Source: an uncultured Gammaproteobacteria bacterium
GTDB lineage: Bacteria > Patescibacteriota > Microgenomatia > UBA8517
NCBI GenBank assembly: GCA_964587425.1
Contig: CAZPLB010000003.1
Location: 60,763 to 124,762, forward strand
Direction: 5' to 3'
Length of the DNA stretch: 64,000 bases
The notes under the pieces are model-generated. The model ran no database searches. It saw nothing but the letters and a program-made list of their open reading frames with translations, and had not been told where the DNA came from. How positions within the stretch are numbered: the stretch's first letter is position 1; the number at the start of each line of letters is the position of its first letter. The position numbers and the translations under genes were made by a program. This document shows positions 1 to 64,000 of the stretch, piece after piece.

Positions 1-149
1 ACCATTTCCAATACACTTCTACCCAAAGTTAAATATTTAATTAAAGTTGTAGCTGTAAGTAAAGACAGTAACTGGAGACAAGATTCAAATATACTCATAT
101 ATTTTGTACCTCTGAAAAAATCCTCCAGATGATATACTAGCCTTGAATT

Positions 150-1193
150 ATGTTCAATAGAATTCTTGGACTCCTGAGTGTTGATATAGGTATTGATCTT
201 GGGACTGCAAACACATTAGTTTGGGTAAAAGGCAAAGGCATTGCCATTAGAGAACCTTCTGCCATTGCCCGCCACAAAAAAACAAAAGCAATACTAGCTG
301 TTGGTGAGGGAGCAAAGAAAATGGTGGGTAGGACTCCCCAGCAAATTGAAGCAATACGTCCGTTAAAAGACGGAGTCATTGCAGACTTTGATGCAACTGC
401 TGCAATGCTCACTCACTATATAAAAAGAGTGCACGAAAAGGGAGGCATAATTCCTGTAATTCCGCGTCCCAGAGTAGTTATTGGAATCCCATCAGGAGTC
501 ACCGAAGTTGAAAGAAGGGCAGTAGCTGACGCTGCCATAGTATCAGGTGCAAGAGAAGCATTTCTAGTTGAAGAGCCAATGGCAGCAGCAATCGGTATGG
601 GACTTCCAGTTGAAGATCCTGGTGGAATTTTTGTTGTAGATATGGGGGGGGGAACAACTGAAATTGCACTAATTTCCTTGGGTGGTGTGGTTGTTGGAAG
701 GTCAGTAAGAATAGCAGGGGATGAAATGGATGAGGCAATCATTAATTATGTGAAGTTAAAGTATTCACTCTTTTTAGGCCAACCTACTGCAGAGAGGGTA
801 AAAATATCAATTGGTCAAGTGGGTGAGGGCAAAGATAAATTTGCAGTAGTAAGAGGGCGTGACTTGGAAACAGGTCTTCCAAAGTCCATCAAACTAACAA
901 GTGGAGAAGTAAAAGAAGCACTCTCTCCAATAATACAAGAAATTGTAATGAGTATAAAAGACACTTTAGAGGAAGCACCCCCAGAATTAGTGTCAGATGT
1001 CTTGGAAAAAGGAATTTATCTGACAGGTGGAACTTCGCTTTTAGAGGGAGTTGGTCCAATGATTGAAGAAATCACAAAAATGAAAGTCATAATGTCTGAA
1101 GACCCCATGACATCGGTCGTTAGAGGCTGCGGCAAGCTTCTTGAGGACAGAGACCTTCTGAAAAGAATGAAAGTAACAAGTGGAATAAAGTAA
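150..1193 (+). CDS. mreB: Rod-shape-determining actin homolog MreB
   Basis: 347-aa ORF with actin/Hsp70-fold phosphate motifs (DIGIDLGTANTLV, DMGGGTTE) and MreB-like sequence end to end. Confidence 0.9.
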   Translation: MFNRILGLLSVDIGIDLGTANTLVWVKGKGIAIREPSAIARHKKTKAILAVGEGAKKMVGRTPQQIEAIRPLKDGVIADFDATAAMLTHYIKRVHEKGGIIPVIPRPRVVIGIPSGVTEVERRAVADAAIVSGAREAFLVEEPMAAAIGMGLPVEDPGGIFVVDMGGGTTEIALISLGGVVVGRSVRIAGDEMDEAIINYVKLKYSLFLGQPTAERVKISIGQVGEGKDKFAVVRGRDLETGLPKSIKLTSGEVKEALSPIIQEIVMSIKDTLEEAPPELVSDVLEKGIYLTGGTSLLEGVGPMIEEITKMKVIMSEDPMTSVVRGCGKLLEDRDLLKRMKVTSGIK

Positions 1194-1234
1194 TACCCAC
1201 TTACAAGATATACTTATATGTTAGTATTACTCAA

Positions 1235-1465
1235 ATGTACACAGCGACAGTCACACAAAAGGGACAGGTGACACTCCCAAAAAAACTCAGAGATAAATTA
1301 AAAATAAAAGCTTACCACAAGGTAACAATTAAAGAGGGAAAAAATCACCTCAAAATCTATCCAAGTGCTGATATATTAGATTTTGCAGGAAAGTTCAAAG
1401 CACCTACTGGAATGACTGCATTAAAGGCTCGGGAGTATATGGAAAACCATTACGAAAGAGCGTAA
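1235..1465 (+). CDS. AbrB/MazE/SpoVT-family swapped-hairpin DNA-binding protein, possibly antitoxin-like
   Basis: 76 aa; N-terminal 'KGQVTLPKKLRDKLKIKAYHKVTI' resembles the AbrB/MazE looped-hinge helix fold. It sits where mreC would normally be. Confidence 0.5.
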   Translation: MYTATVTQKGQVTLPKKLRDKLKIKAYHKVTIKEGKNHLKIYPSADILDFAGKFKAPTGMTALKAREYMENHYERA

Positions 1466-1480
1466 CATCTGTCTTGATAA

Positions 1481-1909
1481 GTGCCCGAACAACACAACAA
1501 CAAAGACCTCAAAAAAATAATAGCTGCAGGCCTTGCCACCCCATTTTTACTTTCTTTCCTGGCAGCTGGTGCAATTGGTATAGGAAGAATATTTAATCAA
1601 TCAGGGACTTTAGAAAAAGGTGATTTTTTACTAAATGAACCATTTCATCTTATTGACGGATGGGGACATGTTCTGACAACACCAGATGAACCATACACAA
1701 TGGTAGTTGTGAGACTAAATCACATAATAGGATTTATATGCCCATATTATATTCCTGGAGCGGGAGCTAACCAGATTTTGGGAACAACAATCAATTGGCC
1801 AATGGATAATGGAAACAAAGCAGTTTATAAAATACCATTAGATACCGACGAAACATTGGTTATGGTAAATATTGTCAGCAGAATGCAAGACGACGACATT
1901 CACTGCTAG
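1481..1909 (+). CDS. Hypothetical single-pass membrane protein in the mreB-PBP2 locus
   Basis: 142 aa with one N-terminal TM helix (IIAAGLATPFLLSFLAAGAIGIG). No recognisable domain, and too short for canonical MreC or MreD. Confidence 0.5.
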   Translation: MPEQHNNKDLKKIIAAGLATPFLLSFLAAGAIGIGRIFNQSGTLEKGDFLLNEPFHLIDGWGHVLTTPDEPYTMVVVRLNHIIGFICPYYIPGAGANQILGTTINWPMDNGNKAVYKIPLDTDETLVMVNIVSRMQDDDIHC

Positions 1910-1927
1910 GGTGTAGAATAATTTGAT

Positions 1928-3397
1928 ATGGAAGGCAAGTTCACCCTATTCTTGAAAGGTATATTAATTCTAGTTTTTTTAATTTTAATTGGCCGTCTTG
2001 CTGAACTTCAAATAATAAAAGGGGAATACTATCAGAGTCTTGCCAACAACAACAGAATTAAAAGAGTATCAATCCCAGCCCCAAGAGGCAATATCAAAGC
2101 ACGAGGAGGGGAAATTCTAGTGGGGACAGAAGATGGTAAAAGATTCTACCCACTTGGAAGTCTAGCTGCCCATTTAACAGGATATGTAGCAAAAGCCCAA
2201 GTAAGTGAGATAGGGAAGGTAGACCCAAGTTGTCCAAACAAAGGTCCAAGGAAAGGTGAGAGTTGGATGGGCAGAACTGGATTGGAGGAAGAATACGATT
2301 GCACTCTTCGAGGAATAGATGGAGAAGAACTTTTGGAAATTGATGCAACAGGTCAAGTAGTTAGAAAACTGGGGCAAGAAAATCCAGTTGCGGGAGCTGA
2401 CATAATGACAACTATCGATTACAGTCTCCAGAAAAAAGTTGGAATGTCCATCAAAGCTGCAGGGGCAATTGTTGCAACCAATGGAGGTGGCCAAATCCTT
2501 GCATTCTATTCCTCCCCATCATTTAATCCAGAAAAAATAGAAAGTTCGCTAAATAACCCACAACTCCCACTTTTCAATCGCGTATTGGATGGTCTTTACC
2601 ATCCTGGTTCCACTTTCAAAATAGTAACTTCAGTAGCCGGTCTTGAAGAAAAGAAAATTGACGAAAACTTTCTCTACAATGACCAGGGAGTAATTAAGAT
2701 TAATGATTTTTCATATTCAAACTGGTACTTCTCACAATATGGAAGAGTAGAGGGAGAAGTAAACCTAACAAAGGCAATTGCCAGGTCAACCGATACGTTC
2801 TTTTACAAACTCGGTGAAATGGTTGGGATAGAGGACCTTGCTGGTTGGTCAGTAAAGTTTGGACTAAACAAAAAGACCGGTGTTGACCTTCCAAATGAAG
2901 CAGAAGGATTAATTCCAGACCCTGCATGGAAGAGAAAAGTAAAAGGGGAACTTTGGTTTCTTGGGGACACTTACAATGTATCAATCGGCCAAGGAGATGT
3001 TGCAATCACACCTCTAGCAGTAAATATGCTAGCCTCAGTCATCGCAAATGGCGGAAAGGTTTGCAAGCCATATATTAATCATAACGTAGAAGGCAGTTGT
3101 AAAGATCTAAATTTAAAACCAGACACATTAAACCTAATAAAAGAAGGAATGAAGGAAGCCTGTTCAACTGGGGGAACAGGAGTACCATTTTTTGGATTCC
3201 AACCCCAAGTAGCATGTAAAACAGGAACTGCAGAAACAAGTGAAAAAGATGTAACCCATGCATGGTTTGCAGTATTTGCCCCAATTGAGAATCCTGAGAT
3301 AGTTCTTGATGTTTTGGTTGAAAAAGGGGGAGAAGGGTCAAAAGTAGCGGCTCCAATTGCAAAAGATATCCTCACTTACTATTTTGGAAGAAAATAA
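1928..3397 (+). CDS. mrdA: Penicillin-binding protein 2 (transpeptidase), short form
   Basis: 489 aa with N-terminal TM anchor. Transpeptidase motifs SXXK (GSTFK) and KTG (KTGTAE) present; dimerisation plus TP domain architecture. Confidence 0.85.
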   Translation: MEGKFTLFLKGILILVFLILIGRLAELQIIKGEYYQSLANNNRIKRVSIPAPRGNIKARGGEILVGTEDGKRFYPLGSLAAHLTGYVAKAQVSEIGKVDPSCPNKGPRKGESWMGRTGLEEEYDCTLRGIDGEELLEIDATGQVVRKLGQENPVAGADIMTTIDYSLQKKVGMSIKAAGAIVATNGGGQILAFYSSPSFNPEKIESSLNNPQLPLFNRVLDGLYHPGSTFKIVTSVAGLEEKKIDENFLYNDQGVIKINDFSYSNWYFSQYGRVEGEVNLTKAIARSTDTFFYKLGEMVGIEDLAGWSVKFGLNKKTGVDLPNEAEGLIPDPAWKRKVKGELWFLGDTYNVSIGQGDVAITPLAVNMLASVIANGGKVCKPYINHNVEGSCKDLNLKPDTLNLIKEGMKEACSTGGTGVPFFGFQPQVACKTGTAETSEKDVTHAWFAVFAPIENPEIVLDVLVEKGGEGSKVAAPIAKDILTYYFGRK

Positions 3398-3406
3398 TGC
3401 CGGTAC

Positions 3407-3435
3407 TTGACAATATGTACATTATGTACTAATAT
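3407..3435 (+). promoter_or_regulatory. Sigma70-like promoter (TTGACA-17-TAATAT) with embedded 13-bp palindrome GTACATTATGTAC
   Basis: TTGACA at 3407-3412, 17-nt spacer, TAATAT at 3430-3435, ATG of phd at 3445. The perfect palindrome 3417-3429 lies in the spacer and is a likely TA autoregulatory operator. Confidence 0.45.
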
Positions 3436-3444
3436 AACTTTATT

Positions 3445-3714
3445 ATGACAACAATAGTTTCTTTCACTGATTTTAGGAACGATCTCTCCAAATACATAGA
3501 TTATTTGAAAAAAGGTAACGAAGTAATCATTAAAAACACAAAGAAGGACGAAGAATTGGTAACTTTGGTGGCAAAAAAGGATGAAGAATTTGATTGGGAT
3601 GAATATATGAAATTTGTAAGAAATTTTAAGCCAGTTTTCACAGACAAGGATGTGGAAGCAATAACAAAAGCAAGAAAAGCAACAAATAAGAGACTAAGAG
3701 ACTTAGATTGGTAA
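3445..3714 (+). CDS. Phd/YefM-family antitoxin
   Basis: 89 aa; N-terminus 'TIVSFTDFRNDLSKYIDYL' is typical of Phd/YefM. Ends 3 nt before the PIN toxin gene. Confidence 0.7.
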   Translation: MTTIVSFTDFRNDLSKYIDYLKKGNEVIIKNTKKDEELVTLVAKKDEEFDWDEYMKFVRNFKPVFTDKDVEAITKARKATNKRLRDLDW

Positions 3715-3717
3715 CAA

Positions 3718-4095
3718 ATGAAAATTATTGTTGATACTTCGGTTATTATTGAGTTTCTTCGTACAGGAAAAGGGGTGTATGTAGACCTCATGGAAAAAGC
3801 TAGTAAAAAATCAGCAGTGGTTTATGTACCTGCAGTGGTAGTTTTGGAACTTTGGAAAGGTCAAAGTATGAAAAATTCAGAGACCGAAAAAAGGGTTGAA
3901 AAAATCTTGTTGCCAATGAAAAGTGTAGATCTTACTAAACAGCTTGCAAAAAAAGCTGGAACAATTATAAGAGAGAATAATATGGATGATTTTTTAGACT
4001 CAGTAGTTGCAGCTGCTGCACTGTATTTAGATGCTAGTGTTGCAACACTTAATAAAAAACATTTCACAAAAATAAAGGGCTTGAAATTACTTTAA
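3718..4095 (+). CDS. vapC: PIN-domain toxin VapC
   Basis: 125 aa; 'KIIVDTSVIIEF' with the conserved acidic Asp near the N-terminus, and later acidic residues typical of PIN; translationally coupled to Phd. Confidence 0.7.
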   Translation: MKIIVDTSVIIEFLRTGKGVYVDLMEKASKKSAVVYVPAVVVLELWKGQSMKNSETEKRVEKILLPMKSVDLTKQLAKKAGTIIRENNMDDFLDSVVAAAALYLDASVATLNKKHFTKIKGLKLL

Positions 4096-4665
4096 CTCAC
4101 TATTTTTGGAGGAATTCATATCTTCCTCAAACAGCTCAGAAAGTTTCAAAAACCCTTCTTTAATACCCTCCGACCATTTTGGCACATATTCCACACCTAC
4201 TGAATCGAATAGTTGAAATATTACAGACACATCTTGCTTAACTTCGGGATAATTTCCATACATCACAACTATTTTTGTACCCGTCAGCGCAGCTTTTAAT
4301 ATACGATTACTCATTTCTCTAAGTGTTGAATCATCAGATGTGGAAACCATATGTATTAGAGCTCCATCAAATTCCTCCTCAGTCAAAGAGACATCAAGAT
4401 GTTTAAAGCTTTGTTTTGAAAAAATTCTGATTCCAGCTCTTGCAATGTAGTCAGGAAGATTATTGGTAATCCACGGAGAATCAATAATTAGTACTTTTTT
4501 ATCTCTAAGTGTCTCAAGCTTTGTTTCGGTTTTTAGTGCTTCAAGCCTCCTAAAAGTTAAGAAGAGTTGATCTAATCTTTTCTCACTGACATCTTTAGAC
4601 ATTCTTCTGTTAACTGATTCCATAGTGTGGTCGATTTTTTCAATTCTTTCATTTCCCAAAGCCAT
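4087..4665 (-). CDS. Hypothetical protein
   Basis: 192-aa ORF with no recognisable motif; convergent with vapC, overlapping it by 9 nt. Confidence 0.45.
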   Translation of the reverse strand: MALGNERIEKIDHTMESVNRRMSKDVSEKRLDQLFLTFRRLEALKTETKLETLRDKKVLIIDSPWITNNLPDYIARAGIRIFSKQSFKHLDVSLTEEEFDGALIHMVSTSDDSTLREMSNRILKAALTGTKIVVMYGNYPEVKQDVSVIFQLFDSVGVEYVPKWSEGIKEGFLKLSELFEEDMNSSKNSELK

Positions 4666-4686
4666 ACCAAGTATTATAGTTAATTA

Positions 4687-5226
4687 ATGACTAAAACAAA
4701 ATTTGCAGTTGCAATTGTTGGTTCAAGACAAATGACCCCAAGAGGAGAAAAACTTGCACGGGAATATTCCACCTACTTAGCAAAAAATAAAGTAACAATA
4801 GTTTCAGGCCTTGCCCGTGGAATTGATACAGTGGCACATAAAGCTGCTCTTGATGCAGGAGGTAAAACAATTGCAGTACTGGGTTCGGGGATTGATATTA
4901 TCTACCCTCCAGAAAATAAAGATCTAGCAGAAGAAATAAAAAAGCATGGTGAATTAATTTCTCCCTTTCCAAAAGGGACAAAACCTCTGGGAAGAAACTT
5001 TTTGGCAAGAAATAAAGTGATAGTAGATTTATCAGATGCAGTTTTAGTAATAGAGGGAAAAAGAAGGAGTGGAACCATTTCAACCGCTAATTGGGCAGCT
5101 GATGCAGGAAAAGAAGTATTTGCAATTCCAGGAAGTGAAGCTACAGATTATTTAATTGAAAACGGAGCAAATATTGCACACTCACCAGAGGATATTTTGA
5201 ACTATCTTAAAACTATGGATATGTAA
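4687..5226 (+). CDS. dprA: DNA-processing protein DprA/Smf (Rossmann-fold core only)
   Basis: 179 aa; 'VAIVGSR...GEKLAREY...VSGLARGIDTVAHKAAL...TIAVLGSGIDIIYPPEN...NFLARNKVI...FAIPG' matches the DprA Rossmann domain nearly motif by motif. Confidence 0.8.
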   Translation: MTKTKFAVAIVGSRQMTPRGEKLAREYSTYLAKNKVTIVSGLARGIDTVAHKAALDAGGKTIAVLGSGIDIIYPPENKDLAEEIKKHGELISPFPKGTKPLGRNFLARNKVIVDLSDAVLVIEGKRRSGTISTANWAADAGKEVFAIPGSEATDYLIENGANIAHSPEDILNYLKTMDM

Positions 5227-5452
5227 CGACCCCAGAAGAAATTAAAAAATAATTCAAAATTATGACGATTCCCAAAACAACAACAACCGATGCCCAAAAC
5301 CTTGCCCTTCTGCCTTTTGTGACAATAATCGGCCTTTTCCACCAATCAGGGAGGTATTTAGGAATATTTGATGAAATAATCTCACCTTTTAAGTAAGCAT
5401 AAGTGCCATAAACGACACTAAGTACCCCAAGTAATAAAATAACAGTTTGCAC
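5213..5452 (-). CDS. Small hypothetical membrane protein
   Basis: 79 aa, two predicted TM helices; occupies the dprA-topA gap. Low confidence. Confidence 0.3.
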   Translation of the reverse strand: MQTVILLLGVLSVVYGTYAYLKGEIISSNIPKYLPDWWKRPIIVTKGRRARFWASVVVVLGIVIILNYFLISSGVVTYP

Positions 5453-5516
5453 ACAGCTATCTTACAACAAAACCGTCCCCTTGACACCTCCTGTAAACTA
5501 AGTTCTACTTAGACCT

Positions 5517-7496
5517 ATGCAATTAATTATTGTTGAGTCGCCAACCAAAGCAAAGACACTTGGTAAATTTCTTGGAAAAGATTACCAGGTAGAGGCAACC
5601 ATGGGCCATATCAAAGATCTCCCCAAGTCAAAGCTTGGAATTGATATTGAAAATAATTTCAAACCAGATTATGTTGAAATGCCAAAGAAAGTTGATACCA
5701 TCAAAAATCTCCAAAAGATAGCTAAAAATGCAGAAGTGATATTTATAGCTACAGACCCTGATCGTGAGGGGGAAGCCATAGCAAGTCATGTCAAAGAAAT
5801 TGTAGGAAATGGTAAAACAAAACGTGTTACCTTCCATGAAATTACAAAGGAAGCTGTTGAAGATGCCATTGCCCACCCAAAGGAAATTGATGAAAACCTA
5901 GTTGATGCACAAATTGGAAGACGAGTGTTAGATCGCCTTGTTGGCTATGAACTCTCTCCCTTGCTATGGAGAAAAATAAGAAGAGGATTGTCAGCAGGCC
6001 GTGTTCAATCAGTTGCAGTAAGACTCATTGTTGAAAAAGAAAAAGAAATTGAAAAGTTTAAAGCAGAGGAATACTGGGAAATATTCTCTGTTGTGAAATC
6101 AAAAAAAGAATTCACAGTTCAGTTGATGAAGACAAAGGTCACAGATAAAAAGAAGGCAGATGAAGTAGTAGGAGACTTAAAAAAAGCAAAACACATCGTC
6201 TCAGGTGTTAAAAAAAGAGAAGTATCAAAAAATCCATATCCACCATTTACCACCTCCACCATGACCCAATCTGGAGCCAGAGTCTTTGGTTGGAGTGCAA
6301 AGAGAACAATGAGTGTAGCCCAGAAGCTATATGAAAAAGGTTTAATTACATATCACAGAACCGACTCAACAAATATTGCTGCTGTTGCCATTACAAAATC
6401 AAGAGATTTCATAAAAACAAATTATGGAGAAAAATATTTACCAGCCACTCCAAAGTTTTACAAAATAAAATCCAAAGTCGCACAGGAAGCCCATGAAGCA
6501 ATTCGTCCAACAAATATAAATAAAGAATTAAGTGAAAAAATCCCAGCTGATTTCAAAAAATTATATGACCTCATTTGGAGAAGATTTATGGCCTGCCAAA
6601 TGAACCCATCCATCTATGATGAAACGGCAATTGATGTCACTGCAAATGAATACAAATTAAGAGCCTCAGGCCAGATAATGAAATTTGATGGATGGAGAAA
6701 AGTAATTCCTTCAAAAATGACAGAAGAAGGCGGTATTGAATTGCCTGAAGTAAAAGCAGGTGAAGAACTCGAGCTTGTAAGAGTTGACTCATTTCAAAAG
6801 TTCACCCAACCGCCAGCTAGATTTAATGAGGCGTCCCTCATTAAAATGCTTGAAAAGTTAGGAATAGGGAGACCTTCAACATATGCCCCAATTATTACTA
6901 CAATTCAAATAAGGCAGTATGTAGAAAAAAAGGAGAGACAGTTTTTTGCAACCTCAGTCGGAATTGCAGTAACAGAATTTCTTCTTGAAAATTTCCCAGA
7001 AGTTCTGGATTACAAATTCACGGCCGATATGGAAGATGATTTAGATAAAGTTGCAAATGGAGAAAGAGACTGGCAGAAAGAAATAAAAACTTTCTACAAG
7101 CCATTTCACAAAAAACTAACAAGTGTCACCAAAAACTCAAAGAGGGTAGCTATCCCCACAGAAAAATTGGGGAGAGAGTGTCCTGAATGTAAAACGGCAA
7201 GAGAGGCAGGGGATAAAAATAGAAATGGGGAATTGGTAATTAGAGTTGGAAGATTTGGAAAATTTATTTCCTGCTCACTCTTTCCAGAATGCAAATACAC
7301 AGAGAAGTTCTTAGAAAAAATAGGGATGACATGCCCGGACTGTAAAGAGGGGGAAGTGATAGTTAAAAAAACTGGAAAAGGAAGACCATTCTTTGGCTGC
7401 AGCCGTTACCCAGATTGTAAATGGGCCAGTTGGAAAAATCCTAAGCTGGCCTCTCAGGATAATAAGTCTCCCAAAAAATCCGATAATGCAGTTTGA
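5517..7496 (+). CDS. topA: DNA topoisomerase I
   Basis: 659 aa; TOPRIM N-terminus 'IIVESPTKAKT', active-site Tyr region, C-terminal Cys4 zinc ribbons (CPECK...C...C, CPDCK...C...C); TGA stop. Confidence 0.9.
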   Translation: MQLIIVESPTKAKTLGKFLGKDYQVEATMGHIKDLPKSKLGIDIENNFKPDYVEMPKKVDTIKNLQKIAKNAEVIFIATDPDREGEAIASHVKEIVGNGKTKRVTFHEITKEAVEDAIAHPKEIDENLVDAQIGRRVLDRLVGYELSPLLWRKIRRGLSAGRVQSVAVRLIVEKEKEIEKFKAEEYWEIFSVVKSKKEFTVQLMKTKVTDKKKADEVVGDLKKAKHIVSGVKKREVSKNPYPPFTTSTMTQSGARVFGWSAKRTMSVAQKLYEKGLITYHRTDSTNIAAVAITKSRDFIKTNYGEKYLPATPKFYKIKSKVAQEAHEAIRPTNINKELSEKIPADFKKLYDLIWRRFMACQMNPSIYDETAIDVTANEYKLRASGQIMKFDGWRKVIPSKMTEEGGIELPEVKAGEELELVRVDSFQKFTQPPARFNEASLIKMLEKLGIGRPSTYAPIITTIQIRQYVEKKERQFFATSVGIAVTEFLLENFPEVLDYKFTADMEDDLDKVANGERDWQKEIKTFYKPFHKKLTSVTKNSKRVAIPTEKLGRECPECKTAREAGDKNRNGELVIRVGRFGKFISCSLFPECKYTEKFLEKIGMTCPDCKEGEVIVKKTGKGRPFFGCSRYPDCKWASWKNPKLASQDNKSPKKSDNAV

Positions 7497-8107
7497 GTTG
7501 CTTGACTATTCCTTTGCCTTGCCTCTCTACTTTTAATTACAACCTCTTTCGACTGAGTGATGGCCAACTTAAGTAATTCTTGAATCTTATCAACTTTATC
7601 CAAATTTGTAGCCACCAATCTTGCAGGTTTATCTTCACATGGAATAAACAACCCACCAAAATGCAAATGTTCAACAGAATCATAAGGCCTTAACTCAACT
7701 CTTTTCCCGTTTGTGTATTCATCGCGATAAGTCTTTTTGAACACATCAAGAATTGTAGGATCAATAAAATGTATAGATGTTGATAACTCGTGATAATCTA
7801 TTACCGCAAAAGCCTGTTGTCCACCTATCTCAAAAGGTATCATCCAACCTACAACTTCACCAAAATCCTCTTGTTCTTCTTTTTTTACTTTGTATTTGTC
7901 AGTATCTGAAGAAACATCCCCAGTATGTTCTACTGAAACTTTCTCAACTTGATCTCTTTTGGGATTCCATAATTCATTCAAAGCACCAGCCTCTTGAAGT
8001 ACTTGGATTGCCTCTTTTGCATGTTTTAAAGTATCTGCGTTATTTATGCCCAGCAACATTTCAAGACCGTTAGCTCCACTATCTTTTTCTTTTGACCCCA
8101 TAGTCAT
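7454..8107 (-). CDS. Hypothetical protein
   Basis: 217-aa ORF with no recognisable domain; its 3' end overlaps the topA 3' end by 43 nt (convergent). Confidence 0.5.
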   Translation of the reverse strand: MTMGSKEKDSGANGLEMLLGINNADTLKHAKEAIQVLQEAGALNELWNPKRDQVEKVSVEHTGDVSSDTDKYKVKKEEQEDFGEVVGWMIPFEIGGQQAFAVIDYHELSTSIHFIDPTILDVFKKTYRDEYTNGKRVELRPYDSVEHLHFGGLFIPCEDKPARLVATNLDKVDKIQELLKLAITQSKEVVIKSREARQRNSQATQTALSDFLGDLLS

Positions 8108-8172
8108 GGATTATATTGGAATTTGCAATTAAATGCAAACGTGTTAGTGGAAGATCGATGCCGCAAAGGATG

Positions 8173-8988
8173 TTAAATCCATTGAGGAAAAGTAACTGGT
8201 CTGCCGTAGCGTTCTGATGAGCCTATTTTGTATTCCGGTATCACAACTTGATCTTCATTTCCCCCCATTGCCATCTGTGTCAATTTAACGGCCAAGTTAT
8301 AACTATTCCTTAATTCTGTTCTTCTTTGTGAAGTAAGTTCTCTCCCTCCCCTAATTCCACCTCTAAAGACTCTCTCAGACAACTCGTAAAGATTAAGAGA
8401 GGAGCTTGAGATAGCAAGTTCACGAATTGCGGCCAGCCCCAATGGCGTGGTGTCTGCGATAATCGAAGCGGTATCGGTCCAAATATTCAATATTGGTAGT
8501 ATCTGACCATGTACATTCCTGGGAGCAAATAAACAAGGTATTTTGAGCCACAAAGGTTGAATATTATATGAATTAATTTTCATAATTTTTTCACGATGAA
8601 CTCTAGTCGGATTTTCTCTGAGTACCTTTTTCATATATTTGGCTCGATGGATATACTCACCATTTAGAAAGTGACCTGGAACAAAGTGTCCATAATGTTT
8701 TATCACTAATTCTGGAATAGCTTCTTGTAACCGAGTAATGCAATTTGTAATTGCCCCATCTCTCCCTTTTGTAGAAAGTCCATGGTTTTGTAATACTACA
8801 TTGTCAAAATAACCATCACATTTCAAAAAAATTCGAAGTACATCAAATTCTAATCGAGTCAAAGGTATTTCTTTTAAGACGGTCTCTGTCTCTAAAAAGA
8901 CAGGATACAACGGAACCCTTTCAGATTTGCGACCCAAAAGTGAATAGGAACTAGAACTTTCACTAATTTCTACATTCATTCTCTCCAT
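8173..8988 (-). CDS. Hypothetical protein; GC visibly above window background
   Basis: 271-aa ORF with no recognisable domain. A hand count of its first 100 nt gives ~45% GC against ~34-39% elsewhere. Confidence 0.5.
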   Translation of the reverse strand: MERMNVEISESSSSYSLLGRKSERVPLYPVFLETETVLKEIPLTRLEFDVLRIFLKCDGYFDNVVLQNHGLSTKGRDGAITNCITRLQEAIPELVIKHYGHFVPGHFLNGEYIHRAKYMKKVLRENPTRVHREKIMKINSYNIQPLWLKIPCLFAPRNVHGQILPILNIWTDTASIIADTTPLGLAAIRELAISSSSLNLYELSERVFRGGIRGGRELTSQRRTELRNSYNLAVKLTQMAMGGNEDQVVIPEYKIGSSERYGRPVTFPQWI

Positions 8989-9017
8989 CGCGAGTATTAT
9001 ATCTAAAAATTAACTCC

Positions 9018-9046
9018 TTGACACACTACGTTAAAAAATATATTAA
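9018..9046 (+). promoter_or_regulatory. Candidate sigma70-like promoter of the dcd-dut-thyX operon (TTGACA-17-TATTAA)
   Basis: TTGACA 9018-9023, 17-nt spacer, TATTAA 9041-9046, start codon at 9056 (near-leaderless). Confidence 0.35.
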
Positions 9047-9055
9047 ATATAGTGC

Positions 9056-9754
9056 ATGGCAAGAGAGCATTTCTTCGAAACTGGTCCTACACAATCTCTT
9101 CTTTCCCGAGAAACAATTCTTTATGAGATGCGACAAGGCAGTGTTGTTATAGACCCTTTTAATGAAAGTCAATTAAATACTGTGAGCTATGATGTCACAC
9201 TTGGGTCTCATTATTATCGTCCTAATCCAAATCACGGTCTCCGCGTCTACAATCCATGGAACGAGGATCATGTAAGAAGGTATTGGGGAGAGCCCTACGA
9301 AGCAAAAACTGCTTGGGAAGAATTTCGTGGAGATTGTCATGAGTTTGGCTTAAATGCTAACGACAGAGTAATCATTTTACAGCCCAAGGAAATGATACTA
9401 GGTCACACAAACGAGTTTATTGGTGGAAAAGGAACTGTGGCACCCATGATGAAGGCACGCTCTTCTATTGGTAGAAACGGCGACGTTGTATGTAAATGTG
9501 CAGGTTGGGGAGACATCGGCTACACAAATCGATGGACCATGGAAATTGAAAGTAGTTTGAGTATACCTAGTATCTTAATTATTGGTGAAAGTGTTGCACA
9601 AATTGTCTTTTTCAAAACTGATCCAATATTAGGTCAGGATTACACTTCAGGTGGTAAGTATCAGGATACAGATGATATGGATACTATTAAAAGCCAATGG
9701 TCACCAGAATCTATGTTGCCAAAATTGTGGAAGGATAGGATGAAAAGCAAATGA
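9056..9754 (+). CDS. dcd: dCTP deaminase-family protein (Dcd-like, extended)
   Basis: 232 aa. Alignable with Dcd: 'LSRETIL...VIDPF...TVSYDVTLG', 'KARSSIGRNG' (Dcd GRSSLARLG), 'GWGD', 'AQIVFF'. About 40 aa longer than canonical Dcd because of an internal insertion. Confidence 0.7.
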   Translation: MAREHFFETGPTQSLLSRETILYEMRQGSVVIDPFNESQLNTVSYDVTLGSHYYRPNPNHGLRVYNPWNEDHVRRYWGEPYEAKTAWEEFRGDCHEFGLNANDRVIILQPKEMILGHTNEFIGGKGTVAPMMKARSSIGRNGDVVCKCAGWGDIGYTNRWTMEIESSLSIPSILIIGESVAQIVFFKTDPILGQDYTSGGKYQDTDDMDTIKSQWSPESMLPKLWKDRMKSK

Positions 9755-10194
9755 AATTAAAAACAAAAAGGATAGACAAATCTTTAGAGCTTCCAAAATA
9801 TGAAAAAGGAGCAGCCTGTTTCGACTTTGTTTGTCGTGAAGACGCTACCATTAAACCAAAAGAAATAAAACTAGTTCCATCAAACTCAGTCATTAAGGTG
9901 CCTGTTGGATACTCAATTTTAATTTTTTCAAGAAGCAGCACCCCTTTGAGGAAAGGCTTGATGTTGGCTAATGGAGTTGGAGTGTTGGATTCTTTTTATT
10001 GTGGTGATAAAGATGAAATAATGCTCGAGTTTATGAATATTTCAAATAAAATTGTGGAAATAAAAAGGGGAGAAAAACTTGCTCAGGGAATGTTAATTAA
10101 GCATGAAACAGTAGAATGGGAAGAGGTTGAAAAAATGGAAGATAAAGGTCGCGGAGGATATATTACTGATTTAAACATAAAAAATAAAAAATGA
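9751..10194 (+). CDS. dut: dUTP diphosphatase (trimeric dUTPase)
   Basis: 147 aa; motifs 'RSS', 'GVLDSFYCG' (dUTPase motif III, GxxDxDYRG-like), C-terminal 'RGGYIT' (motif V, RGxxGFGS-like). Confidence 0.85.
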   Translation: MKLKTKRIDKSLELPKYEKGAACFDFVCREDATIKPKEIKLVPSNSVIKVPVGYSILIFSRSSTPLRKGLMLANGVGVLDSFYCGDKDEIMLEFMNISNKIVEIKRGEKLAQGMLIKHETVEWEEVEKMEDKGRGGYITDLNIKNKK

Positions 10195-11132
10195 ACACAG
10201 AAAGAAACGAAACAAAACAGAGAGTAAATGCAGGAGCAGAAGAACACCTCGGTATACCAATTCCTGTTCTAGATCATGGCTTCGTAATTCTTGTAGGATA
10301 CATGGGTGACGATCAATCAATAGAAGAAGCAGCGAGAATCTCATACGGTGGTGGTACTAGGTCTGTGAACGAGAGAACAGGTTTGATTAGGTATTTGAGA
10401 CGAAACAAACATACAACTCCTTTTGAGATGGCAGAACTGAAGTTCCATATAAAGATCCCGTTATTTGTTCTTGCACAGATGATTAGACATAGAACAGCAA
10501 ATATTAATCAATTATCGGCTCGTTATTCAGTTATGGACAACGAATTCTATATTCCCGAACCTGAAAATATTGGAATTCAATCGTCAACAAATAGGCAGGG
10601 TAGAGGCCAGGAAGTTGAAGCTAGTCGTGCAGACGAATTTAAGCGATGGTTGATAACGACAGCAATGTTAAGTTACGAAAAGTACGAAGATTTTCTAAAC
10701 GATGACGGAAAAGGTAAACCCAAAAATCCAGATGAACCTATGATTGCGCGTGAATTATCTCGCATGGGTCTGCCACAGAATCTTTATACGCAATTAGTTT
10801 GGAAATGTGATTTACATAACATATTTCATTTTTTAGGGCTTCGTATGGAAAAACACGCACAATGGGAGATTAGAGAATATGCAAACGCGATGGCAACTGT
10901 TGTTAAGGACAGTTTCCCGATTGCATACAAAGCTTTTGAAGACTATGAATTAAATGCGACTCAACTTTCAGCACCAGAAAAAAATATACTAACGGAACTG
11001 ATTATCTCGAAGGGAATTGCCATTACTTTAGAAGAAGTTTATAAACTTGCAGATCAAACGGGTTTAACAAACAAAAGAGAACGAGAAGAATTAATTAATA
11101 AATTTCGCACAATCGAACTGTTGAAAGAATAA
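10191..11132 (+). CDS. thyX: Flavin-dependent thymidylate synthase ThyX
   Basis: 313 aa; ThyX signature 'RHRTANINQLSARYS' (RHR...S-x-RY); about 70 aa of C-terminal extension beyond typical ThyX. Confidence 0.85.
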   Translation: MNTERNETKQRVNAGAEEHLGIPIPVLDHGFVILVGYMGDDQSIEEAARISYGGGTRSVNERTGLIRYLRRNKHTTPFEMAELKFHIKIPLFVLAQMIRHRTANINQLSARYSVMDNEFYIPEPENIGIQSSTNRQGRGQEVEASRADEFKRWLITTAMLSYEKYEDFLNDDGKGKPKNPDEPMIARELSRMGLPQNLYTQLVWKCDLHNIFHFLGLRMEKHAQWEIREYANAMATVVKDSFPIAYKAFEDYELNATQLSAPEKNILTELIISKGIAITLEEVYKLADQTGLTNKREREELINKFRTIELLKE

Positions 11133-11135
11133 CCG

Positions 11136-11597
11136 ATGAATATATACTTTGCAGGTTCGATGGCCGGTGGACAACAATATAAACCTGGAATGGACTTAAT
11201 TGTTGAAGAATTAAGACATCAAGGACATCACATTATGACTGGATTTGTGGTTGGTGAAGAATACGAAGATGGGTACCCAACAAATAATGCGTGGGAAAGA
11301 GACATTCCTTTGTTGCAAGAATGCGATGCAGTTGTCGCCGAAGTTTCACAACTTTCAACAGGAGTTGGAATTGAACTTGGTGTCGCATCAGTAGCATTCG
11401 GAAAACAAATATTATGTCTAAGGGACAAGACACTGGAGCCAACACGTTTATCTCAACTGATAACAAAAGGTCCCTTTATCACCTCACATTACGACCCAAA
11501 GAATAGAGAAGATTTACGAAGTTTATTAAAATATTTTTGTGCACATGTAGGCAACGAAATAGAAAAACAGCAAACAAGAAGAGAGACGGAACTATAA
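11136..11597 (+). CDS. DNPH1/Rcl-like 2'-deoxynucleoside 5'-phosphate N-hydrolase (nucleoside 2-deoxyribosyltransferase superfamily)
   Basis: 153 aa; 'MNIYFAGSMAGG' (DNPH1 YFCGSIRGG) and 'CDAVVAEVSQLSTGVGIELGVASVAFGKQILCL' (DNPH1 ADVVVAEVTQPSLGVGYELGRAVALGKPILCL). Confidence 0.65.
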   Translation: MNIYFAGSMAGGQQYKPGMDLIVEELRHQGHHIMTGFVVGEEYEDGYPTNNAWERDIPLLQECDAVVAEVSQLSTGVGIELGVASVAFGKQILCLRDKTLEPTRLSQLITKGPFITSHYDPKNREDLRSLLKYFCAHVGNEIEKQQTRRETEL

Positions 11598-11601
11598 AAT
11601 T

Positions 11602-12267
11602 ATGTTAATAACTTTTGAAGGGGGGGATGGTGGCGGTAAAACAACTCAAATTGTAGAATTATGTACAAAAATTCGCGCGTTAGGTATCACATGCTCCCTT
11701 TTCAGAGAACCAGGTAGTACAACTATTGGTGATCAAATTAGAGAAATTCTTCACAGCATGGACAACAAGGACAAAATGCAGCCAATGACAGAACTCTTAC
11801 TCTTTGCAGCATCACGAGCACAACTCGTCAGAGAAAAATTACTGCCGGCATTAGAACACGGGGTTGTTGTCCTAGATCGTTTTACGGATAGCACCCTCGC
11901 ATACCAAGGTGGAGGTCATGGTGTAGATGAAGAGATTTTAAGAAGTTTAAACTCTTACGCAACAGGCGGCCTTATTCCAGATTTGACCTTCTTGTTAGAT
12001 ATCGAGCCAGAAATTGGCTTACAAAGAAGACTTGCCGGTCTTGCATTTGGTGAAGAGTGGACAAGATTAGATGACATGGCTATGGATTTTCATCAAAAAG
12101 TGAGATCAAAATATCAAGAAATATCAGGACGCGATGGTGGCGGCAGGTGGGCCATCATTAATGCAAACAATGATCAAGAAACTATTGGCAATGTTATTTG
12201 GCACATAACTGAACAGAGACTAAAGACAAACGGAGTTATAGAAGGGCAGATTAGAAAGGAGAGGTAG
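11602..12267 (+). CDS. tmk: Thymidylate kinase
   Basis: 221 aa; P-loop 'ITFEGGDGGGKTTQ', 'DRF..S..AYQG' LID/DRX motif. Confidence 0.85.
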   Translation: MLITFEGGDGGGKTTQIVELCTKIRALGITCSLFREPGSTTIGDQIREILHSMDNKDKMQPMTELLLFAASRAQLVREKLLPALEHGVVVLDRFTDSTLAYQGGGHGVDEEILRSLNSYATGGLIPDLTFLLDIEPEIGLQRRLAGLAFGEEWTRLDDMAMDFHQKVRSKYQEISGRDGGGRWAIINANNDQETIGNVIWHITEQRLKTNGVIEGQIRKER

Positions 12268-12869
12268 TGGCGGAGAAATTAAGAGCAGTTGTGGGTTGTA
12301 TGTTTTCAGGAAAATCAGACGAGCTCCTTCGACGTGTAACCAGAGCAGAGATTGCAGGACGAAGTGTTCTTGTCTTTAAACCAATAATAGATGACAGATG
12401 GAATAAATTGGAATCAGTTAGATCTCATGCAGGTGGCGAACATGAAGCAATAGCAATAAATAAGCCTTGTGAAATTTTAGAATATATTGGTAAAAATACA
12501 AAGATGGTAGCGGTTGATGAAATACAATTTCTTGATAATACAATAGTTCCAGTAATACTTGCCCTCTTGGAGAGAGATATTGAAGTTAACTTTGCAGGTT
12601 TACCGCTTGATTTCAAAGGTGAACCATTCGGCTCAATGCCAGAACTTTTGGTAAGAGCAGATGAGATATTAAGACTCACAGCAATTTGTACATTTAAAGA
12701 TAACGGTGAAATCTGTGGAGAGGACGCTACAAGAACTCAGAGGCTGGTTAACAATGAACCAGCAAAATGGGATGATCCAGTTGTTTTGATTGGAGCCCAG
12801 GAATCGTATGCCCCTCGTTGTCCAACTCACCACATTATTCCTGGTAAACCGCCTATTATGTTAAAATAG
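12267..12869 (+). CDS. tdk: Thymidine kinase
   Basis: 200 aa; P-loop 'GCMFSGKSDELLRR', 'VFKP..D.R', C-terminal Cys-rich zinc ribbon (C..C...C..H). Confidence 0.85.
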   Translation: MAEKLRAVVGCMFSGKSDELLRRVTRAEIAGRSVLVFKPIIDDRWNKLESVRSHAGGEHEAIAINKPCEILEYIGKNTKMVAVDEIQFLDNTIVPVILALLERDIEVNFAGLPLDFKGEPFGSMPELLVRADEILRLTAICTFKDNGEICGEDATRTQRLVNNEPAKWDDPVVLIGAQESYAPRCPTHHIIPGKPPIMLK

Positions 12870-12876
12870 CCTCACT

Positions 12877-14100
12877 GTGGACAAAATTACTTCTCTCATA
12901 AAACTGGAAGAAAAACGTCAGAAGGAAACTCTCATGATGATTCCTTCTGAAAATTATACTTACCCTGAAGTTCGTACCGCAGTTGGCTCAGTTCTAATGC
13001 ATAAATATTCAGAAGGTTATCCAGGTAAAAGATACTACCAAGGAAATGAATTTATAGATGAAATTGAAAACATTGCAATTGAGGCAGCTATGAAACTTTT
13101 CAAAGTACCACATGCCAATGTCCAACCATATTCTGGTTCTCCAGCAAATGCAGCTGTATATATGGCACTAATGAACCCAGGTGAAACATTGATGGGAATG
13201 AGTTTGTCAGCGGGAGGTCATTTAACTCATGGACATCCAAAAATTACTTTCTCTGGAAAGTTTTTCAATAGTGTCCAATATGGAGTAACAAAAGATGGAT
13301 GGATTGATTATGACGAAGTAAAAAAGTTAGCCAAACATGAAAAACCAAAAGTAATTGTAGCAGGGTTAACTGCATACCCCAGAAATATTGATTGGAAAAA
13401 GTTTGCAGAAATTGCCGATTCAGTTGGAGCATATCTAGTTGCAGACATTTCCCATATAGCTGGTCTTGTTGCAGCCAGTATCATTCCAAGCCCTATTCCT
13501 TTTGTTCACGTCGTGACAACGACAACACATAAAACATTAAGAGGTCCAAGAGGGGCAATCATTATGGTCACCAAAAAGGGGATAGAGAAAGACCTAGATC
13601 TCCCTAAAAAAATAGACAGAGCAGTTTTCCCTGGGATGCAGGGAGGACCGCACAACAATACAACAGCAGGAATTGCAATAGCTCTCGAAAAAGCACAGAA
13701 ACAAGAATTTAAAAAATATGCAAAGAATATAGTTTCAAATGCAAAAAATTTGGCAGAAGAATTAAAGAAAAATAATTTTAATTTGGTAACAGATGGAACA
13801 GATAATCATCTTGTGCTAATCGATCTTCGCAACAAAAATATTGGAGGCAAAGATGCTGCCATACTTTTGGAGAAAGCGGGCATAGTAGTTAATTACAATG
13901 CAATTCCATTTGATCCAAACCCTCCGATGAATCCTTCCGGTATTCGTCTTGGGACACCTGCAATTTCAGTCCGGGGAATGGGGAAGACTGAAATGAAATT
14001 AATTGCAAAGTGGATGAGTGATGTAATTTCAAATCCTTCTTCTGCAAAAAAAGTAAAAAAAGAAGTCCAAAAACTGTGTTCTAAATTTCCATTACAGTAA
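12877..14100 (+). CDS. glyA: Serine hydroxymethyltransferase
   Basis: 407 aa; 'SENYTYPEVR...YSEGYPGKRYY', PLP-lysine region 'VTTTTHKTLRGPRG'. Confidence 0.9.
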   Translation: MDKITSLIKLEEKRQKETLMMIPSENYTYPEVRTAVGSVLMHKYSEGYPGKRYYQGNEFIDEIENIAIEAAMKLFKVPHANVQPYSGSPANAAVYMALMNPGETLMGMSLSAGGHLTHGHPKITFSGKFFNSVQYGVTKDGWIDYDEVKKLAKHEKPKVIVAGLTAYPRNIDWKKFAEIADSVGAYLVADISHIAGLVAASIIPSPIPFVHVVTTTTHKTLRGPRGAIIMVTKKGIEKDLDLPKKIDRAVFPGMQGGPHNNTTAGIAIALEKAQKQEFKKYAKNIVSNAKNLAEELKKNNFNLVTDGTDNHLVLIDLRNKNIGGKDAAILLEKAGIVVNYNAIPFDPNPPMNPSGIRLGTPAISVRGMGKTEMKLIAKWMSDVISNPSSAKKVKKEVQKLCSKFPLQ

Positions 14101-14173
14101 TTTTCCCCGTATCAAATTACCCAAAAAACAGGTATAATTACCCAAAGTTGGAGACAACTTTTTTTAATACCAA

Positions 14174-14983
14174 ATGACAACTACAATATTTGACGGGAAG
14201 ACTTTTGCAAAGGAAAGAGAGAAACTTCTTAAACTAAAAGTAAAAGAATTGAAGGCGACCAAAGGCGTACCAAAACTTGTAGCAATTCTAGTAGGCCGAG
14301 ATAAAGCAAGTTTAATATATACAAACCTCAAGAAAAAAACTGCAGAGAGAGTTGGCATTAAGTTTCAAGTTGTGAAATTTCCATCAACTACTGACTACAA
14401 AGAAATCATCAAAAAAATCAAAGAATTGAATAAGGAAGATAGTGTCCATGGAGTTATGGTTCAATTGCCTCTCCCCATTGAACTAAAAAAGAAAACAAGA
14501 GTTATCTTGCAGTCCATAGACAAAAACAAAGATGTTGATGGATTAAGAGTCAAAAGCATTTATACCCCAGCAGCTGTCAAAGCAGTAAGTGAAATCATTC
14601 AATATGTAATTAAACCTTTGGCATATATAGGTAAAAAGGCAGCAGTAGTAGGAGCAGCAGGAACTGTAGGAAAAGGGGTAACCAAAGAATTAACTAGAAT
14701 GGGATTCAAAGTATGTGAGTGTGAGAAAGGAACAAGAGATTTATATGCCAAACTTCATGAAGTTGATATTGTAGTTAGTGCAACTGGAGTACCAGGATTA
14801 ATATCTAGCCAAATGTTGAAAGAAGGTGTTGTTGCAATTGATGTTGGAGCTCCAAAGGGAGACATTGATTACAAGGCAGTGTCAAAGATGGCCTCCTTTG
14901 TCACCCCAGTTCCAGGTGGAGTAGGACCCGTCACAATTATTTGTCTTCTTGAAAATTTAGTTGAAGCTTGTTATAAAAAGTAG
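14174..14983 (+). CDS. folD: Bifunctional 5,10-methylene-THF dehydrogenase/cyclohydrolase FolD
   Basis: 269 aa; 'IFDGK..A......L...V......G..PKLVAILVGRD.AS..Y', Rossmann 'VVGAAGTVGKG', 'PGGVGPVT'. Confidence 0.85.
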   Translation: MTTTIFDGKTFAKEREKLLKLKVKELKATKGVPKLVAILVGRDKASLIYTNLKKKTAERVGIKFQVVKFPSTTDYKEIIKKIKELNKEDSVHGVMVQLPLPIELKKKTRVILQSIDKNKDVDGLRVKSIYTPAAVKAVSEIIQYVIKPLAYIGKKAAVVGAAGTVGKGVTKELTRMGFKVCECEKGTRDLYAKLHEVDIVVSATGVPGLISSQMLKEGVVAIDVGAPKGDIDYKAVSKMASFVTPVPGGVGPVTIICLLENLVEACYKK

Positions 14984-15346
14984 ATGCCCGTTGAACAATT
15001 CACAAGCCCCAGAGGAGAGAGTCTAATAAAAGTAGTCACAAAACATGGCAAATATAATTGGGTTAACTACTATGAAAACATAGATGCTGCCCTGAAAGGA
15101 TACAAAGAATCGCGTAGTTATTTAAACTTCATGGTGATGCTGTCAGCAGGAATTTCCATTGGAACTATTGTTACAAGTCTAACAATGTTACTTAAAGATC
15201 CTAATGTTGGACCACTTCAAATTGCTGGCATTATCTCACCTATCGGACCTGGAATGATTGGAATTGCATCATTTTTTGACAGTAGAAGTAAACTAAATTC
15301 TGTCAAAAGTACAATACCGGAAATTGAGAACTTCAAAAATAGTTGA
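14984..15346 (+). CDS. Hypothetical membrane protein
   Basis: 120-aa ORF with one or two hydrophobic helices; no domain recognised. Confidence 0.45.
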   Translation: MPVEQFTSPRGESLIKVVTKHGKYNWVNYYENIDAALKGYKESRSYLNFMVMLSAGISIGTIVTSLTMLLKDPNVGPLQIAGIISPIGPGMIGIASFFDSRSKLNSVKSTIPEIENFKNS

Positions 15347-15376
15347 AAATTTAGTTGAAAGTGCTATAACAAATAA

Positions 15377-15646
15377 ATGAGACAAGAATTTGAAGGTTGG
15401 AGCTTAGAGGATCTCCAATTCTTTCGTAAAGAAGCAAGTGAAACAAAGTTATGGCTAGGGGCCTTTGAATTCTTGGGTCTTATGGGTACATCTGTAGTAT
15501 GTGCGGCTTCACGGGATCTTAAAACAGGAGTTATTTGCACGGTTTCACTTGCTACCGGTCTAATTGTTTCTGAAGGAGTACGTAAACTAGTAGGCAGAGA
15601 AATTGAAGCTGTTCAGGAAGCCATCCAAGAGACCATTGATAATTAG
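15377..15646 (+). CDS. Hypothetical small protein
   Basis: 89-aa ORF with one hydrophobic segment; no domain recognised. Confidence 0.4.
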   Translation: MRQEFEGWSLEDLQFFRKEASETKLWLGAFEFLGLMGTSVVCAASRDLKTGVICTVSLATGLIVSEGVRKLVGREIEAVQEAIQETIDN

Positions 15647-15677
15647 ACTTCAACATAGTAAAATACCAAGCATCACA

Positions 15678-15722
15678 TACTTAAGGGACAAGTTCCTGTA
15701 AGCGTAAGCTTCTCCTTAAGTA
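15678..15722 (+). promoter_or_regulatory. 5'-UTR hairpin upstream of rpsB (candidate S2 autoregulatory leader)
   Basis: Inverted repeat TACTTAAGG (15678-15686) / CCTTAAGTA (15714-15722), a 9-bp stem with ~27-nt loop, 29 nt upstream of the rpsB ATG. Confidence 0.3.
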
Positions 15723-15750
15723 GCGGTTTAAGGAACTTTTTGTAAATCAC

Positions 15751-16434
15751 ATGGCAGCAAAGAAAAAATTAGATGTTAGTTTGGAAAGCCTACTTGAAGC
15801 AGGTGCTCATTTTGGTCACCAGATTAGGCGTTGGAACCCAAGAATGAAGCCATTTATATATGGTGAGGAAGATGGTGTTCATATTTTTGATTTAGTAAAA
15901 ACCAAAGAGAAGTTAGAGGAAGCACTCAAAGTTCTAGATGCAGCTAAAAAAGAAGGTAAAGTAATTCTTTTTGTTGGTACCAAGAAACAAGCCCAAGCAA
16001 AAACACAAGAAGTTGCAGAAAAATTGGGAGAGCCATATATAATTCAAAGATTTTTAGGTGGAACGTTTACAAACTTCGACCAAATTAAAAAATCAACCAA
16101 GAAACTTGCTGACATGAAAAAAGACCTGGCATCAGGTGCATATAATACCTTCACTAAAAAAGAAAGACTTTTAATAGCTCGTGAAATTGAAAGACTTGAA
16201 AAGAATTTTGGTGGAATTGCCAAAATGGACAAACTTCCAGATTATGTTGTCATAATTGATACCCACAAAGAAAAATCTGCAATCAGGGAAGCAAAGAGAA
16301 TGGGTGTTATAACTGTCGGACTAACAGACACCAATAGTGATCCAGATGATGTTGATTACGCTATTCCAATGAATGATGACGCTGAAAAATCTATAAATAT
16401 ATTTTTAGAAACAGTAGAGAATTATTTAAAGTAA
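15751..16434 (+). CDS. rpsB: 30S ribosomal protein S2
   Basis: 227 aa; 'LLEAGAHFGHQIRRWNPRMKPFIYGEEDGVHIFDL' is the canonical S2 N-terminus. Confidence 0.9.
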   Translation: MAAKKKLDVSLESLLEAGAHFGHQIRRWNPRMKPFIYGEEDGVHIFDLVKTKEKLEEALKVLDAAKKEGKVILFVGTKKQAQAKTQEVAEKLGEPYIIQRFLGGTFTNFDQIKKSTKKLADMKKDLASGAYNTFTKKERLLIAREIERLEKNFGGIAKMDKLPDYVVIIDTHKEKSAIREAKRMGVITVGLTDTNSDPDDVDYAIPMNDDAEKSINIFLETVENYLK

Positions 16435-16439
16435 CTGCC

Positions 16440-16901
16440 ATGTCCAAACTAGATTTAAAGTTAATATCAAAACTTCACGACGCTACAGGAGCCCCAGTTA
16501 TTAGGGTCAAAAAAGTTTTGGATGAAGTAAAAGGAAATGAAAAGAAAGCATTTGAAATTCTTCAGAAAGAAGGTTTTGAAAAGGTTGCAAAAAGAGAAGG
16601 AAGAGAAACAGGACAAGGAATTATCTTTTCATATATCCACCACTCAGGAAAAATTGGCAGCATGGTCGAACTTCTTTGTGAGACAGACTTTGTTGCAAGA
16701 AATGAATTGTTTGTAGGCTTGGGAAAAAACGTAGCTCTTCAAATTGCATCCATGAATCCAAAAGATGTAAAAGATTTGGAGTCCCAGGATTTTATTAAAG
16801 AGCCTTCAAAAAAAGTGTTAGACTTAGTAAAGGAAGTCATAGCCAAAACTGGTGAGAATATTAAAATTGGTAAGTTCGAAAGAATGGAAATAGGTAAGTA
16901 A
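16440..16901 (+). CDS. tsf: Elongation factor Ts (short form)
   Basis: 153 aa; UBA-like N-terminus 'ISKLHDATGAPVIRVKKVLDEVKGNEKKAFEIL' plus a single core domain; conserved rpsB-tsf synteny. Confidence 0.85.
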   Translation: MSKLDLKLISKLHDATGAPVIRVKKVLDEVKGNEKKAFEILQKEGFEKVAKREGRETGQGIIFSYIHHSGKIGSMVELLCETDFVARNELFVGLGKNVALQIASMNPKDVKDLESQDFIKEPSKKVLDLVKEVIAKTGENIKIGKFERMEIGK

Positions 16902-17455
16902 TGGACGAATTAGCTACACGTAAAAAGATGCAGGGGGCGCTCGATGCACTGCAGAAAATAATTGGAACCATTAGAACAGGCCGAGCTACTCCTGCTCTTC
17001 TTGAAAATCTTGAAGTAGGAGTCTACGGCGGAGCACAAAGACTAAGAATATTAGAGCTCGCAAGTGTCACAACTTCAGACCCGCAAACCCTTGTTGTTGA
17101 CCCATGGGACAAATCAGTTATCGGAGAAATAAAAAAAGGAATAGAAGCTGCAAATATTGGAATGAACCCGGTTATTGATGGAGAAATTATTAGAATCACT
17201 CTCCCAGCCCTAACTACAGAAGACAGAGAAAAGTATGTGAAACTTCTTTCGCAAAAACTTGAGGAATCAAAAATAGTAATTAGACAAATTAGAGGAGAGT
17301 TAATGAAAAATATAAAAAGAGAATTTGAAGAAAAGAAAATTAGAGAAGATGAAAAGTTTGCCTTTGAAAAAAACCTTCAAGTATTAACAGATGAATTCAT
17401 TGGAAAGATAGAAGAAATCGGAGCACGCAAAAAACAAGAGTTACTTCAAATTTAG
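16901..17455 (+). CDS. frr: Ribosome recycling factor
   Basis: 184 aa; 'LDALQKIIGTIRTGRATPALLENLEVGVYG' is typical RRF; start overlaps the tsf stop. Confidence 0.85.
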   Translation: MDELATRKKMQGALDALQKIIGTIRTGRATPALLENLEVGVYGGAQRLRILELASVTTSDPQTLVVDPWDKSVIGEIKKGIEAANIGMNPVIDGEIIRITLPALTTEDREKYVKLLSQKLEESKIVIRQIRGELMKNIKREFEEKKIREDEKFAFEKNLQVLTDEFIGKIEEIGARKKQELLQI

Positions 17456-17640
17456 TTAGCAGGGAAGTTCAAATGTTCTTCAACTCTCTTGATTCTTTTT
17501 TCGTGATTTAAGTGTGCTTTATCAAAGAAATCAATTGTTCGCTTTAGATCTCTTCTTATGATTCGAATATCATTACGAATAGGAACAAGTTTCTTATCAA
17601 ATAACTTTTCAATCGCCCCCAAATCCTGCTTTGTTAACAT
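17452..17640 (-). CDS. Small basic hypothetical protein (questionable)
   Basis: 62-aa ORF filling the frr-rseP gap on the opposite strand; no homology recognised. Confidence 0.3.
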   Translation of the reverse strand: MLTKQDLGAIEKLFDKKLVPIRNDIRIIRRDLKRTIDFFDKAHLNHEKRIKRVEEHLNFPAN

Positions 17641-17710
17641 AATCCATCTTAATTTAGCTAGTTAAATTGTCAACTATATCTTCTAATATCTTTTCTGTTA
17701 GAATTACTTT

Positions 17711-18829
17711 ATGGACTTAACAAATATAATTATTGCCCTCAAAGTCTTCTTGGGCTTCTCATTAATAATTATTATTCACGAACTAGGACACTTCCTGGTA
17801 GCCAAAAAGTCAGGTGTTTTAGTTGAAGAGTTTGGTCTTGGACTTCCCCCCAGGATCTTTGGCAAAAAGATAGGGGAGACACTCTATTCTTTAAACTGGC
17901 TCCCTATTGGTGGTTTTGTAAAACTTCATGGTGAAACTGCAGAAGACAAAGTAGTTTACCCAGAACGTGCTTTTTCAAATAAATCAAAGAAAGTAAAAAT
18001 CGCAATAACACTGGCAGGGATAATTATGAACTTTGTTCTGGCAGTATTTGCATTTGCAATTGTTTACTCCTTTACTGGAATTGATACAGGAATAGTCGAT
18101 GTAAAAATTCTTGCAGTATCAAATGATACCCCAGCAGCAGCGTCTGGTGTAGTAAGTGGAGACATTGTTAAAAAGGTAGGAGATACGGCAATCTCCTCTG
18201 TTAGTGAATTCAAGGCAGAACTTGATAAATATAAAGGGAAAGCTGTAGTAGTTGAGTTCCTGCGTGGTGAAAACCTTGTTAGCCTAAAACTTACCCCCCG
18301 TCTTAATCCTCCAGAGGGTCAAGGAGCAATAGGAGTTGAGATAGCAGATGTCCCAGAAATTTACTTTCCACCAATTTGGCAAAGGCCATTTGTAGGAGCA
18401 TGGCATGGATTGAAGCAATCGCTTGCCCTAAGTAAAGCTGTAATATTGGGTCTCGGTGGAGCTGCAAAAAGCGTTGGCCAGGGTAAAGCACCAGAACATG
18501 TAGTTGGAGCCTTTGGACTTGTTTCGCTTCTGATTGAATTTGCAAAGATGGGGATAATACCTCTTCTTAACCTCATTGGAATAATTTCAATAAATCTTGC
18601 CATAATTAACGTTCTCCCAATTCCACCCCTTGATGGATCAAGAGTATTCATAACAATAGTGGAAGCGATAACCAGGAAAAAGATGACAGCAAACTTGGAG
18701 AGTAAAATCTACACAGCAGGTTTTATATTTATGATTGGCCTTATGCTTTTAGTAACTGCCCGTGAAATCCCGGCCTTCATTAAAGCAGGCTCCGTCTCAA
18801 AGTTTGTAGAAACCCTTATTCAAAAATAA
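17711..18829 (+). CDS. rseP: Site-2 zinc metalloprotease RseP
   Basis: 372 aa; 'HELGHF' zinc site in TM1, internal PDZ domain, C-terminal TM helices including 'LNLIGIISINLAIINVLPIPPLDG'. Confidence 0.85.
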   Translation: MDLTNIIIALKVFLGFSLIIIIHELGHFLVAKKSGVLVEEFGLGLPPRIFGKKIGETLYSLNWLPIGGFVKLHGETAEDKVVYPERAFSNKSKKVKIAITLAGIIMNFVLAVFAFAIVYSFTGIDTGIVDVKILAVSNDTPAAASGVVSGDIVKKVGDTAISSVSEFKAELDKYKGKAVVVEFLRGENLVSLKLTPRLNPPEGQGAIGVEIADVPEIYFPPIWQRPFVGAWHGLKQSLALSKAVILGLGGAAKSVGQGKAPEHVVGAFGLVSLLIEFAKMGIIPLLNLIGIISINLAIINVLPIPPLDGSRVFITIVEAITRKKMTANLESKIYTAGFIFMIGLMLLVTAREIPAFIKAGSVSKFVETLIQK

Positions 18830-19184
18830 TCTCTTCTTTCTTTTCATCAAAAGTTATTTTAAATTTATCAAAAACATCGGCTCTTCCAAGTAATGTAGGG
18901 ATCCCATCAATTTGTGCCCAGGCAACTCTGGCATCAAAGTCCTTTTCACCAATTTTCATTTTCAATTTTACATAAATAGCTTTAAGCCCACCTCCAACTC
19001 CACCCAAAGTTCTAGGCTTATACCTTTTCTCATCCATTCCAAGAGTTTTGCCAATTGAAAAGGGGATAACAGTTAAATCCGCTCCGGAATCAATTATTGA
19101 TCGAAAGCTATACCAATCACCGTTATTTTTTGCCAAGGATATAGTTGCAGTTGGTCTTCCTTCTAAATACTTAAAAACAATCAT
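18816..19184 (-). CDS. Retropepsin-like (clan AA) aspartic protease
   Basis: 122 aa; catalytic 'IIDSGADLTVIP' (D-S/T-G-A) and a glycine-rich flap 'GGVGGG'. Confidence 0.65.
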   Translation of the reverse strand: MIVFKYLEGRPTATISLAKNNGDWYSFRSIIDSGADLTVIPFSIGKTLGMDEKRYKPRTLGGVGGGLKAIYVKLKMKIGEKDFDARVAWAQIDGIPTLLGRADVFDKFKITFDEKKEEIIFE

Positions 19185-19429
19185 TAATATATGACTAATC
19201 TTCTTGGAGGTACTTGAACCAATAATATGTCTGACTCTGGATATATTATCTTGGCTTTTTTATGTACAACATCGGCTCTTCGTCCGTGAGCAACAATCTT
19301 TTTGTGTGAAATTGCAACCCAATCATTTTCCTTAAACTCAGAAAGATCTGCTTTCAAAGAAAATGCATAGTCAGGATCTTTTTTTGCCCAACTAATAACT
19401 TTTTTCTTTGTCATAACCAATTGTAGCAT
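19184..19429 (-). CDS. Small conserved partner protein of the retropepsin-like protease (DUF5678-like)
   Basis: 81 aa; stop overlaps the protease start (ATGA). The small-protein-plus-retropepsin pairing recurs in archaea and CPR. Confidence 0.45.
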   Translation of the reverse strand: MLQLVMTKKKVISWAKKDPDYAFSLKADLSEFKENDWVAISHKKIVAHGRRADVVHKKAKIIYPESDILLVQVPPRRLVIY

Positions 19430-19452
19430 TTTGGGTCAAGAGCGATTAAAAT

Positions 19453-20694
19453 ATGTGTGAAGTGTTACAATCTCAACTTTTTCCAAAAACCAGAAAAGAC
19501 GAAATAAAAGATGCTGACTCCATCAATCACCAGCTGCTAGTTAAGGCTGGATTTGTGAGGCAATTGATGGCAGGAGTCTATACATATCTTCCACTTGGCT
19601 TGAGAGTATTAAATAACATAACTGAAGTAGTAAGAGAAGAAATGGACACTCTTGGAGGAAAAGAAGTACTAATGCCTCTTCTTCATCCATCAGCAGTTTG
19701 GAAGCAAACAGGGGGATGGGATCATATAGATGTTCTTTTCAAAGTAGAAAGTAGAACAAAAAAAGATTATGCCTTGGCCCAAAGCCATGAAGAAGTAGTA
19801 ACACCTCTTGTAAAAGAATTCCTGCACACAACTAAAGACCTTCCACTAAGTATCTACCACATCCAGTGGAAGTTTAGAGATGAGTTGAGAAGTAAATCTG
19901 GAATATTAAGGGGCAGAGAATTCCTAATGAAAGATTTATACAGTTGGCATGCAGATCAAGATGATTTCGATGCGTTCTATGAAAAAGCAAAGAAAGCATA
20001 CTTAAACATCTTCAAAAGGCTTGGTCTTGAGGCAAGGGTAACAGAAGCAAGCGGAGGAGCATTCTCAGAAAAAATATCATATGAATTTGAAGTTCTAACC
20101 GATGCAGGAGAGGCCAACATCCTTTACTGTGACAATTGTGAATTCTGTGTAAATATTGATGATATTCAAAAATACAAGGAGGGCGAAACCTGTCCAAACT
20201 GTAAAAAAGGAAAATTAAAGCCATCCAAAGCTGCAGAAGTTGGAAATGTATTTGATTTGGGTCAAAAATACACCAAAGCATTTGATTTAACAATTACAAA
20301 TGAAAGCCAAGAAAAAATACACCCAATTATGGGTTGCTATGGAATTGGAATAAGTCGCACAATGGGTGTAATAGTAGAAAAGTTCCACGATGAAAAAGGC
20401 ATAATCTGGCCAAAGTCAGTTGCACCATTCCATGCTCACCTGATTGAACTAAAAGGAGCAAAAAATGCAAAAAAGATATACGAAGAACTCAAGGAAAAAG
20501 GAGTAGATGTTCTGTGGGATGACAGAGAATTAGGAGCAGGGGAGAAGTTTGCAGATGCAGACCTCATTGGAATTCCAGTCAGACTAGTAGTTTCAGAAAA
20601 GACAGGGGATAAAATTGAGTGGAAGGAAAGAAACGGAGACAAAGTAGAGCTACTGAGTTTGGATGAAGTGAGACAGAAGATAAAAGAATCCTAA
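19453..20694 (+). CDS. proS: Prolyl-tRNA synthetase (bacterial-type core without INS editing domain, with Cys4 zinc-ribbon insert)
   Basis: 413 aa; class-II motifs, 'HQLLVKAGFVRQL...GVYTYLPLGLRVL'; a Cys4 ribbon (CDNCEFC...CPNCKKG) lies where the editing domain normally sits; C-terminal anticodon-binding domain present. Confidence 0.85.
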   Translation: MCEVLQSQLFPKTRKDEIKDADSINHQLLVKAGFVRQLMAGVYTYLPLGLRVLNNITEVVREEMDTLGGKEVLMPLLHPSAVWKQTGGWDHIDVLFKVESRTKKDYALAQSHEEVVTPLVKEFLHTTKDLPLSIYHIQWKFRDELRSKSGILRGREFLMKDLYSWHADQDDFDAFYEKAKKAYLNIFKRLGLEARVTEASGGAFSEKISYEFEVLTDAGEANILYCDNCEFCVNIDDIQKYKEGETCPNCKKGKLKPSKAAEVGNVFDLGQKYTKAFDLTITNESQEKIHPIMGCYGIGISRTMGVIVEKFHDEKGIIWPKSVAPFHAHLIELKGAKNAKKIYEELKEKGVDVLWDDRELGAGEKFADADLIGIPVRLVVSEKTGDKIEWKERNGDKVELLSLDEVRQKIKES

Positions 20695-21183
20695 ATGGAG
20701 AATAGTCAAAGTAGAGAAATACTTATTCAAAGATCCAAACTTCGTCAAGAGATTCAAAAAGCTGTAATTGCTGAGGAGCAGGGTAATGTAGATCATTTCA
20801 ATCAACTTCTTTCAAATATAAATACAAAGGAGGGTGGGGAATGCCTCACTCTGGTAAAAAGTTCAAAAGAGGCTGGCAGAAAAGACTGTAGGGCGTTTAC
20901 TGCAGAAAAGCTTGGTTTAGATTTAGAAAATATCGCTCCAACAACATTGCAAAAAGTCGAAAACCCGAGGGTGAATAATATTGTAATGTATACAATTCCC
21001 GGAGAGCCACCTCACTGGGGAGTGGTCGTTGAAAAAGGAGAAAAACCAGAAGATATATGGGTTATGTCAAAATTTGGCAAGGCAGGTGGTGTTTATAAAC
21101 ACAAAATCTACGCAGGTATTCCAAGCCATGTTGGCGAAAACTATAAGTTTTTCAGTCCAAACATTGACACAGACCAATATTAA
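20695..21183 (+). CDS. Hypothetical protein with faint papain-like (NlpC/P60/CHAP) features
   Basis: 162 aa. 'KDCRAFTAEKLG' (cf. NlpC/P60 DCSGFV Cys motif) and 'IPGEPPHWGVVVEK' (His motif) in the right order. No signal peptide. Confidence 0.45.
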   Translation: MENSQSREILIQRSKLRQEIQKAVIAEEQGNVDHFNQLLSNINTKEGGECLTLVKSSKEAGRKDCRAFTAEKLGLDLENIAPTTLQKVENPRVNNIVMYTIPGEPPHWGVVVEKGEKPEDIWVMSKFGKAGGVYKHKIYAGIPSHVGENYKFFSPNIDTDQY

Positions 21184-21198
21184 AGTAAAAATAGACAA

Positions 21199-21909
21199 AT
21201 GGCAGACAAAACAACGGCTCGAACAGAAATAGATCCAAACGAAGCAACTAACGCATACTATGAATTTATGGACATCGGCGCAACTCTCGACAAAAAACAG
21301 CAACTTATTACCAAATACATGGATAATCTCCCAGGTTCTGATTTGGCAGGGTTAAAAAATAAGATGAAGTTAGTAACAGCCTCACAGGAATATAGAAATT
21401 TATTAGCCGAAGAAGAAAATTTAAAAAAACAAACTGATGAACACAGTAAAACAGGGAAACCAATTGAAGCTTTTTTGTCTGGCCCTCAAAAACTTACTTT
21501 AGAAAAGTTACATGGATTCGAGAATTGGGTACTTTGGGAAAAATACATCCACATAGCCAATAAAATGGGAGGAAGTAACGATGAGACTCTAGCCCAAAAA
21601 CAAGAGAAGGCAAAGGAATATATTAAAAACAATAATATTTCAACAAAACAAGTCATTTCAGATTTAGTGAAACTTATGCAATCAGATGTATATGCATCAA
21701 GGTGTAGTGTCGACGAGGAAACCGGTGTCAGCCGTCTCGATCCAAGACAAATACCTTCAAATAGAAAAAGTATTGAAAACATCAATAACATCAGAAATCT
21801 TATAGCACTTTATAATATCAACAGCACTCAAATATCAGCATCATTGGGTCATCCAATGGCAGAAAGAAGAGGCTTAGCACCAACCTCCAGGAAGTTCACA
21901 CCCCATTGA
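21199..21909 (+). CDS. Hypothetical protein
   Basis: 236-aa ORF with no domain recognised. Confidence 0.5.
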   Translation: MADKTTARTEIDPNEATNAYYEFMDIGATLDKKQQLITKYMDNLPGSDLAGLKNKMKLVTASQEYRNLLAEEENLKKQTDEHSKTGKPIEAFLSGPQKLTLEKLHGFENWVLWEKYIHIANKMGGSNDETLAQKQEKAKEYIKNNNISTKQVISDLVKLMQSDVYASRCSVDEETGVSRLDPRQIPSNRKSIENINNIRNLIALYNINSTQISASLGHPMAERRGLAPTSRKFTPH

Positions 21910-22224
21910 TTAATCTAAATCGAAAAGAGAGAAGTTACTAAAAACGACAGACTTGTCGTTATCTTTAAAAATTTCCAATATTTTTAATTCAGGGTCATAG
22001 CAAAATCTAATCAGCCCTCCTTTGTGCGACATAAAAACATCATAATATCTCAAGTTTTCGGGCATTTGTCCATCCAAAGCTTTTGACCATATCTCTATAT
22101 CGGCTAAATTTTCCACCTCTAAAGTATCAGGATCTATTCTATGACCCACAACATGTAGAATTCCGTTTTCTTCATATTTAACAACCCCATCATAACAATG
22201 TTTATCGAATCTTTCCTTAGCCAT
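21910..22224 (-). CDS. Hypothetical protein
   Basis: 104-aa ORF with no domain recognised. Confidence 0.4.
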   Translation of the reverse strand: MAKERFDKHCYDGVVKYEENGILHVVGHRIDPDTLEVENLADIEIWSKALDGQMPENLRYYDVFMSHKGGLIRFCYDPELKILEIFKDNDKSVVFSNFSLFDLD

Positions 22225-22276
22225 TGCCTATAATATCACACACCTCAGCTTTATCTCAGCTTTCACCCCATAGTAC

Positions 22277-22771
22277 TTGACAAGCCACGCTTTATATGTG
22301 ATACAATGCGGCATGGAAAACAAAGGTCAAAAACCACTTGGAAGCAGGCTTGAGACAGGCGCATGGGCTGCGGCTAAAGTTATCGACTTTGGAAAACCTA
22401 GGGTCAATGAAGATACTCGCAAGGCGGAAGATACTGCCGTAGAAGCCTATAAAGGCGAGGGGGGAAAGACCAGGTTTGTCCACTATCTAAATAGCCAAGT
22501 AAACGATTTACACATTCTACAAAGGCAAAAAGAAAGTGGCAAAGCCGAGGATATAATCTCTTATTTTATGGGTGTTGGTAGATTCTTGTGGAATCTGGAA
22601 AGTTGGCGTGATGCCGAGTTAATAGATCAAGATATCGTCAAGAGATTTGATCCAGGTCTAAAACGCCACGATATATCTTTAGCTGAAAAACCAACCGAGA
22701 CAACTGAAATAAAATCCAGGAATAAAGAGCGGTCAAGTAATGGACGTTTCAAGATCTTTAAACGTCTTTAA
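22277..22771 (+). CDS. Hypothetical protein (GC-rich 5' end)
   Basis: 164-aa ORF; a hand count of its first 100 nt gives ~49% GC, later ~37%. Confidence 0.45.
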   Translation: MTSHALYVIQCGMENKGQKPLGSRLETGAWAAAKVIDFGKPRVNEDTRKAEDTAVEAYKGEGGKTRFVHYLNSQVNDLHILQRQKESGKAEDIISYFMGVGRFLWNLESWRDAELIDQDIVKRFDPGLKRHDISLAEKPTETTEIKSRNKERSSNGRFKIFKRL

Positions 22772-23047
22772 CTCCGTCTTTCCTTCATTGTTAGAATAGC
22801 TAAAAGTACATTCGGTATTCTCCCTATCCCTTGAGAAATAGACAGTCATAGCCTTATCAATATTGGCTTCTAACCAGTCTCTTAATTCGCCGTCTGGAGA
22901 AAACTTAACAAGGACATAACCAGGTGTAGGTCGGCCACTATCTATATTGGTTCCTACTAATGCAATATTTCCTTCATCATTTCTAACCAAAGAACCTCTA
23001 TATTCACGAAAGTTATCAAACTCTGTCATATATAAATTATACCCCAT
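22733..23047 (-). CDS. Hypothetical protein
   Basis: The ORF runs to 23152, but the internal Met at 23047 avoids overlap with the HIT gene; 105 aa from that start. Confidence 0.4.
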   Translation of the reverse strand: MGYNLYMTEFDNFREYRGSLVRNDEGNIALVGTNIDSGRPTPGYVLVKFSPDGELRDWLEANIDKAMTVYFSRDRENTECTFSYSNNEGKTELKTFKDLETSIT

Positions 23048-23066
23048 GATATAATCATTTTGGAAT

Positions 23067-23387
23067 ATGGAAGAATGCATTTTCTGTAAAATTATCAAAA
23101 AAGAGCTCCCTGCAGAGTTCCTGTATGAAAGCCCTGAAATTGTTGCCTTCAAGGATATAAAACCATCAACCCCAATTCATATTCTAATTATTCCAACCAA
23201 ACACATTACAAACCTAAATGAGGCAAGTGAGGAAGACAGTGGAATATTAGGTAAAATCCAACTTGTTGCCCAAAAAATAGCCAGAGAACAAAAGATAGAA
23301 GATGGTTTCAAATTAACTACCAACAATGGTACCAAGGCTGGCCAGATTGTTATGCATCTTCATTACCACTTAATGGGTGGATTTTGA
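23067..23387 (+). CDS. HIT-family nucleotide hydrolase/transferase
   Basis: 106 aa; histidine triad 'HLHYHLMGG'; N-terminal 'CIFCKI'. Confidence 0.8.
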   Translation: MEECIFCKIIKKELPAEFLYESPEIVAFKDIKPSTPIHILIIPTKHITNLNEASEEDSGILGKIQLVAQKIAREQKIEDGFKLTTNNGTKAGQIVMHLHYHLMGGF

Positions 23388-23442
23388 TATCTTTTAATAT
23401 CTTGTAGATAATTCTTTCTCGTCATATACTTGCCGTACTACA

Positions 23443-23883
23443 ATGCTAACCCAGAAAGTCCAGGAACTAATTACAGAGAACTTGAAGTCAGGTGATGAGA
23501 CAAAGCTAACCACATATAGAATGCTTGCTACAGCCTTTAACTATGCAAGAACAGACAAAATGAGAGACTTAACTGAAGAAGAAGAGCTGGAAGTAGTATC
23601 AAAAGAAGCAAAAAAAAGAAAAGATGCAGTTGAGGCATATACCAAGGCAAACCTCACAGAAAAAGTAAATCAGGAAAAAGAAGAGTTGGCTATTCTTGAA
23701 GAATTTCTTCCAGCCCAAATGAGTGATGAAGAACTAGGTTCAATTGTTGATGAAGCAGTTAAAGAGCTGAAACCAACTGGAATGCAGGATATGGGTCGCG
23801 TGATTGGAGCTGTCATGGCCAAAGTCAAAGGCAAAGCTGATGGAGGAAGAGTATCAGCTCTCATAAAGGCAAAACTAGCATGA
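23443..23883 (+). CDS. yqeY: GatB/YqeY-domain protein
   Basis: 146-aa alpha-helical protein matching the YqeY family throughout. Confidence 0.7.
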   Translation: MLTQKVQELITENLKSGDETKLTTYRMLATAFNYARTDKMRDLTEEEELEVVSKEAKKRKDAVEAYTKANLTEKVNQEKEELAILEEFLPAQMSDEELGSIVDEAVKELKPTGMQDMGRVIGAVMAKVKGKADGGRVSALIKAKLA

Positions 23884-24266
23884 TATCAATAACTATTTAT
23901 AAACAAGGCAATTATCCAGTTAACACAAAAAAGGTTAAAGATGTAATTGAAAAAACCCTAGAGAGTAATGGCATAGTCTCAGACGCTGTTGTTGATGTTG
24001 CCATAGTAAATAAAACAAAAATGGATGAATTAAATGAAAAATACTACAAAGATGAAGTCTTTGAACACCCAGTATTCACTTTCCCAGCAGGAGAGGGGAT
24101 GGATTTTGTAATGCCACCAGATGGCAAGCTTCATCTTGGCCAAATTGTAATTTCATACCCCTTTGTTCTCGAAGAATCAAAAGAAAAAGGAAAGTTGATT
24201 GATGATGTTGCCTGTCAGTTGGCAGAACACGCAGCCCTGCATCTAGTTGGCATTCACCACGATTAA
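23880..24266 (+). CDS. ybeY: rRNA maturation endoribonuclease YbeY
   Basis: 128 aa; zinc motif 'EHAALHLVGIHHD' (H-x3-H-x5-H-D class). Confidence 0.75.
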   Translation: MISITIYKQGNYPVNTKKVKDVIEKTLESNGIVSDAVVDVAIVNKTKMDELNEKYYKDEVFEHPVFTFPAGEGMDFVMPPDGKLHLGQIVISYPFVLEESKEKGKLIDDVACQLAEHAALHLVGIHHD

Positions 24267-24272
24267 TTTGAT

Positions 24273-25769
24273 ATGACCCTATATCTAAAATACCGCCCGC
24301 AAATCATTGATGAACTCGACCTCGAGGGAGTAAGGGATGCCTTAACTGCAATTATTGGCTCAGATAATATTCCCCACGCTTTTCTTTTCAGCGGTCCCAA
24401 AGGAACTGGTAAAACTTCAGCTGCAAGAATACTTGCAAAGATAATTAATTGTGAAGAAAAAGACAGGCCATGCAACAAATGCATACAATGCATCTCCATT
24501 ACAAATGGTACAAACATGGATGTAATTGAGTTAGACGCAGCCAGCAACCGTGGTATAGATGATATTCGAAGTCTCAAAGAAAACATAATGCTCGCTCCCG
24601 CCTCTGCAAATAAGAAAATTTATATCATAGATGAGGCTCATATGTTAACAACTGAAGCCTCCAACGCCTTTTTGAAAACACTTGAAGAGCCTCCTGCTCA
24701 TGTTCTTTTCATTCTAGCTACCACTAATCCTGAGAAACTTCCAGATACAGTAATTTCAAGACTAACTAGAGTTGACTTCACAAAGGCAACTGCAAAAGAT
24801 ATTGCCCGTCAATTGGCAAGAGTGGTAACTGGTGAAAAGTTAAAAGTAGAAGAAAAAGTAATCAGTATTATTGCCAAAAAAGCTGATGGGTCATTTCGAG
24901 ATGCTGTAAAAATTCTTGAAAGCATGACTTTGAATTCAAAGGAAATAAAAGAAAGCGATATTGAAAAGTTTTTGCATTCAAATGAAAAGGAAGTAATCAG
25001 CTTTTTTGAGGTGTTAAGAAACGGTGACACCCAAAAAGTTTTGGAGTTAGTAGAAAAAATTACAGCAGATGGAACCTCAATTAAATTGTTTACGACAGAG
25101 CTGATGGAAGTTATTCACCAAAGTTTGCTTGCAAAAGTTAAAGGCGAAGAAGACCTTCTGCAAAAGTACGAAATGGAGGAAATCATTCAGTTGTCAAAAC
25201 TGATAACAGGGGCAATGGGAGAGAGCAGCTTCTCTTCAATCCCACAGCTCAGTCTTGAAATTGCGCTTGTTAAATTTACAAAAACTAATTCAAGGGTAGA
25301 GGAAAAAGTAGACAATGGAAATGAAAGTAAACCAGTTGAAAATGAAAAGGAGGAAGTAGAAAAAAGAGTAGAGCCAAAGGTTGAAGCAAAAAAAAGTGAA
25401 GCCAAAATTGTAGGCTCTCCAATATCAAATGAAAATTGGCTGCAAATTCTGCAGTTAGTCCGTGCCAAAAACACAAGTATCGAAGCCCTGCTTCGAGCAG
25501 CAGAACCAATTGGCGTCAATGAAAAAACTTTCACAATTGGTGTCTACTACCAATTCCACAAAGAGAAGCTGGAAGTATTAACCAACAAAAAGATTCTTGA
25601 AGATGTGGTATGTGAGATAGTTGCTGACAAAGACATGAAAGTAGATTTTCTTTTAACAGAAAGAAAATCTCAAAAGAGAGAGACACCAGCAGTAAACCAA
25701 ACGCCAGAGTCCTTGACCACGAAGGTAGATGAAGATATAATTTCAGCAGCCAAGGAAATCTTTGGTTAA
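24273..25769 (+). CDS. dnaX: DNA polymerase III subunit gamma/tau
   Basis: 498 aa; 'YRPQ...DL.G.......L...I.....HAFLFSGPKGTGKTS', zinc module 'CNKCIQC', SRC/'DEAHML' box. Confidence 0.9.
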   Translation: MTLYLKYRPQIIDELDLEGVRDALTAIIGSDNIPHAFLFSGPKGTGKTSAARILAKIINCEEKDRPCNKCIQCISITNGTNMDVIELDAASNRGIDDIRSLKENIMLAPASANKKIYIIDEAHMLTTEASNAFLKTLEEPPAHVLFILATTNPEKLPDTVISRLTRVDFTKATAKDIARQLARVVTGEKLKVEEKVISIIAKKADGSFRDAVKILESMTLNSKEIKESDIEKFLHSNEKEVISFFEVLRNGDTQKVLELVEKITADGTSIKLFTTELMEVIHQSLLAKVKGEEDLLQKYEMEEIIQLSKLITGAMGESSFSSIPQLSLEIALVKFTKTNSRVEEKVDNGNESKPVENEKEEVEKRVEPKVEAKKSEAKIVGSPISNENWLQILQLVRAKNTSIEALLRAAEPIGVNEKTFTIGVYYQFHKEKLEVLTNKKILEDVVCEIVADKDMKVDFLLTERKSQKRETPAVNQTPESLTTKVDEDIISAAKEIFG

Positions 25770-25787
25770 GGTAGTCAAAATACAATT

Positions 25788-26066
25788 ATGTTAGATAAAA
25801 TTGGACAACTAAATGATTTAAGGAAAATGAGGGGCCAGGCCATGGCAATGCAAAAGAAGTTAAAAGAAATTGTAGAATCTCTTGAAAAGGATGGCTGCAA
25901 GGTAAAGGTAACAGGGGATCAAAGAATTGAATATATTGAGATAGATGGCGTTCCACAGCCAAAACTAGTCAAAGTAATTAATGAAGCTCTTGAAAAGGTA
26001 CAAAAAACAGCAGCCAAGAAAATGGTAGAAGAAGGCGGTCTCTCTTCACTTCTCAAAGGTTTTTGA
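25788..26066 (+). CDS. ybaB: Nucleoid-associated protein YbaB/EbfC
   Basis: 92 aa; YbaB family; conserved dnaX-ybaB-recR context. Confidence 0.8.
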   Translation: MLDKIGQLNDLRKMRGQAMAMQKKLKEIVESLEKDGCKVKVTGDQRIEYIEIDGVPQPKLVKVINEALEKVQKTAAKKMVEEGGLSSLLKGF

Positions 26067-26080
26067 GTTAGAATGAATAT

Positions 26081-27406
26081 ATGCGCAGACGCATACTATT
26101 CATATTAACAAGTCTTTTTGCAATTCCAGTGAGTGTTTACCTTGTTGGAAATGCAGTTGGTTTCTTTGGTCATGCAGGAGGGGTTCCAGCAAACTTATTA
26201 ATTGATTTAAGTACTTCTTTTCCAGACTCCCATTTTAATTGGAGAAATCTAGCCCAAGGAAACGAAGAGAAAGGAAGAATGCTAAGCCCAGTTATAACTC
26301 AAACCCAAGCACTCCACCCAAATTACATTAGGATAGATACTGCAATTGAGGATAGAGCAAGTTTAGATGGAAACATTAGTGATATTCAGGCAATTGGAGC
26401 CAGGCCTTTTATAGCAATTACAGGGGCTATACCAACAGATTGGGGAAGGTGGGAATCAATGGTTCAGGAACTGGTAGAGCACGTTAGTGGTAAAACTGGG
26501 TTAAATATTCCAAATGTTTACTATGAAGTTTGGAATGAACCAGACTTGTTTGGAGGCTACAAACTATATGGAAGTAGGAATTATATTGAGCTATATGCCC
26601 ACACGACAGCCGCAGCATCAAGGGCAAGAAACGTCAATTCCTTTAAAATTGGAGGCCCAGCAACAACTGCCCTCTATGAGAATTGGGTTACCCAATTCTT
26701 AACTGCAGCCATCCAGAGGCACTTAAGAGTAGATTTTTATTCCTGGCATAGTTATTCAAAAGATCTTGATAAATATGAAAGAGATTTAATTGACATCAAA
26801 AGCTGGCTCACAGAGCGTGTCCCAGGAATCAATCCAAACCTAGAGCTCGCAATTACAGAATTAGGTCCCAATAGCAACAATGACCCAGTCTATGACAATG
26901 GCTTTGGAGCAATTCATGCGCTAGCAACATCAACAGTGATGGAAGACACAGTAAATAAAGTCTTTAACTTTGAAATCAAAGATGGGCCTGGTGACAAACA
27001 ACTCTGGGGCAGGTGGGGACTCCTAACCCATGAAAAGTTTGGAACTCCTGTCACAAAGCCTCGATATAGTGCCATTTCATTTCTCAATAGAATGACAGGG
27101 GACAGAGTAAATATTGCAGGAGAGGGAAGCTGGATAAAAGCATTTAGTAAAAAAGATGGAAAGACAATCCGTACCTTTGTAGTTAACTATGACACAGAAG
27201 GCAAACACGTTGAAGCAGTCCCCATGACTTTTCAAAATATCCCGGTAGGGACTGCATCAGCCCAAAGAAATTTCAGATTCAGAAGAATTAACTATGGAGG
27301 GGGTGTTGCAAAAGATATCAATGTGGCAACTTCTTCAGCTGTGTGGCAAACATTCGAGTTGATGAATCCCAATACTGCTGCTATATTTGAAGTCACCCTT
27401 CCATAA
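26081..27406 (+). CDS. Secreted clan GH-A glycoside hydrolase (GH5/GH39-like)
   Basis: 441 aa; signal peptide/TM at the N-terminus; acid/base 'YYEVWNEPD', nucleophile 'ITELG'. Inserted between ybaB and recR. Confidence 0.65.
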   Translation: MRRRILFILTSLFAIPVSVYLVGNAVGFFGHAGGVPANLLIDLSTSFPDSHFNWRNLAQGNEEKGRMLSPVITQTQALHPNYIRIDTAIEDRASLDGNISDIQAIGARPFIAITGAIPTDWGRWESMVQELVEHVSGKTGLNIPNVYYEVWNEPDLFGGYKLYGSRNYIELYAHTTAAASRARNVNSFKIGGPATTALYENWVTQFLTAAIQRHLRVDFYSWHSYSKDLDKYERDLIDIKSWLTERVPGINPNLELAITELGPNSNNDPVYDNGFGAIHALATSTVMEDTVNKVFNFEIKDGPGDKQLWGRWGLLTHEKFGTPVTKPRYSAISFLNRMTGDRVNIAGEGSWIKAFSKKDGKTIRTFVVNYDTEGKHVEAVPMTFQNIPVGTASAQRNFRFRRINYGGGVAKDINVATSSAVWQTFELMNPNTAAIFEVTLP

Positions 27407-28020
27407 TGAAATTACCAAAATCCCTGACGAATATTATTGAGTCCTTTGAAAAACTGCCAGGAATTGGTCCCAAAACTGCAGAACGTTTGGGTTTCTACCT
27501 CCTTAGAGTTCCTCAATCCCAACTCGAAGAGTTTGCAGAGAGTTTAACAAACCTTAAAAAACTAACAAAACTCTGCTCCATTTGTAAAAACACAGATGAA
27601 GTTGACCCATGCCACATCTGCAGTGATACCAAAAGAAACAGAGAAGCAATTATGGTGGTTGAAGAACCTCTTGATATTCTTTCTCTTGAAAAATCAGGAA
27701 AGTTTGATGGAACATATCATGTTCTCCATGGTGCCATTAACCCACTTGAGAATATCGGTCCAGATGAACTTTTCATTGAAGCCCTAATTAAAAGAGCTGG
27801 GACAGTGAATGGCCATACAGTAAAGGAAGTAATAATAGCTACAAATCCCACAATGGAAGGGGATGCTACAGCAATGTATATTTCAAAAAGGTTGAAAGAA
27901 AATGTAAAGCATGAATTAAAAGTAAGTAGACTTGGAATGGGAATTCCAACAGGAGCAGACTTAGGTTATGCTGATGAAACTACCCTTAGAGAAGCAATCC
28001 TGGGTAGACGTGAAATGTAA
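27406..28020 (+). CDS. recR: Recombination protein RecR
   Basis: 204 aa; HhH 'LPGIGPKTAERL', Cys4 zinc finger 'CSIC...C..C', Toprim domain. Confidence 0.9.
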   Translation: MKLPKSLTNIIESFEKLPGIGPKTAERLGFYLLRVPQSQLEEFAESLTNLKKLTKLCSICKNTDEVDPCHICSDTKRNREAIMVVEEPLDILSLEKSGKFDGTYHVLHGAINPLENIGPDELFIEALIKRAGTVNGHTVKEVIIATNPTMEGDATAMYISKRLKENVKHELKVSRLGMGIPTGADLGYADETTLREAILGRREM

Positions 28021-28025
28021 AAGAG

Positions 28026-28481
28026 ATGGTACAACTCAAACAAACTGCAAAACAGGCAGCCATAGCTACAGCTAAAATTATTGCCCGTGAAAGTTCAGAA
28101 ACTCTTAAATCAGCAAAAACACAATTTGGAATAGAGTCCACTCCCCAAAAAGCTGAAAAGAAAGAAGAACCAAAATCTCAAGAAGTTGAATTAAACAAAG
28201 CAAAATTAAGAAACCAAAGTGTTCGCCAAGTTCAAGCTTTAGAAAAAGAACTTGAAGATATACAAAGGATGAAGCTTCAGAGAAAACAAGAAGAACTACA
28301 GCAGGAAGAAATGAGAAAACAAGAAGAGGCAAGATCCAAAGAAACTGCAGCACCTGAAATACAAAGCAAAAAAGGAAGACGCATGATGGGGGCAATGAAA
28401 AAAGCAAAGACAACAGTTGTTAATCTTTTCAAGAGTAGAGCACAACAGCAAGTTGAAATGCGCCAACCCCCCTCAAGCTAA
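28026..28481 (+). CDS. Hypothetical K/E/Q-rich coiled-coil protein
   Basis: 151-aa low-complexity charged ORF. Confidence 0.45.
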   Translation: MVQLKQTAKQAAIATAKIIARESSETLKSAKTQFGIESTPQKAEKKEEPKSQEVELNKAKLRNQSVRQVQALEKELEDIQRMKLQRKQEELQQEEMRKQEEARSKETAAPEIQSKKGRRMMGAMKKAKTTVVNLFKSRAQQQVEMRQPPSS

Positions 28482-28565
28482 ATTGAACAGCTATATTATG
28501 GAATATAATCTTCACGAAGATCGTTATGAATAGACAACACATATAGTTTAAGCTAAAATTCACTA

Positions 28566-29963
28566 GTGAAACTATATAACTCCCTCACAAAAAAAGTAGA
28601 AGTCTTTGAACCCATTAACCCTCCAAATGTTGGAATGTATACCTGCGGCATTACAGCATATGATTATGCCCATATAGGCCACGGTAGGAAATATACCATG
28701 GATGATATTTTACGACGCAGTCTGGTTTATCAAGGATATAAAGTTAATCACGTTCAAAATGTAACTGATGTAGGGCATTTGAGTTCAGATTCAGATGCAG
28801 GTGAAGACAAACTTGAAAAAGGAGCAGTAAAGCAGGGCAAAACAGTTTGGGAAGTTGCAGAATTCTTTACCGAAAACTTCTACGAGCAAATGGACAAACT
28901 TAACATTTTGCGACCAACTGTAATTTGCAAAGCTACAGATAATATCCCAGAACAAATTGAATTAATTAAAAAAATAATTGCAAATGGTTATGGGTATGAC
29001 ACTCCTGAAGCAGTTTACTTTGATACTCAGAAATTCAAAGGATATGGAGAATTGTTTGGGCAAAAGCTTGAAGAAAAACAAATTGGAGTTCGAGAGGAAG
29101 TTCAAACTGATGAAAACAAAAAGCACCCCGCAGACTTTGCACTATGGTTCAAGCGCGTTGGAAGATTTGCTGACCACACCATGCACTGGAATAGCCCATG
29201 GGGAGATGGGTTTCCGGGTTGGCATATAGAGTGTTCTGCAATGAGCATAAAATATTTAGGTGAACAGTTTGATATCCACACTGGTGGAGAAGACCATCTT
29301 CCCATTCATCACCCCAATGAAATAGCACAATCAGAGGCGGGAACGGGCAAGCATCCATTTGTGAAGTATTGGCTGCATTATGCATTTTTAACTGTAGATG
29401 GAGTAAAGATGAGTAAAAGCCTTGGAAATTTCTATACTGTTGATGATGTAATCAAAAAGGGCGTTAATCCACTAGCCCTCAGATACTTTTACCTTTCTGC
29501 CCACTACAAAAAACCTCTGAACTTTACTTTTGAAGCATTGGAAGGTGCCCAAAACGCTCTCGGAAGACTCAAAAGTACCCTCTCTGAATTAAAAAAAGAA
29601 AAAGAAAGAAACGTTCTCTCTCCAGAAAAAGAAAAAAAGATAGATTTATATAGACAGAAATTCACAGATGCCATTTCAAACGACTTAAATACTCCAGAAG
29701 CTCTCGCTGTAGTTTGGGAAGTAGTAAAAAGCAACATCCCAAGCCTAGATAAATACGACCTTATAATTAGTTTTGATGAAGTTTTGGGTTTAAAGTTAAA
29801 CGAAGAAGAAACTAGCGAGAAACCTGTAGTTACAAAAGAAATGGAAGAGTTAATTAAACAAAGAGAAAACTTCAGAAAAGAAGGGAAGTATGAAGAAGCT
29901 GACAAGATTAGGGAAGAGTTAATGAATTTGGGATATACTGTAAAAGATGCCCCAGCCAAATAG
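28566..29963 (+). CDS. cysS: Cysteinyl-tRNA synthetase
   Basis: 465 aa; class-I 'HIGH' (AHIGHGRK) and 'KMSKS' (KMSKSLGN); Cys/His zinc ligands present. Confidence 0.9.
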   Translation: MKLYNSLTKKVEVFEPINPPNVGMYTCGITAYDYAHIGHGRKYTMDDILRRSLVYQGYKVNHVQNVTDVGHLSSDSDAGEDKLEKGAVKQGKTVWEVAEFFTENFYEQMDKLNILRPTVICKATDNIPEQIELIKKIIANGYGYDTPEAVYFDTQKFKGYGELFGQKLEEKQIGVREEVQTDENKKHPADFALWFKRVGRFADHTMHWNSPWGDGFPGWHIECSAMSIKYLGEQFDIHTGGEDHLPIHHPNEIAQSEAGTGKHPFVKYWLHYAFLTVDGVKMSKSLGNFYTVDDVIKKGVNPLALRYFYLSAHYKKPLNFTFEALEGAQNALGRLKSTLSELKKEKERNVLSPEKEKKIDLYRQKFTDAISNDLNTPEALAVVWEVVKSNIPSLDKYDLIISFDEVLGLKLNEEETSEKPVVTKEMEELIKQRENFRKEGKYEEADKIREELMNLGYTVKDAPAK

Positions 29964-30582
29964 CCAAAGACCAATCTACATCATTTTAATTCTCGCAATT
30001 ATCATTTCCATTGGCGGATTAGTATTTTCCCAGATGCAGCTTTCCCAGTTAAAGGAAGAAGTGTTTGTATTAACAAATTCGCCGTATAACCAATATGTTT
30101 CACCAACTCCATATGAACCTCAAATATCCATAACTCCAACCCCAAATGCACTGCCAGCAACCCCAACACCAACTCCAAAACCAACCGCAACTCCATTAGC
30201 TGTATCTCAATTCCCAAAAACTGTTTACGTACCCTTAGGTGGAGGAGGAAATACCCAAGCAACAGACTGGGTAGATGTTCCAAATGATGAGGTATGGCTT
30301 GATTTTGGTTCAGAATTTGGAAGTAAGGCCAAAGCAGTTTTTGAAGGAATCTTGAGAGTAGACAATGCAAATGGAACTGCATATGCAAGACTCATAGATG
30401 CAACTCATGGCATTGCAGTTAATGGTTCAGAAATAAGTTTGGAGAATAATTCACAGTTTAGTTTGAGTGTTTCGGGAAACCTTACTTTCTGGGCTGGGAA
30501 GAATTTGTATAAAGTTCAAATCAAATCTCTAAATTCCTCAACAATATATCTTGATTCAGCAAGGATTAAAGTAAGCTATTGA
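29947..30582 (+). CDS. Membrane-anchored protein with Pro/Thr-rich linker and extracytoplasmic beta-rich domain
   Basis: 211 aa; TM helix 'IYIILILAIIISIGGLVF', then 'TPTPNALPATPTPTPKPTATP' linker; globular C-terminal domain unassigned. Confidence 0.5.
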   Translation: MPQPNSQRPIYIILILAIIISIGGLVFSQMQLSQLKEEVFVLTNSPYNQYVSPTPYEPQISITPTPNALPATPTPTPKPTATPLAVSQFPKTVYVPLGGGGNTQATDWVDVPNDEVWLDFGSEFGSKAKAVFEGILRVDNANGTAYARLIDATHGIAVNGSEISLENNSQFSLSVSGNLTFWAGKNLYKVQIKSLNSSTIYLDSARIKVSY

Positions 30583-30615
30583 TTACGAATATCTAGTCTA
30601 GTAGAATACCTACAC

Positions 30616-32697
30616 TTGATGGAACTCTATCCAATTAGGTATAAATCTCCGATTTTAGATGCCAATGGGCAAATACAGGACTTTCATGAAGTTGAAGTTT
30701 ATCCAACCTCTCTAACTGATAGAGTGATAGCTTCGCAATCTCCAATAGAACAAGAAAGATTAGTAAGAAAACAGCTCACTTATCAAAGAGAATCAGTGGC
30801 AAATTTTGTGGGATTAGAAAAAGATGTAGAAATTACTTCGACAACACTCCATCTTGCCGAGTTAGCACTGGATCTAGAGGCAAGATCTTTCCACACAAAC
30901 TATTTAAAAGCACGTTATGGAGAAGCACGAAGTATTTACGAAACTGACAAGAAAGTACTGAAAGGTAAGAGGAAATACAATAGGGTGGAACAATGGCAAA
31001 AAGAAAAAAATACATGGGAACAGATTATTGATGATGCCAAGATTTTGGAGGGCTGCATTGCCAATATTATTGTAAAAGATTTTTTTTTGACAGAAGGTGG
31101 CATAGGACAACTCGAAATAGCAATTGAAGAGATCAGAGAAAGTGCCCCTGAATCTATAGAGAATATAAGAAAACTGTTGGGTTTCGCATCAGAGTCTCTA
31201 GGAGAAACTAGAATAATAAAAGACCCATCTGGATTTAGATATAAAACTCAAGATGGACAAACAATTACATCCCAGACAGATGGTGTATTAAAATCGATTA
31301 CGGAAAGAGCGTTTGACCCTCAAGAGAAGGATCCTGTATCTAATGGAATAAGTGAAATCTCACAAGAAATCTTAGAGTTCTACTGGAAAAACGCCACAAG
31401 TGTATTAGATAAGTCGGAATATCCTCTAATTTCAATCACATACGATATTCTTTACTCTGCAAGTGATACGTTTAACCCCGAACTTTTTACACTTTGCATG
31501 ACTTGGTTAAACAGCAAAATTAATTCTCACAAAAATCGCTACTCCACCGAGTTCAATCTTTTCGTGGACCATTGTTTTCAGGATTTTTTGAAACAAACCA
31601 GGACTACCCTGCATTCAAATTTAAGATTCAGACCTGATATTTCCGAGGAACAAAAAATCCTAGAAGGTATACAAACTGTTCAAAGTTTTTGGGTATTTAC
31701 TCAAAACAAAAAGGGTGTGTTTGTAGTCAGTGGAGACGAAAACAGATTTAAATCACTTAGCGACGACGAACAGAGAGTGCTTACTCAATTAATAGATCAC
31801 TCTGCTTTTACTGCATATTTAATGGATTCCGTCACATCAAATGTCAGCTCATTCCTGCCAGAACATATGATAAATAATAGGTTGCTTGAATTAAATTTAC
31901 TATCAGCCGCATTGAGGGATTATGAAGAAGCTGGATTATTGAGACACATTTTAAATAAAGACGAATTAATAGAAGAAGGCAACTTAACGAATCTTTTTGG
32001 AACTAAAACCAATAAGATGGAGCCCAAAAATTACATTGTTAGGCACAAAGAATTACAAGATCAATATAAAAATATTAGGGATAACTATCAATATTTTATT
32101 GCTCTTAATGGCGACCAGTTTATTGCACAGTATGACGAAGACCTAAGAATAAATGGTGTGCAAAGTATTACTTTTTTTTCAATTCACAGCAGACCACAGA
32201 GCCACAAGGTTATTATTCGCACAAACGAAGTATCTGCCACATTTTATATCAGTGAAAACGGTAATCTCATGCACCCTTCAGGAAAACAAACAAGATTACC
32301 ACTTTATGTTGTAAACAAGATTACAAATATTATTTTCTCCAGACTCGAATACATAACGAGCGGGGAAGCATTTCGTGGACAAAATGAAAACGGAGACACA
32401 ATAGAAAGAGAGGATAAACAGGCAAGATTAATACTCGCACGAAGATCTCATTGGAGGAAGTTGCCAGGAGATAGATACACACTTGAATCTAAAACCGCAA
32501 AAGAACATATACAAGAGGTGTTCGAAGATTACGGTATCAGTACCTGGCAGGAAATCCTAAGGAGAAGAGTAAAAGGAACTTTATCCCCTCAAGAAGTAAT
32601 GACTTATGTCAAAACGGTCCTAAAACCAGGAGCCGAACCAAATATTATAAAATATGAACCAAATTCAAAAGTTGCAACTTCCCAGTCTAACTTGTAA
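30616..32697 (+). CDS. Large orphan cytoplasmic protein (693 aa)
   Basis: Uninterrupted 693-aa ORF with no TM segments and no recognisable motifs. Confidence 0.55.
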   Translation: MMELYPIRYKSPILDANGQIQDFHEVEVYPTSLTDRVIASQSPIEQERLVRKQLTYQRESVANFVGLEKDVEITSTTLHLAELALDLEARSFHTNYLKARYGEARSIYETDKKVLKGKRKYNRVEQWQKEKNTWEQIIDDAKILEGCIANIIVKDFFLTEGGIGQLEIAIEEIRESAPESIENIRKLLGFASESLGETRIIKDPSGFRYKTQDGQTITSQTDGVLKSITERAFDPQEKDPVSNGISEISQEILEFYWKNATSVLDKSEYPLISITYDILYSASDTFNPELFTLCMTWLNSKINSHKNRYSTEFNLFVDHCFQDFLKQTRTTLHSNLRFRPDISEEQKILEGIQTVQSFWVFTQNKKGVFVVSGDENRFKSLSDDEQRVLTQLIDHSAFTAYLMDSVTSNVSSFLPEHMINNRLLELNLLSAALRDYEEAGLLRHILNKDELIEEGNLTNLFGTKTNKMEPKNYIVRHKELQDQYKNIRDNYQYFIALNGDQFIAQYDEDLRINGVQSITFFSIHSRPQSHKVIIRTNEVSATFYISENGNLMHPSGKQTRLPLYVVNKITNIIFSRLEYITSGEAFRGQNENGDTIEREDKQARLILARRSHWRKLPGDRYTLESKTAKEHIQEVFEDYGISTWQEILRRRVKGTLSPQEVMTYVKTVLKPGAEPNIIKYEPNSKVATSQSNL

Positions 32698-32706
32698 AGT
32701 TAAAGC

Positions 32707-33510
32707 ATGAGAAAGATATTCTTAATCCTAGTATTCACTTTTTTAACACTAGGTACCTTCAAAAGCGTAAAAGCCCAAACCTTTGACTATAATCGTGCAT
32801 ACCAGGATTATGTATATAACCTTAGTCTCTACCAGAAAGCACACACTGATTACCAACTGGCAAGAGCTGCGTACCTGCAGTCCCAAACTTCAGGAACAAC
32901 AGGAGATGCAGTTAAAGCAACACGTACTATGCTTGAGGCCAGAGATAGTGTAGTAATCACATATCTTACAGCTATTCGTATGAAGCTTCTTGAAACAAAA
33001 GGAGTAAGTGATTCTGAAAAATCAGGTTACTTCACCCAAATTGATACAGAAGTATCATGGTGGGGAAGCCACAAAGCAAGGTTAGAGAGTGCCGGAAGCC
33101 TAGATGACTTAGTATCCGATTCAGATGAAGCAAAAGATCACTTTGGACCAGCAAAGATATTAATGTATCAAACATTAATTGAAATTGGAGTAAGTGAAAC
33201 AACATATCAAAGAACTGCAATGAAATCAGTAATTGATCTTTTAAATCAAAAAATTGCAGAAATACGCTTGAATGGTGACAAAGACACCACCTCAATTGAA
33301 AGATTTTTAGTTGAAGTAAATAATAAACTAAGTAGAAGTGAAGTGAAAGAAGGAGAGGCTAAAAACATAGTTAGTTCCATAAAACCAACAACCCAGGACA
33401 CATCAAGCGCTTTCCAAACTGCAGTATCAGATGTTGAAGATTCTCTTTTGTACCTGAAGGAAGCAAACAAGAATTTGAAAGAAATTGTAACTCAGATAAA
33501 AACAAACTAA
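32707..33510 (+). CDS. Secreted alpha-helical hypothetical protein
   Basis: 267 aa; cleavable-looking signal peptide 'MRKIFLILVFTFLTLGTFKSVKA|Q'. Confidence 0.5.
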   Translation: MRKIFLILVFTFLTLGTFKSVKAQTFDYNRAYQDYVYNLSLYQKAHTDYQLARAAYLQSQTSGTTGDAVKATRTMLEARDSVVITYLTAIRMKLLETKGVSDSEKSGYFTQIDTEVSWWGSHKARLESAGSLDDLVSDSDEAKDHFGPAKILMYQTLIEIGVSETTYQRTAMKSVIDLLNQKIAEIRLNGDKDTTSIERFLVEVNNKLSRSEVKEGEAKNIVSSIKPTTQDTSSAFQTAVSDVEDSLLYLKEANKNLKEIVTQIKTN

Positions 33511-33514
33511 AAAT

Positions 33515-33985
33515 ATGCCAGACATTTTAAACCAAAATACAACACCAGTTCCACCATCAGCGCCAATTGTGCCTCCTGTAAAGCCGAAATTGACACTTGC
33601 CTTACCTCAAGGCGTAAAAAACATAGCCTCAGACAAGTTAGTTGTAGTAAAACAGAAACTAAATGGATTAGATCCAAAAAGAAAAAAGATTGTTATAGGT
33701 ATTGGAGTTCTTTTTGCAGTTATATTCCTTCTCCTTCTTTTAAATATAGTGGCAGCCATGTTCAGGCGTCCATCAGCCCCAGCACCATCTCCAACTCCGG
33801 TGAATACCAATCAAGGGAGTCCTAATCCAATCATAATCACAAATCCAAGCCGTTATGCAACAGATGAAGGAGTATTAAAAATTGAAAGTAATTTAAATGA
33901 GATAGAGAAGAGTCTTAATGCTATTAATCCTCAGCATCCAGAAATTGCTGTTCCAGACCTGGATTACAACATTAAATTTCAGTAA
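33515..33985 (+). CDS. Membrane-anchored hypothetical protein with Pro-rich linker
   Basis: 156 aa; TM 'IVIGIGVLFAVIFLLLLLNIVAAMF', then a 'PSAPAPSPTP' linker. Confidence 0.45.
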   Translation: MPDILNQNTTPVPPSAPIVPPVKPKLTLALPQGVKNIASDKLVVVKQKLNGLDPKRKKIVIGIGVLFAVIFLLLLLNIVAAMFRRPSAPAPSPTPVNTNQGSPNPIIITNPSRYATDEGVLKIESNLNEIEKSLNAINPQHPEIAVPDLDYNIKFQ

Positions 33986-34005
33986 ATATAAAGTCTCCAA
34001 CGGGA

Positions 34006-34377
34006 TCAAAAACTAATCTTCTTGAGGTTAAAAGCTGGTACTTCTTCCCTTGGCTCAGAATAGTTATTTGTAGGCGTAGTATGGTTCTTGATAATGAGCC
34101 CAATACTATCTATCTGAGGGAATGTTTTTCTAATTTCTTCCTGAAATTTCCCAGCCAAACCACCGGAATAGCTGCCATATCCATTGGCCTCGCTTCGTCC
34201 GCACAGTTTATCTTCCCAAGTTCGAATTACAGACTGTATCTTCTCACCAATTTTATTAAACTCAGTCTGAAGATTTTCAGGGTTCAGTGCATATTCATCG
34301 TGAATCTTTTTGAATTCATCAAAAAGATCTTTATTGTTTGTAAGCATTAACTCGTAATACTCTTTATATTTTGTCAT
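34006..34377 (-). CDS. Hypothetical protein
   Basis: 123-aa ORF with no domain recognised. Confidence 0.4.
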   Translation of the reverse strand: MTKYKEYYELMLTNNKDLFDEFKKIHDEYALNPENLQTEFNKIGEKIQSVIRTWEDKLCGRSEANGYGSYSGGLAGKFQEEIRKTFPQIDSIGLIIKNHTTPTNNYSEPREEVPAFNLKKISF

Positions 34378-34429
34378 AAAATCTCAAGCTATGCTTATAC
34401 TTAGTCACTTGAAAATGATATTTGAAAAT

Positions 34430-35506
34430 TCAAGATGTAGCAAGTAGTTTTTTAATTGCCCGAGCTATCTTGTCAGAATCATGGCGTGCCAAACTTCTTG
34501 TTAATTTATCACTTTTTGGTTTTTCGTAAATTACATCCGAAATTAAGTTGCGCCTGCTTATCTTCATTTTTTTATATTTACTGTCCAAATCATCAATAAC
34601 AGGTTCCGATAATTCCTCTCTGTATTTTCTTAAAATCTTTGGAGGAATATTAATAGAATTGTTAATTAGACAGTAATTAACTCTATCTTTGCCAATATAT
34701 TTCTCGACTTCAGAAATAAAATCACTTGCCTTAAATTTTCCAGTTTGTCCAAACTTGGTCATAAGATTCATTACATAGATAACCTTTGCTTTAGATTTCT
34801 GTATTGCTTGGGCAATTCCATCAACCACAACATTGGAAAGAGTACTAGTGTAAAGATCTCCAGGACCCAATATTATGAGATCAGCAACTTTTATCTCATT
34901 TAGTGCTTCCTTGTTTGCTTCAACCTGCGGAATCACCTCCAAATTCACAATTCTATACTTCCCCTGCTTCCTATTAATTTCATCTATAGCGTGCTCGCCA
35001 AGAATCTGTTTCCCATTCTCATAGCGTGCAACTAGGTTAGTTTTTTCAAATGTGACAGGAATAACTTTTCCTTTTACTTCAAAAATCTTGCATGTTTCCT
35101 CAATTGCCTTTTCCTGATCACCACCATAAATATCACTCAATGCTGCCATGAATAAGTTTCCAAAAGTCATCCCAGAGATTCCAGTTCCAGAACTATACCT
35201 GTATGTAAAAAGTTTCCTCAAAACCTCATCTGATTCATTCGAAGCAAGCGCCAGAATACATTGCCTAACATCAGAAGTGGGGAGTAATCCAAACTCATCT
35301 CGTATAACTCTGTTGCTCCCTCCATCATCCATCATGGAAACAATAACACTTAAATCAAATTCAGGATATTTTTTTAAACCACTCAAAACTGTGAAGGTTC
35401 CAGTTCCACCGCCAATTGTAACCACCTTCAACTTTCTCAAGGTAAATATAAGTATAGCAATCAAGTCAATATATCTGGTAAAATACAAGTCCATGTTTAA
35501 AAACAA
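34430..35506 (-). CDS. yvcK: YvcK/CofD-like gluconeogenesis-factor family protein (UPF0052); true start probably downstream of 35506
   Basis: 'LKVVTIGGGTGTFTVLSGLKKY...VIVSMMDDGGSNRVIRDEFGLLPTSDVRQCILALAS' matches the YvcK/CofD signature. The annotated start would overlap the divergent MFS start, so it likely uses a later (possibly non-ATG) start. Confidence 0.7.
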   Translation of the reverse strand: MFLNMDLYFTRYIDLIAILIFTLRKLKVVTIGGGTGTFTVLSGLKKYPEFDLSVIVSMMDDGGSNRVIRDEFGLLPTSDVRQCILALASNESDEVLRKLFTYRYSSGTGISGMTFGNLFMAALSDIYGGDQEKAIEETCKIFEVKGKVIPVTFEKTNLVARYENGKQILGEHAIDEINRKQGKYRIVNLEVIPQVEANKEALNEIKVADLIILGPGDLYTSTLSNVVVDGIAQAIQKSKAKVIYVMNLMTKFGQTGKFKASDFISEVEKYIGKDRVNYCLINNSINIPPKILRKYREELSEPVIDDLDSKYKKMKISRRNLISDVIYEKPKSDKLTRSLARHDSDKIARAIKKLLATS

Positions 35507-36674
35507 TAAAAACCTACTTGTGATCTCAATTATTGCTGTTGTTAACGCTCTTGGCTATGGAATTATTATTCCAATTCTGTATTCGTACTCTCAAAAGTTT
35601 GGTCTTTCTGACTTTCAAAATGGACTCCTCTTTGCCTCATTTTCCTTGTGTCAATTCATATCAACACCAGTTATTGGAAGACTATCTGATAAATATGGAA
35701 GAAGACCTCTCTTAATTATCTCACTCCTTGGAACAGTTGGTTCGTTTTTGATGATGGCCTTTGCACCGAGTGCTATATTTCTATTTTTAGCCCGTGCCCT
35801 TGATGGACTAACTGCAGGCAATATTCCTGTAGCTATGGCAGTAATCTCAGACACCACAAAACCGGAGGACAGAGCAAAAGGGTTCGGTTTAATTGGAGCT
35901 GCTTTCGGTTTTGGCTTCGTAGCAGGCCCTGCAATTTCAGCGCTGACAGTAGGGTTGGGTACAGCTGTGCCATTTCTTATAGCAGCTGCAATCACAATAA
36001 TTGCTGTGATTTTAACAGCTGTGATACTGCCGGAGACTAATAAAAATATGGGTGAAGTAAAACACACCAAAATGTTTGATTTTCCAAAACTGGCAAAAGC
36101 AATTTTTGATGAAAATGTCGGTAAAACACTTCTTGTATCTCTTATTTTTTCAATTGCCTTCGGTTTGCTGATATACGCATATCAGCCATTCTCGGTGAAG
36201 ATATTAGGTTTAGATGCAAGGCACATTGCTCTTAACTTTACAATCTTTGGCATTGTTGGATTAATTGCCCAAGCATTAATTATTCCCAAAACTGTTGGAA
36301 AAATAGAGGACAAAAAGATTCTAGTTGGCGCTTTGATGTTTTCAGTCCTTGCCTTCTTTGGTCTTTTTGTTGCCAGAAGTTATGCTGTTTTCATACTTTT
36401 TTCAATGTTCGTTTCTTTGTCTAACGCATTTGTAAATCCAATCATAGGAACACTTCTCTCAAAAGAAACTGACGAAAAGTCACAAGGGGAAATGATGGGA
36501 GTAAACGCAAGTTATGTAAGTATCGGTACAATTGTTGGACCAATCCTGGGTGGAGCACTGGCAACGCTTTCTATTCCAATGCCTTTTCTAGGAGGAAGTC
36601 TTTTTGCAGTATTGTGTGTAGTTTTTGCATACCAAATCTTCAAGAAGCCTGCAAAAGTAGTTAGTTTGGAGTAA
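35493..36674 (+). CDS. MFS transporter
   Basis: 394 aa from the ATG at 35493 (the longer ORF from 35148 overlaps yvcK and is rejected); 12 TM; MFS motif 'GRLSDKYGRRPLL'. Confidence 0.75.
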   Translation: MFKNNKNLLVISIIAVVNALGYGIIIPILYSYSQKFGLSDFQNGLLFASFSLCQFISTPVIGRLSDKYGRRPLLIISLLGTVGSFLMMAFAPSAIFLFLARALDGLTAGNIPVAMAVISDTTKPEDRAKGFGLIGAAFGFGFVAGPAISALTVGLGTAVPFLIAAAITIIAVILTAVILPETNKNMGEVKHTKMFDFPKLAKAIFDENVGKTLLVSLIFSIAFGLLIYAYQPFSVKILGLDARHIALNFTIFGIVGLIAQALIIPKTVGKIEDKKILVGALMFSVLAFFGLFVARSYAVFILFSMFVSLSNAFVNPIIGTLLSKETDEKSQGEMMGVNASYVSIGTIVGPILGGALATLSIPMPFLGGSLFAVLCVVFAYQIFKKPAKVVSLE

Positions 36675-36688
36675 ACTGCACTTCACTT

Positions 36689-37366
36689 ATGCCGTCTATA
36701 GAGAACTTAGGCCAAAGGTTGCTTGATGCCACCCAAGAGTCATTCAACAAAGGGAGTGTGGCTCCATTTGCCTTGAATAGATTCACCGCAGGAATGATTT
36801 ATTACACCGATGCATCAGATATTTTCAAAGTTGACAGGAAAACAAGAATTGAAACAAAAAAAAGAATAGAAGAGTTGATGAGGGATTATTCTGAAAATAT
36901 ATATTGTCATAGAACACTGGTTGCAGACGGAATACATGTAGTAATCTTCTCTCAGGATTTATTACCAAGACGCATTAACGGTACTCCATTTATTTTGAAC
37001 ATAATTGCCGGAGGAAGTTTTTCAAGCCATGTAAGTGATGACCTCAACGGTTTTGCAAGAATTATTAGTTTTCCCATAGATGAGAATACAGCGAAGTCTG
37101 TTAAATATTTCCTGGATAGAAGTAGTTCACATACATCTGCCACAAAAAGACATTTTCCAGAAGATAAGTGGGAAGGAATGATTGAATCATTAATAGACCT
37201 TCGTCTAGAACTTGAAAAGGCAGGGCTACCGCTATTTCCAAGTCTAAGTAGATCTTCACTCAGAAGTTCGGCAGCCTATTTACCAATGCCATCTGAACAA
37301 AAGGCATATCGGAAATGGTTTTCCATGGAATCAAAGCGTTTGATGGAATGGTTTGATTCAAGATGA
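36689..37366 (+). CDS. Hypothetical protein
   Basis: 225-aa ORF with no domain recognised. Confidence 0.45.
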   Translation: MPSIENLGQRLLDATQESFNKGSVAPFALNRFTAGMIYYTDASDIFKVDRKTRIETKKRIEELMRDYSENIYCHRTLVADGIHVVIFSQDLLPRRINGTPFILNIIAGGSFSSHVSDDLNGFARIISFPIDENTAKSVKYFLDRSSSHTSATKRHFPEDKWEGMIESLIDLRLELEKAGLPLFPSLSRSSLRSSAAYLPMPSEQKAYRKWFSMESKRLMEWFDSR

Positions 37367-37380
37367 TATTATGAATAGTA

Positions 37381-38487
37381 ATGAAAAGATTTTTGCCAAT
37401 TCTTTTTGTAATAGTTATTATTTCAATAATTGTCTTGAGCTCCAAATCCAATCTTGCCCCAACTCAAACATCTCAACCCCCCACGGCCACAAATTTAACT
37501 GCCAGTAAAATTCCACCAGTAACAGTAATTGCACAGAACCTGAAAATTCCCTGGAGCCTAGTCTTTTTACCAAATGGACAAGAACTTTTCACAACTAGAG
37601 GTGGTGAAGTGAGAAACTTCAAAGGACTAGTTGCAACCGTTCTTGATGTAAAAACTGTTGGAGAAGGGGGATTATTGGGAATTACAGTCCACCCAAACTT
37701 TAATTCAAACCATTTTATATATCTCTACTACACCTATTCTGAAAATGGTGGAAATGTTTTGAATAAAGTTGTCCGTTACAAATTTGAAAATAACCAACTA
37801 ACTGACCCTAAAATAATATTAGATAAAATTCCAGGTTCCAGCAACCACGATGGAGGTAGAATTAAGTTTGGTCCAGATGGAAACCTTTACATTGGAACAG
37901 GAGATGCAGAAGACCCAAGCCAAGCTCAAAACACAAATACTTTGGGTGGAAAAATATTGAGACTAAAAGATGATGGTTCAATTCCCCCAGATAATCCATT
38001 TGGCAATGCAGTCTATTCATATGGCCACAGAAATGTCCAAGGGATAGCCTGGGATGAAAAAGGTCAGTTATGGGCAACCGAACACGGAAGATCTGGAGTC
38101 CAAACAGGTTTTGATGAAGTGAATAAAATATTGAAGGGAGGAAACTTTGGTTGGCCAACAATTCAAGGTGATGAAACCAAAGAAGGTATGATTACTCCAG
38201 TAATTAATTCAGGTGCAGCTACAACCTGGGCACCTTCTGGAATGGCTTACTTCAAGGGTTCATTATTCTTTGCAGGCCTCAGAGGAAGCACACTATATGA
38301 GGCAAAAATAGTAGGAGACAAACTAAATCTTTCAGAACACTTCAAAAATGAGTTTGGAAGATTAAGGGATGTTATCGTAGGACCAGACAACATGTTTTAT
38401 GTTCTAACCAGTAACACAGATGGAAGAGGAACACCAAAATCTGGGGACGACAAAATACTGAAGATTGACCCACTGCAATTAAAATAG
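37381..38487 (+). CDS. Secreted PQQ-type soluble sugar (aldose/sorbosone) dehydrogenase-like beta-propeller
   Basis: 368 aa; N-terminal TM/signal; 'GLLGITVHPNF', 'HDGGRIKFGPDGNLYIGTGD', 'YSYGHRNVQGIAWD..G.LWATEHG' match the YliI/GDH-B family. Confidence 0.7.
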   Translation: MKRFLPILFVIVIISIIVLSSKSNLAPTQTSQPPTATNLTASKIPPVTVIAQNLKIPWSLVFLPNGQELFTTRGGEVRNFKGLVATVLDVKTVGEGGLLGITVHPNFNSNHFIYLYYTYSENGGNVLNKVVRYKFENNQLTDPKIILDKIPGSSNHDGGRIKFGPDGNLYIGTGDAEDPSQAQNTNTLGGKILRLKDDGSIPPDNPFGNAVYSYGHRNVQGIAWDEKGQLWATEHGRSGVQTGFDEVNKILKGGNFGWPTIQGDETKEGMITPVINSGAATTWAPSGMAYFKGSLFFAGLRGSTLYEAKIVGDKLNLSEHFKNEFGRLRDVIVGPDNMFYVLTSNTDGRGTPKSGDDKILKIDPLQLK

Positions 38488-38489
38488 AA

Positions 38490-39464
38490 TCATTTTGCCT
38501 GGTAGTAAACTCCGCGAGTACTTCCTAATTTTCGAATTAACCCGCCCTCCTGCAGCTTCTTTAGGTCATATCGAAGAGTTCTTTCATTCACTTTCATGAA
38601 TCTTCTTTTCAACTGGTCAAAGTTGACTATCTTCTGATCCTTCACAATTCTTAAAAGTTCGGCCCTTCTTGGAAGGAGAAAGTCTGTTGCATCTGTATTT
38701 TGTTTCATCAATACTTGTTCCCGCGCCTCTTTTGCAGTTTCATCAATTGCAGTTAGCATAAATTCAATATAATCAGTCAAATCCTTTTCTGGTTCCTCAA
38801 GTGCCCTGTAGTATTCGCTTCTATGATTATCAAGATACTCTTCAAGTGAAAGAAGCCCTTTCATTCCATACCCGCCTTGTTTTAAAATTCTCTGCAACAG
38901 TAATCTTCCTGTTCTACCATTTCCTTCTTCAAATGGATGAATCTTTTCAAAACTGTAATGAAAAAGTACTGCCTTAATCGGCATTAATCTTTCACGCCCG
39001 GCATTTATATATTTAATGAGTTTTTTCAAAAATAGCGTTACTTGTTTCGGTGGGGGAGGCATATAGATTGCAATTCCAGCACTATTGAAAATTGCCTCCA
39101 TATTGTTTCTCAACTTTCCGCCATCGGGGTGTAGTTCATCAAGTACAATTTTATGAATTTCAAGTATTTCATTTAAACTGACATCCTTCTTTTGATGCCT
39201 ATTTATGAAATTTAATGCTTTCAAAATATTTTGTACTTCAAGTTTTTGCTGCCTTTTGGAAGTCGAATCAAAATCCAAGAGTGTTAGTTCATTTCCCTCA
39301 ATCCTGGCTGAATACAAAGAGCTTCGAAGTGTTGATTGTCGGCGAATATTATTTTCGACTTCAGGTGGAATTGTAATGGAATCAATTACATGCTTTGATG
39401 CTTCAATTGAGGAGAGTAATTCAGAAATTTTGGGAGTGAGCCTATATTTGCCTGGAACCAGCAT
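38490..39464 (-). CDS. fic: Fic-family protein (class II with N-terminal inhibitory helix) plus C-terminal wHTH
   Basis: 324 aa; Fic motif '[12 protein letters not shown]'; inhibitory motif 'SARIEGN' (S/T-x3-E-G/N) upstream. Confidence 0.8.
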
Positions 39465-39523
39465 ATCTAATCTTACCAGATGCTACCAAATTCTGCCAAA
39501 TATTACCAGATACTGTCCTACAG

Positions 39524-40054
39524 TTGACTTCAGAGTACGAAACGAATATTATCTTCATAGTGAAAAGATATTGGTTTTTGATTATTCCAGTTTTAGTTGT
39601 TGCAGCCGTTTTGGTACTAGCCAGAAGCACCCAGAAAAAGGATAATCCAGAAAGTCAGGTAGAAGGGTTGGCAGTGGTTGCAACCAGTACACCTTCAGGA
39701 GAAATAAAAATGGACACACAAACACCATCAAACGAACTAAAAATAGAAGATATTACAGTTGGAACTGGAGATGAAGCAGTCTCAGGAAAGAAAATTACAG
39801 TTAATTACTCAGGAACGCTAACCGATGGAAAGAAATTTGACAGTTCATATGACAGAAATATTCCCTTTAGTTTCACTCTCGGAGCAGGGGAAGTAATCCA
39901 AGGATGGGATCAAGGATTTAATGGTATGAAAGTTGGAGGAAAAAGAAAGTTAACAATACCAGCAAGTTTAGGATATGGTTCAGCAGGAGCTCCTCCAGTT
40001 ATTCCAGGAAACGCAACTTTAATATTTGAAGTAGAACTTCTAAAAGTAGAATAG
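39524..40054 (+). CDS. Membrane-anchored FKBP-type peptidyl-prolyl cis-trans isomerase
   Basis: 176 aa; TM anchor; FKBP domain '[54 protein letters not shown]'. Confidence 0.8.
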
Positions 40055-40231
40055 TTATATGATCGAAGCTCTTTGGAGAATAAATGCCTGGACACCAAAC
40101 GAAGTCTTTTGTGTTGAGGCAGCTGCTTTAGAAGAAGGGTACGAAGTTTACGAAGACGAGGGAGAAGTTCTTATATTAACTTCTGACGGTAAGGATGGCG
40201 CAACTTTTTTCTCTACTGTCTACAAAATGAT

Positions 40232-41428
40232 TCAGGAATCTCTCTTAACTAAGACAAACATTGCAATAGACCCGGCCACTGCAAATATACTTCCAAAGAT
40301 AAATACAGCCGGGTGGCCAATTTTGTCCCACACCTGACCTGCAATTATTGAAGCAAACAAACTCGTTAAACCAACGGTTGCAGAGTACCACCCTATCCCG
40401 CTTGCACGAAGACCAAAAGGAACCAAATCAGAAGCAAGTGCCTTTCCAACTCCTCTGAAGATTCCCTGATAAACTCCATACAAAATAAAAAGAAAGGCAA
40501 TTACAAAATAACTACGTGTTAAGGCAAAACCCAAATAGCTAATGAAAAAGATAAGGAAAGAAAATATCAAAATATTCTTTCTACCAAATTTATCAGACAA
40601 AGCCCCAGATGGATATGAGACAAGTGCCGCAGCTAAATTAAAAAATGCATAAATAAATATTGTTGTTTGTAAACTTATTCCAATATCCCGGGTTGCAAGA
40701 ATTAAAAAAGAACTGCTGGAAGCTCCAATTCCAAAGACAGCAGTAGCAAGTAAATATTTCCAATAACTTTTACCAAATGATCGAAACTTAACATTCAATT
40801 TTGTCTTTTCAATCTGTACACTTTTTCTTTCCCTCACTAAAATTATTGCAGCCACAGAAAGAAGACCTGGAATGAGTGCGATGTAAAAAATATTCCTAAT
40901 CGGAATTTTCAAAGAAAAAAGAAGAAAAATCGCAAACAATGGTCCAAGAAACGCTCCCAAGTTATCTCCAATCCCTTCCAACCCAAATGCCTTTCCTTTA
41001 TCTTTCTCATCAACTGAACCTGCAATCAAAGCATCGCGTGGAGCAGACCTTGTTCCAGTTCCTAGCCTATCTAGAAATCTAATTCCAAGTACCTGCTGCC
41101 AGATAGTTGAAAAACCAATTAAAGGTTTACTTAAAGCGCTAATCAGATACCCAACAATCGCCAGGTATTTCCTTCTTTGTATTTTGTCAGAAATATATCC
41201 GGCAAAACCCTGAACTATGTTTTGTGTAGCATTCGCTATTCCTTCAACTAATCCAACAATTGCTCCATTAGCCCGAAGTGTCTGGGTTAAAAAGATTGGG
41301 AGGATAGGGTAGAGCATCTCGGTCGCAATATCTGCAAACAAAGAAACCGATGCAAGAAGGAAAGTGTCGCGGGTAACTCCCGAGAAATATTTAGATAATT
41401 TTGTAGCCGGCTTTTTCAACAACATCAT
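40232..41428 (-). CDS. MFS transporter
   Basis: 398 aa, 12 TM. The start may lie at a downstream Met because the ORF overlaps the copZ 3' end by 38 nt. Confidence 0.7.
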   Translation of the reverse strand: MMLLKKPATKLSKYFSGVTRDTFLLASVSLFADIATEMLYPILPIFLTQTLRANGAIVGLVEGIANATQNIVQGFAGYISDKIQRRKYLAIVGYLISALSKPLIGFSTIWQQVLGIRFLDRLGTGTRSAPRDALIAGSVDEKDKGKAFGLEGIGDNLGAFLGPLFAIFLLFSLKIPIRNIFYIALIPGLLSVAAIILVRERKSVQIEKTKLNVKFRSFGKSYWKYLLATAVFGIGASSSSFLILATRDIGISLQTTIFIYAFFNLAAALVSYPSGALSDKFGRKNILIFSFLIFFISYLGFALTRSYFVIAFLFILYGVYQGIFRGVGKALASDLVPFGLRASGIGWYSATVGLTSLFASIIAGQVWDKIGHPAVFIFGSIFAVAGSIAMFVLVKRDS

Positions 41429-41585
41429 TAATTACTTTCTCATTTATATTAGCACCTTCAACTTCCAAAGTTTCCTTTGCATAATTGCATTTTGCCTTAA
41501 TCCCGACATCCTCTAAATCGCTTTCAATCATCATCGCGCAGCTTGTGCAATCCATCCCCTGTATTTTATATGTTTTCATATTCAT
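41391..41585 (-). CDS. copZ: Copper chaperone CopZ (HMA domain)
   Basis: 64 aa; 'GMDCTSCAMMIE' metal-binding loop (GMxCxxC). Confidence 0.8.
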   Translation of the reverse strand: MNMKTYKIQGMDCTSCAMMIESDLEDVGIKAKCNYAKETLEVEGANINEKVINDVVEKAGYKII

Positions 41586-42599
41586 CTAATTAATAACAGT
41601 AAACTGGCCGTTGTACATTCCCATACCGCAAGTGTAGGGAAGTTGCCCGATTTCTTTTGGAGTAAATTCAATTTCAGTGCTGCCGTTTTGCGGAAGTATC
41701 TTTGAAACGTTTAATTTTGGAATTAAGAAACTTCTTGCACAGCTTTGTACGTTGTTTGAAATGAGGGTAAGTTTAACTGGAACGCCAACTTTAATAGCCC
41801 CGCTTGGCTTTGAATATCCGCTTGAAGCTACGTCTATTGTTACTTCCTGTTTACCCTCGGAATCTAATTGTGCAGCAGCACCTGCAACCGCAGGTCTGTT
41901 TGTATTCGAAAAAATGGTGCCGATAGCTGTACCGTAGTTTTGTAGAGTATGAGGAGAACCTCTTAATACCTGACCCGAATTCATTGAAAGAACCCCAAGA
42001 ATAAATATCACAAAGGAGGCTGGATAGATGAAAGCCTTTTTCTTCAATAGAGTAAGTGCCGTCACGCCAAGAGTGAAAAATACTGGACTTGTACCCAAGG
42101 TAAAGGCAAACATAAGAAGCGCGCCGTTAAAAGCACTTCCACTTCCAACAGAAAGAACCATCATGGCTTGTGTCACTCCGCATGGAATTAAAACTGTCAT
42201 CGTTCCCAAAATTCCCGGGGTAAAAAATTGAGCCCTTTTGGTTTTATTCTTCATTAATTTATACAGAAACTTTGGCGGTTGAATTACAAAATATCTAAAA
42301 ATTGGATGGAGATTTAAAAGACGTCCTACAGTTCCAAGCATGAAAATACCCACAAAAATCTGAAACCATCCTTGCAGGGCGGGGGAGATAATAAACTTTG
42401 CTCCCAGGTACCCCAAGAGCCCTCCAAGAAGGGTGTAGGCGAGTATTTTAAAAAAGAGAAAAACACTAACGCCAATAAATCTGTCGTTTTTAGTTGCATT
42501 ATTGGTGAGGGATGATGCCAACAACCCCCCCTGCACTGCCATGCAGGAAATCCCACCAGTAGTTAATCCAGTTAGAAAAGCTAGCCAAATTTGATTCAT
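41586..42599 (-). CDS. DsbD_2/CcdA-like membrane domain fused to a C-terminal cupredoxin-like domain
   Basis: 337 aa; TM1 'GGISCMAVQGG' and TM4 'LIPCGVTQAMM' cysteines as in DsbD_2 permeases; C-terminal 'TCGMGMYNGQFTVIN' is paralogous to the 117-aa gene at 42969-43322. Confidence 0.6.
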   Translation of the reverse strand: MNQIWLAFLTGLTTGGISCMAVQGGLLASSLTNNATKNDRFIGVSVFLFFKILAYTLLGGLLGYLGAKFIISPALQGWFQIFVGIFMLGTVGRLLNLHPIFRYFVIQPPKFLYKLMKNKTKRAQFFTPGILGTMTVLIPCGVTQAMMVLSVGSGSAFNGALLMFAFTLGTSPVFFTLGVTALTLLKKKAFIYPASFVIFILGVLSMNSGQVLRGSPHTLQNYGTAIGTIFSNTNRPAVAGAAAQLDSEGKQEVTIDVASSGYSKPSGAIKVGVPVKLTLISNNVQSCARSFLIPKLNVSKILPQNGSTEIEFTPKEIGQLPYTCGMGMYNGQFTVIN

Positions 42600-42610
42600 A
42601 ATTTAAGCTC

Positions 42611-42663
42611 TTGACATTAGGATAAATGTTTATTATAGTGTTGTCAATCCCCCCCTCGGGGAT
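42611..42663 (+). promoter_or_regulatory. csoR promoter (TTGACA-17-TATAGT) with GC-rich operator palindrome ATCCCC-N5-GGGGAT
   Basis: TTGACA 42611-42616, 17-nt spacer, TATAGT 42634-42639. Palindrome 42647-42663 lies between the -10 and the csoR ATG (42697), overlaps a minus-strand TTGACA (42642-42647), and resembles known CsoR operators (GC-rich arms, 5-bp spacer). Confidence 0.5.
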
Positions 42664-42696
42664 AAACAAGTTAGTGATTACATTTAAAAATAAAAT

Positions 42697-42975
42697 ATGC
42701 CAAAAGGAATACCAAGAGACAAATCGTTGCAAAGAACCATAATCCATAGACTTAAGATTGCAGAAGGGCACTTGAAAAAAGTGACGAAAATGACCGAGAA
42801 TGGTGAATACTGCATGGATGTAATTAATCAATCGCTTGCAGTACAAATGGCACTTAAAAAAGTGGATGAATTAATCTTGAAAAATCATTTGCAAACTTGT
42901 GTAAGAGATTCGGTTAAAAAGGGCGGAACTGAAGAAAGTATTGAAGAAATTATTGGAGTAATAGAAAGATGGTAA
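42697..42975 (+). CDS. csoR: Copper-sensing repressor CsoR (CsoR/RcnR family)
   Basis: 92 aa; 'RL.I.EGHL..V' helix and Cu ligands in 'YCMDVINQ...HLQTC' (C-H-C pattern). Confidence 0.75.
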   Translation: MPKGIPRDKSLQRTIIHRLKIAEGHLKKVTKMTENGEYCMDVINQSLAVQMALKKVDELILKNHLQTCVRDSVKKGGTEESIEEIIGVIERW

Positions 42976-43322
42976 TTGAAAAAATAATTGTATCGACTGG
43001 AGGGTTATTGCTAATAGGTTTTATATATTGGTTCTTTTTTGGAAAAAAAGAAAAAGCAGTTGAAGGAAACACTCAAATCATAGTTGAAGGCGGCTATAAG
43101 CCGTCAATAATAAAAATAAAGAAGGGTGTAAAAACAACCCTGACTTTTACTCGCCGCGACCCGAATTCGTGTTTGGAAGAAGTAGTAATACCGGCATTTA
43201 AAGTGAAAAAGTATCTGCCAATCAATACACCTGTCAATATAGAAATTATAGGTAAAGAAACTGGAGAGTTTGGGTTTAGATGCGGGATGGGGATGTTTAG
43301 CGGGAAAATAATCATTGATTAA
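42969..43322 (+). CDS. Membrane-anchored cupredoxin-like protein (Cupredoxin_1-like)
   Basis: 117 aa; TM anchor; 'IIVEGGYKPSIIKIKKGV...NSC...FRCGMGMFSGKIIID'. Confidence 0.6.
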   Translation: MVIEKIIVSTGGLLLIGFIYWFFFGKKEKAVEGNTQIIVEGGYKPSIIKIKKGVKTTLTFTRRDPNSCLEEVVIPAFKVKKYLPINTPVNIEIIGKETGEFGFRCGMGMFSGKIIID

Positions 43323-43350
43323 TTTAATGATTATTAACTTTTAAAAAAAT

Positions 43351-45501
43351 ATGGCAAAAAAATCTTTTCCAATCATAGGAATGCACTGCGCGAGCTGTGC
43401 AAGGTTAATTGAAAAAAAATTAACAAAGACAAACGGTGTAGTTTCTGCAAATGTTAACTATGGAAGTGAAACTGCAACAGTTGAATACGATGATTCAGTA
43501 ATTGCTGAAGAGGAACTAGTAGAGGCAGTAAAAGAAACGGGATACCAGTTAATTCATTCAAGTGGAGAACACGACAAAAGTGCAGATGTGATTAAAGAGG
43601 AAGCAAAGAAAAAAGAACTTGAGGATTTGAGATTGAAAGTAGTAGTTTCAGGGATATTATCAGTAATAATTTTTATTGGAAGTTTCCCTGAATGGTTCAC
43701 TTTTGTTCCCAGTCTCTTAAGTGATCCATTAACGCTTCTTGTCCTATCTATTCCTGTTCAGTTTTGGGCAGGGCTCTCATTTTTTAAAGCAACAATTTCA
43801 GGACTAAAAAACAGAACTGCTAGTATGGATACCCTCATAGCGATAGGTACTTCAGCTGCATTTTTCTATTCAGTGCTTTCTATTTTTGGTTTCACCAAAG
43901 GAACATATTTTGACACAGCTGCAGTAATTATCGCTCTCATTCTTCTGGGAAGGTACTTAGAAGCGAGAGCGAAACTTCATACATCTGATGCCATTAAAAA
44001 ATTGATTGGACTTCAAGCAAAAACTGCACGCGTGATTCGAAACGGGCAAGATTTAGATATACCAATTGAAGAAGTAAGAGAAGGAGATGAAATTAGAGTA
44101 AGGCCAGGAGAAAAAATAGCAGTAGATGGGGTAATCATTGAAGGAAATACTTCAATAGATGAATCTATGGTAACAGGTGAATCAATCCCAGTCGAAAAAA
44201 TGAAAGGAGACACAGTAATTGGCAGCACCATGAATAAAAATGGAACATTAATTTTCAAAGCAACAAAAGTAGGAGCTGACACAATGCTCTCCCAAATTGT
44301 GAAGCTTGTTGAGTCTGCTCAATCGTCCCGTGCTCCCATACAGCGCCTTGCTGATGCTGTTTCTTCCTACTTTGTTCCAGTTGTCCTGATGCTTGCAGTT
44401 GCAACTTTTGTAATTTGGTTTGACTTCAATACTCCAATAAATGCATTCGTTAACATGGTTGCAGTTCTAATAATAGCTTGCCCATGTGCCATGGGACTGG
44501 CCACTCCTACTGCAATAATGGTTGGGACGGGAAAAGGAGCAGAGAAAGGAATACTGGTTAAAGATGCACAAAGTTTGGAAGTTGCAAGTAGAGTCAAATC
44601 TATTATTTTTGACAAAACAGGAACTCTCACAGAAGGAAAGCCAAAAGTAACAGACATTACAAATTTGGAGGTATTGAAAATTGCAGCCAGTTTGGAAGTT
44701 GGATCAGAACACCCGCTTGCTGAAGCTATCGTTAATTATGCAAAAGAAAAAGGTGTAAATATGGAAAAGGTTGATGAATTTCAATCAATTACAGGTCAAG
44801 GGGTTGAAGGAAAAATAAACGGCAAAAAGTATTTCTTCGGGAAGCACACTGAAAAAAGTGAAGACGTGAAGGAGATGGAAAAAAAGGGGAAAACAGTAAT
44901 AACGCTTCTTGAAGAAAATCAGATGTTAGGAACAATAGCTGTAGCTGATACACCAAAGGATGGAGTAGGCGAGGTTATACAAAAACTTCAGGAAAGTAAA
45001 ATCAATGTTTGGATGATAACTGGGGATAATAGGGCAACTGCAGAAGGAATTGCCAAAACAATTGGAATTAAAAATATAATGGCAGAGGTTCTTCCAGGTG
45101 AAAAGGCAGAGAAGGTAAATGAATTAAAGTCGATGGGAATTAAAGTAGCGTTCGTTGGGGACGGCGTCAATGATGCACCGGCATTGGCAGCTGCAGATGT
45201 TGGAATAGCAATGGGAACTGGCACTGATGTAGCAATAGAGGCAGCAGGCATTACACTTCTAAATAAAGATATTAGATCGGTTCTTTCAGCATTTAAATTA
45301 AGTAAAAGCACCTTAGCAGTTATAAGGCAAAATCTCTTTTGGGCATTTGGCTACAACATTATTTTAATCCCAGTTGCAGCAGGTATTCTTTACCCTTTCA
45401 CAGGATGGCTACTAAATCCTGCTATAGCAGCCGGAGCCATGGCACTGTCATCATTATCAGTAGTTACAAATTCATTAAGGCTAAAAAGTTTGAAGATATA
45501 G
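43351..45501 (+). CDS. copA: Copper-translocating P1B-type ATPase
   Basis: 716 aa; N-terminal HMA 'GMHCASCA', TM 'CPC' ([13 protein letters not shown]), 'DKTGTLT', '[10 protein letters not shown]'. Confidence 0.9.
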
Positions 45502-45538
45502 ACTTGACATTCAATAAGCAAAGCTTCAATATTCAAAT

Positions 45539-46168
45539 ATGTCAGGAGAATTTCTAGTTTTCTCAAAGGACGGAAAAGATCTTCATATAACTGCACATCA
45601 TGCAAACGGCGTCACAAATAAGAGGTTCATGCATGAAGAAGAAAAAGAAGCAATAAGAAGAACCTTAGGATTACCAGAGAAGGATGGGGTCTTCATGAGT
45701 ATTCCAGATAGAGATTACCTCAAAGTAATGACCACTCAAGAAGAGAGGGACGGATGGCTAGAAGCCTGGGGAGGATTAACTCCAACAGAAAAATTAGTTT
45801 ACGCCACCAATCACTACAGAATTAATTCATATCGTGAGGTAGCAGAAAGTCTTGGCTTCACTGACATAGAAGAAATACGAATTGGAATATGCGGTTCAGA
45901 GAACGTGGTGATAACTCACCGTTCGGAACAATTTCAAGGAATACTCAAGGAAGTCGAGGCAAAGATGACTATTGAATTGATTGAAAAAGGAATTTTTCCG
46001 GAATTAGATCTACCTTGGAAATTGAGAAAGAGGATGGTTAATATAGAAAGCGCTGTTATGGATTCAGTCATAGAAAACCTAGATGAACCGTCAGTTAACT
46101 CGGCCGAATGGAGCGAATGGTACAATAAAACACAGGAAACGTTTTATAACTACCTTCTCAGCCAATAA
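45539..46168 (+). CDS. Hypothetical protein
   Basis: 209-aa ORF with no domain recognised. Confidence 0.45.
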   Translation: MSGEFLVFSKDGKDLHITAHHANGVTNKRFMHEEEKEAIRRTLGLPEKDGVFMSIPDRDYLKVMTTQEERDGWLEAWGGLTPTEKLVYATNHYRINSYREVAESLGFTDIEEIRIGICGSENVVITHRSEQFQGILKEVEAKMTIELIEKGIFPELDLPWKLRKRMVNIESAVMDSVIENLDEPSVNSAEWSEWYNKTQETFYNYLLSQ

Positions 46169-46171
46169 TTT

Positions 46172-46477
46172 ATGAAAACAAAGGGTCTAATTCAAGCACT
46201 AGGAGTGGCACTATACTGCACAATAGTAGGCACATTTATGTTTAATGTAGGAAAAATCCTAGGAAATGATAATAACCAAAATTTTTTTGGACCAATTGCA
46301 TTCCTTCTTCTTTTTAGCACCTCAGCCTTAATTTGTTCACTTATAGTTTTCTACAAGCCTTACTTGTTATTCTTTTCAAACAAGAAAAAAGAAGCAATTA
46401 ATTTAGTAGTTTCAACAGCTTCTTGGCTCTTCATCTTTTTTCTAGTGTTCATCTCGCTTGCAATTATCCTCAGATAA
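46172..46477 (+). CDS. Small hypothetical membrane protein
   Basis: 101 aa, 3 predicted TM helices. Confidence 0.4.
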   Translation: MKTKGLIQALGVALYCTIVGTFMFNVGKILGNDNNQNFFGPIAFLLLFSTSALICSLIVFYKPYLLFFSNKKKEAINLVVSTASWLFIFFLVFISLAIILR

Positions 46478-46494
46478 AGTGGTATATTAAAACC

Positions 46495-46725
46495 ATGTCA
46501 GATACTACAATGCTTCAATCAATAGTAAGTTCAATTGCTTTAATGCGCCAAGAGATGAAAGATGGATTCAAAAAGGTGAATGAAAAGATAGATAAAGTCG
46601 ATAAAAGAGTGGACAACCTAGGAAAATCACTCGCATATCTTGAAGATGATGCACCAACTCGTGGTGAGCACACAAAACTTGAAAAACGGGTTACCAAGTT
46701 AGAACAAATCACAGCTCCAGTATAA
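46495..46725 (+). CDS. Small coiled-coil hypothetical protein
   Basis: 76 aa from the ATG at 46495; heptad-like 'KKVNEKIDKVDKRVDNLGKSLAYLEDD'. Confidence 0.35.
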   Translation: MSDTTMLQSIVSSIALMRQEMKDGFKKVNEKIDKVDKRVDNLGKSLAYLEDDAPTRGEHTKLEKRVTKLEQITAPV

Positions 46726-46752
46726 GATTACTTCCAGTTTCAAAAATAATCT

Positions 46753-47571
46753 TTATTTATCTTCTTTGTTTTCTTCAGTAGGTTCGTTACATGCTTTTAT
46801 GAGTGAATATCCCAAAGAAGTTAATTGCACTGAATTCTCGGATAGACTTCTACTTCGTCGTTCTGTCTCTAAATAACGGGAAACTTCTCTTAAAATTCTA
46901 TTTTCACCATCGTAAGTAGTAGTTACCACAGAAGTTCCACCAGTACCGAAATTCAAGAGTCCAGTACCAAAACCGATAGACGTCGCTGTTGCATAATGTA
47001 TAGGTGGATTTGTTATGAGTCTCAAACGATATAAATTGTCTACAACAGTCTGATAGTCACTGTTGTTTTCCTTAAGTTTGCTTATCACAATTCGAAGAGA
47101 AATTGAATAATGAGCCGGATCTGCTCGTCCTTTCTCTTTCATACCGGAATGTATCATGTCTAGAACCAATGCTTCAGAGGGGGTGAGTTCTTTCAATATG
47201 GAAACATAAATTGTTTTCGCGCTAGAATTGTTAGCTGCTGCATTAGCCAAGAGATTAGCCCACATCTTTTGCATTGTTTCATTTTCTTGTAGTGAAGCTT
47301 GTTCGATAAATGGAACTTCAAAAGCAATTGGTAATTTAGCCGAAAGTTCTGGTAAATTATATTTTTCTGAAATTTCATTTGCCTCTTTTGTTATCTTGAT
47401 AAAGTTTTTCCAACGGGCAAATTTTGCATTATCACTTAGTATGCCCATTGTTTCCTTAACAAAACCTGGAACTACTGAATTAAAAAATTTACCAACCATA
47501 CGCATCTCTGATTGTTCTATTTCCATTTCACCGCTACCCAGATTGTTGGGAAGAGATAGCTTTGTTCTCAT
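46753..47571 (-). CDS. Abi-alpha-like (DUF4393) putative abortive-infection protein
   Basis: 272 aa; 'MQKMWANLLANAAANNSSAK' matches the hallmark W-A-N-L-L-A-N-A region of Abi-alpha family proteins. Confidence 0.5.
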   Translation of the reverse strand: MRTKLSLPNNLGSGEMEIEQSEMRMVGKFFNSVVPGFVKETMGILSDNAKFARWKNFIKITKEANEISEKYNLPELSAKLPIAFEVPFIEQASLQENETMQKMWANLLANAAANNSSAKTIYVSILKELTPSEALVLDMIHSGMKEKGRADPAHYSISLRIVISKLKENNSDYQTVVDNLYRLRLITNPPIHYATATSIGFGTGLLNFGTGGTSVVTTTYDGENRILREVSRYLETERRSRSLSENSVQLTSLGYSLIKACNEPTEENKEDK

Positions 47572-47652
47572 GTATACGATTATATACTTTTTGGAACATC
47601 TTATAGAGCAACTCTGATTGACCTGTAATCTTTTCTGTCCTAAAATACAATC

Positions 47653-48018
47653 ATGATTAAGTCCATTTCATCACTTTTATTCTTTTCAAAAAATCTAAAG
47701 AGAACTTCTGAATTTTACAAGGCACTTGGCTTCAAGCCAGAGATAAAAGATAGTATGGTGAGTTTTTATGTGAACTGGTTTTCGGTCAACTTCATTGACA
47801 AGAAACACTCTGAATTTAAATCGGGATTTGAGGGTGATCTTGGCCGAGGCATGTTTATTTACATGAAAGTTGATGATGTAGACAAATTCTACAAATTCGT
47901 TCTCAAAAAGGGGATTAAGCCAGCGAGTATTCCGCGCGATTGGCCATGGAGAAACAGAGAATTTGTAGTCAAAGACCCAGATGGCTACAGACTTGTATTT
48001 TTTAACAAAATCAAATAA
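47653..48018 (+). CDS. VOC (glyoxalase/bleomycin-resistance/dioxygenase) family protein, paralog 1
   Basis: 121 aa; 'LLFFSKNLKRTSEFYKALGFK' beta-alpha-beta start typical of VOC. Confidence 0.6.
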   Translation: MIKSISSLLFFSKNLKRTSEFYKALGFKPEIKDSMVSFYVNWFSVNFIDKKHSEFKSGFEGDLGRGMFIYMKVDDVDKFYKFVLKKGIKPASIPRDWPWRNREFVVKDPDGYRLVFFNKIK

Positions 48019-48027
48019 CATATTCCC

Positions 48028-48423
48028 ATGACCAAAAACCCAGTAGTACATTTTGAAATGCCGGCAAAAGACAAGAAAAGAGCTTCAAAGTTTTACACAA
48101 ATGCATTTAGTTGGAATATGGTAATGACTGGCCCCGAAATGGGGAACTATTTAATTGCCCAAACTGCAGAAACTGATGAAAACAATATGGTTAAAACTCC
48201 AGGAACTATTAACGGTGGATTTTTTGAATATCAAGACAAACCAGGATTTACCCAGCCACACATAGTTATATCAGTAGACAATCTTGAAGAAAGCATGAAA
48301 AAAGTTGTTGATGAAGGTGGAACAATAGATGGTAAGCCAATGGATATTCAAACCATAGGCAAGTATGTAACTGCTATTGATCCAGAAGGAAATAGAGTAG
48401 GGTTGCTTCAGCCAGGAAAATAA
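48028..48423 (+). CDS. VOC family protein, paralog 2
   Basis: 131 aa; 'VVHFEMPAKDKKRASKFYTNAFSWNM'. Confidence 0.6.
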   Translation: MTKNPVVHFEMPAKDKKRASKFYTNAFSWNMVMTGPEMGNYLIAQTAETDENNMVKTPGTINGGFFEYQDKPGFTQPHIVISVDNLEESMKKVVDEGGTIDGKPMDIQTIGKYVTAIDPEGNRVGLLQPGK

Positions 48424-48424
48424 T

Positions 48425-48796
48425 ATGTTAAATTTTAATTCAGTATTGCTGTCTTCAGAAAACTACAAAGTTCTCGCTGACTTCTACAAAAAAGTATTCC
48501 AAAAGGAACCAGAAATGGCAGAAGAAGGCTATACAGGTTTTTTAGTTGGCAGTTGTTTCTTAAGTATTGGTGCTCATGACAAAATTCATGGCAAAAACAC
48601 CAACCCAGACAGAATCCTCCTTAATTTTGAAACAGATGATGTCAAAGGAGAATTTGAAAGAATCAAAGCTTTGGGAGCAGAAGTTGTAAAAGAACCTTAT
48701 TCAATGGGGGAGAACAATGATTTTTGGATAGCAACATTCGCTGATCCAGACAAAAACTACTTCCAGTTAATAACTCCTTGGAAGGCAGAGAAATAA
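48425..48796 (+). CDS. VOC family protein, paralog 3
   Basis: 123 aa; 'VLLSSENYKVLADFYKKVF'. Confidence 0.55.
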   Translation: MLNFNSVLLSSENYKVLADFYKKVFQKEPEMAEEGYTGFLVGSCFLSIGAHDKIHGKNTNPDRILLNFETDDVKGEFERIKALGAEVVKEPYSMGENNDFWIATFADPDKNYFQLITPWKAEK

Positions 48797-48803
48797 TTTC
48801 CAA

Positions 48804-49181
48804 ATGAGAGAAGATTGTCGTAAATCGTCCACAGAACCCCTAAGCTCGGAAGACAGATTAGTACAACTTGTAACTGAACTAGGACTCAAAGAGACTGAAG
48901 CAATGCGAGATTTAAGATCAAGGATTGAAGCCTCAGATATCAAAGCTAGTCTGGGAACATATCAAGATTTGGCAGGTGTGGAGATTGATAAATACAGTGA
49001 AATACCCCAAAGGGAGAATGCACAAATTGGATTAATTGTTATGTCTGCAGTGATTTGCCGTAAACTTGGAGCAGAGGAAGGATACATTGATGCCCTAGAT
49101 GCAGCTATTAATTATGCAGAAGGTATTGGAAGCGAAGACATTGCAAAAGAGTTAAGAGACTTAATCTCCAAAACAAGATAA
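48804..49181 (+). CDS. Hypothetical protein
   Basis: 125-aa ORF with no domain recognised. Confidence 0.4.
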   Translation: MREDCRKSSTEPLSSEDRLVQLVTELGLKETEAMRDLRSRIEASDIKASLGTYQDLAGVEIDKYSEIPQRENAQIGLIVMSAVICRKLGAEEGYIDALDAAINYAEGIGSEDIAKELRDLISKTR

Positions 49182-49390
49182 GCAAAAATACTCTAATTAG
49201 TGTCAGCACAAGCTCCCGTGGAGTTGGAAGGTCGACTTGCCTTCATCGTAATGCTTGCGCATCCCGCAGTAGAGCCTTTCTGCATTTCAACCCCACAGCA
49301 ACTTGCAACTCTGAAGATATTATATATCACTGATGTCAAGGATATGATTCTCCGTTTTTATTTAGGTTAGAAAATGAAGAGAGAGACTTG

Positions 49391-49795
49391 TTAGATACTA
49401 CCCACAATTTTCTCCAAGAACTCGCGATCTTCAGTCACTGCCATTTGTTCGATTGCACCATCAATCTCAAACCAATCATATAGTTCGTCTGCTTTTTGGT
49501 GGAAATCTGGCTTGTCTGAAGTCATTAAAAACATGTGAATATCTTTCAAAACAGGTGTACCATCTCTTTCTGTTGCTTGTTTGGTATATACACCAAGTTT
49601 CTTGACAATTTTTAATTCTGTTAGTCCAGTTTCTTCAGTTACTTCCCTCATTGCAGCTTGTTCAAAAGTTTCACCGTCTTCTACATGGCCTTTTGGAAAC
49701 CCCAAACCTTTTATGTGTGTGTAAATAGTCAACAATATTTTTTTGTTTGGATTAGTCTTAACTACTATTCCTCCTGCTGATATTACCTTTTTCAT
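49391..49795 (-). CDS. NUDIX hydrolase
   Basis: Start taken at the internal Met (49795). Nudix box 'GFPKGHVEDGETFEQAAMREVTEETGL' (GX5EX7REUXEEXGU). Confidence 0.7.
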   Translation of the reverse strand: MKKVISAGGIVVKTNPNKKILLTIYTHIKGLGFPKGHVEDGETFEQAAMREVTEETGLTELKIVKKLGVYTKQATERDGTPVLKDIHMFLMTSDKPDFHQKADELYDWFEIDGAIEQMAVTEDREFLEKIVGSI

Positions 49796-49825
49796 TTGTT
49801 TGTAATTATAATACACTAAAGCGAA

Positions 49826-50338
49826 ATGACTAACCCAACACAAACAATTGACTGGAAAGGGGATAAGTTTGTAGTTGAATGGATAAAAACTAATTCTCTT
49901 AAAGGTATGACTCCAATTAATCAGGTGTATGGTGTTTGCTTTAATGACAAAGACGAGATCTTGATTGCCAGAAAAGAAGGCAGAGGATACTGGATAGTTC
50001 CAGGAGGACATCCAGAGAAGAATGAAACTACAGAGGAAACTTTAGAACGTGAAATGATTGAGGAAGCTGATGTAAAGATTAAAAACATCAAAGTTCTTGG
50101 AGCACAAAAAGTATATCCAGAAGGAAAACCAAAAGAATATTTTTACCAAGTAAGATGTATTTGTGAAGTTGATAAAATTCTACCTCAAACCCCAGACCCA
50201 GATGATAATAAAAACTGGGAGAGAAAGTTTGTACCAACAGATAAAATAACTAAATTTGTTAAATGGGGGGTAATTGGAAATGCAATGTTCAAAGATGCAA
50301 TTAAACTTCATGATTTATCTCTGGAAGTGTTAAAATAG
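49826..50338 (+). CDS. NUDIX hydrolase (second, divergent)
   Basis: 170 aa; Nudix box 'GGHPEKNETTEETLEREMIEEADV'. Confidence 0.7.
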   Translation: MTNPTQTIDWKGDKFVVEWIKTNSLKGMTPINQVYGVCFNDKDEILIARKEGRGYWIVPGGHPEKNETTEETLEREMIEEADVKIKNIKVLGAQKVYPEGKPKEYFYQVRCICEVDKILPQTPDPDDNKNWERKFVPTDKITKFVKWGVIGNAMFKDAIKLHDLSLEVLK

Positions 50339-50342
50339 CTTC

Positions 50343-50927
50343 ATGGATGTTTTTGAATACAAAATAAAATTGGCAGAAGAAATAATAGAGGAACGAGAGT
50401 TTGTGAATAATAAATATCTATCTTTAAAGGTGGAAACTATAAAACAGTTTCGTGATCTAATTATTCAATTCGTTATAATATCTTCAGGTATAATTGGCTT
50501 TACCTTACCGGTTTTTGACAAAACACAACTAGTAAAAAATAAAACATTTTTAATTGGTGGTCTAGCGGAATTATTAATCATTGTTTTATTTGGATTTTAC
50601 TATTTAAAAAATATTCTTGAAAAGGAAAATGATTCGCTAGAAAAAGACAGTAAAGCATTTAACGAATATCTCGATAAAAAAAGAGATGCTAAAATAGAAT
50701 TTATAAAAAGTTTAAATGGCCACACCAAATCTGATGCATTTAAAATTTACGAGGAAGAAAACCACCAAGCACTTATCGTATTAAATAACAAAGTAAAAAC
50801 CCGACCTTCACAAAAAGATTATGTTCTAGACTTGGTATTTATTGCTTTCTTTCTCGGCCTCGCTTTAATTGTTTTATCTCTAACAGATTTTAATTTTTAT
50901 TTTCTATTAAAAATATTTAATCTATGA
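50343..50927 (+). CDS. Hypothetical membrane protein
   Basis: 194 aa, ~3 TM helices; no domain recognised. Confidence 0.45.
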   Translation: MDVFEYKIKLAEEIIEEREFVNNKYLSLKVETIKQFRDLIIQFVIISSGIIGFTLPVFDKTQLVKNKTFLIGGLAELLIIVLFGFYYLKNILEKENDSLEKDSKAFNEYLDKKRDAKIEFIKSLNGHTKSDAFKIYEEENHQALIVLNNKVKTRPSQKDYVLDLVFIAFFLGLALIVLSLTDFNFYFLLKIFNL

Positions 50928-51919
50928 ATCTGAAAGTAGGTATAGTAGGTCTCCCAAATGTAGGAAAGTCCACTCTCTTTAATGCACTTCTAAAAAGACA
51001 AGTTGCATATGTAGCAAACTTTCCATTTGCTACAGTTGAACCAAATGTTGGCATTGTTCCAGTTCCTGACAATCGTCTTCAAAAACTATCTGAAGCAGTT
51101 AAAACTTCTGAAAATACACCGGATCTTCCTCCAGAAGTTCCAGCTACTGTAGAGTTTGTAGATATTGCAGGAATAATTAAAGGAGCAAGTAAGGGTGAAG
51201 GATTGGGAAATAAATTTCTGAGCCACATTAGAGAAGTTGATGCCATCTGCTATGTTCTTCGTGGTTTTAGTGACCCAGACATTATTAAAGAGGGAAGTAC
51301 TGACCCAAAGTCTGATTTTGAAATATTAAAAACAGAACTTGACCTAGCTGACTTTGAAACAGTTGAAAAACACAAAACAAAAAAGAACCAAACACAAGAA
51401 GAACTACCATTATTTAGTAAAAAACCATTCCTTGTTGTAATTAATGTTGATGAAAATGATTTAAAAGATGCAACCAAAATCGAAGTAGAGTATGCTTCAA
51501 AACTTGGAATTCACACCCACCAGGTTATAGCAATCTCTGCCAAAATTGAATCCGAACTCTCAGATCTCACCGAAGGTGATGGAAAAAAATATCTTGAAGA
51601 CCTTGGGGTAAAAGAATCAGGGTTAGAGCGGCTCATCAAAAAAGCATTTGAAACTCTTGGATTAATTACATTTCTAACAGCGGGCGTTAAAGAAGTACGT
51701 GCATGGACCATTCCTGTAGGAATAGATGCTCAAAATGCAGCTGGTGTTATTCACACTGACTTCATTAAAAAATTCATAAAAGCAGATGTTGTTGACTATA
51801 AAGATTTTGTTGAACTGGAAGGGTGGAAAAATTGTCGTGAAAAAGGCAAAGTAAGAAGTGAAGGTCGTGACTATATTATGAAAGACGGAGATGTTGTAGA
51901 GTTCAAGATTGGGAGCTGA
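50924..51919 (+). CDS. ychF: Ribosome-binding ATPase YchF/Ola1 (short form)
   Basis: 331 aa; '[18 protein letters not shown]', '[13 protein letters not shown]', C-terminal TGS domain. Confidence 0.85.
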
Positions 51920-52505
51920 AGAAAGACATAATTTGTTTTTCTTGATCTGCAGTTAAATTAGTTGAAACACCTTCTTTCTCATAAAAACCCAACCCACCTT
52001 CCTTCCTTGTCAAATCTCCTTTTATACTAATCTTTTCTACACCCTCGTCCTTAAGCAGAAGTCTACCTAGATTGTATAAAAATTTACCAACACCTCTTCC
52101 TCTAAATTTAGACCCAACAGAAAACCCATCAACATCTCCCTTAAATGAGTTACTAATCATAGCAATATGTTCTGGTAATTCTTTGTCAGAATTATCCTCA
52201 ATGGAAGTTAGAAGATTAATATAAAGAAAAGCAGTTTCCGGTTTTTGTTCAGTCACTCTAAAATCAATATGGCCAATTGGTATCATGGCATTATTTTCCT
52301 TTGTATAAACCACAAAGAAATGATCTTTTCCTACAATTCTGCCACTTGAGAGAGCGGGGGTTTCTATGCGACAAAGGAACATGTTCCCATTTAAGGGAAC
52401 CAGGGGAGAATATCTAACCTTACCATTTTGTTCTTTAAGGCTAATTTGCTCAATAATTCCAGAATCGACAATATTCTCCATAGCTAGAAAAAAGTATAAC
52501 ACCAT
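51903..52505 (-). CDS. GNAT-family N-acetyltransferase
   Basis: Motif A 'FRGRGVGKFLYN', motif B 'GFYEKEG'; start may be the internal Met at 52481. Confidence 0.6.
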   Translation of the reverse strand: MVLYFFLAMENIVDSGIIEQISLKEQNGKVRYSPLVPLNGNMFLCRIETPALSSGRIVGKDHFFVVYTKENNAMIPIGHIDFRVTEQKPETAFLYINLLTSIEDNSDKELPEHIAMISNSFKGDVDGFSVGSKFRGRGVGKFLYNLGRLLLKDEGVEKISIKGDLTRKEGGLGFYEKEGVSTNLTADQEKQIMSFFSSQS

Positions 52506-52523
52506 GCTATACTTTCCGTACTT

Positions 52524-52805
52524 ATGAATAAATACGAACTAACCATAGTCCTAGATGGCAAGGCAACTGCTGCCAAAAAGAAGTCAGTTACTGAAAAGCT
52601 TGAAAAGATGATTAAAGCCCTGAAGGGGAATGTTGTTAAGGTTAAAGACTGGGGAATAAAAGACTTGTACTATGAAATCAAAAAGTCTGAAACTGGCGCA
52701 TTTTTAATTTTTGAACTAGAATTGGAAGGCCAAGGAGCCAAAACAATTAATGATAAATTGAGGCTAGAAGAAGAAGTAATCAGATATTTATTAATTAGAA
52801 AGTAA
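52524..52805 (+). CDS. rpsF: 30S ribosomal protein S6
   Basis: 93 aa; 'YELTIVLDGK' S6 N-terminus; rpsF-ssb-rpsR synteny. Confidence 0.8.
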   Translation: MNKYELTIVLDGKATAAKKKSVTEKLEKMIKALKGNVVKVKDWGIKDLYYEIKKSETGAFLIFELELEGQGAKTINDKLRLEEEVIRYLLIRK

Positions 52806-53305
52806 TGGCAAGAAGTTTAAATAAAGTTATGCTAATTGGGAACCTGACTCGGGATCCTGAGTTAAGGTACACCCCCCAGGGAACTGGTGTAATTACTTTT
52901 AGTATTGCAACCAATAGACAGTGGAAGACAGAGAGTGGAGATCAGAAAGACGAAGCAGAATTTCATAGAATTGTAGCTTGGGACAAGTTAGCTGAAATTT
53001 GTGCAAAGATGCTTTTCAAGGGGACAAGATGTTACGTTGAAGGAAGACTGCAAACAAGAAGTTGGCAGGCACAGGATGGAGCACAGAAGCAGACAACTGA
53101 GATAGTAATTTCAGATATGATTGTCCTTGACTCAAAAAGACAAGGCGGAGATGAAATTAATGTTCCAGAGGATATGGGTGAAGAGAAAGTAGAGTCAAAA
53201 ACAAAGGAAGAGAAACCAGAAGTAAAAGAAACCAAAAAGCCAGTTAAGGAGAAAAAAGAGGAAGAACCAAAAGATTTAAACGTTGAAGAGGATATTCCTT
53301 TCTAA
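52805..53305 (+). CDS. ssb: Single-stranded DNA-binding protein
   Basis: 166 aa; OB fold 'NKVMLIGNLTRDPELRYTPQG'; acidic tail ending 'EEDIPF'. Confidence 0.9.
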   Translation: MARSLNKVMLIGNLTRDPELRYTPQGTGVITFSIATNRQWKTESGDQKDEAEFHRIVAWDKLAEICAKMLFKGTRCYVEGRLQTRSWQAQDGAQKQTTEIVISDMIVLDSKRQGGDEINVPEDMGEEKVESKTKEEKPEVKETKKPVKEKKEEEPKDLNVEEDIPF

Positions 53306-53315
53306 ATCTAAATAT

Positions 53316-53555
53316 ATGATGAAAAAGAAAATAGTTAAAAAAGAAGTAAAGCTAAATGCCCATTGCCCATTCTGTATTAACAGAACAGATCCAAATTATT
53401 TGGAAGTAGATGAATTAAAGAAATTAGTCTCAGACAGAGGCAGAATCTTGTCTCGCGGCCGTTCTGGACTTTGTTCAAAACACCAGAAAAAGTTAGCAAT
53501 AGCAGTTAAAAGAGCAAGACATTTGGGACTTCTGCCTTTCAAGGGCGGGTTCTAA
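53316..53555 (+). CDS. rpsR: 30S ribosomal protein S18
   Basis: Start at the ATG at 53316 to avoid overlap with ssb; 'CPFC...DPNYLEVDELKKLVSDRGRILSRGRSGLCSKHQKKLAIAVKRARHLGLLPF'. Confidence 0.85.
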   Translation: MMKKKIVKKEVKLNAHCPFCINRTDPNYLEVDELKKLVSDRGRILSRGRSGLCSKHQKKLAIAVKRARHLGLLPFKGGF

Positions 53556-53574
53556 AGCTCTTGAGAATTTATTC

Positions 53575-54810
53575 ATGAAATTTAAACTTGCCACAGTCAG
53601 GAAGATTTTTTTTGTTGCAATTTTTGCCTCATTGGTTTTTCTCTCCGGTTACTCAGTTGGTAAGGCAGGTTTCGTAGCTGAGCTCGCAAACTTCCCAAGA
53701 GTCCATATAACAAGAATTACTCCAGTTAAAGATTTAGACTTCGCCTTGTTTTGGAAAGTATGGGACACTATCAATAATTCCTACTACGACAAATCAAAAG
53801 TGAAAAAGGGAGATATGGTGTACGGTGCCATTAGAGGAATGGTGGCATCCTTAGGTGATCCATACACTCTTTTCCTAACCCCATCAGACAACAAAGTCTC
53901 AAATGAAGACTTACAAGGGAATTTTAGTGGAGTAGGGATTCAAATTGGGTTCAAAGGAACACAGTTAGTGGTAATTGCCCCTCTTCCAGAGTCCCCAGCA
54001 GAGAAAGCAGGAGTAAAGGCAGGAGACCTAATAATGGGAATAAAAGACACATCAAAAGGTGTTGATATTGGTACAGCAAATATTAATCTTCAGGAAGCAG
54101 TCCAACATATCAGAGGCCAAAAGGGTACAAAGGTAACACTTACTCTCATGCGCGAAGGAAGCGACAAGCCAATAGTTGTAGATTTAGTAAGAGAACAGAT
54201 AAATGTTCCCAGCGTCACATTAAAATACACCGGAAAAAATAATGAAATTGCCCACCTTTCAATTTTGAAGTTTGGTGCAGAAACCCCAGGTGAATGGCAA
54301 AAAAGCGTCAACGAGATAGCAGCAAAAGGAGATAGTATTAAAGGGATAGTTCTTGATTTGAGAAATAACCCAGGAGGATACCTCCAAGATGCAGTTGATA
54401 TTGCAGGAGAATTTCTAGAAGCAAATTCAGTTGCAGTAATCCAGGCAACAGTAGACACGCAAATTCCATTGAAAACAGACCGTGAGGGAAGATTCATTAA
54501 TGCAAAAGTAGTAGTTCTTGTAAACGGTGGATCTGCTTCAGCTAGTGAAATTTTGGCAGGAGCGCTTCGTGACAACAAAAAAATAAAACTAATTGGTGAA
54601 AAAACATTTGGCAAAGGAACTATTCAGGAACCCCAGGAATTAGATGGTGGGGCAGGACTCCACATTACTATTGCCAAATGGCTAACCCCAAATGGAACCT
54701 GGGTCCACGACAAAGGCCTAGAGCCCGATGACAAAGTAGAAGACAAAGCAGATACAGAAGAAGATGAGCAGCTTCTTGAAGCAGTTAAAGTACTCTCAGG
54801 AAGTTTTTGA
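53575..54810 (+). CDS. ctpA: Carboxyl-terminal processing protease (S41) with PDZ domain
   Basis: 411 aa; signal anchor; PDZ 'GVGIQIG', S41 catalytic region 'VVLVNGGSASASEILAGAL' and Lys region. Confidence 0.8.
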   Translation: MKFKLATVRKIFFVAIFASLVFLSGYSVGKAGFVAELANFPRVHITRITPVKDLDFALFWKVWDTINNSYYDKSKVKKGDMVYGAIRGMVASLGDPYTLFLTPSDNKVSNEDLQGNFSGVGIQIGFKGTQLVVIAPLPESPAEKAGVKAGDLIMGIKDTSKGVDIGTANINLQEAVQHIRGQKGTKVTLTLMREGSDKPIVVDLVREQINVPSVTLKYTGKNNEIAHLSILKFGAETPGEWQKSVNEIAAKGDSIKGIVLDLRNNPGGYLQDAVDIAGEFLEANSVAVIQATVDTQIPLKTDREGRFINAKVVVLVNGGSASASEILAGALRDNKKIKLIGEKTFGKGTIQEPQELDGGAGLHITIAKWLTPNGTWVHDKGLEPDDKVEDKADTEEDEQLLEAVKVLSGSF

Positions 54811-54825
54811 GAGAGACAAAGAATA

Positions 54826-55272
54826 ATGGCAGATCCTCGACAGACAGACGAATTTAAAATGTACGAAGAGCACCTTGGCCAACCAGAAAAAGTTGCAAAT
54901 TTTCTCGAAAGCACTGGGATCAAGAAATACCCTTCTGCCAAAGATATTTTATCTTGGCTATCAACTTCAAAGACAAACCCTTTAATTACAAAAAATGTTC
55001 TTAAATTTATCTGGAGTGAAGTAGAGGAAAGAAGAATTGTAACTATTTCGCAAGAGGATGAGAACACTCTGTTGCATGTTGAAATCACTGGACCAAAAGG
55101 TAACGATCCAAACGCAACATGGCAAAAAACATTAGATGAAAAAGAACCAATAGGGGAAATAACTTACGACAAGGAAGAAAATAAATTATTAGTCCAAGGA
55201 AAAAAACGATTATTTACAATTGCTCCAGATGGACAGATAGGAACAACTTGGGAACAGCAACCCAAGAATTAA
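54826..55272 (+). CDS. Hypothetical protein
   Basis: 148-aa ORF with no domain recognised. Confidence 0.45.
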   Translation: MADPRQTDEFKMYEEHLGQPEKVANFLESTGIKKYPSAKDILSWLSTSKTNPLITKNVLKFIWSEVEERRIVTISQEDENTLLHVEITGPKGNDPNATWQKTLDEKEPIGEITYDKEENKLLVQGKKRLFTIAPDGQIGTTWEQQPKN

Positions 55273-55982
55273 ATAATTAAATTCTTTGTCGCAGCCAGGA
55301 TTTTATCTATCTCTCCATCAATAATTTTTTCCAAGTTTCCAAAACTCTTTCCAATTCTGTGATCTGTCACCCTATCCTGTGCAAAATTATATGTTCTAAT
55401 CTTCTCACTTCTCATCCCTCGTCCTATTGAACTTCTGTACCCAGCAACTGTTCTCATTTTTTCTTCCTCTTGGCGTTCAAAAAGTTTGGCTCTTAAAATG
55501 TCCATTGCAATGTTCCTGTTTTGTTCCTGAAACCGCTCTGTCTGTGCTGTCACTACTATCCCACTAGGACGGTGGGTGAGCCTTACTGCAGTCGAAACTT
55601 TATTTACGTTTTGTCCTCCATGCCCTCCGGACCTGAAAAACTGTATATCAAGATCGTCAGGTCGAATTACAACATCGCTTTCTTTCACCTCGGGAAGAAC
55701 CGCAACGGTTGCAGTCGAAGTGTGAACCCTACCCCTTTTTTCAGTTTTTGGAACTCTCTGAACCCGGTGTACTCCGCTTTCATTTTTCAGTAAATCAAAG
55801 ACTCCAACACCAGTTATCCTCAGAACATTTTCATCAACGACCTCAGTTTTGAGGTTTTGCTTTACAAAATATCTGCTGTACATTCGGAAAAGATCATTGG
55901 CCCAAATTTTTGCTTCATCGCCTCCAGTTGCTCCTCTTACTTCCAAGTATGCAGTTTGGTTAGTGGGGAATTGATTGTCCAT
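55269..55982 (-). CDS. prfA: Class-I peptide chain release factor, RF1-type (PxT = PKT), lacking N-terminal domain 1
   Basis: 237 aa beginning at the equivalent of RF1 residue ~115 ('YLEVRGATGGDEAKIWANDLFRMYSRY'); 'RVQRVPKTEKRGRVHTS' codon-recognition loop; GGQ 'RSGGHGGQNVNK'. Only 20 nt separate it from the upstream rpmE. Confidence 0.75.
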   Translation of the reverse strand: MDNQFPTNQTAYLEVRGATGGDEAKIWANDLFRMYSRYFVKQNLKTEVVDENVLRITGVGVFDLLKNESGVHRVQRVPKTEKRGRVHTSTATVAVLPEVKESDVVIRPDDLDIQFFRSGGHGGQNVNKVSTAVRLTHRPSGIVVTAQTERFQEQNRNIAMDILRAKLFERQEEEKMRTVAGYRSSIGRGMRSEKIRTYNFAQDRVTDHRIGKSFGNLEKIIDGEIDKILAATKNLII

Positions 55983-56002
55983 AGTGTTGCAGAGTGAAAG
56001 GA

Positions 56003-56302
56003 TTACCCGCGAAGTTGGGAAAGCGTTTCTGGTCTTGCAAGCTCTTCTTGTAGTTTCTTTTCGCGCTTTAACTTCCTCTTTTCAGTCTTTGAAACAGTTT
56101 TTTTGACATTAGACATACGAGCTTTGAATGCGTCAACCCGTCCTGCTGTATCAATGAACTTCATCTGACCAGTATAGAAAGGATGACAGTTGGAGCATAT
56201 TTCAACCTTGATCTCAGGCACAGTTGCACCTATTGTAAATGCATTACCACAGGCACAAGTTACCTTTGCCTGATACCATTTTGGATGTGTTGCAGTTTTC
56301 AT
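56003..56302 (-). CDS. rpmE: 50S ribosomal protein L31 with Lys-rich C-terminal extension
   Basis: 99 aa; zinc ribbon 'CACGN...[10 protein letters not shown]'. Confidence 0.85.
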
Positions 56303-56310
56303 GTGTGAGC

Positions 56311-57225
56311 CTATTTTACCACACGCCTCTTGTATTCGGCAATGGCTATGCCAATAACCACAATTATTGAGCCAATTATGAAAGAGGTCGTCATCTTTTC
56401 ACCAAGTAGGACTACAGCAAAAGGAATAGTGAAAACTGTCTGCAAATAGGTGAATAGTGCAGCCTCCGATACTTCAATTGTTTTCTGCCCCTTTTGGTAA
56501 AGGAAGTACCCAAGTGCCCCAGAGAAAACTGCCATGTAAACTACTCCTAAATGAGATATAAGTGAAGCATTTGAAATCATACTAAAAATTTTTCCAAATG
56601 ACCCTGTTTCAACCAAAGCCATCGGAATCATTGTTACAAATCCAACCACAAATCCGGCTGTTGTCAAAAGTATTGGGTCAGCGTTTTTTCTCAACGATTT
56701 CTTAGACAAAACAACAAATCCAATCCAGGCAAAGTTTGCAAGAACAATTAAAAAATTACCCAGAATATTCGAATACCCATCTCCTTTGGTTTCAAAAAAG
56801 GGAATGACAGTTAGGACAAAGGTGCCAATAATAGTAACTAATATTCCAACCTTTTCTTGTTTTGTAATGTGTTCCTTCAAGAAAATTACTCCTGCCAAAA
56901 CTACAAGCATTGGGCCTGTTCCTGTAATTATTGCCTGGTCAATAACTGTAGTTAGTTTTGTTCCATAAAAAAGAAGACTCAAGTTTAATGTGGTTCCAAA
57001 AAATGAAAGAAGAATTAAATTAAATATCTCACTCCTATTTCTGGGCAGCCGAACTTTTTTATAGATAGCAAAAGGCACAAGTAAGATGACTATTAGGAAA
57101 AATCTATACAAAAGAAACACAAAAGGGGAGAGTTCATTAAGAGTAACCTTAACCACAACCCCCGCAAATCCCCAGATCAAAGCAGCAAGGGTTAAATAAA
57201 TGTAGGCAGTAAGTCTTCGCGACAT
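56311..57225 (-). CDS. EamA/DMT-family transporter
   Basis: 304 aa, 10 TM, duplicated EamA halves. Confidence 0.7.
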
Positions 57226-58097
57226 TAAATTAATTCAACAAGTCTATCAATTCCAAAAGAGAAGCCGACAGCAGGGATATCTCGTCCGGCAAACATGCCA
57301 ATCAGTTTGTCATATCTGCCTCCTCCTCCAATAGATTGCTCCTCTGGCTTCCCAGTTGGTTTCAATTCAAGAATTGTAGAGGTGTAGTAGTCAAGACCTC
57401 GGGCCAGTGTTGGATCAAAGAAAAAGTCATTTCCTTCTTTCAGACCATACTCTTTTTCAAGAACTTCGAATATATCTTTCAAATTTTCGGTTGGCTTCAA
57501 TCCCTCAACAAAGTCAATTAATTTTTTCTCAGTATTTTCCTTTCCAATTTTATATATCTTATCTATTATTCGAATATCAGCTACTGACAGTCCTTCAAAA
57601 TTTTCCCTGTCATTAATAGCCATTTGAGCTTTCTCTAAACCAATTTTTCTGGCAGATTTCAAGGCAGCTGCAATTACTTTTGCATCCATCTTCAAATCCT
57701 TTGATCCAACTATATCTGCATCAAATTGTGTAAATTCACGATATCTTCCTTTCTGTGTATTTTCACCCCTAAAGACTTGTCCTATTTGATAGCGTGCAAA
57801 GGAACCCTTTGCAATCAACTCTAAATTATTGGCAATGTACCGAGCCAGCGGCACAGTCAAGTCGTATCGAAGTGCCAAATCTCGTCCACCTCGATCAGTG
57901 AATTCATATATAAGTTTCTCCTCTTCACCATATTTCCCTTTTAAAGTTTCTGCAAACTCAATTGTAGGAGTCTCAAGAGGGGAGAAATCAAACTCTTCCA
58001 ATACATCAGCAATCAAGCTTATTGTCTCACGCCTTTTCTTGGCAAGCGATGAATCAATGTCTCTAAATCCTTTTGGTGTAACTGGACCCTTTTGCAT
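57225..58097 (-). CDS. hisS: Histidyl-tRNA synthetase catalytic core (no anticodon-binding domain)
   Basis: Start at the Met at 58097 ('MQKGPVTPKGFRD' is the HisRS N-terminus); motif 2 'FRGENTQKGRYREFTQFDADIVG', motif 3 'GGGGRYDKLIGMFAG...AVGFSFGIDRL'. The gene ends at 57225 where the EamA gene begins, leaving no room for a C-terminal domain. Confidence 0.7.
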   Translation of the reverse strand: MQKGPVTPKGFRDIDSSLAKKRRETISLIADVLEEFDFSPLETPTIEFAETLKGKYGEEEKLIYEFTDRGGRDLALRYDLTVPLARYIANNLELIAKGSFARYQIGQVFRGENTQKGRYREFTQFDADIVGSKDLKMDAKVIAAALKSARKIGLEKAQMAINDRENFEGLSVADIRIIDKIYKIGKENTEKKLIDFVEGLKPTENLKDIFEVLEKEYGLKEGNDFFFDPTLARGLDYYTSTILELKPTGKPEEQSIGGGGRYDKLIGMFAGRDIPAVGFSFGIDRLVELI

Positions 58098-58166
58098 ATC
58101 TAGTGTGAATAATAACAGGAATGTGAAGTTTTTAGAAGGTTCTTTACAAACCAGCAAACAATATCT

Positions 58167-58619
58167 CTAAACCGTGAGAACCAATTCTTCCTCACCCACT
58201 CGAAGCACTGGCATATCGTCTACAGTTGGTTTGTCTAAGTTTATTATGAAATACAATCTTCCATCCATATCAAGAACCTGAAAAAAATAATTGGGGTAAT
58301 CATTATTCTTAAAAAACCACTGTCCCTTCACCTTGGGGTACCATTTAATATCTTGAACACTGAATTGTCGCTTCATCCTTTCAAGCTCTTTGGTTTGGGT
58401 AATGCGTTCAAAATTTCCCGCCCCATTAACACCTCGAACTACTACATCTGATTTTATCCTTTTTCTTAACGGTAGTGATTCCTCCATTGTAAAACGATGT
58501 GCCCCGGCACCATATTCGTGACCCTTTTCGACACATGAAAGAATTTTCTCATCATTCAATGACTCGCGAATTACATGCACCACTTCACGAACGTAAATTT
58601 TGTCGGTTTCCTTACTCAT
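58167..58619 (-). CDS. Hypothetical protein
   Basis: 150-aa ORF with no domain recognised. Confidence 0.45.
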   Translation of the reverse strand: MSKETDKIYVREVVHVIRESLNDEKILSCVEKGHEYGAGAHRFTMEESLPLRKRIKSDVVVRGVNGAGNFERITQTKELERMKRQFSVQDIKWYPKVKGQWFFKNNDYPNYFFQVLDMDGRLYFIINLDKPTVDDMPVLRVGEEELVLTV

Positions 58620-58640
58620 ATATTCCTATCTTATACTTAT

Positions 58641-59651
58641 TTATTTTGAAGTAACTATCCAAATATTTCTAGCAGTTAATTTATTCTCTGTTACTTCCCC
58701 AGCTACTATCACCAAACTATCATTTGTTAAATTAACAAACTTAGAAAGTACTGTCTTGCCGTTCTGTAGTTTGAAAACTGACACTCCGTCAGTAGAAAGA
58801 GAAGCTGCAAAAGTTTGTCCAGATTTCGTTTTCAAGTTAAATGTATTTTTGGTTAAGTCACTAACTTTGCCAATTAATATTTTTCTCTTTGAGGCAGTTA
58901 AAGTGTCAGTAACTAATACCCTAGAGGATTCCAGTACGCCATTTGCATTCTTTGTTCCCATAGCAACAACAAAGTCTCCAATAGCAAGATCATTCTTTTT
59001 AATTACTTTTGAAGTAGTAGCTGTTGATTTAATGAAAACAGTGGTTGTTGGATTAATGGAAATTTGCTGTATCTCTCCTTTTAAGTTTTTAATTTGAATA
59101 GTATCATCTGGCAAATCTGTAACTATTCCAAGGTAACTTGTTCCTCTCTGTGTCACTTTGTCTAATTTCTCCTGCACCTTCTTCCTCACCGCATCTTCAG
59201 TTGCCGTACTTATTGAAGCGTCAGTAGTTGTTTCTTTTTGAAACTCAGTTGAAAAAACAAGAAGTAAATCTGTTTCAATTGAATTTTCGCTCATATCAAA
59301 TGAAGCAAGTTTGACTTGGTTTGCCCCACCACTCAGTTCCAATGGAACTTCAAAAGTTCCAGAGTCTGTTGCAACTTGAAGTTCATCATCTTCTTCCCCT
59401 GAAACCACCACAAACGATTGCGGTTTAACTAGCCCCGAAATATTAGTAGGGGATGAGGTTATCACTTCAAAATTGTCTGGTTTTGCAATAGCAATCTTTA
59501 GCTGTGTTGTTTTGTCTTGTACTGTTTGTTTTGAAGGTTCGCTGTTTGGAGTCTTACTGTTCAAGTAGCTATTTGCCCTCCAAACTCCAAAAGCAACAAG
59601 AAGACCAAACAAACTTCCCGCCAAAATTGCCAAGAAAACTTCCTTGTTCAT
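58641..59651 (-). CDS. Membrane-anchored surface protein with repeated beta-rich segments
   Basis: 336 aa; N-terminal TM 'VFLAILAGSLFGLLVAFGVW', S/T-rich extracytoplasmic region. Confidence 0.5.
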   Translation of the reverse strand: MNKEVFLAILAGSLFGLLVAFGVWRANSYLNSKTPNSEPSKQTVQDKTTQLKIAIAKPDNFEVITSSPTNISGLVKPQSFVVVSGEEDDELQVATDSGTFEVPLELSGGANQVKLASFDMSENSIETDLLLVFSTEFQKETTTDASISTATEDAVRKKVQEKLDKVTQRGTSYLGIVTDLPDDTIQIKNLKGEIQQISINPTTTVFIKSTATTSKVIKKNDLAIGDFVVAMGTKNANGVLESSRVLVTDTLTASKRKILIGKVSDLTKNTFNLKTKSGQTFAASLSTDGVSVFKLQNGKTVLSKFVNLTNDSLVIVAGEVTENKLTARNIWIVTSK

Positions 59652-59722
59652 ATATTAGGTACCAAATACTATATGAAATTGGCCTTGAAAGTCAAGGCAA
59701 ACCATGTTAATTTGAGAGACAA

Positions 59723-60373
59723 ATGGAAATAACATATCTGGGTCAGTCCTCCTTTAAGATTAAAACAAAGAATTCTATAGTCATTACTGATCCATTTGAT
59801 CCAAAGATGGTAGGACTAAAGTTTGAAAAGCAGGAAGCAAACATTGTGACTGTCTCCCACCACCATAATGACCACGACAATCTTGGAGCGATCGATGGAA
59901 CCATGAAAGTTATAGATGGCCCTGGGGAATATGACATTGCAGACGTTGCAGTACGAGGTTTTAAAACATATCACGATAATTCAGAAGGCAAAGAAAGAGG
60001 AAAAAACACAATTTATGTTATCGAAGCAGACGGAGTAAAGGTATTGCATCTTGGAGACTTGGGTCACAAATTATCAGAAGGTCTGCTTAAGGAATTGGGG
60101 AGTATTGATGTCGTCATAGTTCCAGTTGGGGGAGTGTACACACTAAATGGGAAAGAGGCAGTTGAGGTAGTAAGGCAAATCGAACCAACCATCACTATTC
60201 CAATGCATTTTAAAGTAGATGGTATGGCTCCAGACCTTGCCAAAGATATGGAAACTGTAGATCCATTCTTAAGTGAATTAGGAGGAAGAGTTGAAAGAAT
60301 GCAAAAATTATCACTCAAAGCTGCTGATTTAACGAGCGAGGAGGCACATGTCGTCGTCCTTGAAAAGAAGTAG
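59723..60373 (+). CDS. MBL-fold metal-dependent hydrolase (UPF0173/UlaG-like)
   Basis: 216 aa; 'VSHHHNDHD' metal-binding motif, 'HLGDLGH'. Confidence 0.7.
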   Translation: MEITYLGQSSFKIKTKNSIVITDPFDPKMVGLKFEKQEANIVTVSHHHNDHDNLGAIDGTMKVIDGPGEYDIADVAVRGFKTYHDNSEGKERGKNTIYVIEADGVKVLHLGDLGHKLSEGLLKELGSIDVVIVPVGGVYTLNGKEAVEVVRQIEPTITIPMHFKVDGMAPDLAKDMETVDPFLSELGGRVERMQKLSLKAADLTSEEAHVVVLEKK

Positions 60374-62978
60374 TTCTCCAAAAGTCCCGCCCCATTCAAC
60401 AGAAGCTGAAATTTCAGTTTTAGGTGCACTTCTTTTGGACAAAGACGCAATAGTAAATGTAGCAGAATTCCTGGAGGGAAGGCATTTCTATGATGAAAGG
60501 CACCAAGAAATATATGAAACCATTCTTGTGCTTTACGAAGAAAGATCTCCGATTGATATCTTAACTGTCTCAGATAGACTCAAGAAAAGAAAAACCTTGA
60601 AGAAAGTAGGAGGATCTTCATATCTCTCGGATTTAGTAAATAAAGTTCCAACCTCAGCCCACATTGAGCATTATGGAAAAATAGTGAAAGATGCCAGTAC
60701 AAAAAGATCTCTTTTAAACGCAGCCATGCAGCTAGTTGATTTTTCCTTTGATGAAGGGCTTGGTGCAAACGAACTGCTGGACAAAGCAGAAGCAGAAATT
60801 TTCTCCCTCACCCAAAAACATCTCTCCCAAAGTTTTACTCCAGTCAGAGCCGCTCTTGCTGATTCATTTGATAGGCTAGATGAACTACATAAACTAGATT
60901 CCAACCTTAGAGGGGTTCCAACTGGTTTTGCAGATCTAGACAATCTTCTTGCAGGACTCCAAAAATCAAACCTCATAATCCTTGCAGCAAGGCCAGGTGT
61001 TGGGAAAACTTCGCTTGCCTTGAATATTGGCCAGCACTTGGCAGTCACCCATAAACGCCCTGTCGGTTTCTTCTCACTTGAAATGAGCAAGGAGGAATTG
61101 GTGGACAGACTTCTTGTGGCCCAAGCAGATATTGATGCTTGGAAATTAAAAACTGGAAAGTTAAACAACGACGATTTCACAGCCCTTAGTAACGCAATGG
61201 GGGAGTTGGCAGAAGCACCTTTTTACATAGACGACACCCCAGCCCTTTCCATTCTTGAAATGAGAACAAAGGCAAGAAGACTGCAGGTGGAGTATGGAAT
61301 TGATCTTCTCATAGTTGATTACCTACAGCTTGCAAGAAGTAGAAACCTTGAGAATAGAGTTCAAGAGGTTTCAGAAATCTCACAAGGCTTAAAAAACTTA
61401 GCCAGGGAACTAAAGATTCCAGTCCTAACTCTTTCCCAGCTTTCAAGAGCTGTAGAACAAAGAGGAACCAAAAAACCTCAGCTTGCAGATCTTCGTGAAT
61501 CAGGATGTTTGCTGGGGGAAACTTTGATACTCAACGCAGAAACTGGTGAGCGTAAAACAATTGAATCTCTAGTAGGGGAAGAAAACATCAAAATACTTGC
61601 AATGGACGAAAATCTGAAAATTATACCAGCTGAAGTAAGTAAGATTTTTAAAAGTGGAAAGAAAATGGTCTACAAAATGACGCTAAAAAGCGGCAGAGTA
61701 ATAAACGCCTCTGGAAATCATCCATTCCTAAAGGTTCAGGATTGGGAAAGACTTGATAATTTGAATATTGGCGACAGAATCGCTGCCCCTAGATTAATCA
61801 ATAATGAAACCAAGAATGCGGTTGAACTATCCGACAACAAATTAATTCTCTTAGCTCATTTAATAGGGGATGGATGCTATGTTAAAAGGCAACCCCTGCA
61901 CTACACAAATTCTGAAATAAAGCTGATTGAAATAGTTAAAGACACAGCCCTTTCTGAATTCAAAATAAAACCTCGAATAGTAAAACAAGAAAATTGGTAT
62001 CACCTATATCTTCCATCAATTGAAAAATTGGCTCGTGGAAAAAGAAACCCAATTGTTAGGTGGTTGGATGAAGAATTGAGTATTTATGGCCAACATTCCA
62101 GACAAAAAGAAATCCCATCAATTGTTATGACACAACCAAAGGAAAAACTAGCTGTATTCCTCAAAAATTTATGGGCAACAGATGGTTGTATCCACCTAAA
62201 TTCAAATCTCCAAGGACCAAAAGTAAGAATTTACTACGCTTCAGGCAGTTGGAAGCTTGCAGAGGGAGTTGCCCATCTTCTTCTTAGATTTGGAATAATA
62301 TCAACAATTAGAGCAGGCCACAAGGCAGGCTATGAGGTTGTTTGGCAGGTTCATGTACAAGGAAAAGTTGATCAATTAAATTTCCTGCAAAAAATTGGCT
62401 GTGTTGGGAAGAAAGAAGATTTTTGCAAGAAAGCGATCACTATTCTTCAAAATATCAAAGAAAATCCAAACAATGATGTAATTCCAAAAGAAATATGGAA
62501 TTACATTGAAAAACTAAGAATAGAAAGAGGGCTATCTACTCGTCAGTTCCATCATGAAATGGGTTGGGCATATAGTGGAACACAAAGATTAAAAAATGGA
62601 GTAAGCAGAAAAAGACTAGTGGAAATTTTAAAAGTACTTGAAAACAAAGAACTCGAGTCTTTTGCACAGTCAGATATCTATTGGGATGAGGTTAAAAGTG
62701 TCGAAAAGATAGGAATCAAAGATGTATATGACATGACTGTTCCCATATATGCAAATTTCATCGCCAATGATATTGTAGTTCACAACAGTATAGAGCAAGA
62801 TGCCGACGTAGTAATGTTTTTGTGGAGAGAGGATGAAGAGAAATTGGAAGACATGATTCTTGAAATTTCAAAACATAGAAATGGACCCCTTGGACAAGTG
62901 AAGCTTCACTTCAAGGGTGATAGAATAAGGTTCTATGGACGTGAAACAAAACACCAGCAAAGCCCGCAAGGAAAGTAG
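60348..62978 (+). CDS. dnaB: Replicative DNA helicase DnaB, interrupted by an in-frame intein
   Basis: 876-aa ORF; N-terminal 'PPHSTEAEISVLGALLL'; Walker A 'ARPGVGKTSLAL'; 'LSQLSRAVEQR'; the C-terminal 'SIEQDADVVMFLWRED' follows a 427-aa insertion. The extein is ~449 aa. Confidence 0.9.
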   Translation: MSSSLKRSSSPKVPPHSTEAEISVLGALLLDKDAIVNVAEFLEGRHFYDERHQEIYETILVLYEERSPIDILTVSDRLKKRKTLKKVGGSSYLSDLVNKVPTSAHIEHYGKIVKDASTKRSLLNAAMQLVDFSFDEGLGANELLDKAEAEIFSLTQKHLSQSFTPVRAALADSFDRLDELHKLDSNLRGVPTGFADLDNLLAGLQKSNLIILAARPGVGKTSLALNIGQHLAVTHKRPVGFFSLEMSKEELVDRLLVAQADIDAWKLKTGKLNNDDFTALSNAMGELAEAPFYIDDTPALSILEMRTKARRLQVEYGIDLLIVDYLQLARSRNLENRVQEVSEISQGLKNLARELKIPVLTLSQLSRAVEQRGTKKPQLADLRESGCLLGETLILNAETGERKTIESLVGEENIKILAMDENLKIIPAEVSKIFKSGKKMVYKMTLKSGRVINASGNHPFLKVQDWERLDNLNIGDRIAAPRLINNETKNAVELSDNKLILLAHLIGDGCYVKRQPLHYTNSEIKLIEIVKDTALSEFKIKPRIVKQENWYHLYLPSIEKLARGKRNPIVRWLDEELSIYGQHSRQKEIPSIVMTQPKEKLAVFLKNLWATDGCIHLNSNLQGPKVRIYYASGSWKLAEGVAHLLLRFGIISTIRAGHKAGYEVVWQVHVQGKVDQLNFLQKIGCVGKKEDFCKKAITILQNIKENPNNDVIPKEIWNYIEKLRIERGLSTRQFHHEMGWAYSGTQRLKNGVSRKRLVEILKVLENKELESFAQSDIYWDEVKSVEKIGIKDVYDMTVPIYANFIANDIVVHNSIEQDADVVMFLWREDEEKLEDMILEISKHRNGPLGQVKLHFKGDRIRFYGRETKHQQSPQGK
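61506..62786 (+). mobile_element. DnaB intein (427 aa) with LAGLIDADG homing-endonuclease domain
   Basis: Begins with Cys after '...DLRESG' (block A 'CLLGETLIL'); block B 'SGNHPF'; LAGLIDADG motifs 'LILLAHLIGDGCYV' and 'LAVFLKNLWATDGCIHL'; ends 'VYDMTVPIYANFIANDIVVHN' followed by Ser of the C-extein. This is the canonical DnaB insertion site. Confidence 0.85.
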
Positions 62979-62981
62979 ATT

Positions 62982-63191
62982 ATGATAGAAAGACCAAACG
63001 AAATACAGAAAAAAAGTAGAGAAGAGCCCAAAACTTTAAGAGATGAAGTAGATTTTTATTCACATCGGCGTGGAGGTGTAAAAGCTTATGGAACTAGTGA
63101 TTTTGGAATAATCTATGAAATTACTGAATTAAGAATAAAACCAACTCCAGAATTGAAACAGCGACCCGAAAGTAATAATATTAATGAATGA
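62982..63191 (+). CDS. Small hypothetical protein
   Basis: 69-aa ORF immediately after dnaB. Confidence 0.35.
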   Translation: MIERPNEIQKKSREEPKTLRDEVDFYSHRRGGVKAYGTSDFGIIYEITELRIKPTPELKQRPESNNINE

Positions 63192-63610
63192 TTGGTCTTA
63201 CTCCACTTGCTCTCCTTTTTACTCTAGGAGCTATTGGCATCTCAGAAACTGTTTACTTGATCAAGAAAAGACATGCTGAAGCAGCTCCAGTATGTTTTAT
63301 TGGTGCAGATTGCCACACAGTTCTTGAAAGCAAATACAATACAATTCTTGGAATCCATAATGATATTTTAGGGTTATTATTCTATATTTTTATTTCCATC
63401 ATGAGTGCCCTAATCCTTATTGAAGCTTTCCCTGTTGAACTTCTAAAACTAATTGATGTAATTGCAATAATATTGGGAGCAGTCATGTCAGTTTACTTCA
63501 CATACCTTCAAAAATTTGTAATCAAAGCTTGGTGTTTTTGGTGCTTGATGAGTGCCTTAACAGTTTTTACAATGACAGTAATAGTAATTCTTGCAGGATT
63601 CACAATATGA
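63188..63610 (+). CDS. VKOR-family (vitamin K epoxide reductase-like) thiol-disulfide oxidoreductase membrane protein
   Basis: 140 aa; loop cysteines 'VCFIGADC', TM CXXC 'WCFWC', 4 TM helices. Confidence 0.55.
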   Translation: MIGLTPLALLFTLGAIGISETVYLIKKRHAEAAPVCFIGADCHTVLESKYNTILGIHNDILGLLFYIFISIMSALILIEAFPVELLKLIDVIAIILGAVMSVYFTYLQKFVIKAWCFWCLMSALTVFTMTVIVILAGFTI

Positions 63611-63978
63611 ATAAAACTAGTTTTCATATATTAAGAGTTGGAATAGCAATAACTTTTCTTTGGATTGGAGTTCTAATCCTCAAAAACCCAGTTGCATGGA
63701 GCGGTTACATTCAAGGTTGGGTGGTAAACCTACTCTCTGTACCCCCAGAACAGGTGATGATAATGATTGCAATCCAAGACCTTGCAATTGGAGCATTCCT
63801 GCTTATAGATATGTTTACCTGGTTTTTTGCAGCTGCTGCGGTACTTCACCTTGCAACTGTGTTAATTGTTTCTGGAATAAACGATGTAACAATTCGTGAT
63901 GTTGGACTGCTTTCAGCAAGCCTTGCGTTGTTTGCTCAAACCCTTCCTCAATGGGTTATCTCAAAATTCAAACATTAA
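63607..63978 (+). CDS. DoxX-like small membrane protein
   Basis: 123 aa from the ATG at 63607 (overlapping the VKOR stop, ATGA); 3-4 TM helices 'ILRVGIAITFLWIGVLIL'. Confidence 0.45.
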   Translation: MNKTSFHILRVGIAITFLWIGVLILKNPVAWSGYIQGWVVNLLSVPPEQVMIMIAIQDLAIGAFLLIDMFTWFFAAAAVLHLATVLIVSGINDVTIRDVGLLSASLALFAQTLPQWVISKFKH

Positions 63979-64000
63979 GCATTTGTGCCGAGGGAGAGAA

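Follow-up and report, generated by a model that had tools for sequence, protein, structure and literature searches.

What a homolog of the 2'-deoxynucleoside 5'-phosphate N-glycosidase DNPH1/Rcl might do between the genes for thymidylate synthase and thymidylate kinase is the question raised by this locus, which lies in the 64,000-nt (64-kb) stretch of DNA analysed here (the window). The initial annotation had reported eight co-directional genes, and all eight were recovered (Table 1), no gap exceeding 73 nt (junctions from dcd to folD, in order: -4, -4, +3, +4, -1, +7 and +73 nt) and with family assignments supported by Pfam throughout. The route from dCTP through dUTP, dUMP and dTMP to dTDP is encoded contiguously, together with the methylene-THF supply. 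Downstream of folD the co-directional run goes on unbroken through two small ORFs into rpsB, tsf, frr and beyond, and a search for terminator and promoter signals at this 3' boundary returned none above chance. The term eight-gene operon here groups the genes by function; that they are co-transcribed is inferred. The two small ORFs probably fall outside the pathway; a Pfam scan of the 120-aa product gave no match, and the folD-rpsB interval holds no called gene in the relatives L002 and L005/L006.

Table 1. Genes of the thymidylate locus and the ORFs that follow it (positions in the window).
Feature	Position	Strand	Length	Reaction or remark
dcd, CPR-type dCTP deaminase	9056-9754	+	232 aa	dCTP -> dUTP
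dut, divergent trimeric-type dUTPase	9751-10194	+	147 aa	dUTP -> dUMP + PPi
thyX, flavin-dependent thymidylate synthase	10191-11132	+	313 aa	dUMP + CH2-THF -> dTMP
DNPH1/Rcl-like 2'-deoxynucleoside 5'-phosphate N-glycosidase homolog	11136-11597	+	153 aa	
tmk, dTMP kinase	11602-12267	+	221 aa	dTMP -> dTDP
tdk, thymidine kinase	12267-12869	+	200 aa	dT/dU -> dTMP/dUMP; GTG start
glyA, serine hydroxymethyltransferase	12877-14100	+	407 aa	supplies 5,10-CH2-THF
folD, methylene-THF dehydrogenase / methenyl-THF cyclohydrolase	14174-14983	+	269 aa	
two small co-directional ORFs	14984-15646	+	120 aa and 89 aa	between folD and rpsB

ThyX scored 175.8 against TIGR02170 (cut-off 87.9) and 171 bits against Pfam Thy1, and its translation carries the RHRtaninqlS signature; Tmk scored 156.7 against TIGR00041 (cut-off 83.25) and 143 bits against Thymidylate_kin, Tdk 220.1 against NF003296 (cut-off 183) and 125 bits against TK, and GlyA 564 against NF000586 (cut-off 335) and 523 bits against SHMT. 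FolD matched both FolD Pfam domains (110 and 115 bits), with NCBIfam FolD equivalogs at 195 bits or less, under their cut-offs. Dut matched Pfam dUTPase at 59.7 bits (cut-off 22) and the NCBIfam dut models at 83-86 bits, under their cut-offs of ~103; direct reading of its sequence shows recognisable motifs I-IV (SRSS, GVLDSFY, KLAQ) and a degenerate motif V (GRGGY). Dcd matched Pfam DCD at 102.3 bits and TIGR02274 at 78.4, under the equivalog cut-off of 92.8; its relatives in the PDB include Dcd 4xjc (6.6e-11) and the Mj DCD-DUT (1e-9), and the motifs ARSSIGR, GWGD and WTMEI are kept, with the catalytic motifs intact.

Dcd had been regarded as atypical on account of its length and an internal insertion, a view that did not hold. 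Its family comprises more than 2,400 homologs, mostly from Patescibacteria, of which the best 120 have a median length of 228 aa; a length of 216-244 aa and the extra segments are typical of the lineage. Compared with the E. coli enzyme the insertion adds only ~12 residues, and the protein's own family conserves it. A mosaic origin, suggested earlier from hand-counted base composition, was likewise abandoned: thyX, put at ~43% GC by hand, was computed at 37.5% (tmk 41.4%, dut 32.9%, glyA 37.2%), and since both GC (33-41% per gene) and GC3 (0.254-0.329; the window's 54 ORFs of 150 aa or longer give 0.290 +/- 0.040) fall inside the spread of the window, the eight genes form no mosaic. A uniform, syntenic locus and a lineage-typical Dcd loop are the two observations that the initial annotation had itself named beforehand as speaking against its view. 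Nothing about the operon, its base composition or the long Dcd is unusual for the lineage.

The gene order recurs in independent Woesebacteria assemblies, so the arrangement is not due to chance. Among these relatives the dUMP supplier varies (Dcd with Dut, MazG with Dcd, or a dCMP deaminase), as does the thymidylate synthase (a 313-aa ThyX, a 636-aa ThyX or a ThyA-like protein, the last a highly divergent product of ~620 aa in L002), and the DNPH1-like gene, tmk, glyA and folD are constant; L011 repeats the order thyX, DNPH1-like gene, tmk with 4-nt overlaps. The locus is very probably an operon typical of its lineage, a conserved module for thymidylate supply in a Woesebacteria-like member of the CPR with a tiny genome.

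The 153-aa protein matched Pfam Nuc_deoxyrib_tr (PF05014) at 39.6 bits (cut-off 28.8). The DNPH1 motifs quoted for it in the initial annotation are real, and human and rat DNPH1 are its best solved relatives (E ~9e-12). Its family profile (A1) matched rat Rcl over the full length at 8e-43, the CMP N-glycosidases MilB, BlsM and BcmB at only 1e-8 to 1e-6, and nucleoside 2-deoxyribosyltransferases (NDTs) at 1e-5 or weaker. An AF2 model (pLDDT 96.3, pTM 0.91) was searched against the PDB with Foldseek, and the top 43 matches were all DNPH1. Sequence, profile and predicted fold all place the protein nearest to DNPH1/Rcl and not to NDTs, and active-site mapping agrees; judged by its sequence, it is a divergent relative of human DNPH1. 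DNPH1-family dNMP N-glycosidase chemistry is, by homology, a likely assignment, and no data on the activity of prokaryotic DNPH1-like homologs were found in the literature searchable for this analysis.

Active-site residues were assigned from the roles described for DNPH1 and MilB in PMC10603095, and conservation was counted over 141 aligned relatives. The human triad Y24/D80/E104 is kept as Y4/D56/E80 (conserved in 125, 135 and 136 of the 141, respectively), and the phosphate serines S98/S128' as S74/S106 (141 and 117). The base pocket is remodelled (A10, G36, F37, A52, W53), with human R30, E55 and H56 replaced by A10, G36 and F37. In the human enzyme R30 and H56 recognise hmdU and E55 is needed for release of the covalent intermediate, its mutation trapping the glycosyl-enzyme (PMC10603095); given these replacements, neither hmdUMP as the substrate nor efficient hydrolysis can be taken as given.

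Linkage was surveyed in 80 DNPH1-like loci from species-representative genomes. glyA lay within 3 kb of the gene in 12 of them (naive binomial P ~1e-14, without correction for phylogeny), directly abutting it in ~10 and in both orders, and a long ThyX (5 loci), DHFR (5), Dut (4) and Dcd (3-4) also recurred. DNPH1-like genes repeatedly adjoin glyA, thyX, tmk, dut, dcd or DHFR in CPR and DPANN genomes; outside these groups the linkage was seen only in a few unclassified MAGs, with 0 of the ~40 loci from other phyla showing it. The DNPH1-like domain is also fused to Tmk (L046, P0038 and P0074), dCMP deaminase (P0086), NUDIX (3 proteins) and the ITPase-like NTPase_I-T (2 proteins). Such a link between a DNPH1-like hydrolase and thymidylate genes appears to be undescribed so far.

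As a whole, these data are best explained, with moderate probability, by a thymidylate module in which a DNPH1-like N-glycosidase would remove dNMPs before Tmk. Of the roles offered in the initial annotation, the neighbourhoods and domain fusions give most support to sanitation of the nucleotide pool, or salvage, in an organism without de novo synthesis. The proposed parallel is human DNPH1, which removes hmdUMP ahead of DTYMK and blocks DTYMK-dependent hmdU incorporation (PMC10603095); in phages, a dNTPase and a DNPH1-like dNMP hydrolase form the pair DutZ-DmtZ (PMC12884076). Gene linkage does not discriminate between sanitation, salvage or catabolic hydrolysis, and biosynthetic transfer, and a Tmk fusion is equally natural for consecutive biosynthetic steps.

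It is possible, though we consider it unlikely, that the enzyme has broad specificity and splits scavenged dNMPs present in surplus, passing bases to phosphoribosyltransferases and deoxyribose 5-phosphate to DeoC and central carbon metabolism, paralleling, for deoxynucleotides, the known CPR and DPANN salvage of nucleotides into carbon metabolism, and that its position reflects a general clustering of 'deoxynucleotide economy' genes, not sanitation. The DNPH1 family evidence fits this equally, homologs are over-represented in lineages that scavenge (CPR, DPANN, Chloroflexota, Syntrophia), the remodelled pocket, more aromatic through F37 and W53, could accept purines or a broad range of substrates, and early work on Rcl reportedly found broad dNMP activity. 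This is echoed in PMC10483697 ('accepts other dNMPs as slow-reacting substrates'), and a SAR11 study interprets 'rcl' as salvage/catabolic (PMC12636525). The recurrent partners glyA, thyX, tmk, dut, dcd and DHFR and the NUDIX and ITPase-like house-cleaning fusions are, however, left unexplained; unbiased neighbour clustering gave no recurring deoC or base-salvage family, deoC was not found within the 64-kb window, and indiscriminate dNMP hydrolysis beside dTMP synthesis would be futile.

Less probable still is a deoxyribose-5-phosphate transferase like phage DmtZ, in which the Glu80 intermediate would be resolved mainly by a pyrimidine base, not water, and scavenged dNMPs with thymine or uracil would yield dTMP or dUMP for Tmk or ThyX, adding a third route by which the thymidylate pool is fed. 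Placement exactly between thyX and tmk, and the Tmk fusions, are what consecutive biosynthetic steps predict, and Gly36 and Phe37, at the positions of human E55 and the adjacent His, would make a drier pocket. The protein has a C-terminal 'RRETEL' tail, its clade sharing an extra conserved C-terminal 'EG...RERE' tail, and class II NDTs have active sites into which the C-terminal end of a neighbouring subunit reaches. Transfer of deoxyribose 5-phosphate to a base by a DNPH1-like fold is demonstrated by DmtZ, but DmtZ P57A left the balance of transfer and hydrolysis unchanged (PMC12884076), and the NDT 'transferase' proline aligns not with position 36 but within an NDT-specific insertion after V39. 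Loss of E55 is not diagnostic, because the position is non-Glu in 64 of the 141 relatives; the 153-aa protein has no detectable similarity to any phage protein, and cellular DNPH1 homologs have no known transfer activity.

Base exchange between deoxynucleosides by a genuine NDT, giving thymidine for Tdk, is very improbable: the PF05014 match, the NCBI name of homolog P0004 (nucleoside 2-deoxyribosyltransferase) and tdk two genes downstream favour it, whereas DNPH1 is far closer by profile and fold, S74 and S106, phosphate serines of the DNPH1 type, stand in place of the 5'-OH binders Asp92 (aligned with Ser74) and Asn123, and L005 and L006 keep the DNPH1-like gene without tdk. Scarcely any probability attaches to the modified-pyrimidine link (MilB/BlsM) raised earlier, in which, as with MilA/MilB or BcmA/BcmB, a 5-substituted pyrimidine nucleotide would come from a thymidylate-synthase-like enzyme and an N-glycosidase would free the modified base: pairs of a ThyA-like hydroxymethylase and an NDT-fold glycosidase are the signature of such pathways, and the gene directly follows a thymidylate synthase gene (ThyA-like in L002), but MilB has Phe17 at the ribose-discriminating position in place of the deoxyribose-selective Tyr4 and a phosphate/hydroxymethyl-binding Arg23 in place of Ala10, the profile match is weak (1e-8 to 1e-6 vs 1e-42 for DNPH1), the window ThyX scores well over its equivalog cut-off, and the neighbours tmk, tdk, glyA, folD and dut are core dTTP supply, with tailoring enzymes absent.

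In the favoured module, with dNMP removal before Tmk, Dcd and Dut would convert dCTP to dUMP, ThyX would methylate dUMP to dTMP with CH2-THF from GlyA, interconverted by FolD, Tdk would bring in salvaged thymidine or deoxyuridine, and Tmk would make dTDP. The 153-aa protein would act on 2'-deoxynucleoside 5'-monophosphates: Tyr4 would position the nucleophile and select deoxyribose, Glu80 would attack C1', leaving deoxyribosyl 5-phosphate covalently bound to the enzyme as an intermediate, Asp56 would serve as acid/base, and Ser74 and, from the partner subunit, Ser106 would clamp the 5'-phosphate. A sanitising role, suggested by context and analogy, is put forward tentatively as an about even chance at best. 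The protein would then be a gatekeeper at the dUMP/dTMP node, turning non-canonical or unwanted dNMPs, which may come from foreign-DNA scavenging, deaminated modified dC nucleotides or derailed thymidylate synthase products, into free base and deoxyribose 5-phosphate before Tmk could phosphorylate them toward DNA.

The eight genes that the initial annotation had placed together on the plus strand (dcd, dut, thyX, a DNPH1-like gene, tmk, tdk, glyA and folD) were recovered in the ORF listing exactly as described, with successive junctions of -4, -4, +3, +4, -1, +7 and +73 nt. All products matched their Pfam families above the gathering cut-offs (DCD, dUTPase, Thy1 (ThyX), Nuc_deoxyrib_tr, Thymidylate_kin, TK, SHMT and the two FolD domains). 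Curated NCBIfam cut-offs were passed by ThyX (175.8 vs 87.9), Tmk (156.7 vs 83.25), Tdk (220.1 vs 183) and GlyA (564.3 vs 335) and missed by Dcd (TIGR02274 equivalog, 78.4 vs 92.8), Dut (86 vs 103, under all dut cut-offs) and FolD (best equivalog 195 vs 355, with both THF dehydrogenase/cyclohydrolase Pfam domains matched); the 153-aa product of the DNPH1-like gene had zero matches among NCBIfam models. This pattern fits a divergent lineage. The plus-strand run extends past folD through two small ORFs into rpsB, tsf and frr, promoter- and terminator-like sites in a consensus scan of positions 8800-17600 occurred at chance level, and Rfam at the gathering threshold returned zero families over all 64 kb, tRNA included, so that a riboswitch ahead of the cluster is also absent. 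For these reasons the "operon" is treated here as a functional cluster, the limits of its transcript not being drawable. The first of the small ORFs starts directly behind the folD stop codon and lacks a Pfam match; in the related loci L002 and L005/L006, from other assemblies, there are no gene calls between folD and rpsB.

Composition was computed per gene and compared with the 54 window ORFs of at least 150 aa (GC 37.9 ± 2.4%, GC3 29.0 ± 4.0%). GC was 40.2% for dcd, 32.9% for dut, 37.5% for thyX, 38.5% for the DNPH1-like gene, 41.4% for tmk, 39.3% for tdk, 37.2% for glyA and 36.4% for folD, and GC3 of the eight genes ranged from 25.4 to 32.9%. The hand-counted GC values behind an earlier suggestion of mosaic origin were wrong: every gene lies inside the window spread for both GC and GC3, codon usage is uniform and the locus is syntenic in relatives. 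Mosaic composition is absent, and a mosaic or horizontal origin is rejected.

An identical 153-aa protein is on record in a 148-kb NCBI contig and in a Logan contig with matching gene order, and Candidatus Woesebacteria supplies its sole close relatives (55-68% identity). The window carries CPR-typical housekeeping genes (mreB, PBP2, dprA, topA, rpsB-tsf-frr, rseP, dnaX, recR, cysS, ssb and an intein-containing dnaB). Between topA and rpsB the relatives show synteny at this locus, except that two slots are swapped non-orthologously. The dUMP-supplier slot holds Dcd and Dut in the window, MazG and a 207-aa Dcd in L002/L003, and a dCMP deaminase in L005-L007. The thymidylate-synthase slot holds a 313-aa ThyX in the window, a 636-aa ThyX in L005-L007 and, in L002, a ~620-aa protein (ORF broken by a masked N run) that joins a 390-aa N-terminal region without assignment to a very divergent ThyA-like C-terminal domain (PDB ThyA E 2e-4). 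The "long ThyX" proteins adjoining DNPH1-like genes span ~570-640 aa and contain two Thy1 stretches. The DNPH1-like gene, tmk, glyA and folD are constant across the Woesebacteria relatives, and tdk is found in some. This comparison marks the DNPH1-like gene, whose position between thyX and tmk is conserved, as part of the core of the thymidylate module and not a passenger; the cluster itself, and its being typical of the lineage, we regard as very likely.

The 232-aa Dcd had been singled out as atypically long, a view that the family data do not bear out. More than 2,400 homologs were found, of which the best 120 are 48-58% identical and 216-244 aa in length (median 228, one outlier of 301); the named proteins among these 120 are from Patescibacteria, and an amoebozoan protein (P0277, 51% identity) is also among the Dcd matches. 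Relative to E. coli Dcd, which served as a ruler only, the surplus comprises an internal segment of ~12 residues in which a "vWG.p..A" pattern is conserved across the family, a C-terminal tail likewise conserved ("W.P..MLPklw.Dr") and ~13 N-terminal residues that are not family-conserved and may reflect start-codon choice. Against the DCD-DUT of M. jannaschii (204 aa), the internal region is only ~5 residues longer. The motifs ARSSxGR, GWGD and WTMEI (catalytic Glu, TxE) are at least 90% conserved across the 120 relatives, and the Pfam DCD score is 102 bits. The protein is lineage-typical, a member of a divergent CPR clade and very probably a functional dCTP deaminase; it has its catalytic motifs and its extra segments, internal and C-terminal, in common with the CPR/Chloroflexi-type "Dcd2" relatives and differs from them in nothing notable. 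Dictyostelium Dcd2 complements E. coli delta-dcd, and its prokaryotic relatives are mainly from CPR and Chloroflexi (PMC10733785). Dut scored 59.7 against a Pfam cut-off of 22, and of the trimeric-dUTPase motifs read from its sequence, I-IV are present and V is degenerate (GRGGY, where the canonical CPR Dut of locus L025 reads RGxxGFGS(T)G).

For the 153-aa protein, profile search and predicted fold both pointed closest to DNPH1, in agreement with the DNPH1/Rcl-like assignment made by the initial annotation. The best solved relatives in a single-sequence search were human and rat DNPH1 (E ~9e-12, residues 3-96), with a CMP N-glycosidase at E 0.58; a 27-sequence family profile matched rat Rcl at full length with 8e-43, BcmB, BlsM and MilB with 1e-8 to 1e-6, and true NDTs with 1e-5 or weaker. 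The AlphaFold monomer model (pLDDT 96.3, pTM 0.91) was ranked against the PDB with Foldseek, which returned DNPH1 for all of the top 43 (target-normalised TM ~0.8), then BcmB, then NDTs. Pfam PF05014 was matched at 39.6 bits (cut-off 28.8), an assignment at superfamily level that covers DNPH1 too, and existing records carry both names (P0003 in UniRef, "2'-deoxynucleoside 5'-phosphate N-hydrolase 1"; P0004 at NCBI, "nucleoside 2-deoxyribosyltransferase"). An exhaustive search of 1.84 billion representatives gave 369 clusters at E <= 1e-3 and one at E <= 1e-30, which indicates that the Woesebacteria clade is small and divergent; with the 4-sequence clade alignment as query, zero species-representative genomes were matched. 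Homology makes the dNMP N-glycosidase chemistry of the DNPH1 family highly probable for this protein.

Residue roles were taken from human DNPH1 (PMC10603095) and conservation was counted in 141 aligned relatives. The triad Y24/D80/E104 (human numbering) corresponds to Y4/D56/E80, kept in 125, 135 and 136 of the 141, and the phosphate clamp S98/S128' to S74/S106, kept in 141/141 and 117/141. In human DNPH1, Ser128' comes from the helical extension of the partner subunit (PMC10603095); this short extension with its serine is found in the 153-aa protein as well, where the rat Rcl profile alignment pairs "lSa" with "LSA" and the predicted monomer has a short helix at residues 107-110. Fold, triad and both phosphate serines are thus common to human/rat DNPH1 (Rcl; 5-hydroxymethyl-dUMP N-hydrolase) and the query at ~33-37% identity, and on this basis chemistry and phosphate specificity are predicted with good confidence.

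The base pocket differs. Arg30 and His56, which in human DNPH1 contact O4 and O2 of hmdU (PMC10603095), are replaced by Ala10 and Phe37 (relatives: Arg in 68/141, His in 100/141). Glu55 of the LTEHV motif, which is required for hydrolysis of the glycosyl-enzyme intermediate and whose mutation traps the covalent intermediate (PMC10603095), is replaced by Gly36 in "TGFV"; Glu is present in 77/141 relatives and absent from 64/141. Further base-facing swaps are Arg33 to Gln13 and Ile76/His77 to Ala52/Trp53. As the base-facing residues are replaced, they allow no prediction of base specificity, and hmdUMP should not be taken for granted as substrate. The "TGFV" signature is limited to four Woesebacteria sequences, in which a loop (G46-Y47-P48...N51-A52-W53-x-R55-D56-I-P-L-L-Q-E) is invariant, whereas the shielding loop of DNPH1 is not conserved. 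F37 also occurs in a wider subfamily, together with an "LRHxSL" motif and a C-terminal helical tail with a conserved RE-rich end motif ("EG...RERE") that is absent from DNPH1. Canonical prokaryotic DNPH1-like proteins (CPR, DPANN, Chloroflexota, Syntrophia and others) are of the same family and size but read "TEH[IV]", keeping the E55/H56 equivalents, where the query has "GF", and usually Arg at R30/R33.

Coordinates of window features and of related open reading frames, with the members of two protein and locus lists.
Feature	Sequence	Coordinates	Strand	Members or product
Thymidylate cluster	window	9056-14983	+	dcd, dut, thyX, DNPH1-like, tmk, tdk, glyA, folD
dut	window	9751-10194	+	
DNPH1-like gene	window	11136-11597	+	153 aa
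Small ORF after folD	window	14984-15346	+	120 aa
Small ORF before rpsB	window	15377-15646	+	89 aa
ORF between topA and cluster	window	7454-8107	-	217 aa
ORF between topA and cluster	window	8173-8988	-	271 aa
Four successive ORFs	window	29947-33985	+	211, 693, 267, 156 aa
Fic/DOC gene	window	38490-39464	-	C-terminal HTH
Abi_alpha gene	window	46753-47571	-	abortive-infection
NUDIX hydrolase gene	window	49391-50011	-	stand-alone
Low-GC ORF	window	50343-50927	+	194 aa
dnaB	window	60348-62978	+	876 aa
Thymidylate-synthase slot ORF	L002	8117-9983		
Thymidylate-synthase slot ORF	L005	8094-10004		
Thymidylate-synthase slot ORF	L011	3907-5712		
Thymidylate-synthase slot ORF	L046	5208-6923		
Fused or duplicated DNPH1-like domain				P0036, P0042, P0058, P0067, P0137, P0086, P0038, P0074, P0077, P0047, P0100, P0012
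U32-paired loci				L029, L030, L031, L035, L041, L050, L057, L061, L065, L066, L083

Gene neighbourhoods were surveyed by scanning one genome per prokaryotic species with subfamily alignment A3, which gave at least 541 relatives; the best 80, from CPR phyla, DPANN and other archaea, Chloroflexota, Syntrophia, Bacteroidota, Acidobacteriota and others, were analysed. Flanks were examined by search with the window proteins and by unbiased clustering of all neighbour ORFs, with the same picture. The commonest neighbour in these 80 loci was glyA (12 loci, with ~10 direct abutments, upstream or downstream), followed by long ThyX (5), DHFR (5), Dut (4), CPR-type Dcd (3-4) and Tmk. At least 10 direct glyA adjacencies correspond to a naive binomial probability of ~1e-14 that ignores phylogeny; they occur in several CPR classes and archaea and in both gene orders. 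One or more thymidylate/folate genes were located within 3 kb in 10/24 CPR loci, 4/10 archaeal loci and three unclassified MAG loci, and in 0 of ~40 loci from other phyla. The best species-representative match (L011; 43% identity, "TPFV") has long thyX, the DNPH1-like gene and tmk in succession with 4-nt overlaps, and in L046 a DNPH1-like-Tmk fusion is surrounded by long thyX, glyA and folD. The canonical "TEH[IV]" type of CPR and DPANN likewise lies beside glyA, dut, dcd, tmk, DHFR or thyX; since most thymidylate-linked homologs are of this type, the linkage belongs to the family in small-genome lineages and not to the Woesebacteria variant alone. A residue other than Arg (Ser, Thr or Ala) at the R30-equivalent position was found in 11 of 17 linked loci versus 14 of the other 63 (Fisher p 0.002, uncorrected and ignoring phylogeny). 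In a separate pairing, a Peptidase_U32+DUF3656 protein (~630 aa) directly follows a canonical DNPH1-like gene at 11 loci outside CPR and archaea, in Syntrophia genomes and in those of "delta-proteobacterial" and Acidobacteria type. The U32 family also includes O2-independent hydroxylases that act on RNA pyrimidines and quinones.

Domain fusions were scanned in 20 multi-domain representatives containing a DNPH1-like domain. Partners were NUDIX (3), thymidylate kinase (2, plus L046), ITPase/XTPase-type NTPase_I-T (DUF84; 2) and, once each, dCMP/cytidine deaminase, SAM methyltransferase, DUF1801, DUF4269 and a tandem duplication; a second Pfam domain was not found in 8/20. NUDIX and NTPase_I-T proteins are classic house-cleaning (d)NTP hydrolases. 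Joined to a dNMP N-glycosidase, either gives a two-step disposal from dNTP to dNMP to base plus dR5P, and exactly such a disposal is carried out for dATP by phage DutZ-DmtZ (PMC12884076). The human circuit has DCTD as the source of hmdUMP and DTYMK as the kinase that would act on it (PMC10603095), so that the dCMP deaminase and Tmk partners represent the two enzymes flanking the substrate of DNPH1. Human DNPH1 acts functionally upstream of thymidylate kinase in this circuit (PMC10603095), and the query is placed likewise.

By homology, the 153-aa protein would break the N-glycosidic bond in a 2'-deoxynucleoside 5'-monophosphate by double displacement through a Glu80 ester. From its context, it may act at the dUMP/dTMP node and clear an unwanted dNMP that Tmk would otherwise commit to the triphosphate pool. 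In a CPR cell that scavenges DNA, such dNMPs could plausibly come from modified nucleotides of foreign DNA, deaminated modified dC nucleotides or derailed thymidylate-synthase intermediates; 5hmdUMP is an acid-trapped intermediate of ThyX (PMC3498832). A sanitising role, argued from context and analogy, is the reading that we tentatively prefer, at a little under an even chance.

General dNMP catabolism or salvage would employ the same reaction and is rather unlikely; among the ~40 further window ORFs scanned, deoC, nrd and base-salvage genes were not found. Transfer of dR5P in the manner of phage DmtZ, feeding dTMP or dUMP, appears improbable. DmtZ (Gordonia phage Ghobes / Arthrobacter phage Wayne) is a dAMP hydrolase and dR5P transferase with a DNPH1-like fold, paired with or fused to a dNTP pyrophosphatase and reshaping the deoxynucleotide pool (PMC12884076); unlike the query, it carries Asn within the triad and recognises adenine with Asp12, and its context is 2-aminoadenine DNA and not thymidylate synthesis. 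A tblastn search for similarity to phage proteins, DmtZ included, gave 0 matches in 50,697 phage records. Loss of E55/H56 in the query and the fusions to Tmk speak for transfer, although E55 is missing from 64 of the 141 homologs. An argument from a "transferase proline" at G36/P36 was dropped: the water-excluding proline is Pro42 in L. leichmannii NDT (LlNDT) and Pro57 in DmtZ, hhalign places Pro42 not at position 36 but in an NDT-specific insertion after query V39 (V39/G40, where alignment confidence is low), and DmtZ P57A is uninformative. The bolder form of this reading, that the "TGFV" clade is not a hydrolase but a dNMP:pyrimidine deoxyribose-5-phosphate transferase converting scavenged dNMPs and thymine or uracil to dTMP or dUMP for Tmk/ThyX, is a long shot. 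If true, organisms living on foreign DNA would have a previously unknown route into the thymidylate pool, and phage DmtZ would gain its first cellular counterpart.

A true NDT is very improbable. NDTs share the PF05014 superfamily, the covalent Glu mechanism and the Tyr/Asp/Glu triad with the query; hhalign of the family against LlNDT (PDB 1F8X; the sequence used was 100% identical to it) gave a probability of 63% over 97 columns and set Asp92 opposite Ser74, the substitution that divides nucleotide-specific from nucleoside-specific enzymes. Asp92 and Asn123 bind the nucleoside 5'-OH in NDTs, whereas the query has the predicted phosphate serines there, S106 sitting at the offset expected for N123 (the alignment itself stops at query residue 98). 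Equally improbable is a modified-base pathway of the Mil/Bcm kind, for MilB, BlsM and BcmB, although NDT-fold nucleotide N-glycosidases that keep the first phosphate serine and, like the query, adjoin a thymidylate-synthase-like gene, are ribonucleotide-specific and lack the second serine, with Phe (ribose accepted) and Arg23 (phosphate and hydroxymethyl) in MilB where the query has Y4, from which deoxyribose selectivity is predicted, and A10.

Several other features of the window were recorded. The DnaB contains an intein with a LAGLIDADG homing-endonuclease domain inside its DnaB_C ATPase domain (Pfam Intein_splicing 98.6 bits, LAGLIDADG_3 76.6 bits). Both minus-strand ORFs between topA and the cluster are without Pfam match and are present in L001, and L005/L006 have a 219-aa minus-strand gene without Pfam match at the equivalent position. 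The sole clear compositional outlier is the low-GC ORF (GC 26.7%, GC3 19.5% vs a window mean GC of 37.9%), which has no Pfam match and overlaps the ychF start by 4 nt. Downstream of cysS lie four successive ORFs without Pfam match, and minus-strand genes encode Abi_alpha, Fic/DOC and NUDIX proteins, the last without linkage to the thymidylate cluster.

Already known are the family of every gene and the DNPH1 name, which a close relative bears by automatic annotation; the GC of the cluster and the length of Dcd are ordinary. What appears new is that DNPH1-like genes are systematically embedded in CPR/DPANN thymidylate/one-carbon clusters, with fusions, and that there is a Woesebacteria-specific variant with a base pocket that is predicted to be rebuilt. 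In the searchable literature on prokaryotic DNPH1 and CPR NDT-like genes no description of a DNPH1-thymidylate linkage was found, prokaryotic DNPH1 figuring there in passing annotation only (PMC12636525). The physiological substrate of human DNPH1 was recognised only recently; in ultra-small scavenging bacteria and archaea, thymidylate synthesis is consistently accompanied by a DNPH1-like gene, which outlasts swaps of the synthase and the dUMP supplier. This gives a testable hypothesis, that N-glycosidic removal of dNMPs is an ancient protection for the supply of dTTP, most relevant where cells build DNA from salvaged nucleotides that may be modified. The Woesebacteria clade, with its rebuilt pocket and without the "hydrolytic" Glu, would offer a natural variant for substrate choice and for the balance between hydrolysis and transfer.

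Follow-up and report, generated by a model that had tools for sequence, protein, structure and literature searches.

A probable native cluster of fast-evolving orphan genes in the variable slot between proS and a HIT-family gene of a Patescibacteria genome

Five small genes lie between the prolyl-tRNA synthetase gene proS and a HIT-family gene of a Patescibacteria MAG (Microgenomates/Woesebacteria-like), in a stretch of 64,000 nt that we analysed as a whole (the window). We propose, with a probability of roughly 0.6, that they form a native, lineage-specific accessory cluster of fast-evolving orphan genes in a remodelled slot. The cluster would have arisen in, or entered, the common ancestor of the window lineage and that of a second organism, represented by contig L082; later divergence and reshuffling, possibly via recombination between conserved promoter blocks, would then have produced the present arrangements. 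Patescibacteria are episymbiotic bacteria with small genomes, yet many of their genes have no known function. The locus described here provides a detailed example of orphan genes in a fixed, repeatedly remodelled slot between housekeeping genes, genes that have a native composition and their own leaderless-type promoters, and whose proteins have diverged to the detection limit between related organisms.

The five ORFs between proS and HIT (Table 1) follow the strand order +,+,-,+,- that an earlier note on this DNA had given, and the gene calls of an identical Logan contig agree. The sizes in that note hold for ORF1 to ORF3; ORF4 has 152 aa, not 164, and ORF5 has 98 aa, not about 105. Upstream of the ATG at 22313, now taken as the start of ORF4, the TTG at 22277 opens a TTGACA -35 box, and an extended -10 element follows it; ORF5 starts at the ATG at 23029, with TATAAT 6 nt upstream. 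The genes are tightly packed: the ATG of ORF1 comes directly after the proS stop codon (TAAATG), the stop codons of ORF2 and ORF3 abut, and ORF4 and ORF5 share 39 nt, which is the convergent overlap reported earlier. Such an overlap is not peculiar to this cluster, as 8 of the 13 convergent pairs in the window overlap or stand at most 2 nt apart. On the 3' side of the HIT gene follow yqeY, ybeY, dnaX and ybaB, a block that is kept in relatives. Other clusters of orphan genes occur in the window at 14984-15646, 17452-17640 and 18816-19429.

Table 1. Genes and promoter regions of the proS-HIT interval (window positions)
Feature	Position	Strand	Description	Evidence
proS, class II prolyl-tRNA synthetase	19453..20694	+	conserved left anchor	Pfam tRNA-synt_2b + HGTP_anticodon
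ORF1	20695..21183	+	162 aa, pI 6.4, without signal peptide	
ORF2 promoter-like site	21164..21192	+	TTGACA, 17 nt, AAAAAT	promoter scan
ORF2	21199..21909	+	236 aa, basic, pI 8.4; larger member of convergent pair A	
ORF3	21910..22224	-	104 aa, acidic, pI 4.8; small member of pair A	
Divergent promoter region ORF3/ORF4	22225..22312	.		
Local GC peak: ORF4 promoter and 5' half of ORF4	22250..22500	+		
ORF4	22313..22771	+	152 aa, basic, pI 9.4; larger member of pair B	
ORF5	22733..23029	-	98 aa, acidic, pI 4.6; small member of pair B	
Compact bidirectional promoter block ORF5/HIT	23030..23066	.		
HIT-family gene	23067..23387	+	conserved right anchor	Pfam HIT E=1.5e-24

All five ORFs are real protein-coding genes with host-like composition. 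Their codon-usage scores (0.14-0.29) fall within the host range (0.229 +/- 0.077 for 50 reference genes), and all five are scored as coding, in contrast to the opposite-strand shadow ORFs with their negative scores. Compared with their orthologs on L082, ORF4 and ORF5 diverge at codon positions 1/2/3 by 0.38/0.37/0.65 and 0.32/0.27/0.61, respectively; this excess of third-position divergence indicates purifying selection on both genes.

The interval downstream of proS varies among relatives, for which we took 80 proS loci from GTDB genomes (ProRS identity 49-77%). A Microgenomates-like subset keeps the order rseP-proS-HIT-yqeY-ybeY-dnaX-ybaB, with 0-3.3 kb between proS and HIT. The earlier note had asked whether proS is directly followed by HIT in relatives; this is so in seven of them (L004, L011, L012 and L052-L055), where the gap does not exceed about 40 nt, and elsewhere the slot is variable. 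Its contents are nothing, cofD/yvcK, glmS with cofD/yvcK, an adenosine kinase gene, a DHH-like gene or orphan genes, the commonest states being an empty slot or cofD/yvcK with or without glmS. The window's own cofD/yvcK gene is found about 12 kb from the slot (34442-35386, minus strand). When each ORF was compared by tblastn with the relative loci, none of the five was found near proS in any of the 80. These results support a lineage-specific cluster in a slot that has been repeatedly remodelled within the clade. The slot is like genomic islets, which are variable slots between core genes, in that its flanks are conserved and its content differs; it is unlike them in being very small (2.4 kb), in having no integrase, tRNA or repeats and in being fully host-like in composition, and its alternative contents are mostly housekeeping genes rather than mobile or defence genes.

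A search of 1.84 billion proteins by exhaustive phmmer, with the five ORFs concatenated as query, yielded one homolog each for ORF1, ORF4 and ORF5, and no homolog of ORF2 or ORF3. The homologs of ORF4 (P0008) and ORF5 (P0007) lie together on the 3.3-kb contig L082, directly after proS: over its first 62 nt this contig matches the 3' end of proS in the window at 76% identity. The taxonomy of L082 is read from a 27-residue ProRS fragment (19/27 identical) and from GC content. P0008 (149 aa, 42-46% identity, E=1e-15) occupies the position equivalent to that of ORF4 and shares with it the C-terminal motif ESWR.AELID..KRF..L.RH..SL.E.PTE.T.IKS. The gene order of L082 is +,-,+,-,+,-, so that strand alternation and tight convergent packing are kept at the same locus; the contig carries an extra pair, and ORF1 is absent from it.

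For ORF2 and ORF3 the correspondence is weaker. ORF2 resembles a 360-aa gene of L082 (pairwise E=8e-4) and ORF3 a 118-aa minus-strand gene, P0011 (E=2e-6), values that are significant only as single pairwise tests. The genes of L082 that stand in the positions of ORF2 and ORF3 (118 aa on the plus strand, 93 aa on the minus strand) have only promoters and first codons in common with them, the 118-aa plus-strand gene matching ORF2 in its promoter and first four codons (ATGGCAGAYA); the orthology of ORF2 and ORF3 is therefore tangled. Judged by these similarities, a second organism carries the same kind of cluster after proS, with clear orthologs of ORF4 and ORF5 and weak counterparts of ORF2 and ORF3.

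Two further candidates were rejected. P0009, a 592-aa tandem-repeat protein, is an artefact that scored through weak matches recurring ten times, and L087, the sole locus returned by a metagenome scan with the ORF5 family, is a high-GC NHL/beta-propeller-like false positive that shares only 'KFSPDGE'. Next to the one clear second occurrence of the cluster, on L082, the slot genes of L010 (83, 197 and 139 aa) are a possible third: they share only a 22-residue motif, KRYD..L.KH.IS (hhalign P=0.0047), their promoter similarity is partial, and the small-protein family shows no match to the 139-aa gene. When the small-protein family and the ORF1 family were used as profiles for searching, the input sequences alone came up.

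Promoter blocks are also conserved between the window and L082. The promoter-like site of ORF2 is placed inside the 3' end of ORF1 and ends 6 nt before the ORF2 ATG, and this block is kept in L082 just after proS. ORF4 has its -35 TTGACA at 22277-22282 and its extended -10 TGaTACAAT at 22299-22307, 5 nt before the ATG, and on the minus strand a TG-extended TATTAT ends 5 nt before the ATG of ORF3. A stretch of the region between these two genes aligns over 43 columns with positions 768-809 of L082 at 84% identity (blastn), with the -35, the -10 and the short ATG spacing of the ORF4 promoter all retained. The gap between ORF5 and HIT holds the motif AAATTATACCCCATGATATAAT (23034-23055), which presents TATAAT on both strands and occurs once in the window; L082 has two copies of this 22-nt block, as direct repeats on either side of its 360-aa/118-aa pair. 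In all of ORF2 to ORF5, a separate -10 element thus precedes the ATG by 5-6 nt, and leaderless or near-leaderless mRNAs are predicted from this promoter position. The genome as a whole shows leaderless-type promoters, strand alternation and convergent genes with overlapping ends. A literature search on leaderless genes or orphan gene clusters in Patescibacteria found nothing relevant.

ORF1 is a separate gene outside the conserved pair cluster: it is absent from L082, and its sole homolog, P0010 (29% identity, E=2e-7), is located elsewhere in another genome, between rnhB and secE on other contigs. The earlier note had pointed to a faint NlpC/P60-CHAP-like arrangement of Cys and His in ORF1, and this is somewhat strengthened: the two residues are conserved and in register, although no profile passes its cutoff. 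The lack of a signal peptide is borne out. Invariant between ORF1 and P0010 are C65, H107, S125-K126 and H136, and P0010 retains the KDC, PH and SK[FW]G..VY.H of ORF1. In an hhalign comparison of the ORF1 family with Spr and NlpC, whose reference sequences were checked against PF00877, C65 and H107 fall on the catalytic Cys and His (P=0.0017, but with an HHsuite probability of 15.6%). The order of Cys before His and their spacing (His about 40-55 residues downstream) agree with the family, and, as in NlpC/P60 proteins (PF00877; Amidase_6 PF12671, CHAP), there is a 'DC' cysteine and, about 42 residues further on, a His that opens a hydrophobic strand, PHWGVVV. Twelve residues past H107, at the distance from the His where E. 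coli Spr has its third catalytic residue, ORF1 has E119 and P0010 has His, a position outside the aligned block and compared in two sequences.

Unlike NlpC/P60 proteins, ORF1 has no lipobox, signal peptide or cell-wall-binding domain, its N-terminal ~45 residues are helical, and its family has two known members only. No Pfam family of the NlpC/P60 superfamily matched ORF1 at E up to 1 and no NCBIfam model passed its cutoff; P0010 was faintly matched by Amidase_6 where the His motif lies (E=0.24; 11.9 bits, the cutoff being 23.2). The single-sequence AF2 model of ORF1 (mean pLDDT 43) was too poor for a fold search. We tentatively regard ORF1 as a candidate cytoplasmic NlpC/P60-like cysteine hydrolase or acyltransferase that may be translationally coupled to proS, an assignment that is plausible and yet has less than an even chance of being right.

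ORF2 to ORF5 form two convergent pairs, each consisting of a larger basic protein on the plus strand and an acidic, beta-rich protein of about 100 aa on the minus strand (pI 8.4 with 4.8 for ORF2/ORF3, 9.4 with 4.6 for ORF4/ORF5). ORF3 and ORF5 are probably paralogs. Their families align with P=0.0028 in hhalign, a profile of ORF3 and P0011 found the ORF5 ortholog P0007 as its best non-self match among 7516 ORFs (hmmsearch E=0.17), and the two family profiles are each other's best or near-best non-self match. No similarity was found between the ORF2 and ORF4 families. As the earlier note had stated, none of the five ORFs shows a known motif, here when compared with Pfam, PHROGs, PADLOC, NCBIfam and PDB sequences. 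Sequence and profile searches of the PDB with the pair members and their L082 homologs gave nothing significant, and no toxin, antitoxin, immunity or defence family matched them in Pfam, PADLOC or NCBIfam, where insignificant chance hits (E 0.026-0.18) were all that appeared.

Both pairs resemble type II toxin-antitoxin and polymorphic toxin-immunity pairs: each module has two genes, one for a larger basic and one for a small acidic protein, and the modules are multiplied, reshuffled between genomes, fast-evolving and patchily distributed in a variable slot. The basic/acidic pairing is compatible with a toxin/immunity idea. The two pairs differ from such systems in that the genes are convergent with promoters of their own and are not co-transcribed as type II toxin-antitoxin or toxin-immunity genes are, the same holding for L082, and in that they have no known-family match, secretion signal or toxin-delivery domain. 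Both the convergence of the genes and the missing family match speak against a classical toxin-antitoxin system. The best guess at a function is that the small acidic protein binds its basic partner and restrains or regulates it, in a toxin/immunity-like or other conflict module; opposite charge and the pairing kept in L082 are indirect hints, and we consider the role doubtful. It is rather unlikely that the pairs represent an undescribed, Patescibacteria-specific class of two-protein conflict modules, toxin-immunity-like or anti-phage. Each convergent leaderless pair would in that case encode an effector, the basic protein, and an OB-like inhibitor, the small acidic one, and gene bodies would be exchanged between conserved promoter blocks as the modules diversify in a fixed slot beside proS. 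If the pairs are interaction or conflict modules, they would be a gene-pair architecture new to the toxin-immunity and defence repertoire of Patescibacteria; if they are not, the negative is still useful, the cluster being in all likelihood neither a phage remnant, a recent transfer nor an RNA gene.

A minor but serious possibility is that these are ordinary lineage-specific proteins without a conflict role, such as nucleic-acid-binding, ribosome-associated or replication-associated accessory factors, in which case the fast evolution of the OB-like small proteins and of the basic proteins beside them would reflect only how Patescibacteria proteins generally evolve. The neighbourhood consists of housekeeping genes for translation and replication (proS, ybeY, dnaX, ybaB), and the predicted model of ORF5 has an OB-fold-like order of secondary structure, with SSB, PCNA and OB domains as weak top matches, none of them significant. 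Purifying selection on ORF4 and ORF5 and the presence of further orphan clusters in the window also fit such a role. On the other hand, nearly all relatives are without the cluster and it therefore cannot be essential, and the way in which pairs have been duplicated and reshuffled between the two genomes, like the very high speed at which ORF2 and ORF3 have diverged, would be more usual for accessory or conflict genes.

With respect to origin, the earlier note had suggested an acquired cassette or phage remnant on the basis of composition, orientation changes and small size. If a mobile cassette had recently been gained between proS and HIT, or if a prophage or plasmid fragment had inserted there and decayed, this would account for the absence of all five ORFs from the proS loci of the 80 relatives, for the near-adjacency of HIT in seven of these, and for genes that are small, orphan and strand-alternating; the direct repeats of the 22-nt promoter block around one L082 pair could also be read in this way. 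However, GC and codon usage are indistinguishable from those of the host, and the alternation is kept in L082 and, like the leaderless-type promoters and overlapping ends, is typical of the whole genome. There is no integrase or transposase, no tRNA in the 64-kb window, and only short chance matches as flanking repeats; a 29-nt direct repeat (D1) between ORF1 and ORF4 was dismissed as chance, its copies being in different reading frames. Homologs of phage, plasmid or defence genes were likewise not found: PHROG gave nothing below E=0.018, none of the five ORFs had a PADLOC-DB match at E up to 1, tblastn against INPHARED and PLSDB gave no match to the cluster, and no relative of ORF1, ORF2, ORF4 or the ORF5 family was found in IMG/VR.

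A diverged version of the cluster, moreover, occupies the same slot in the second organism, and because its proteins are only 46-50% identical to those of the window, residence in the slot must have been long. Host-like composition, the lack of a mobile signal and an arrangement conserved in a second genome thus make a recent cassette or phage remnant unlikely. It is conceivable that a related cassette inserted independently into the same slot in the two lineages; we favour a native cluster with shared ancestry.

The elevated GC content noted earlier applies to only about 250 nt at the 5' half of ORF4 and not to the region overall, whose GC of 0.375 against 0.374 for the window stands at the 51st percentile. 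GC peaks in AT-rich genomes often mark RNA genes, and 22300-22499 (GC 0.485) is the top 200-nt value seen in the window, as would be expected if some ORFs were not genes and 22250-22500 encoded, instead of the start of ORF4, a structured non-coding RNA; this is highly improbable, given that Rfam gave no match, whether at the gathering threshold or with E up to 1, that no tRNA or tmRNA was found, that folding z-scores (-1.06, -0.59 and -0.85) carry no signal of RNA structure, that coding scores separate all five ORFs from their shadows, and that the ORF4 protein is kept over its full length in P0008 with divergence at third positions. The peak lies in codon positions 1 and 2 of the Gly/Ala/Arg-rich N-terminus of ORF4, where codon positions 1/2/3 have a GC of 0.59/0.43/0.41, compared with 0.46/0.35/0.33 for the remaining gene, and the ORF4 ortholog on L082 has the same peak, at 0.465-0.475.

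The five orphan genes between proS and the HIT-family gene (ORF1 to ORF5) are best supported as a native, lineage-specific, fast-evolving accessory cluster that occupies a remodelled slot of the chromosome. Both the ORF listing and the raw sequence confirm the five ORFs in this interval, as described in the earlier note, with two start sites revised. The TTG at 22277, previously taken as the start of ORF4, begins the TTGACA -35 box of the ORF4 promoter, whose extended -10 ends 5 nt before the ATG at 22313. For ORF5 the start is the ATG at 23029, which a TATAAT precedes by 6 nt. The same starts of ORF4 and ORF5 appear in independent gene calls on an identical Logan contig. Scored with a codon-usage model trained on 50 long ORFs of the window, ORF1 to ORF5 reach 0.14-0.29 per codon, within the host range (references 0.229 +/- 0.077), and opposite-strand shadow ORFs score negative.

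Coordinates of the five orphan genes, their flanking genes and associated elements (window positions)
Feature	Position	Strand	Length	Remarks
proS	19453-20694			left flank; Pfam tRNA-synt_2b and HGTP_anticodon
ORF1	20695-21183	+	162 aa	
ORF2	21199-21909	+	236 aa	pair A, larger protein, pI 8.4
ORF3	21910-22224	-	104 aa	pair A, small protein, pI 4.8
Extended -10 of ORF4	22299-22307			TGaTACAAT
ORF4	22313-22771	+	152 aa	pair B, larger protein, pI 9.4
ORF5	22733-23029	-	98 aa	pair B, small protein, pI 4.6
Bidirectional block	23034-23055		22 nt	AAATTATACCCCATGATATAAT; single copy in window
HIT-family gene	23067-23387			right flank; then yqeY, ybeY, dnaX, ybaB
cofD/yvcK	34442-35386	-		~12 kb downstream of the slot

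The earlier view that the five ORFs carry no known motif is borne out by searches of Pfam, PHROGs, PADLOC and NCBIfam, which returned nothing significant; the best curated-family score, ORF1 to DUF7509 (E=0.0014), lies below the cutoff. Sequence searches of the PDB gave nothing significant, and no match was found in phage and plasmid collections by tblastn or in IMG/VR scans with ORF1, ORF2, ORF4 and the ORF5 family. All five ORFs are singletons in 90% identity clustering. An exhaustive phmmer search of the concatenated ORFs against 1.84 billion cluster representatives retrieved homologs of ORF5 (P0007, 106 aa, 51% identity, E=3e-16), ORF4 (P0008, 149 aa, 42% identity, E=1e-15) and ORF1 (P0010, 149 aa, 29% identity, E=2e-7); ORF2 and ORF3 matched only themselves. 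One further match (P0009) was rejected as a repeat artefact. Profile searches seeded with these small families recovered the input sequences only. The protein families of the cluster are thus undescribed, with two to four known sequences each.

The homologs of ORF4 and ORF5 adjoin on a 3314-bp Logan contig of 37.8% GC (L082). Over its first 62 nt this contig matches the 3' end of proS in the window at 76% identity, with 19 of the 27 encoded residues identical, and the cluster therefore follows proS there too. Six genes are encoded in the order 118 aa (+), 93 aa (-), 149 aa (+), 106 aa (-), 360 aa (+) and 118 aa (-), of which the 149-aa and 106-aa genes, overlapping by 4 nt, are the ORF4 and ORF5 orthologs P0008 and P0007. 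Similarity to ORF2 is seen in the 360-aa protein (pairwise E=8e-4 over 112 residues), and similarity to ORF3 in the 118-aa protein on the minus strand, P0011 (pairwise E=2e-6). In the first pair (118+, 93-), resemblance to ORF2 and ORF3 is confined to the promoter and the initial codons (MAD..., MAKER...), and a counterpart of ORF1 is absent from the contig. Mismatch rates by codon position (0.38/0.37/0.65 for ORF4 and 0.32/0.27/0.61 for ORF5 against their orthologs), together with different codons at ~60% of identical amino acids, point to purifying selection on both proteins.

Three non-coding blocks are also conserved between the window and this contig. The first is the ORF2 promoter (TTGACA...TAA[A/G]AAT...ACAAATGGCAGA). 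The second, the divergent promoter region of ORF3 and ORF4, is 84% identical over a 43-column alignment and retains the -35 and extended -10 elements, with the ATG still 5-6 nt away. The third is the bidirectional block AAATTATACCCCATGATATAAT, present on the contig in two copies, one on either side of the 360+/118- pair. Past the last small gene and the second of these copies, the remaining ~240 nt of the contig (3077-3314) are AT-rich (29.5% GC) and contain neither an ORF of at least 50 aa nor a HIT gene.

A possible third occurrence, much more diverged and weakly indicated, lies in the slot of another relative (L010), where hhalign gives P=0.0047 over a 22-residue motif and the promoter is partly similar. 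This proS-HIT slot (11299-12513 of CAZCXV010000004.1) holds three orphan ORFs, of 83 aa (+), 197 aa (+) and 139 aa (-). The convergent ends overlap by 44 nt, and the 83-aa and 197-aa ORFs overlap each other in different frames. Judging from the motif KRYD..L.KH.IS, these two might represent one ORF4-like gene, strongly diverged and split by a frameshift.

Scanning GTDB species genomes with ProRS yielded 80 loci of 49-77% identity, nearly all from Patescibacteria MAGs. Local tblastn indicates that the order rseP-proS-[slot]-HIT-yqeY-ybeY-dnaX-ybaB is kept in Microgenomates/Woesebacteria-like relatives, with 4 nt to 3.3 kb between proS and the next conserved gene. The synteny comparison proposed earlier confirmed that HIT can follow proS directly: the slot is essentially empty in L004, L011, L012 and L052-L055. 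Elsewhere it holds CofD/YvcK (L006, L009, L056, L059, L062, L079, L080), GlmS (L003, L007), both (L002, L060), or other genes such as adenosine kinase and DHH-like genes in the remaining relatives. None of the relatives' loci matched ORF1 to ORF5 by tblastn (E below 1e-3) or by family HMMs. Since cofD/yvcK occupies the slot in close and distant relatives alike, it is likely the ancestral occupant, relocated in the window's lineage; its position and strand in the window point to a local rearrangement. Its slot neighbour in some relatives, glmS, is not in the 64-kb window. In L080, two unannotatable ORFs of 264 and 122 aa follow cofD/yvcK in the slot (6115-7293). That a variable slot in a Patescibacteria genome contains orphan genes is already a familiar phenomenon. 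Many of the relatives' MAG records (L003, L005, L007, L010, L011 and others) have a clearly Patescibacteria-like proS neighbourhood, yet are titled 'uncultured Gammaproteobacteria', 'uncultured Pseudomonadales' or 'uncultured Candidatus Saccharibacteria bacterium', and look like mislabelled submissions.

The locally elevated GC once ascribed to the cluster is not seen: the region has 37.5% GC against 37.4% for the window, at the 51st percentile of same-size windows. A narrow peak at 22300-22499 does reach 48.5%, the highest 200-nt value seen in the window. Its excess sits in codon positions 1 and 2 of the Gly/Ala/Arg-rich N-terminal half of ORF4, and the ORF4 ortholog on L082 has the same peak (0.465-0.475). 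The window peak has no Rfam, tRNA or tmRNA match and unremarkable folding z-scores (-1.06 and -0.59), and the ortholog's peak gives no structure signal (z = -0.85). The peak thus belongs to the encoded protein and is neither foreign DNA nor an RNA gene. At the other extreme, the lowest-GC kilobase of the window is 50001-51000, at 29.6%.

The acquired cassette or phage remnant proposed in the earlier note is unlikely as a recent arrival, given this normal composition and the counterparts in the same slot of a related organism. Whether all five genes have orthologs in conserved order receives a mixed answer: one organism has two clear and two weak counterparts in the same slot and orientation pattern, but almost all sampled relatives are without the cluster and ORF1 travels separately.

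ORF1 is outside the conserved module, since it is absent from L082 and the gene for its homolog P0010 is located elsewhere, between rnhB and secE on four short contigs. The ORF2 promoter lies within the ORF1 3' end, and this stretch can be aligned to L082 across the end of proS and the promoter region, a hint of an ORF1 insertion in the lineage of the window. ORF1 starts at the proS stop codon (TAAATG) and is thus probably co-translated with proS; it has no signal peptide. The faint NlpC/P60-like Cys...His arrangement noticed earlier gains some weight. ORF1 and P0010 have in common K-D-C65, P-H107, S125-K126-x-G and G-x-V-Y-x-H136, and a Spr/NlpC profile, built from E. coli catalytic-domain sequences checked against PF00877 (E=2.5e-38 and 3e-35), aligns its catalytic Cys and His with C65 and H107 (P=0.0017, HHsuite probability 15.6%). 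P0010 gives a faint Amidase_6 score over the His motif (E=0.24), but no curated model reaches its threshold with the ORF1 family. Twelve residues past the conserved His, where Spr carries its third catalytic residue, the residue is Glu in ORF1 and His in P0010. The predicted ORF1 model has a pLDDT of 43, at which the fold is uncheckable. We regard the NlpC/P60-like reading as tentative.

ORF2 to ORF5 form two convergent pairs, each of a larger basic and a small acidic protein. The stop codons abut in pair A, and pair B has the convergent overlap noted earlier, of 39 nt. The small proteins ORF3, ORF5, P0007 and P0011 can be aligned over their full length and probably belong to a single family. 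Comparison of the ORF5 and ORF3 pairs by hhalign yields P=0.0028, and P0007 is the best non-self match of the ORF3-pair profile (E=0.17; local hmmsearch, 7516 ORFs). No relationship was detectable between the ORF2 and ORF4 families.

A mechanism is proposed at low confidence: the pairs would be conflict modules, toxin/immunity-like or of another type, in which each small acidic protein binds its basic partner and restrains it. The partners have complementary charges and their pairing is conserved, the pairs have been duplicated and reshuffled, and they diverge very fast and are patchily distributed, all of which favours this proposal, whereas the convergent arrangement and the lack of any family match speak against it; we put its probability at roughly 0.2-0.25. 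The main functional rival, of similarly low probability, is an ordinary lineage-specific cellular role, for example as OB-like nucleic-acid-related proteins. The AF2 model of ORF5 (four-sequence alignment; pLDDT 76, pTM 0.64) is moderately confident, with three strands, a helix and four strands, and its neighbours are OB-fold/SSB proteins and clamp subdomains, all below significance (E at least 0.025 and TM at most 0.37 with Foldseek against the PDB; E at least 0.019 in BFVD). A more far-reaching and distinctly improbable reading would make the pairs a class of their own, specific to Patescibacteria, in which conflict modules of two convergent, leaderless genes diversify between conserved promoter blocks.

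Leaderless-type promoters, a lack of Shine-Dalgarno-like sequences and convergent ends that overlap characterise the window as a whole and are not peculiar to the cluster. In 19 of the 87 window genes (11 of 37 transcription-unit leaders) a -10-like hexamer lies with its end 3-10 nt from the ATG, and a Shine-Dalgarno-like motif precedes 10 of the 87. This pattern suggests that translation without a leader, or nearly so, is widespread in the genome. Eight of the 13 convergent pairs overlap or lie at most 2 nt apart, which leaves no room for intrinsic terminators; the two terminator-like sites in 20400-23500 equal the chance expectation.

The presence/absence map shows other small lineage-specific groups at 14984-15646, 17452-17640 and 18816-19429. 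The first two comprise small orphan genes of 120, 89 and 62 aa that sit between conserved genes and have no Pfam match. They are missing from every or almost every relative locus, the 62-aa ORF matching a single distant one. The third, on the minus strand between rseP and proS, is a second lineage-specific insert of two genes without a match in any of the 80 relative loci; the rseP-proS gap is ~17-30 nt in several relatives (e.g. L002, L004, L008, L011, L067). It encodes a 122-aa retropepsin-like aspartyl protease (RVP E=2.6e-4, Asp_protease_2 E=3e-4), whose gene overlaps by 1 nt with that of an 81-aa DUF5678 protein (E=6e-7), and may be a two-gene accessory module.

Follow-up and report, generated by a model that had tools for sequence, protein, structure and literature searches.

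A variable slot in a conserved envelope-gene block downstream of cysS in Microgenomates, occupied in one lineage by a large soluble protein

Results

The genes studied here lie in a window of 64,000 nt, the whole stretch of DNA that was analysed, where the neighbours are cysS, recR, GH39, CofD and MFS genes and where no tRNA or Rfam element that could mark an integration site was found. An assembly from SRR9179563 contains the same sequence. The cysteinyl-tRNA synthetase gene cysS (28566..29963, + strand), whose orthologues in relatives match the Pfam families tRNA-synt_1e and CysS_C, is the upstream anchor of a conserved block. Four tightly packed, co-directional ORFs follow on the + strand, as the original prediction had stated: gene A (29947..30582, 211 aa), gene B (30619..32697, 692 aa from its ATG), gene C (32707..33510, 267 aa) and gene D (33515..33985, 156 aa). 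The A-B, B-C and C-D gaps are 33, 9 and 4 nt. The start of A overlaps the stop of cysS by 17 nt, again as predicted, and A is translationally coupled to cysS. On the evidence of sequence conservation, all four are genuine genes and not chance ORFs, because A has over 130 homologues, relatives have kept C and D, and B belongs to a family with 99 representatives. For B, the longest ORF begins with an alternative start, TTG at 30616 (693 aa), and no Shine-Dalgarno-like GGAGG is evident upstream by inspection, both of which would fit a spurious or decaying ORF and a cluster that is an annotation artefact. However, an ATG lies one codon past the TTG and is where the deposited protein P0001 begins, the 99 cluster representatives are conserved over their full length, and the structure model of B is supported by coevolution. 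Family conservation and the model already refute a spurious ORF, which we regard as vanishingly improbable.

The products of A, C and D belong to the cell envelope, either membrane-anchored or extracytoplasmic, and have the architectures originally proposed, namely a TM anchor with a PT-rich linker, a secreted protein and a TM-anchored protein with a Pro-rich stretch. The single hydrophobic segment of A, found by hydropathy and direct reading, is an N-in TM anchor (residues 10-28; nt 29974-30030, + strand), and reading of the sequence places a Pro/Thr linker after it (residues 53-85; nt 30103-30201, + strand). The conserved C-terminal extracytoplasmic domain of ~120 aa carries WVDV...NANGTAYARL...YKVQIKSLN, and the homologues of A come from Microgenomates, Woesebacteria and other Patescibacteria. 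By inspection and hydropathy, C is Sec-secreted, with an n-h-c signal peptide (residues 1-23; nt 32707-32775, + strand). Its N-terminus, MRKIFLILVFTFLTLGTFKSVKA|Q, is typical of a Sec signal: MRK precedes a 15-residue hydrophobic core and an AxA-type cleavage site, VKA|Q, and the signal is kept in five homologues. C contains no Cys, has the conserved motifs SAGSLDDLV.DSDEA and YLKEA...QIK, and shows 36-62% identity in relatives. D begins with a Pro-rich cytoplasmic tail of 58 residues; its TM segment (residues 59-83; nt 33689-33763, + strand), preceded by KRKK, leads into a Pro-rich linker and then the extracytoplasmic motif PSRYATD.GVLKIE...P.LD, with 27-35% identity in relatives.

Neither A nor D matched Pfam, NCBIfam or the PDB. 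C had no significant family match in Pfam or NCBIfam; it may be helical, as first proposed, in view of weak coiled-coil-type matches, of which the one in the PDB is compositional. Searching the PDB with profiles of the A, C and D families returned nothing useful. An FtsL/DivIC-type bitopic division protein, in which a coiled coil comes directly after the TM segment, was considered for both anchored proteins and rejected: TIGR02209 aligned with A in the TM segment only (E 0.22, 11.5 bits against a cutoff of 42.45), and D had no FtsL match. Type IV pili are the apparatus known, with experimental support, for host attachment in Patescibacteria (PMC12206443, PMC6744442); like them, the cluster belongs to an episymbiont lineage and involves proteins that are surface-exposed and carry a hydrophobic segment at the N-terminus. 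The prepilin motif G|F[TS]LxE is absent from A and D by inspection, the cluster has no pilin Pfam match, and PilB, PilC and PilD are not among its neighbours, so a type IV pilin or pilus identity was rejected. With no pilin or adhesin signature found, there is no evidence that links the cluster to host attachment, the role first suggested for it.

B had been described as a large orphan without a domain match or described function, for which a profile search might reveal a known enzyme family. No match was found in Pfam, NCBIfam, PHROGs, PADLOC or PDB sequences, and this part of the description stands. Word-indexed searches with B alone, or with an alignment of B and its orthologue from locus L003, returned only those two proteins. 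Exhaustive HMMER with B, in contrast, recovered 99 cluster representatives with lengths of 700-830 aa, of which 85 reached E<=1e-10 (phmmer E 1e-172 to 1e-10 for 84 relatives), and B scores 503 bits against the full-length family profile. The orphan status therefore holds for word-indexed searches but is misleading, because the family needed exhaustive HMMER to appear. We define the family as soluble proteins of ~700-830 aa with a ~200-aa C-terminal domain that carries the motifs [WY]F[VI][AS]..GD.[FY], ITSG, RR[AS]H[YW]R, H[AI].E[IV]...YGI, RRR..GTL and T[FY]V[RK]. Every one of these is present in B, which, as judged from these comparisons, is a member of a previously unnamed protein family and not a strict orphan. 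Among 33 relatives no curated family was common to more than one, even at E<=0.1, and shorter and longer relatives contained no fused known domain. The 79-sequence family alignment was too diverse for locus scanning.

B lacks a hydrophobic segment and is soluble and acidic overall (pI 5.8). An earlier AlphaFold model from a 2-sequence alignment (pLDDT 45.7) was discarded; the present one (mf70855a29cf4; pLDDT 89.3, pTM 0.90) is confident, and the structure prediction and fold search originally suggested for B have thus yielded a model with no fold match in the PDB or BFVD. In the model, residues 1-33 are predicted to form a beta-hairpin and residues 34-488 an all-helical body; the structures that match this body best are helical-repeat or coiled-coil scaffold proteins (Ufd2p core, 2qiz_A; tubulin cofactor A, 1h7c_A; TOG domains; cohesin SA2, 4pk7_A). 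The C-terminal alpha/beta domain (residues 489-682; 32083..32664, + strand), of ~200 aa, is the strongly conserved core and signature region of the family and is basic (pI 9.0, versus ~5.3 for the rest of B). It reads YFIALNGDQF, ITSG, RRSHWRKL, HIQEV..DYGI, RRRVKGT and TYVK at the motifs. H630 is invariant in the family, and at least 90% conservation is seen at F493, G498, D499, F519, R575, L576, T580, S581, G582, R609, S624, Y638, G639, R649, G653, T662 and P674. By inspection, the Arg/His motifs do not fit the Rx4-6H of HEPN (a ribonuclease domain superfamily), nor do the phospholipase D-type HKD, HUH endonuclease, nucleotidyltransferase GS..DxD or tyrosine recombinase signatures fit B, and we therefore claim no catalytic class.

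Comparison of 37 related loci shows a Microgenomates-type block in the order dnaX-ybaB-GH39-recR-x-cysS-A-[slot]-C-D. cysS and A are adjacent in ~32 of the 35 assessable loci. D directly follows C, and the two are co-conserved in 20 of 20 loci where both could be assessed; they are an obligate pair. In 13 loci (L004, L008, L012, L021, L025, L028, L029, L031-L033, L035, L036 and L039) A is followed directly by C-D, without B, and in 14 others A is present with C-D absent within ~8 kb. The junction between A and C is a variable slot, empty in most loci. Its commonest occupant is a HAD hydrolase (L006, L007, L011 and L034), and a CofD gene (L007) and a gene of the 23S rRNA intervening-sequence protein family (23S_rRNA_IVP; L006) are also found there. 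In L024 the slot has an IS630-type DDE transposase and, with it, large unknown proteins; in L017 it has 284- and 906-aa unknowns, and in L002, the closest relative, a SNF2-like helicase follows A, where the contig ends. The large slot proteins of L002, L017 and L024 were tested as relatives of B and are not related. B is the slot occupant only in the window and in L003. Its position between A and C is identical in these two genomes while the B proteins are only 44-46% identical, an observation that in itself speaks against independence of B from its neighbours.

Such a junction invites the view that B is accessory cargo, either a single-gene defence or conflict factor or the remnant of a mobile element, in a recombination-prone hotspot between core genes. 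The differing cargo just described would fit, as would the patchy distribution and heterogeneous contexts of the B family, some members of which have suggestive neighbours: a HepT toxin gene adjoins one in L040, an IS200-type Y1 transposase gene is near one in L054, and an integrase gene is ~7.5 kb from one in L057. A 14-nt inverted repeat (I20) also brackets B exactly, but the region has 47 such pairs and this one is probably due to chance, and no convincing direct or inverted repeats that mark an insertion of B were found. Further, neither B nor its 33 relatives match PADLOC or PHROGs, no relative was found in IMG/VR with either of the B subfamily alignments or with B in GenBank phages and PLSDB plasmids, and the commonest occupant of the slot is of a housekeeping type. 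The GC and GC3 of B equal those of its neighbours, which argues that B is not a recent foreign insertion, and inheritance of B between the window and L003 looks vertical. We consider a cargo origin unlikely on this balance.

Within the 33-nt A-B gap is a promoter-like site, TTGATT-17 nt-TAGAAT (30579..30607, + strand; 9/12 match), the -10 box of which ends 8-11 nt upstream of the start codon of B. The site is weak on its own, because the density of matches in the promoter scan equals the shuffled expectation. Its position is kept in L003, where an equivalent TTGCCT-18-TACAAT site lies 8 nt upstream of the B orthologue. If a -10-like box is required to match TATAAT at 5 or more of 6 positions and to end 5-12 nt upstream of the start codon, 9/15 B-family genes have one, versus 36/96 control genes. 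The cluster contains no + strand terminator-like site. B is probably transcribed from a leaderless-type promoter of its own in this gap, and the transcript probably extends into C-D, 9 nt downstream; the site would yield a leaderless or near-leaderless B(-C-D) transcript.

Discussion

The original prediction envisaged a single unit in which B is the cytoplasmic partner of the envelope proteins. Part of the expected co-occurrence is real, since cysS-A and C-D are conserved pairs and C-D often directly follows A, but it does not extend to B. All four genes occur together only in the window and in L003, and A-B-C-D is not a single co-conserved operon. Among 15 B-family loci with usable flanks, only 3 have C-D within 10 kb and 12 have no A, C or D within that distance; B is therefore not co-conserved with A, C and D, a result that had been named in advance as counting against the predicted partnership and that weakens it. 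Contexts of the B family are heterogeneous, with no neighbour that recurs across lineages, and in other small-genome bacteria its proteins stand alone in unrelated neighbourhoods. In our best reading, B is a cytoplasmic protein that stands independently of the envelope trio and is not its conserved partner; it represents a new family and possibly binds nucleic acid. The shared B-C-D transcript, if it is as we infer, would mean that B is co-transcribed with envelope genes here, yet is not their conserved functional partner.

A partnership in which B serves as assembly factor, chaperone or regulator of an A/C/D apparatus, encoded by one operon and possibly involved in host attachment, does have points in its favour. 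The genes are closely spaced with no terminator-like site between them, L003 retains B in the identical slot even though the proteins are 44% identical, and the cytoplasmic Pro-rich tail of D could be a docking site for a protein of the cytoplasm. The distance between a B-family gene and a true C-D pair is 2 kb in L041, and in L048, L050 and L053 an architecturally similar pair, a signal-peptide/helical protein and a TM/Pro-rich protein, is found just after B; from these contexts some functional tie of B to a C-D-like pair is possible. Nevertheless, the latter pairs are not demonstrably homologues of C and D (hhalign probability of 4% for C, with D aligned in the TM segment only), A-C-D does without B in the 13 loci listed above, the slot is often filled by unrelated genes, most B-family loci have none of the trio within 10 kb, and A, C and D bear no adhesin or pilin signature. 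We judge a partnership improbable, slightly more so than a cargo origin.

The independent-protein reading leaves the question of what B does. It is tempting to speculate that the acidic helical body would be a scaffold and that a polyanionic ligand, with nucleic acid the likeliest, would be bound and perhaps processed by the basic, highly conserved C-terminal domain through His630, the Arg clusters RRSHWR and RRRVKGT, Asp499 and Ser624. The nucleic-acid idea is drawn from charge and conserved Arg/His residues, with no fold or motif match behind it, and we offer this mechanism tentatively. Taken as a whole, our account combines a conserved synteny block containing A, C and D around a variable slot with B as a lineage-specific occupant of that slot that may bind nucleic acid. 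The block and the occupancy by B were observed directly; we lean toward the combined account, and have low confidence in the proposed mechanism.

Like hotspots and islets between core genes, the junction of A and C holds differing, unrelated genes, such as the SNF2-like helicase and the transposase. Unlike hotspots that collect defence genes, it has many ordinary metabolic genes (HAD, CofD) among its occupants, and B has neither a defence or mobile-element signature nor a compositional anomaly. Meheust et al. (2019) described 35 Microgenomates-enriched families, mostly hypothetical, of which 14 are predicted to be membrane-localised (PMC6744442). A, C and D are likewise lineage-restricted, unannotated and single-TM or secreted, with conservation that extends over Woesebacteria, Blackburnbacteria and other Microgenomates, a likeness in kind of family. 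The tight cysS-A coupling and the pairing of C with D, with a variable slot between the two pairs, come from the present analysis. The envelope trio, anchored to cysS and with an internal slot, provides a landmark for comparative genomics of Microgenomates.

A large part of bacterial diversity belongs to the Patescibacteria, in which many genes lack annotation. It is conceivable, if doubtful, that the B family is a Patescibacteria-restricted new fold with a nucleic-acid-binding or catalytic C-terminal module that was recruited to C-D, or that it acts as a single-gene conflict system. If so, B in Microgenomates might be, for example, a cytoplasmic regulator or assembly factor that docks on the Pro-rich tail of D. 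The B family, which has a high-confidence model, a conserved candidate site for catalysis or binding (His630, Arg609, Asp499, Ser624 and Arg649) and no relative among known folds, offers structural biology and biochemistry a concrete target.

Gene organization downstream of cysS

In the window, cysS (28566-29963, + strand) is followed on the same strand by A (29947-30582, 211 aa), B (30616/30619-32697, 693/692 aa from two starts), C (32707-33510, 267 aa) and D (33515-33985, 156 aa). The close packing described in the original prediction is borne out by the ORF table, which shows a 17-nt overlap between A and the cysS stop, then gaps of 33, 9 and 4 nt at A-B, B-C and C-D. By hydropathy and direct reading, A has one N-terminal transmembrane (TM) segment (residues 10-28) followed by a Pro/Thr-rich linker (residues 53-85), B is free of hydrophobic segments, C carries a canonical Sec signal peptide (MRK, a hydrophobic core and VKA|Q), and D runs from a Pro-rich N-tail through KRKK and a TM segment (residues 59-83) to a Pro-rich linker. 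Searches of Pfam, NCBIfam, PHROGs and PADLOC gave no significant match for any of these proteins. Anchored A and D, secreted C and domainless B had thus been described correctly.

Most A-family members carry CxxxC just after the TM segment in our alignment of homologues (A5); the window's A protein has zero cysteines. Between recR and cysS lies a 151-aa Lys/Glu/Gln-rich low-complexity protein (28026-28481) with no Pfam match, and all relatives examined have an unannotated ORF of 138-161 aa at this position. Across the whole window (1-64000) there are no tRNA genes and no Rfam families above gathering score.

A, C and D form a conserved set tied to cysS

Homologues of A (200-230 aa) number more than 130 in Microgenomates, Woesebacteria and other Patescibacteria. 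From contigs encoding them and a scan of GTDB species genomes we gathered 37 distinct A-containing loci, which were scored using an HMM for each of cysS, A, B, C and D. The cysS gene lies directly upstream of A in ~32 of 35 assessable loci, mostly overlapping. This tight coupling is underlined by Woesebacteria GW2011_GWA1_39_21 (L033, LBWP01000018.1, 6348-8357), where one 669-aa ORF joins CysRS and an A-family protein in frame, either as a genuine tRNA-synthetase/membrane-protein fusion or through a lost stop codon.

C is kept in relatives at 36-62% identity with an invariant SAGSLDDLV motif, and D at 27-35% with an invariant PSRYATD; the two are neighbours in every one of the 20 loci that allowed both to be assessed. 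C-D directly follows A (gap of at most ~200 nt) in 13 loci, is separated from it by other genes in 8 and is absent within ~8 kb in 14. Together with the common wider order, yqeY-ybeY-dnaX-(ybaB)-GH39-recR-x-cysS-A, these counts define cysS-A and C-D as two tight, often contiguous pairs and the A-C junction as a variable slot. A, C and D are a co-conserved set of envelope proteins tied to cysS. They match an established class, the hypothetical membrane or extracellular families enriched in Microgenomates (PMC6744442). No support was found for the host-attachment role first suggested for them: none of the three is a pilin, and the attachment apparatus documented so far is the pilus (PMC12206443).

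Gene B, from a separate family, occupies the variable slot

The window and L003 have B in the slot. L006, L007, L011 and L034 have a HAD hydrolase there, accompanied in L006 by a gene of the 23S rRNA intervening-sequence protein family (23S_rRNA_IVP) and in L007 by a CofD gene in reverse orientation, and L010 has a reversed, unassigned gene. In L024 (8478-15986) the slot holds five genes, one for an IS630-type DDE_3 transposase and the others for proteins of 896, 304, 353 and 479 aa with no Pfam match. In L002, the closest relative (recR 93%, GH39 88% and A 78% identical to the window), the gene after A encodes an SNF2-like helicase (more than 836 aa) unrelated to B, and the contig ends within it. 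B could be hotspot or defence cargo, with which the variable slot, the helicase and the transposase are all consistent, but no signature of defence, phage or plasmid accompanies it and we consider this doubtful. No relatives of B were found in IMG/VR, GenBank phages or PLSDB plasmids, and its GC and GC3 equal those of its neighbours.

Several features of these loci lie beside the slot question. Despite the identities above, cysS of L002 (3021-4412) is merely 54% identical to that of the window; DNA similarity is confined to the 3' half, and L002 has an extra 179-aa gene upstream, which suggests that the cysS 5' region is mosaic or replaced. A CofD-family gene found beyond D in the window (34430-35506, - strand) sits inside the slot in L007 (6634-7719), a difference in position that shows local rearrangement around the block. 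L017 has unassigned 284-aa and 906-aa genes immediately after A, and the window has a 123-aa ORF with no family match at 34006-34377 (- strand). A 14-nt inverted repeat, GATTACGAATATCT (30581-30594) and AGATATTCTTAATC (32714-32727), 93% complementary, brackets B almost exactly; with 47 inverted-repeat pairs across this region, the arrangement is likely due to chance.

A metagenome scan with the WFVSPRGD subfamily and contig look-ups yielded 13 further distinct B-family loci with usable flanks. All-against-all comparison found no neighbour common across lineages. Immediate neighbours include a C39 peptidase-TPR protein, an amidase, PolX, NfeD, a DUF6624 protein and a HepT toxin; other loci have Obg, riboflavin genes, PIG-L with an IS200 transposase, or a 23S_rRNA_IVP gene followed some genes later by DprA and TopA. 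Among the 13, true C-D occurs near B in L041 only (cysS-HAD-C-D, three genes, then B). That locus, and the retention of B in the same slot across deep divergence, would favour a functional tie between B and A, C and D, a reading that we judge quite improbable. B is not co-conserved with A, C and D, since C-D follows A without B in 13 loci and other genes fill the slot elsewhere; its family is a distinct one, and the slot that it occupies is variable. In L048, L050 and L053, B is closely followed by a helical protein with a signal peptide and by a TM/Pro-rich protein; profile-profile comparison gave no support for their homology to C or D (probability 4% for C; for D, the TM segment alone aligns).

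No terminator-like sites were found on the + strand inside the cluster. The A-B gap contains TTGATT-17-TAGAAT, ending 8-11 nt before the B start codon; L003 has TTGCCT-18-TACAAT 8 nt before the B ATG, and L041, L043, L045 and L050 have TATAAT 8-9 nt upstream of the B-family gene. Boxes resembling a -10 element (agreeing with TATAAT at five or more of its six positions and ending 5-12 nt ahead of the start codon) occur at 9 of 15 B-family genes and 36 of 96 control genes. These consensus-level matches suggest that B may head its own leaderless-type transcript, on which C and D would be co-carried across the 9- and 4-nt gaps.

Conservation and predicted structure of B

Word-indexed searches with B returned only itself and the L003 protein (44-46% identity). 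An exhaustive HMMER search covering 1.84 billion cluster representatives recovered 99 proteins at E<=1e-3, mostly 700-830 aa long, of which 85 reached E<=1e-10; the few named members are labelled 'hypothetical protein' in their sources. The description of B as an orphan thus stands as regards known families and fails in the strict sense. All four genes are real, and a spurious ORF is excluded for B. Among 33 relatives, no Pfam, NCBIfam or PHROG family was common to more than one, even at E 0.1. Fused known domains were absent from the relatives, and searches with PDB sequence profiles gave no match. Directly 3' of the B-family gene in L048, a 201-aa ORF (2783-3388) matches the N-terminal ~170 B-profile positions (E 5e-13), most strongly over the first ~100, and is either a partial tandem duplicate or a fragment.

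Similarity is strongest over the last ~200 residues and weaker over residues 77-320. H630 is invariant, and ~20 C-terminal positions are at least 90% conserved, including F493, G498, D499, F519, R575, T580-G582, R609, S624, Y638, G639, R649, G653, T662 and P674. A basic C-terminal domain (pI 9.0) contrasts with an acidic remainder (pI ~5.3).

Structure prediction and a fold search had been proposed for B and were carried out. AlphaFold gave a pLDDT of 45.7 with two sequences, and of 89.3 (pTM 0.90) with a 79-sequence family alignment. The latter model comprises an N-terminal beta-hairpin (residues 6-27), a long all-helical body (residues 34-488) including two 40-residue helices, and a C-terminal alpha/beta domain (residues 499-664) whose beta-alpha-alpha-beta unit bears the motifs RRSHWR, HIQEV..YGI, RRRVKGT and TYVK. 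Foldseek found no real match in the PDB (best E 0.016, TM 0.13) or BFVD (best E 0.095). As no described family and no solved or viral-predicted fold matched, the B family is outside known protein kinds.

We infer that B acts independently of A, C and D. Tentatively, its basic, conserved C-terminal domain would be the functional module and would bind, and might also process, nucleic acid or some other polyanion, with the helical body as a scaffold. Proteins that lack annotation are common in genomes of this kind.
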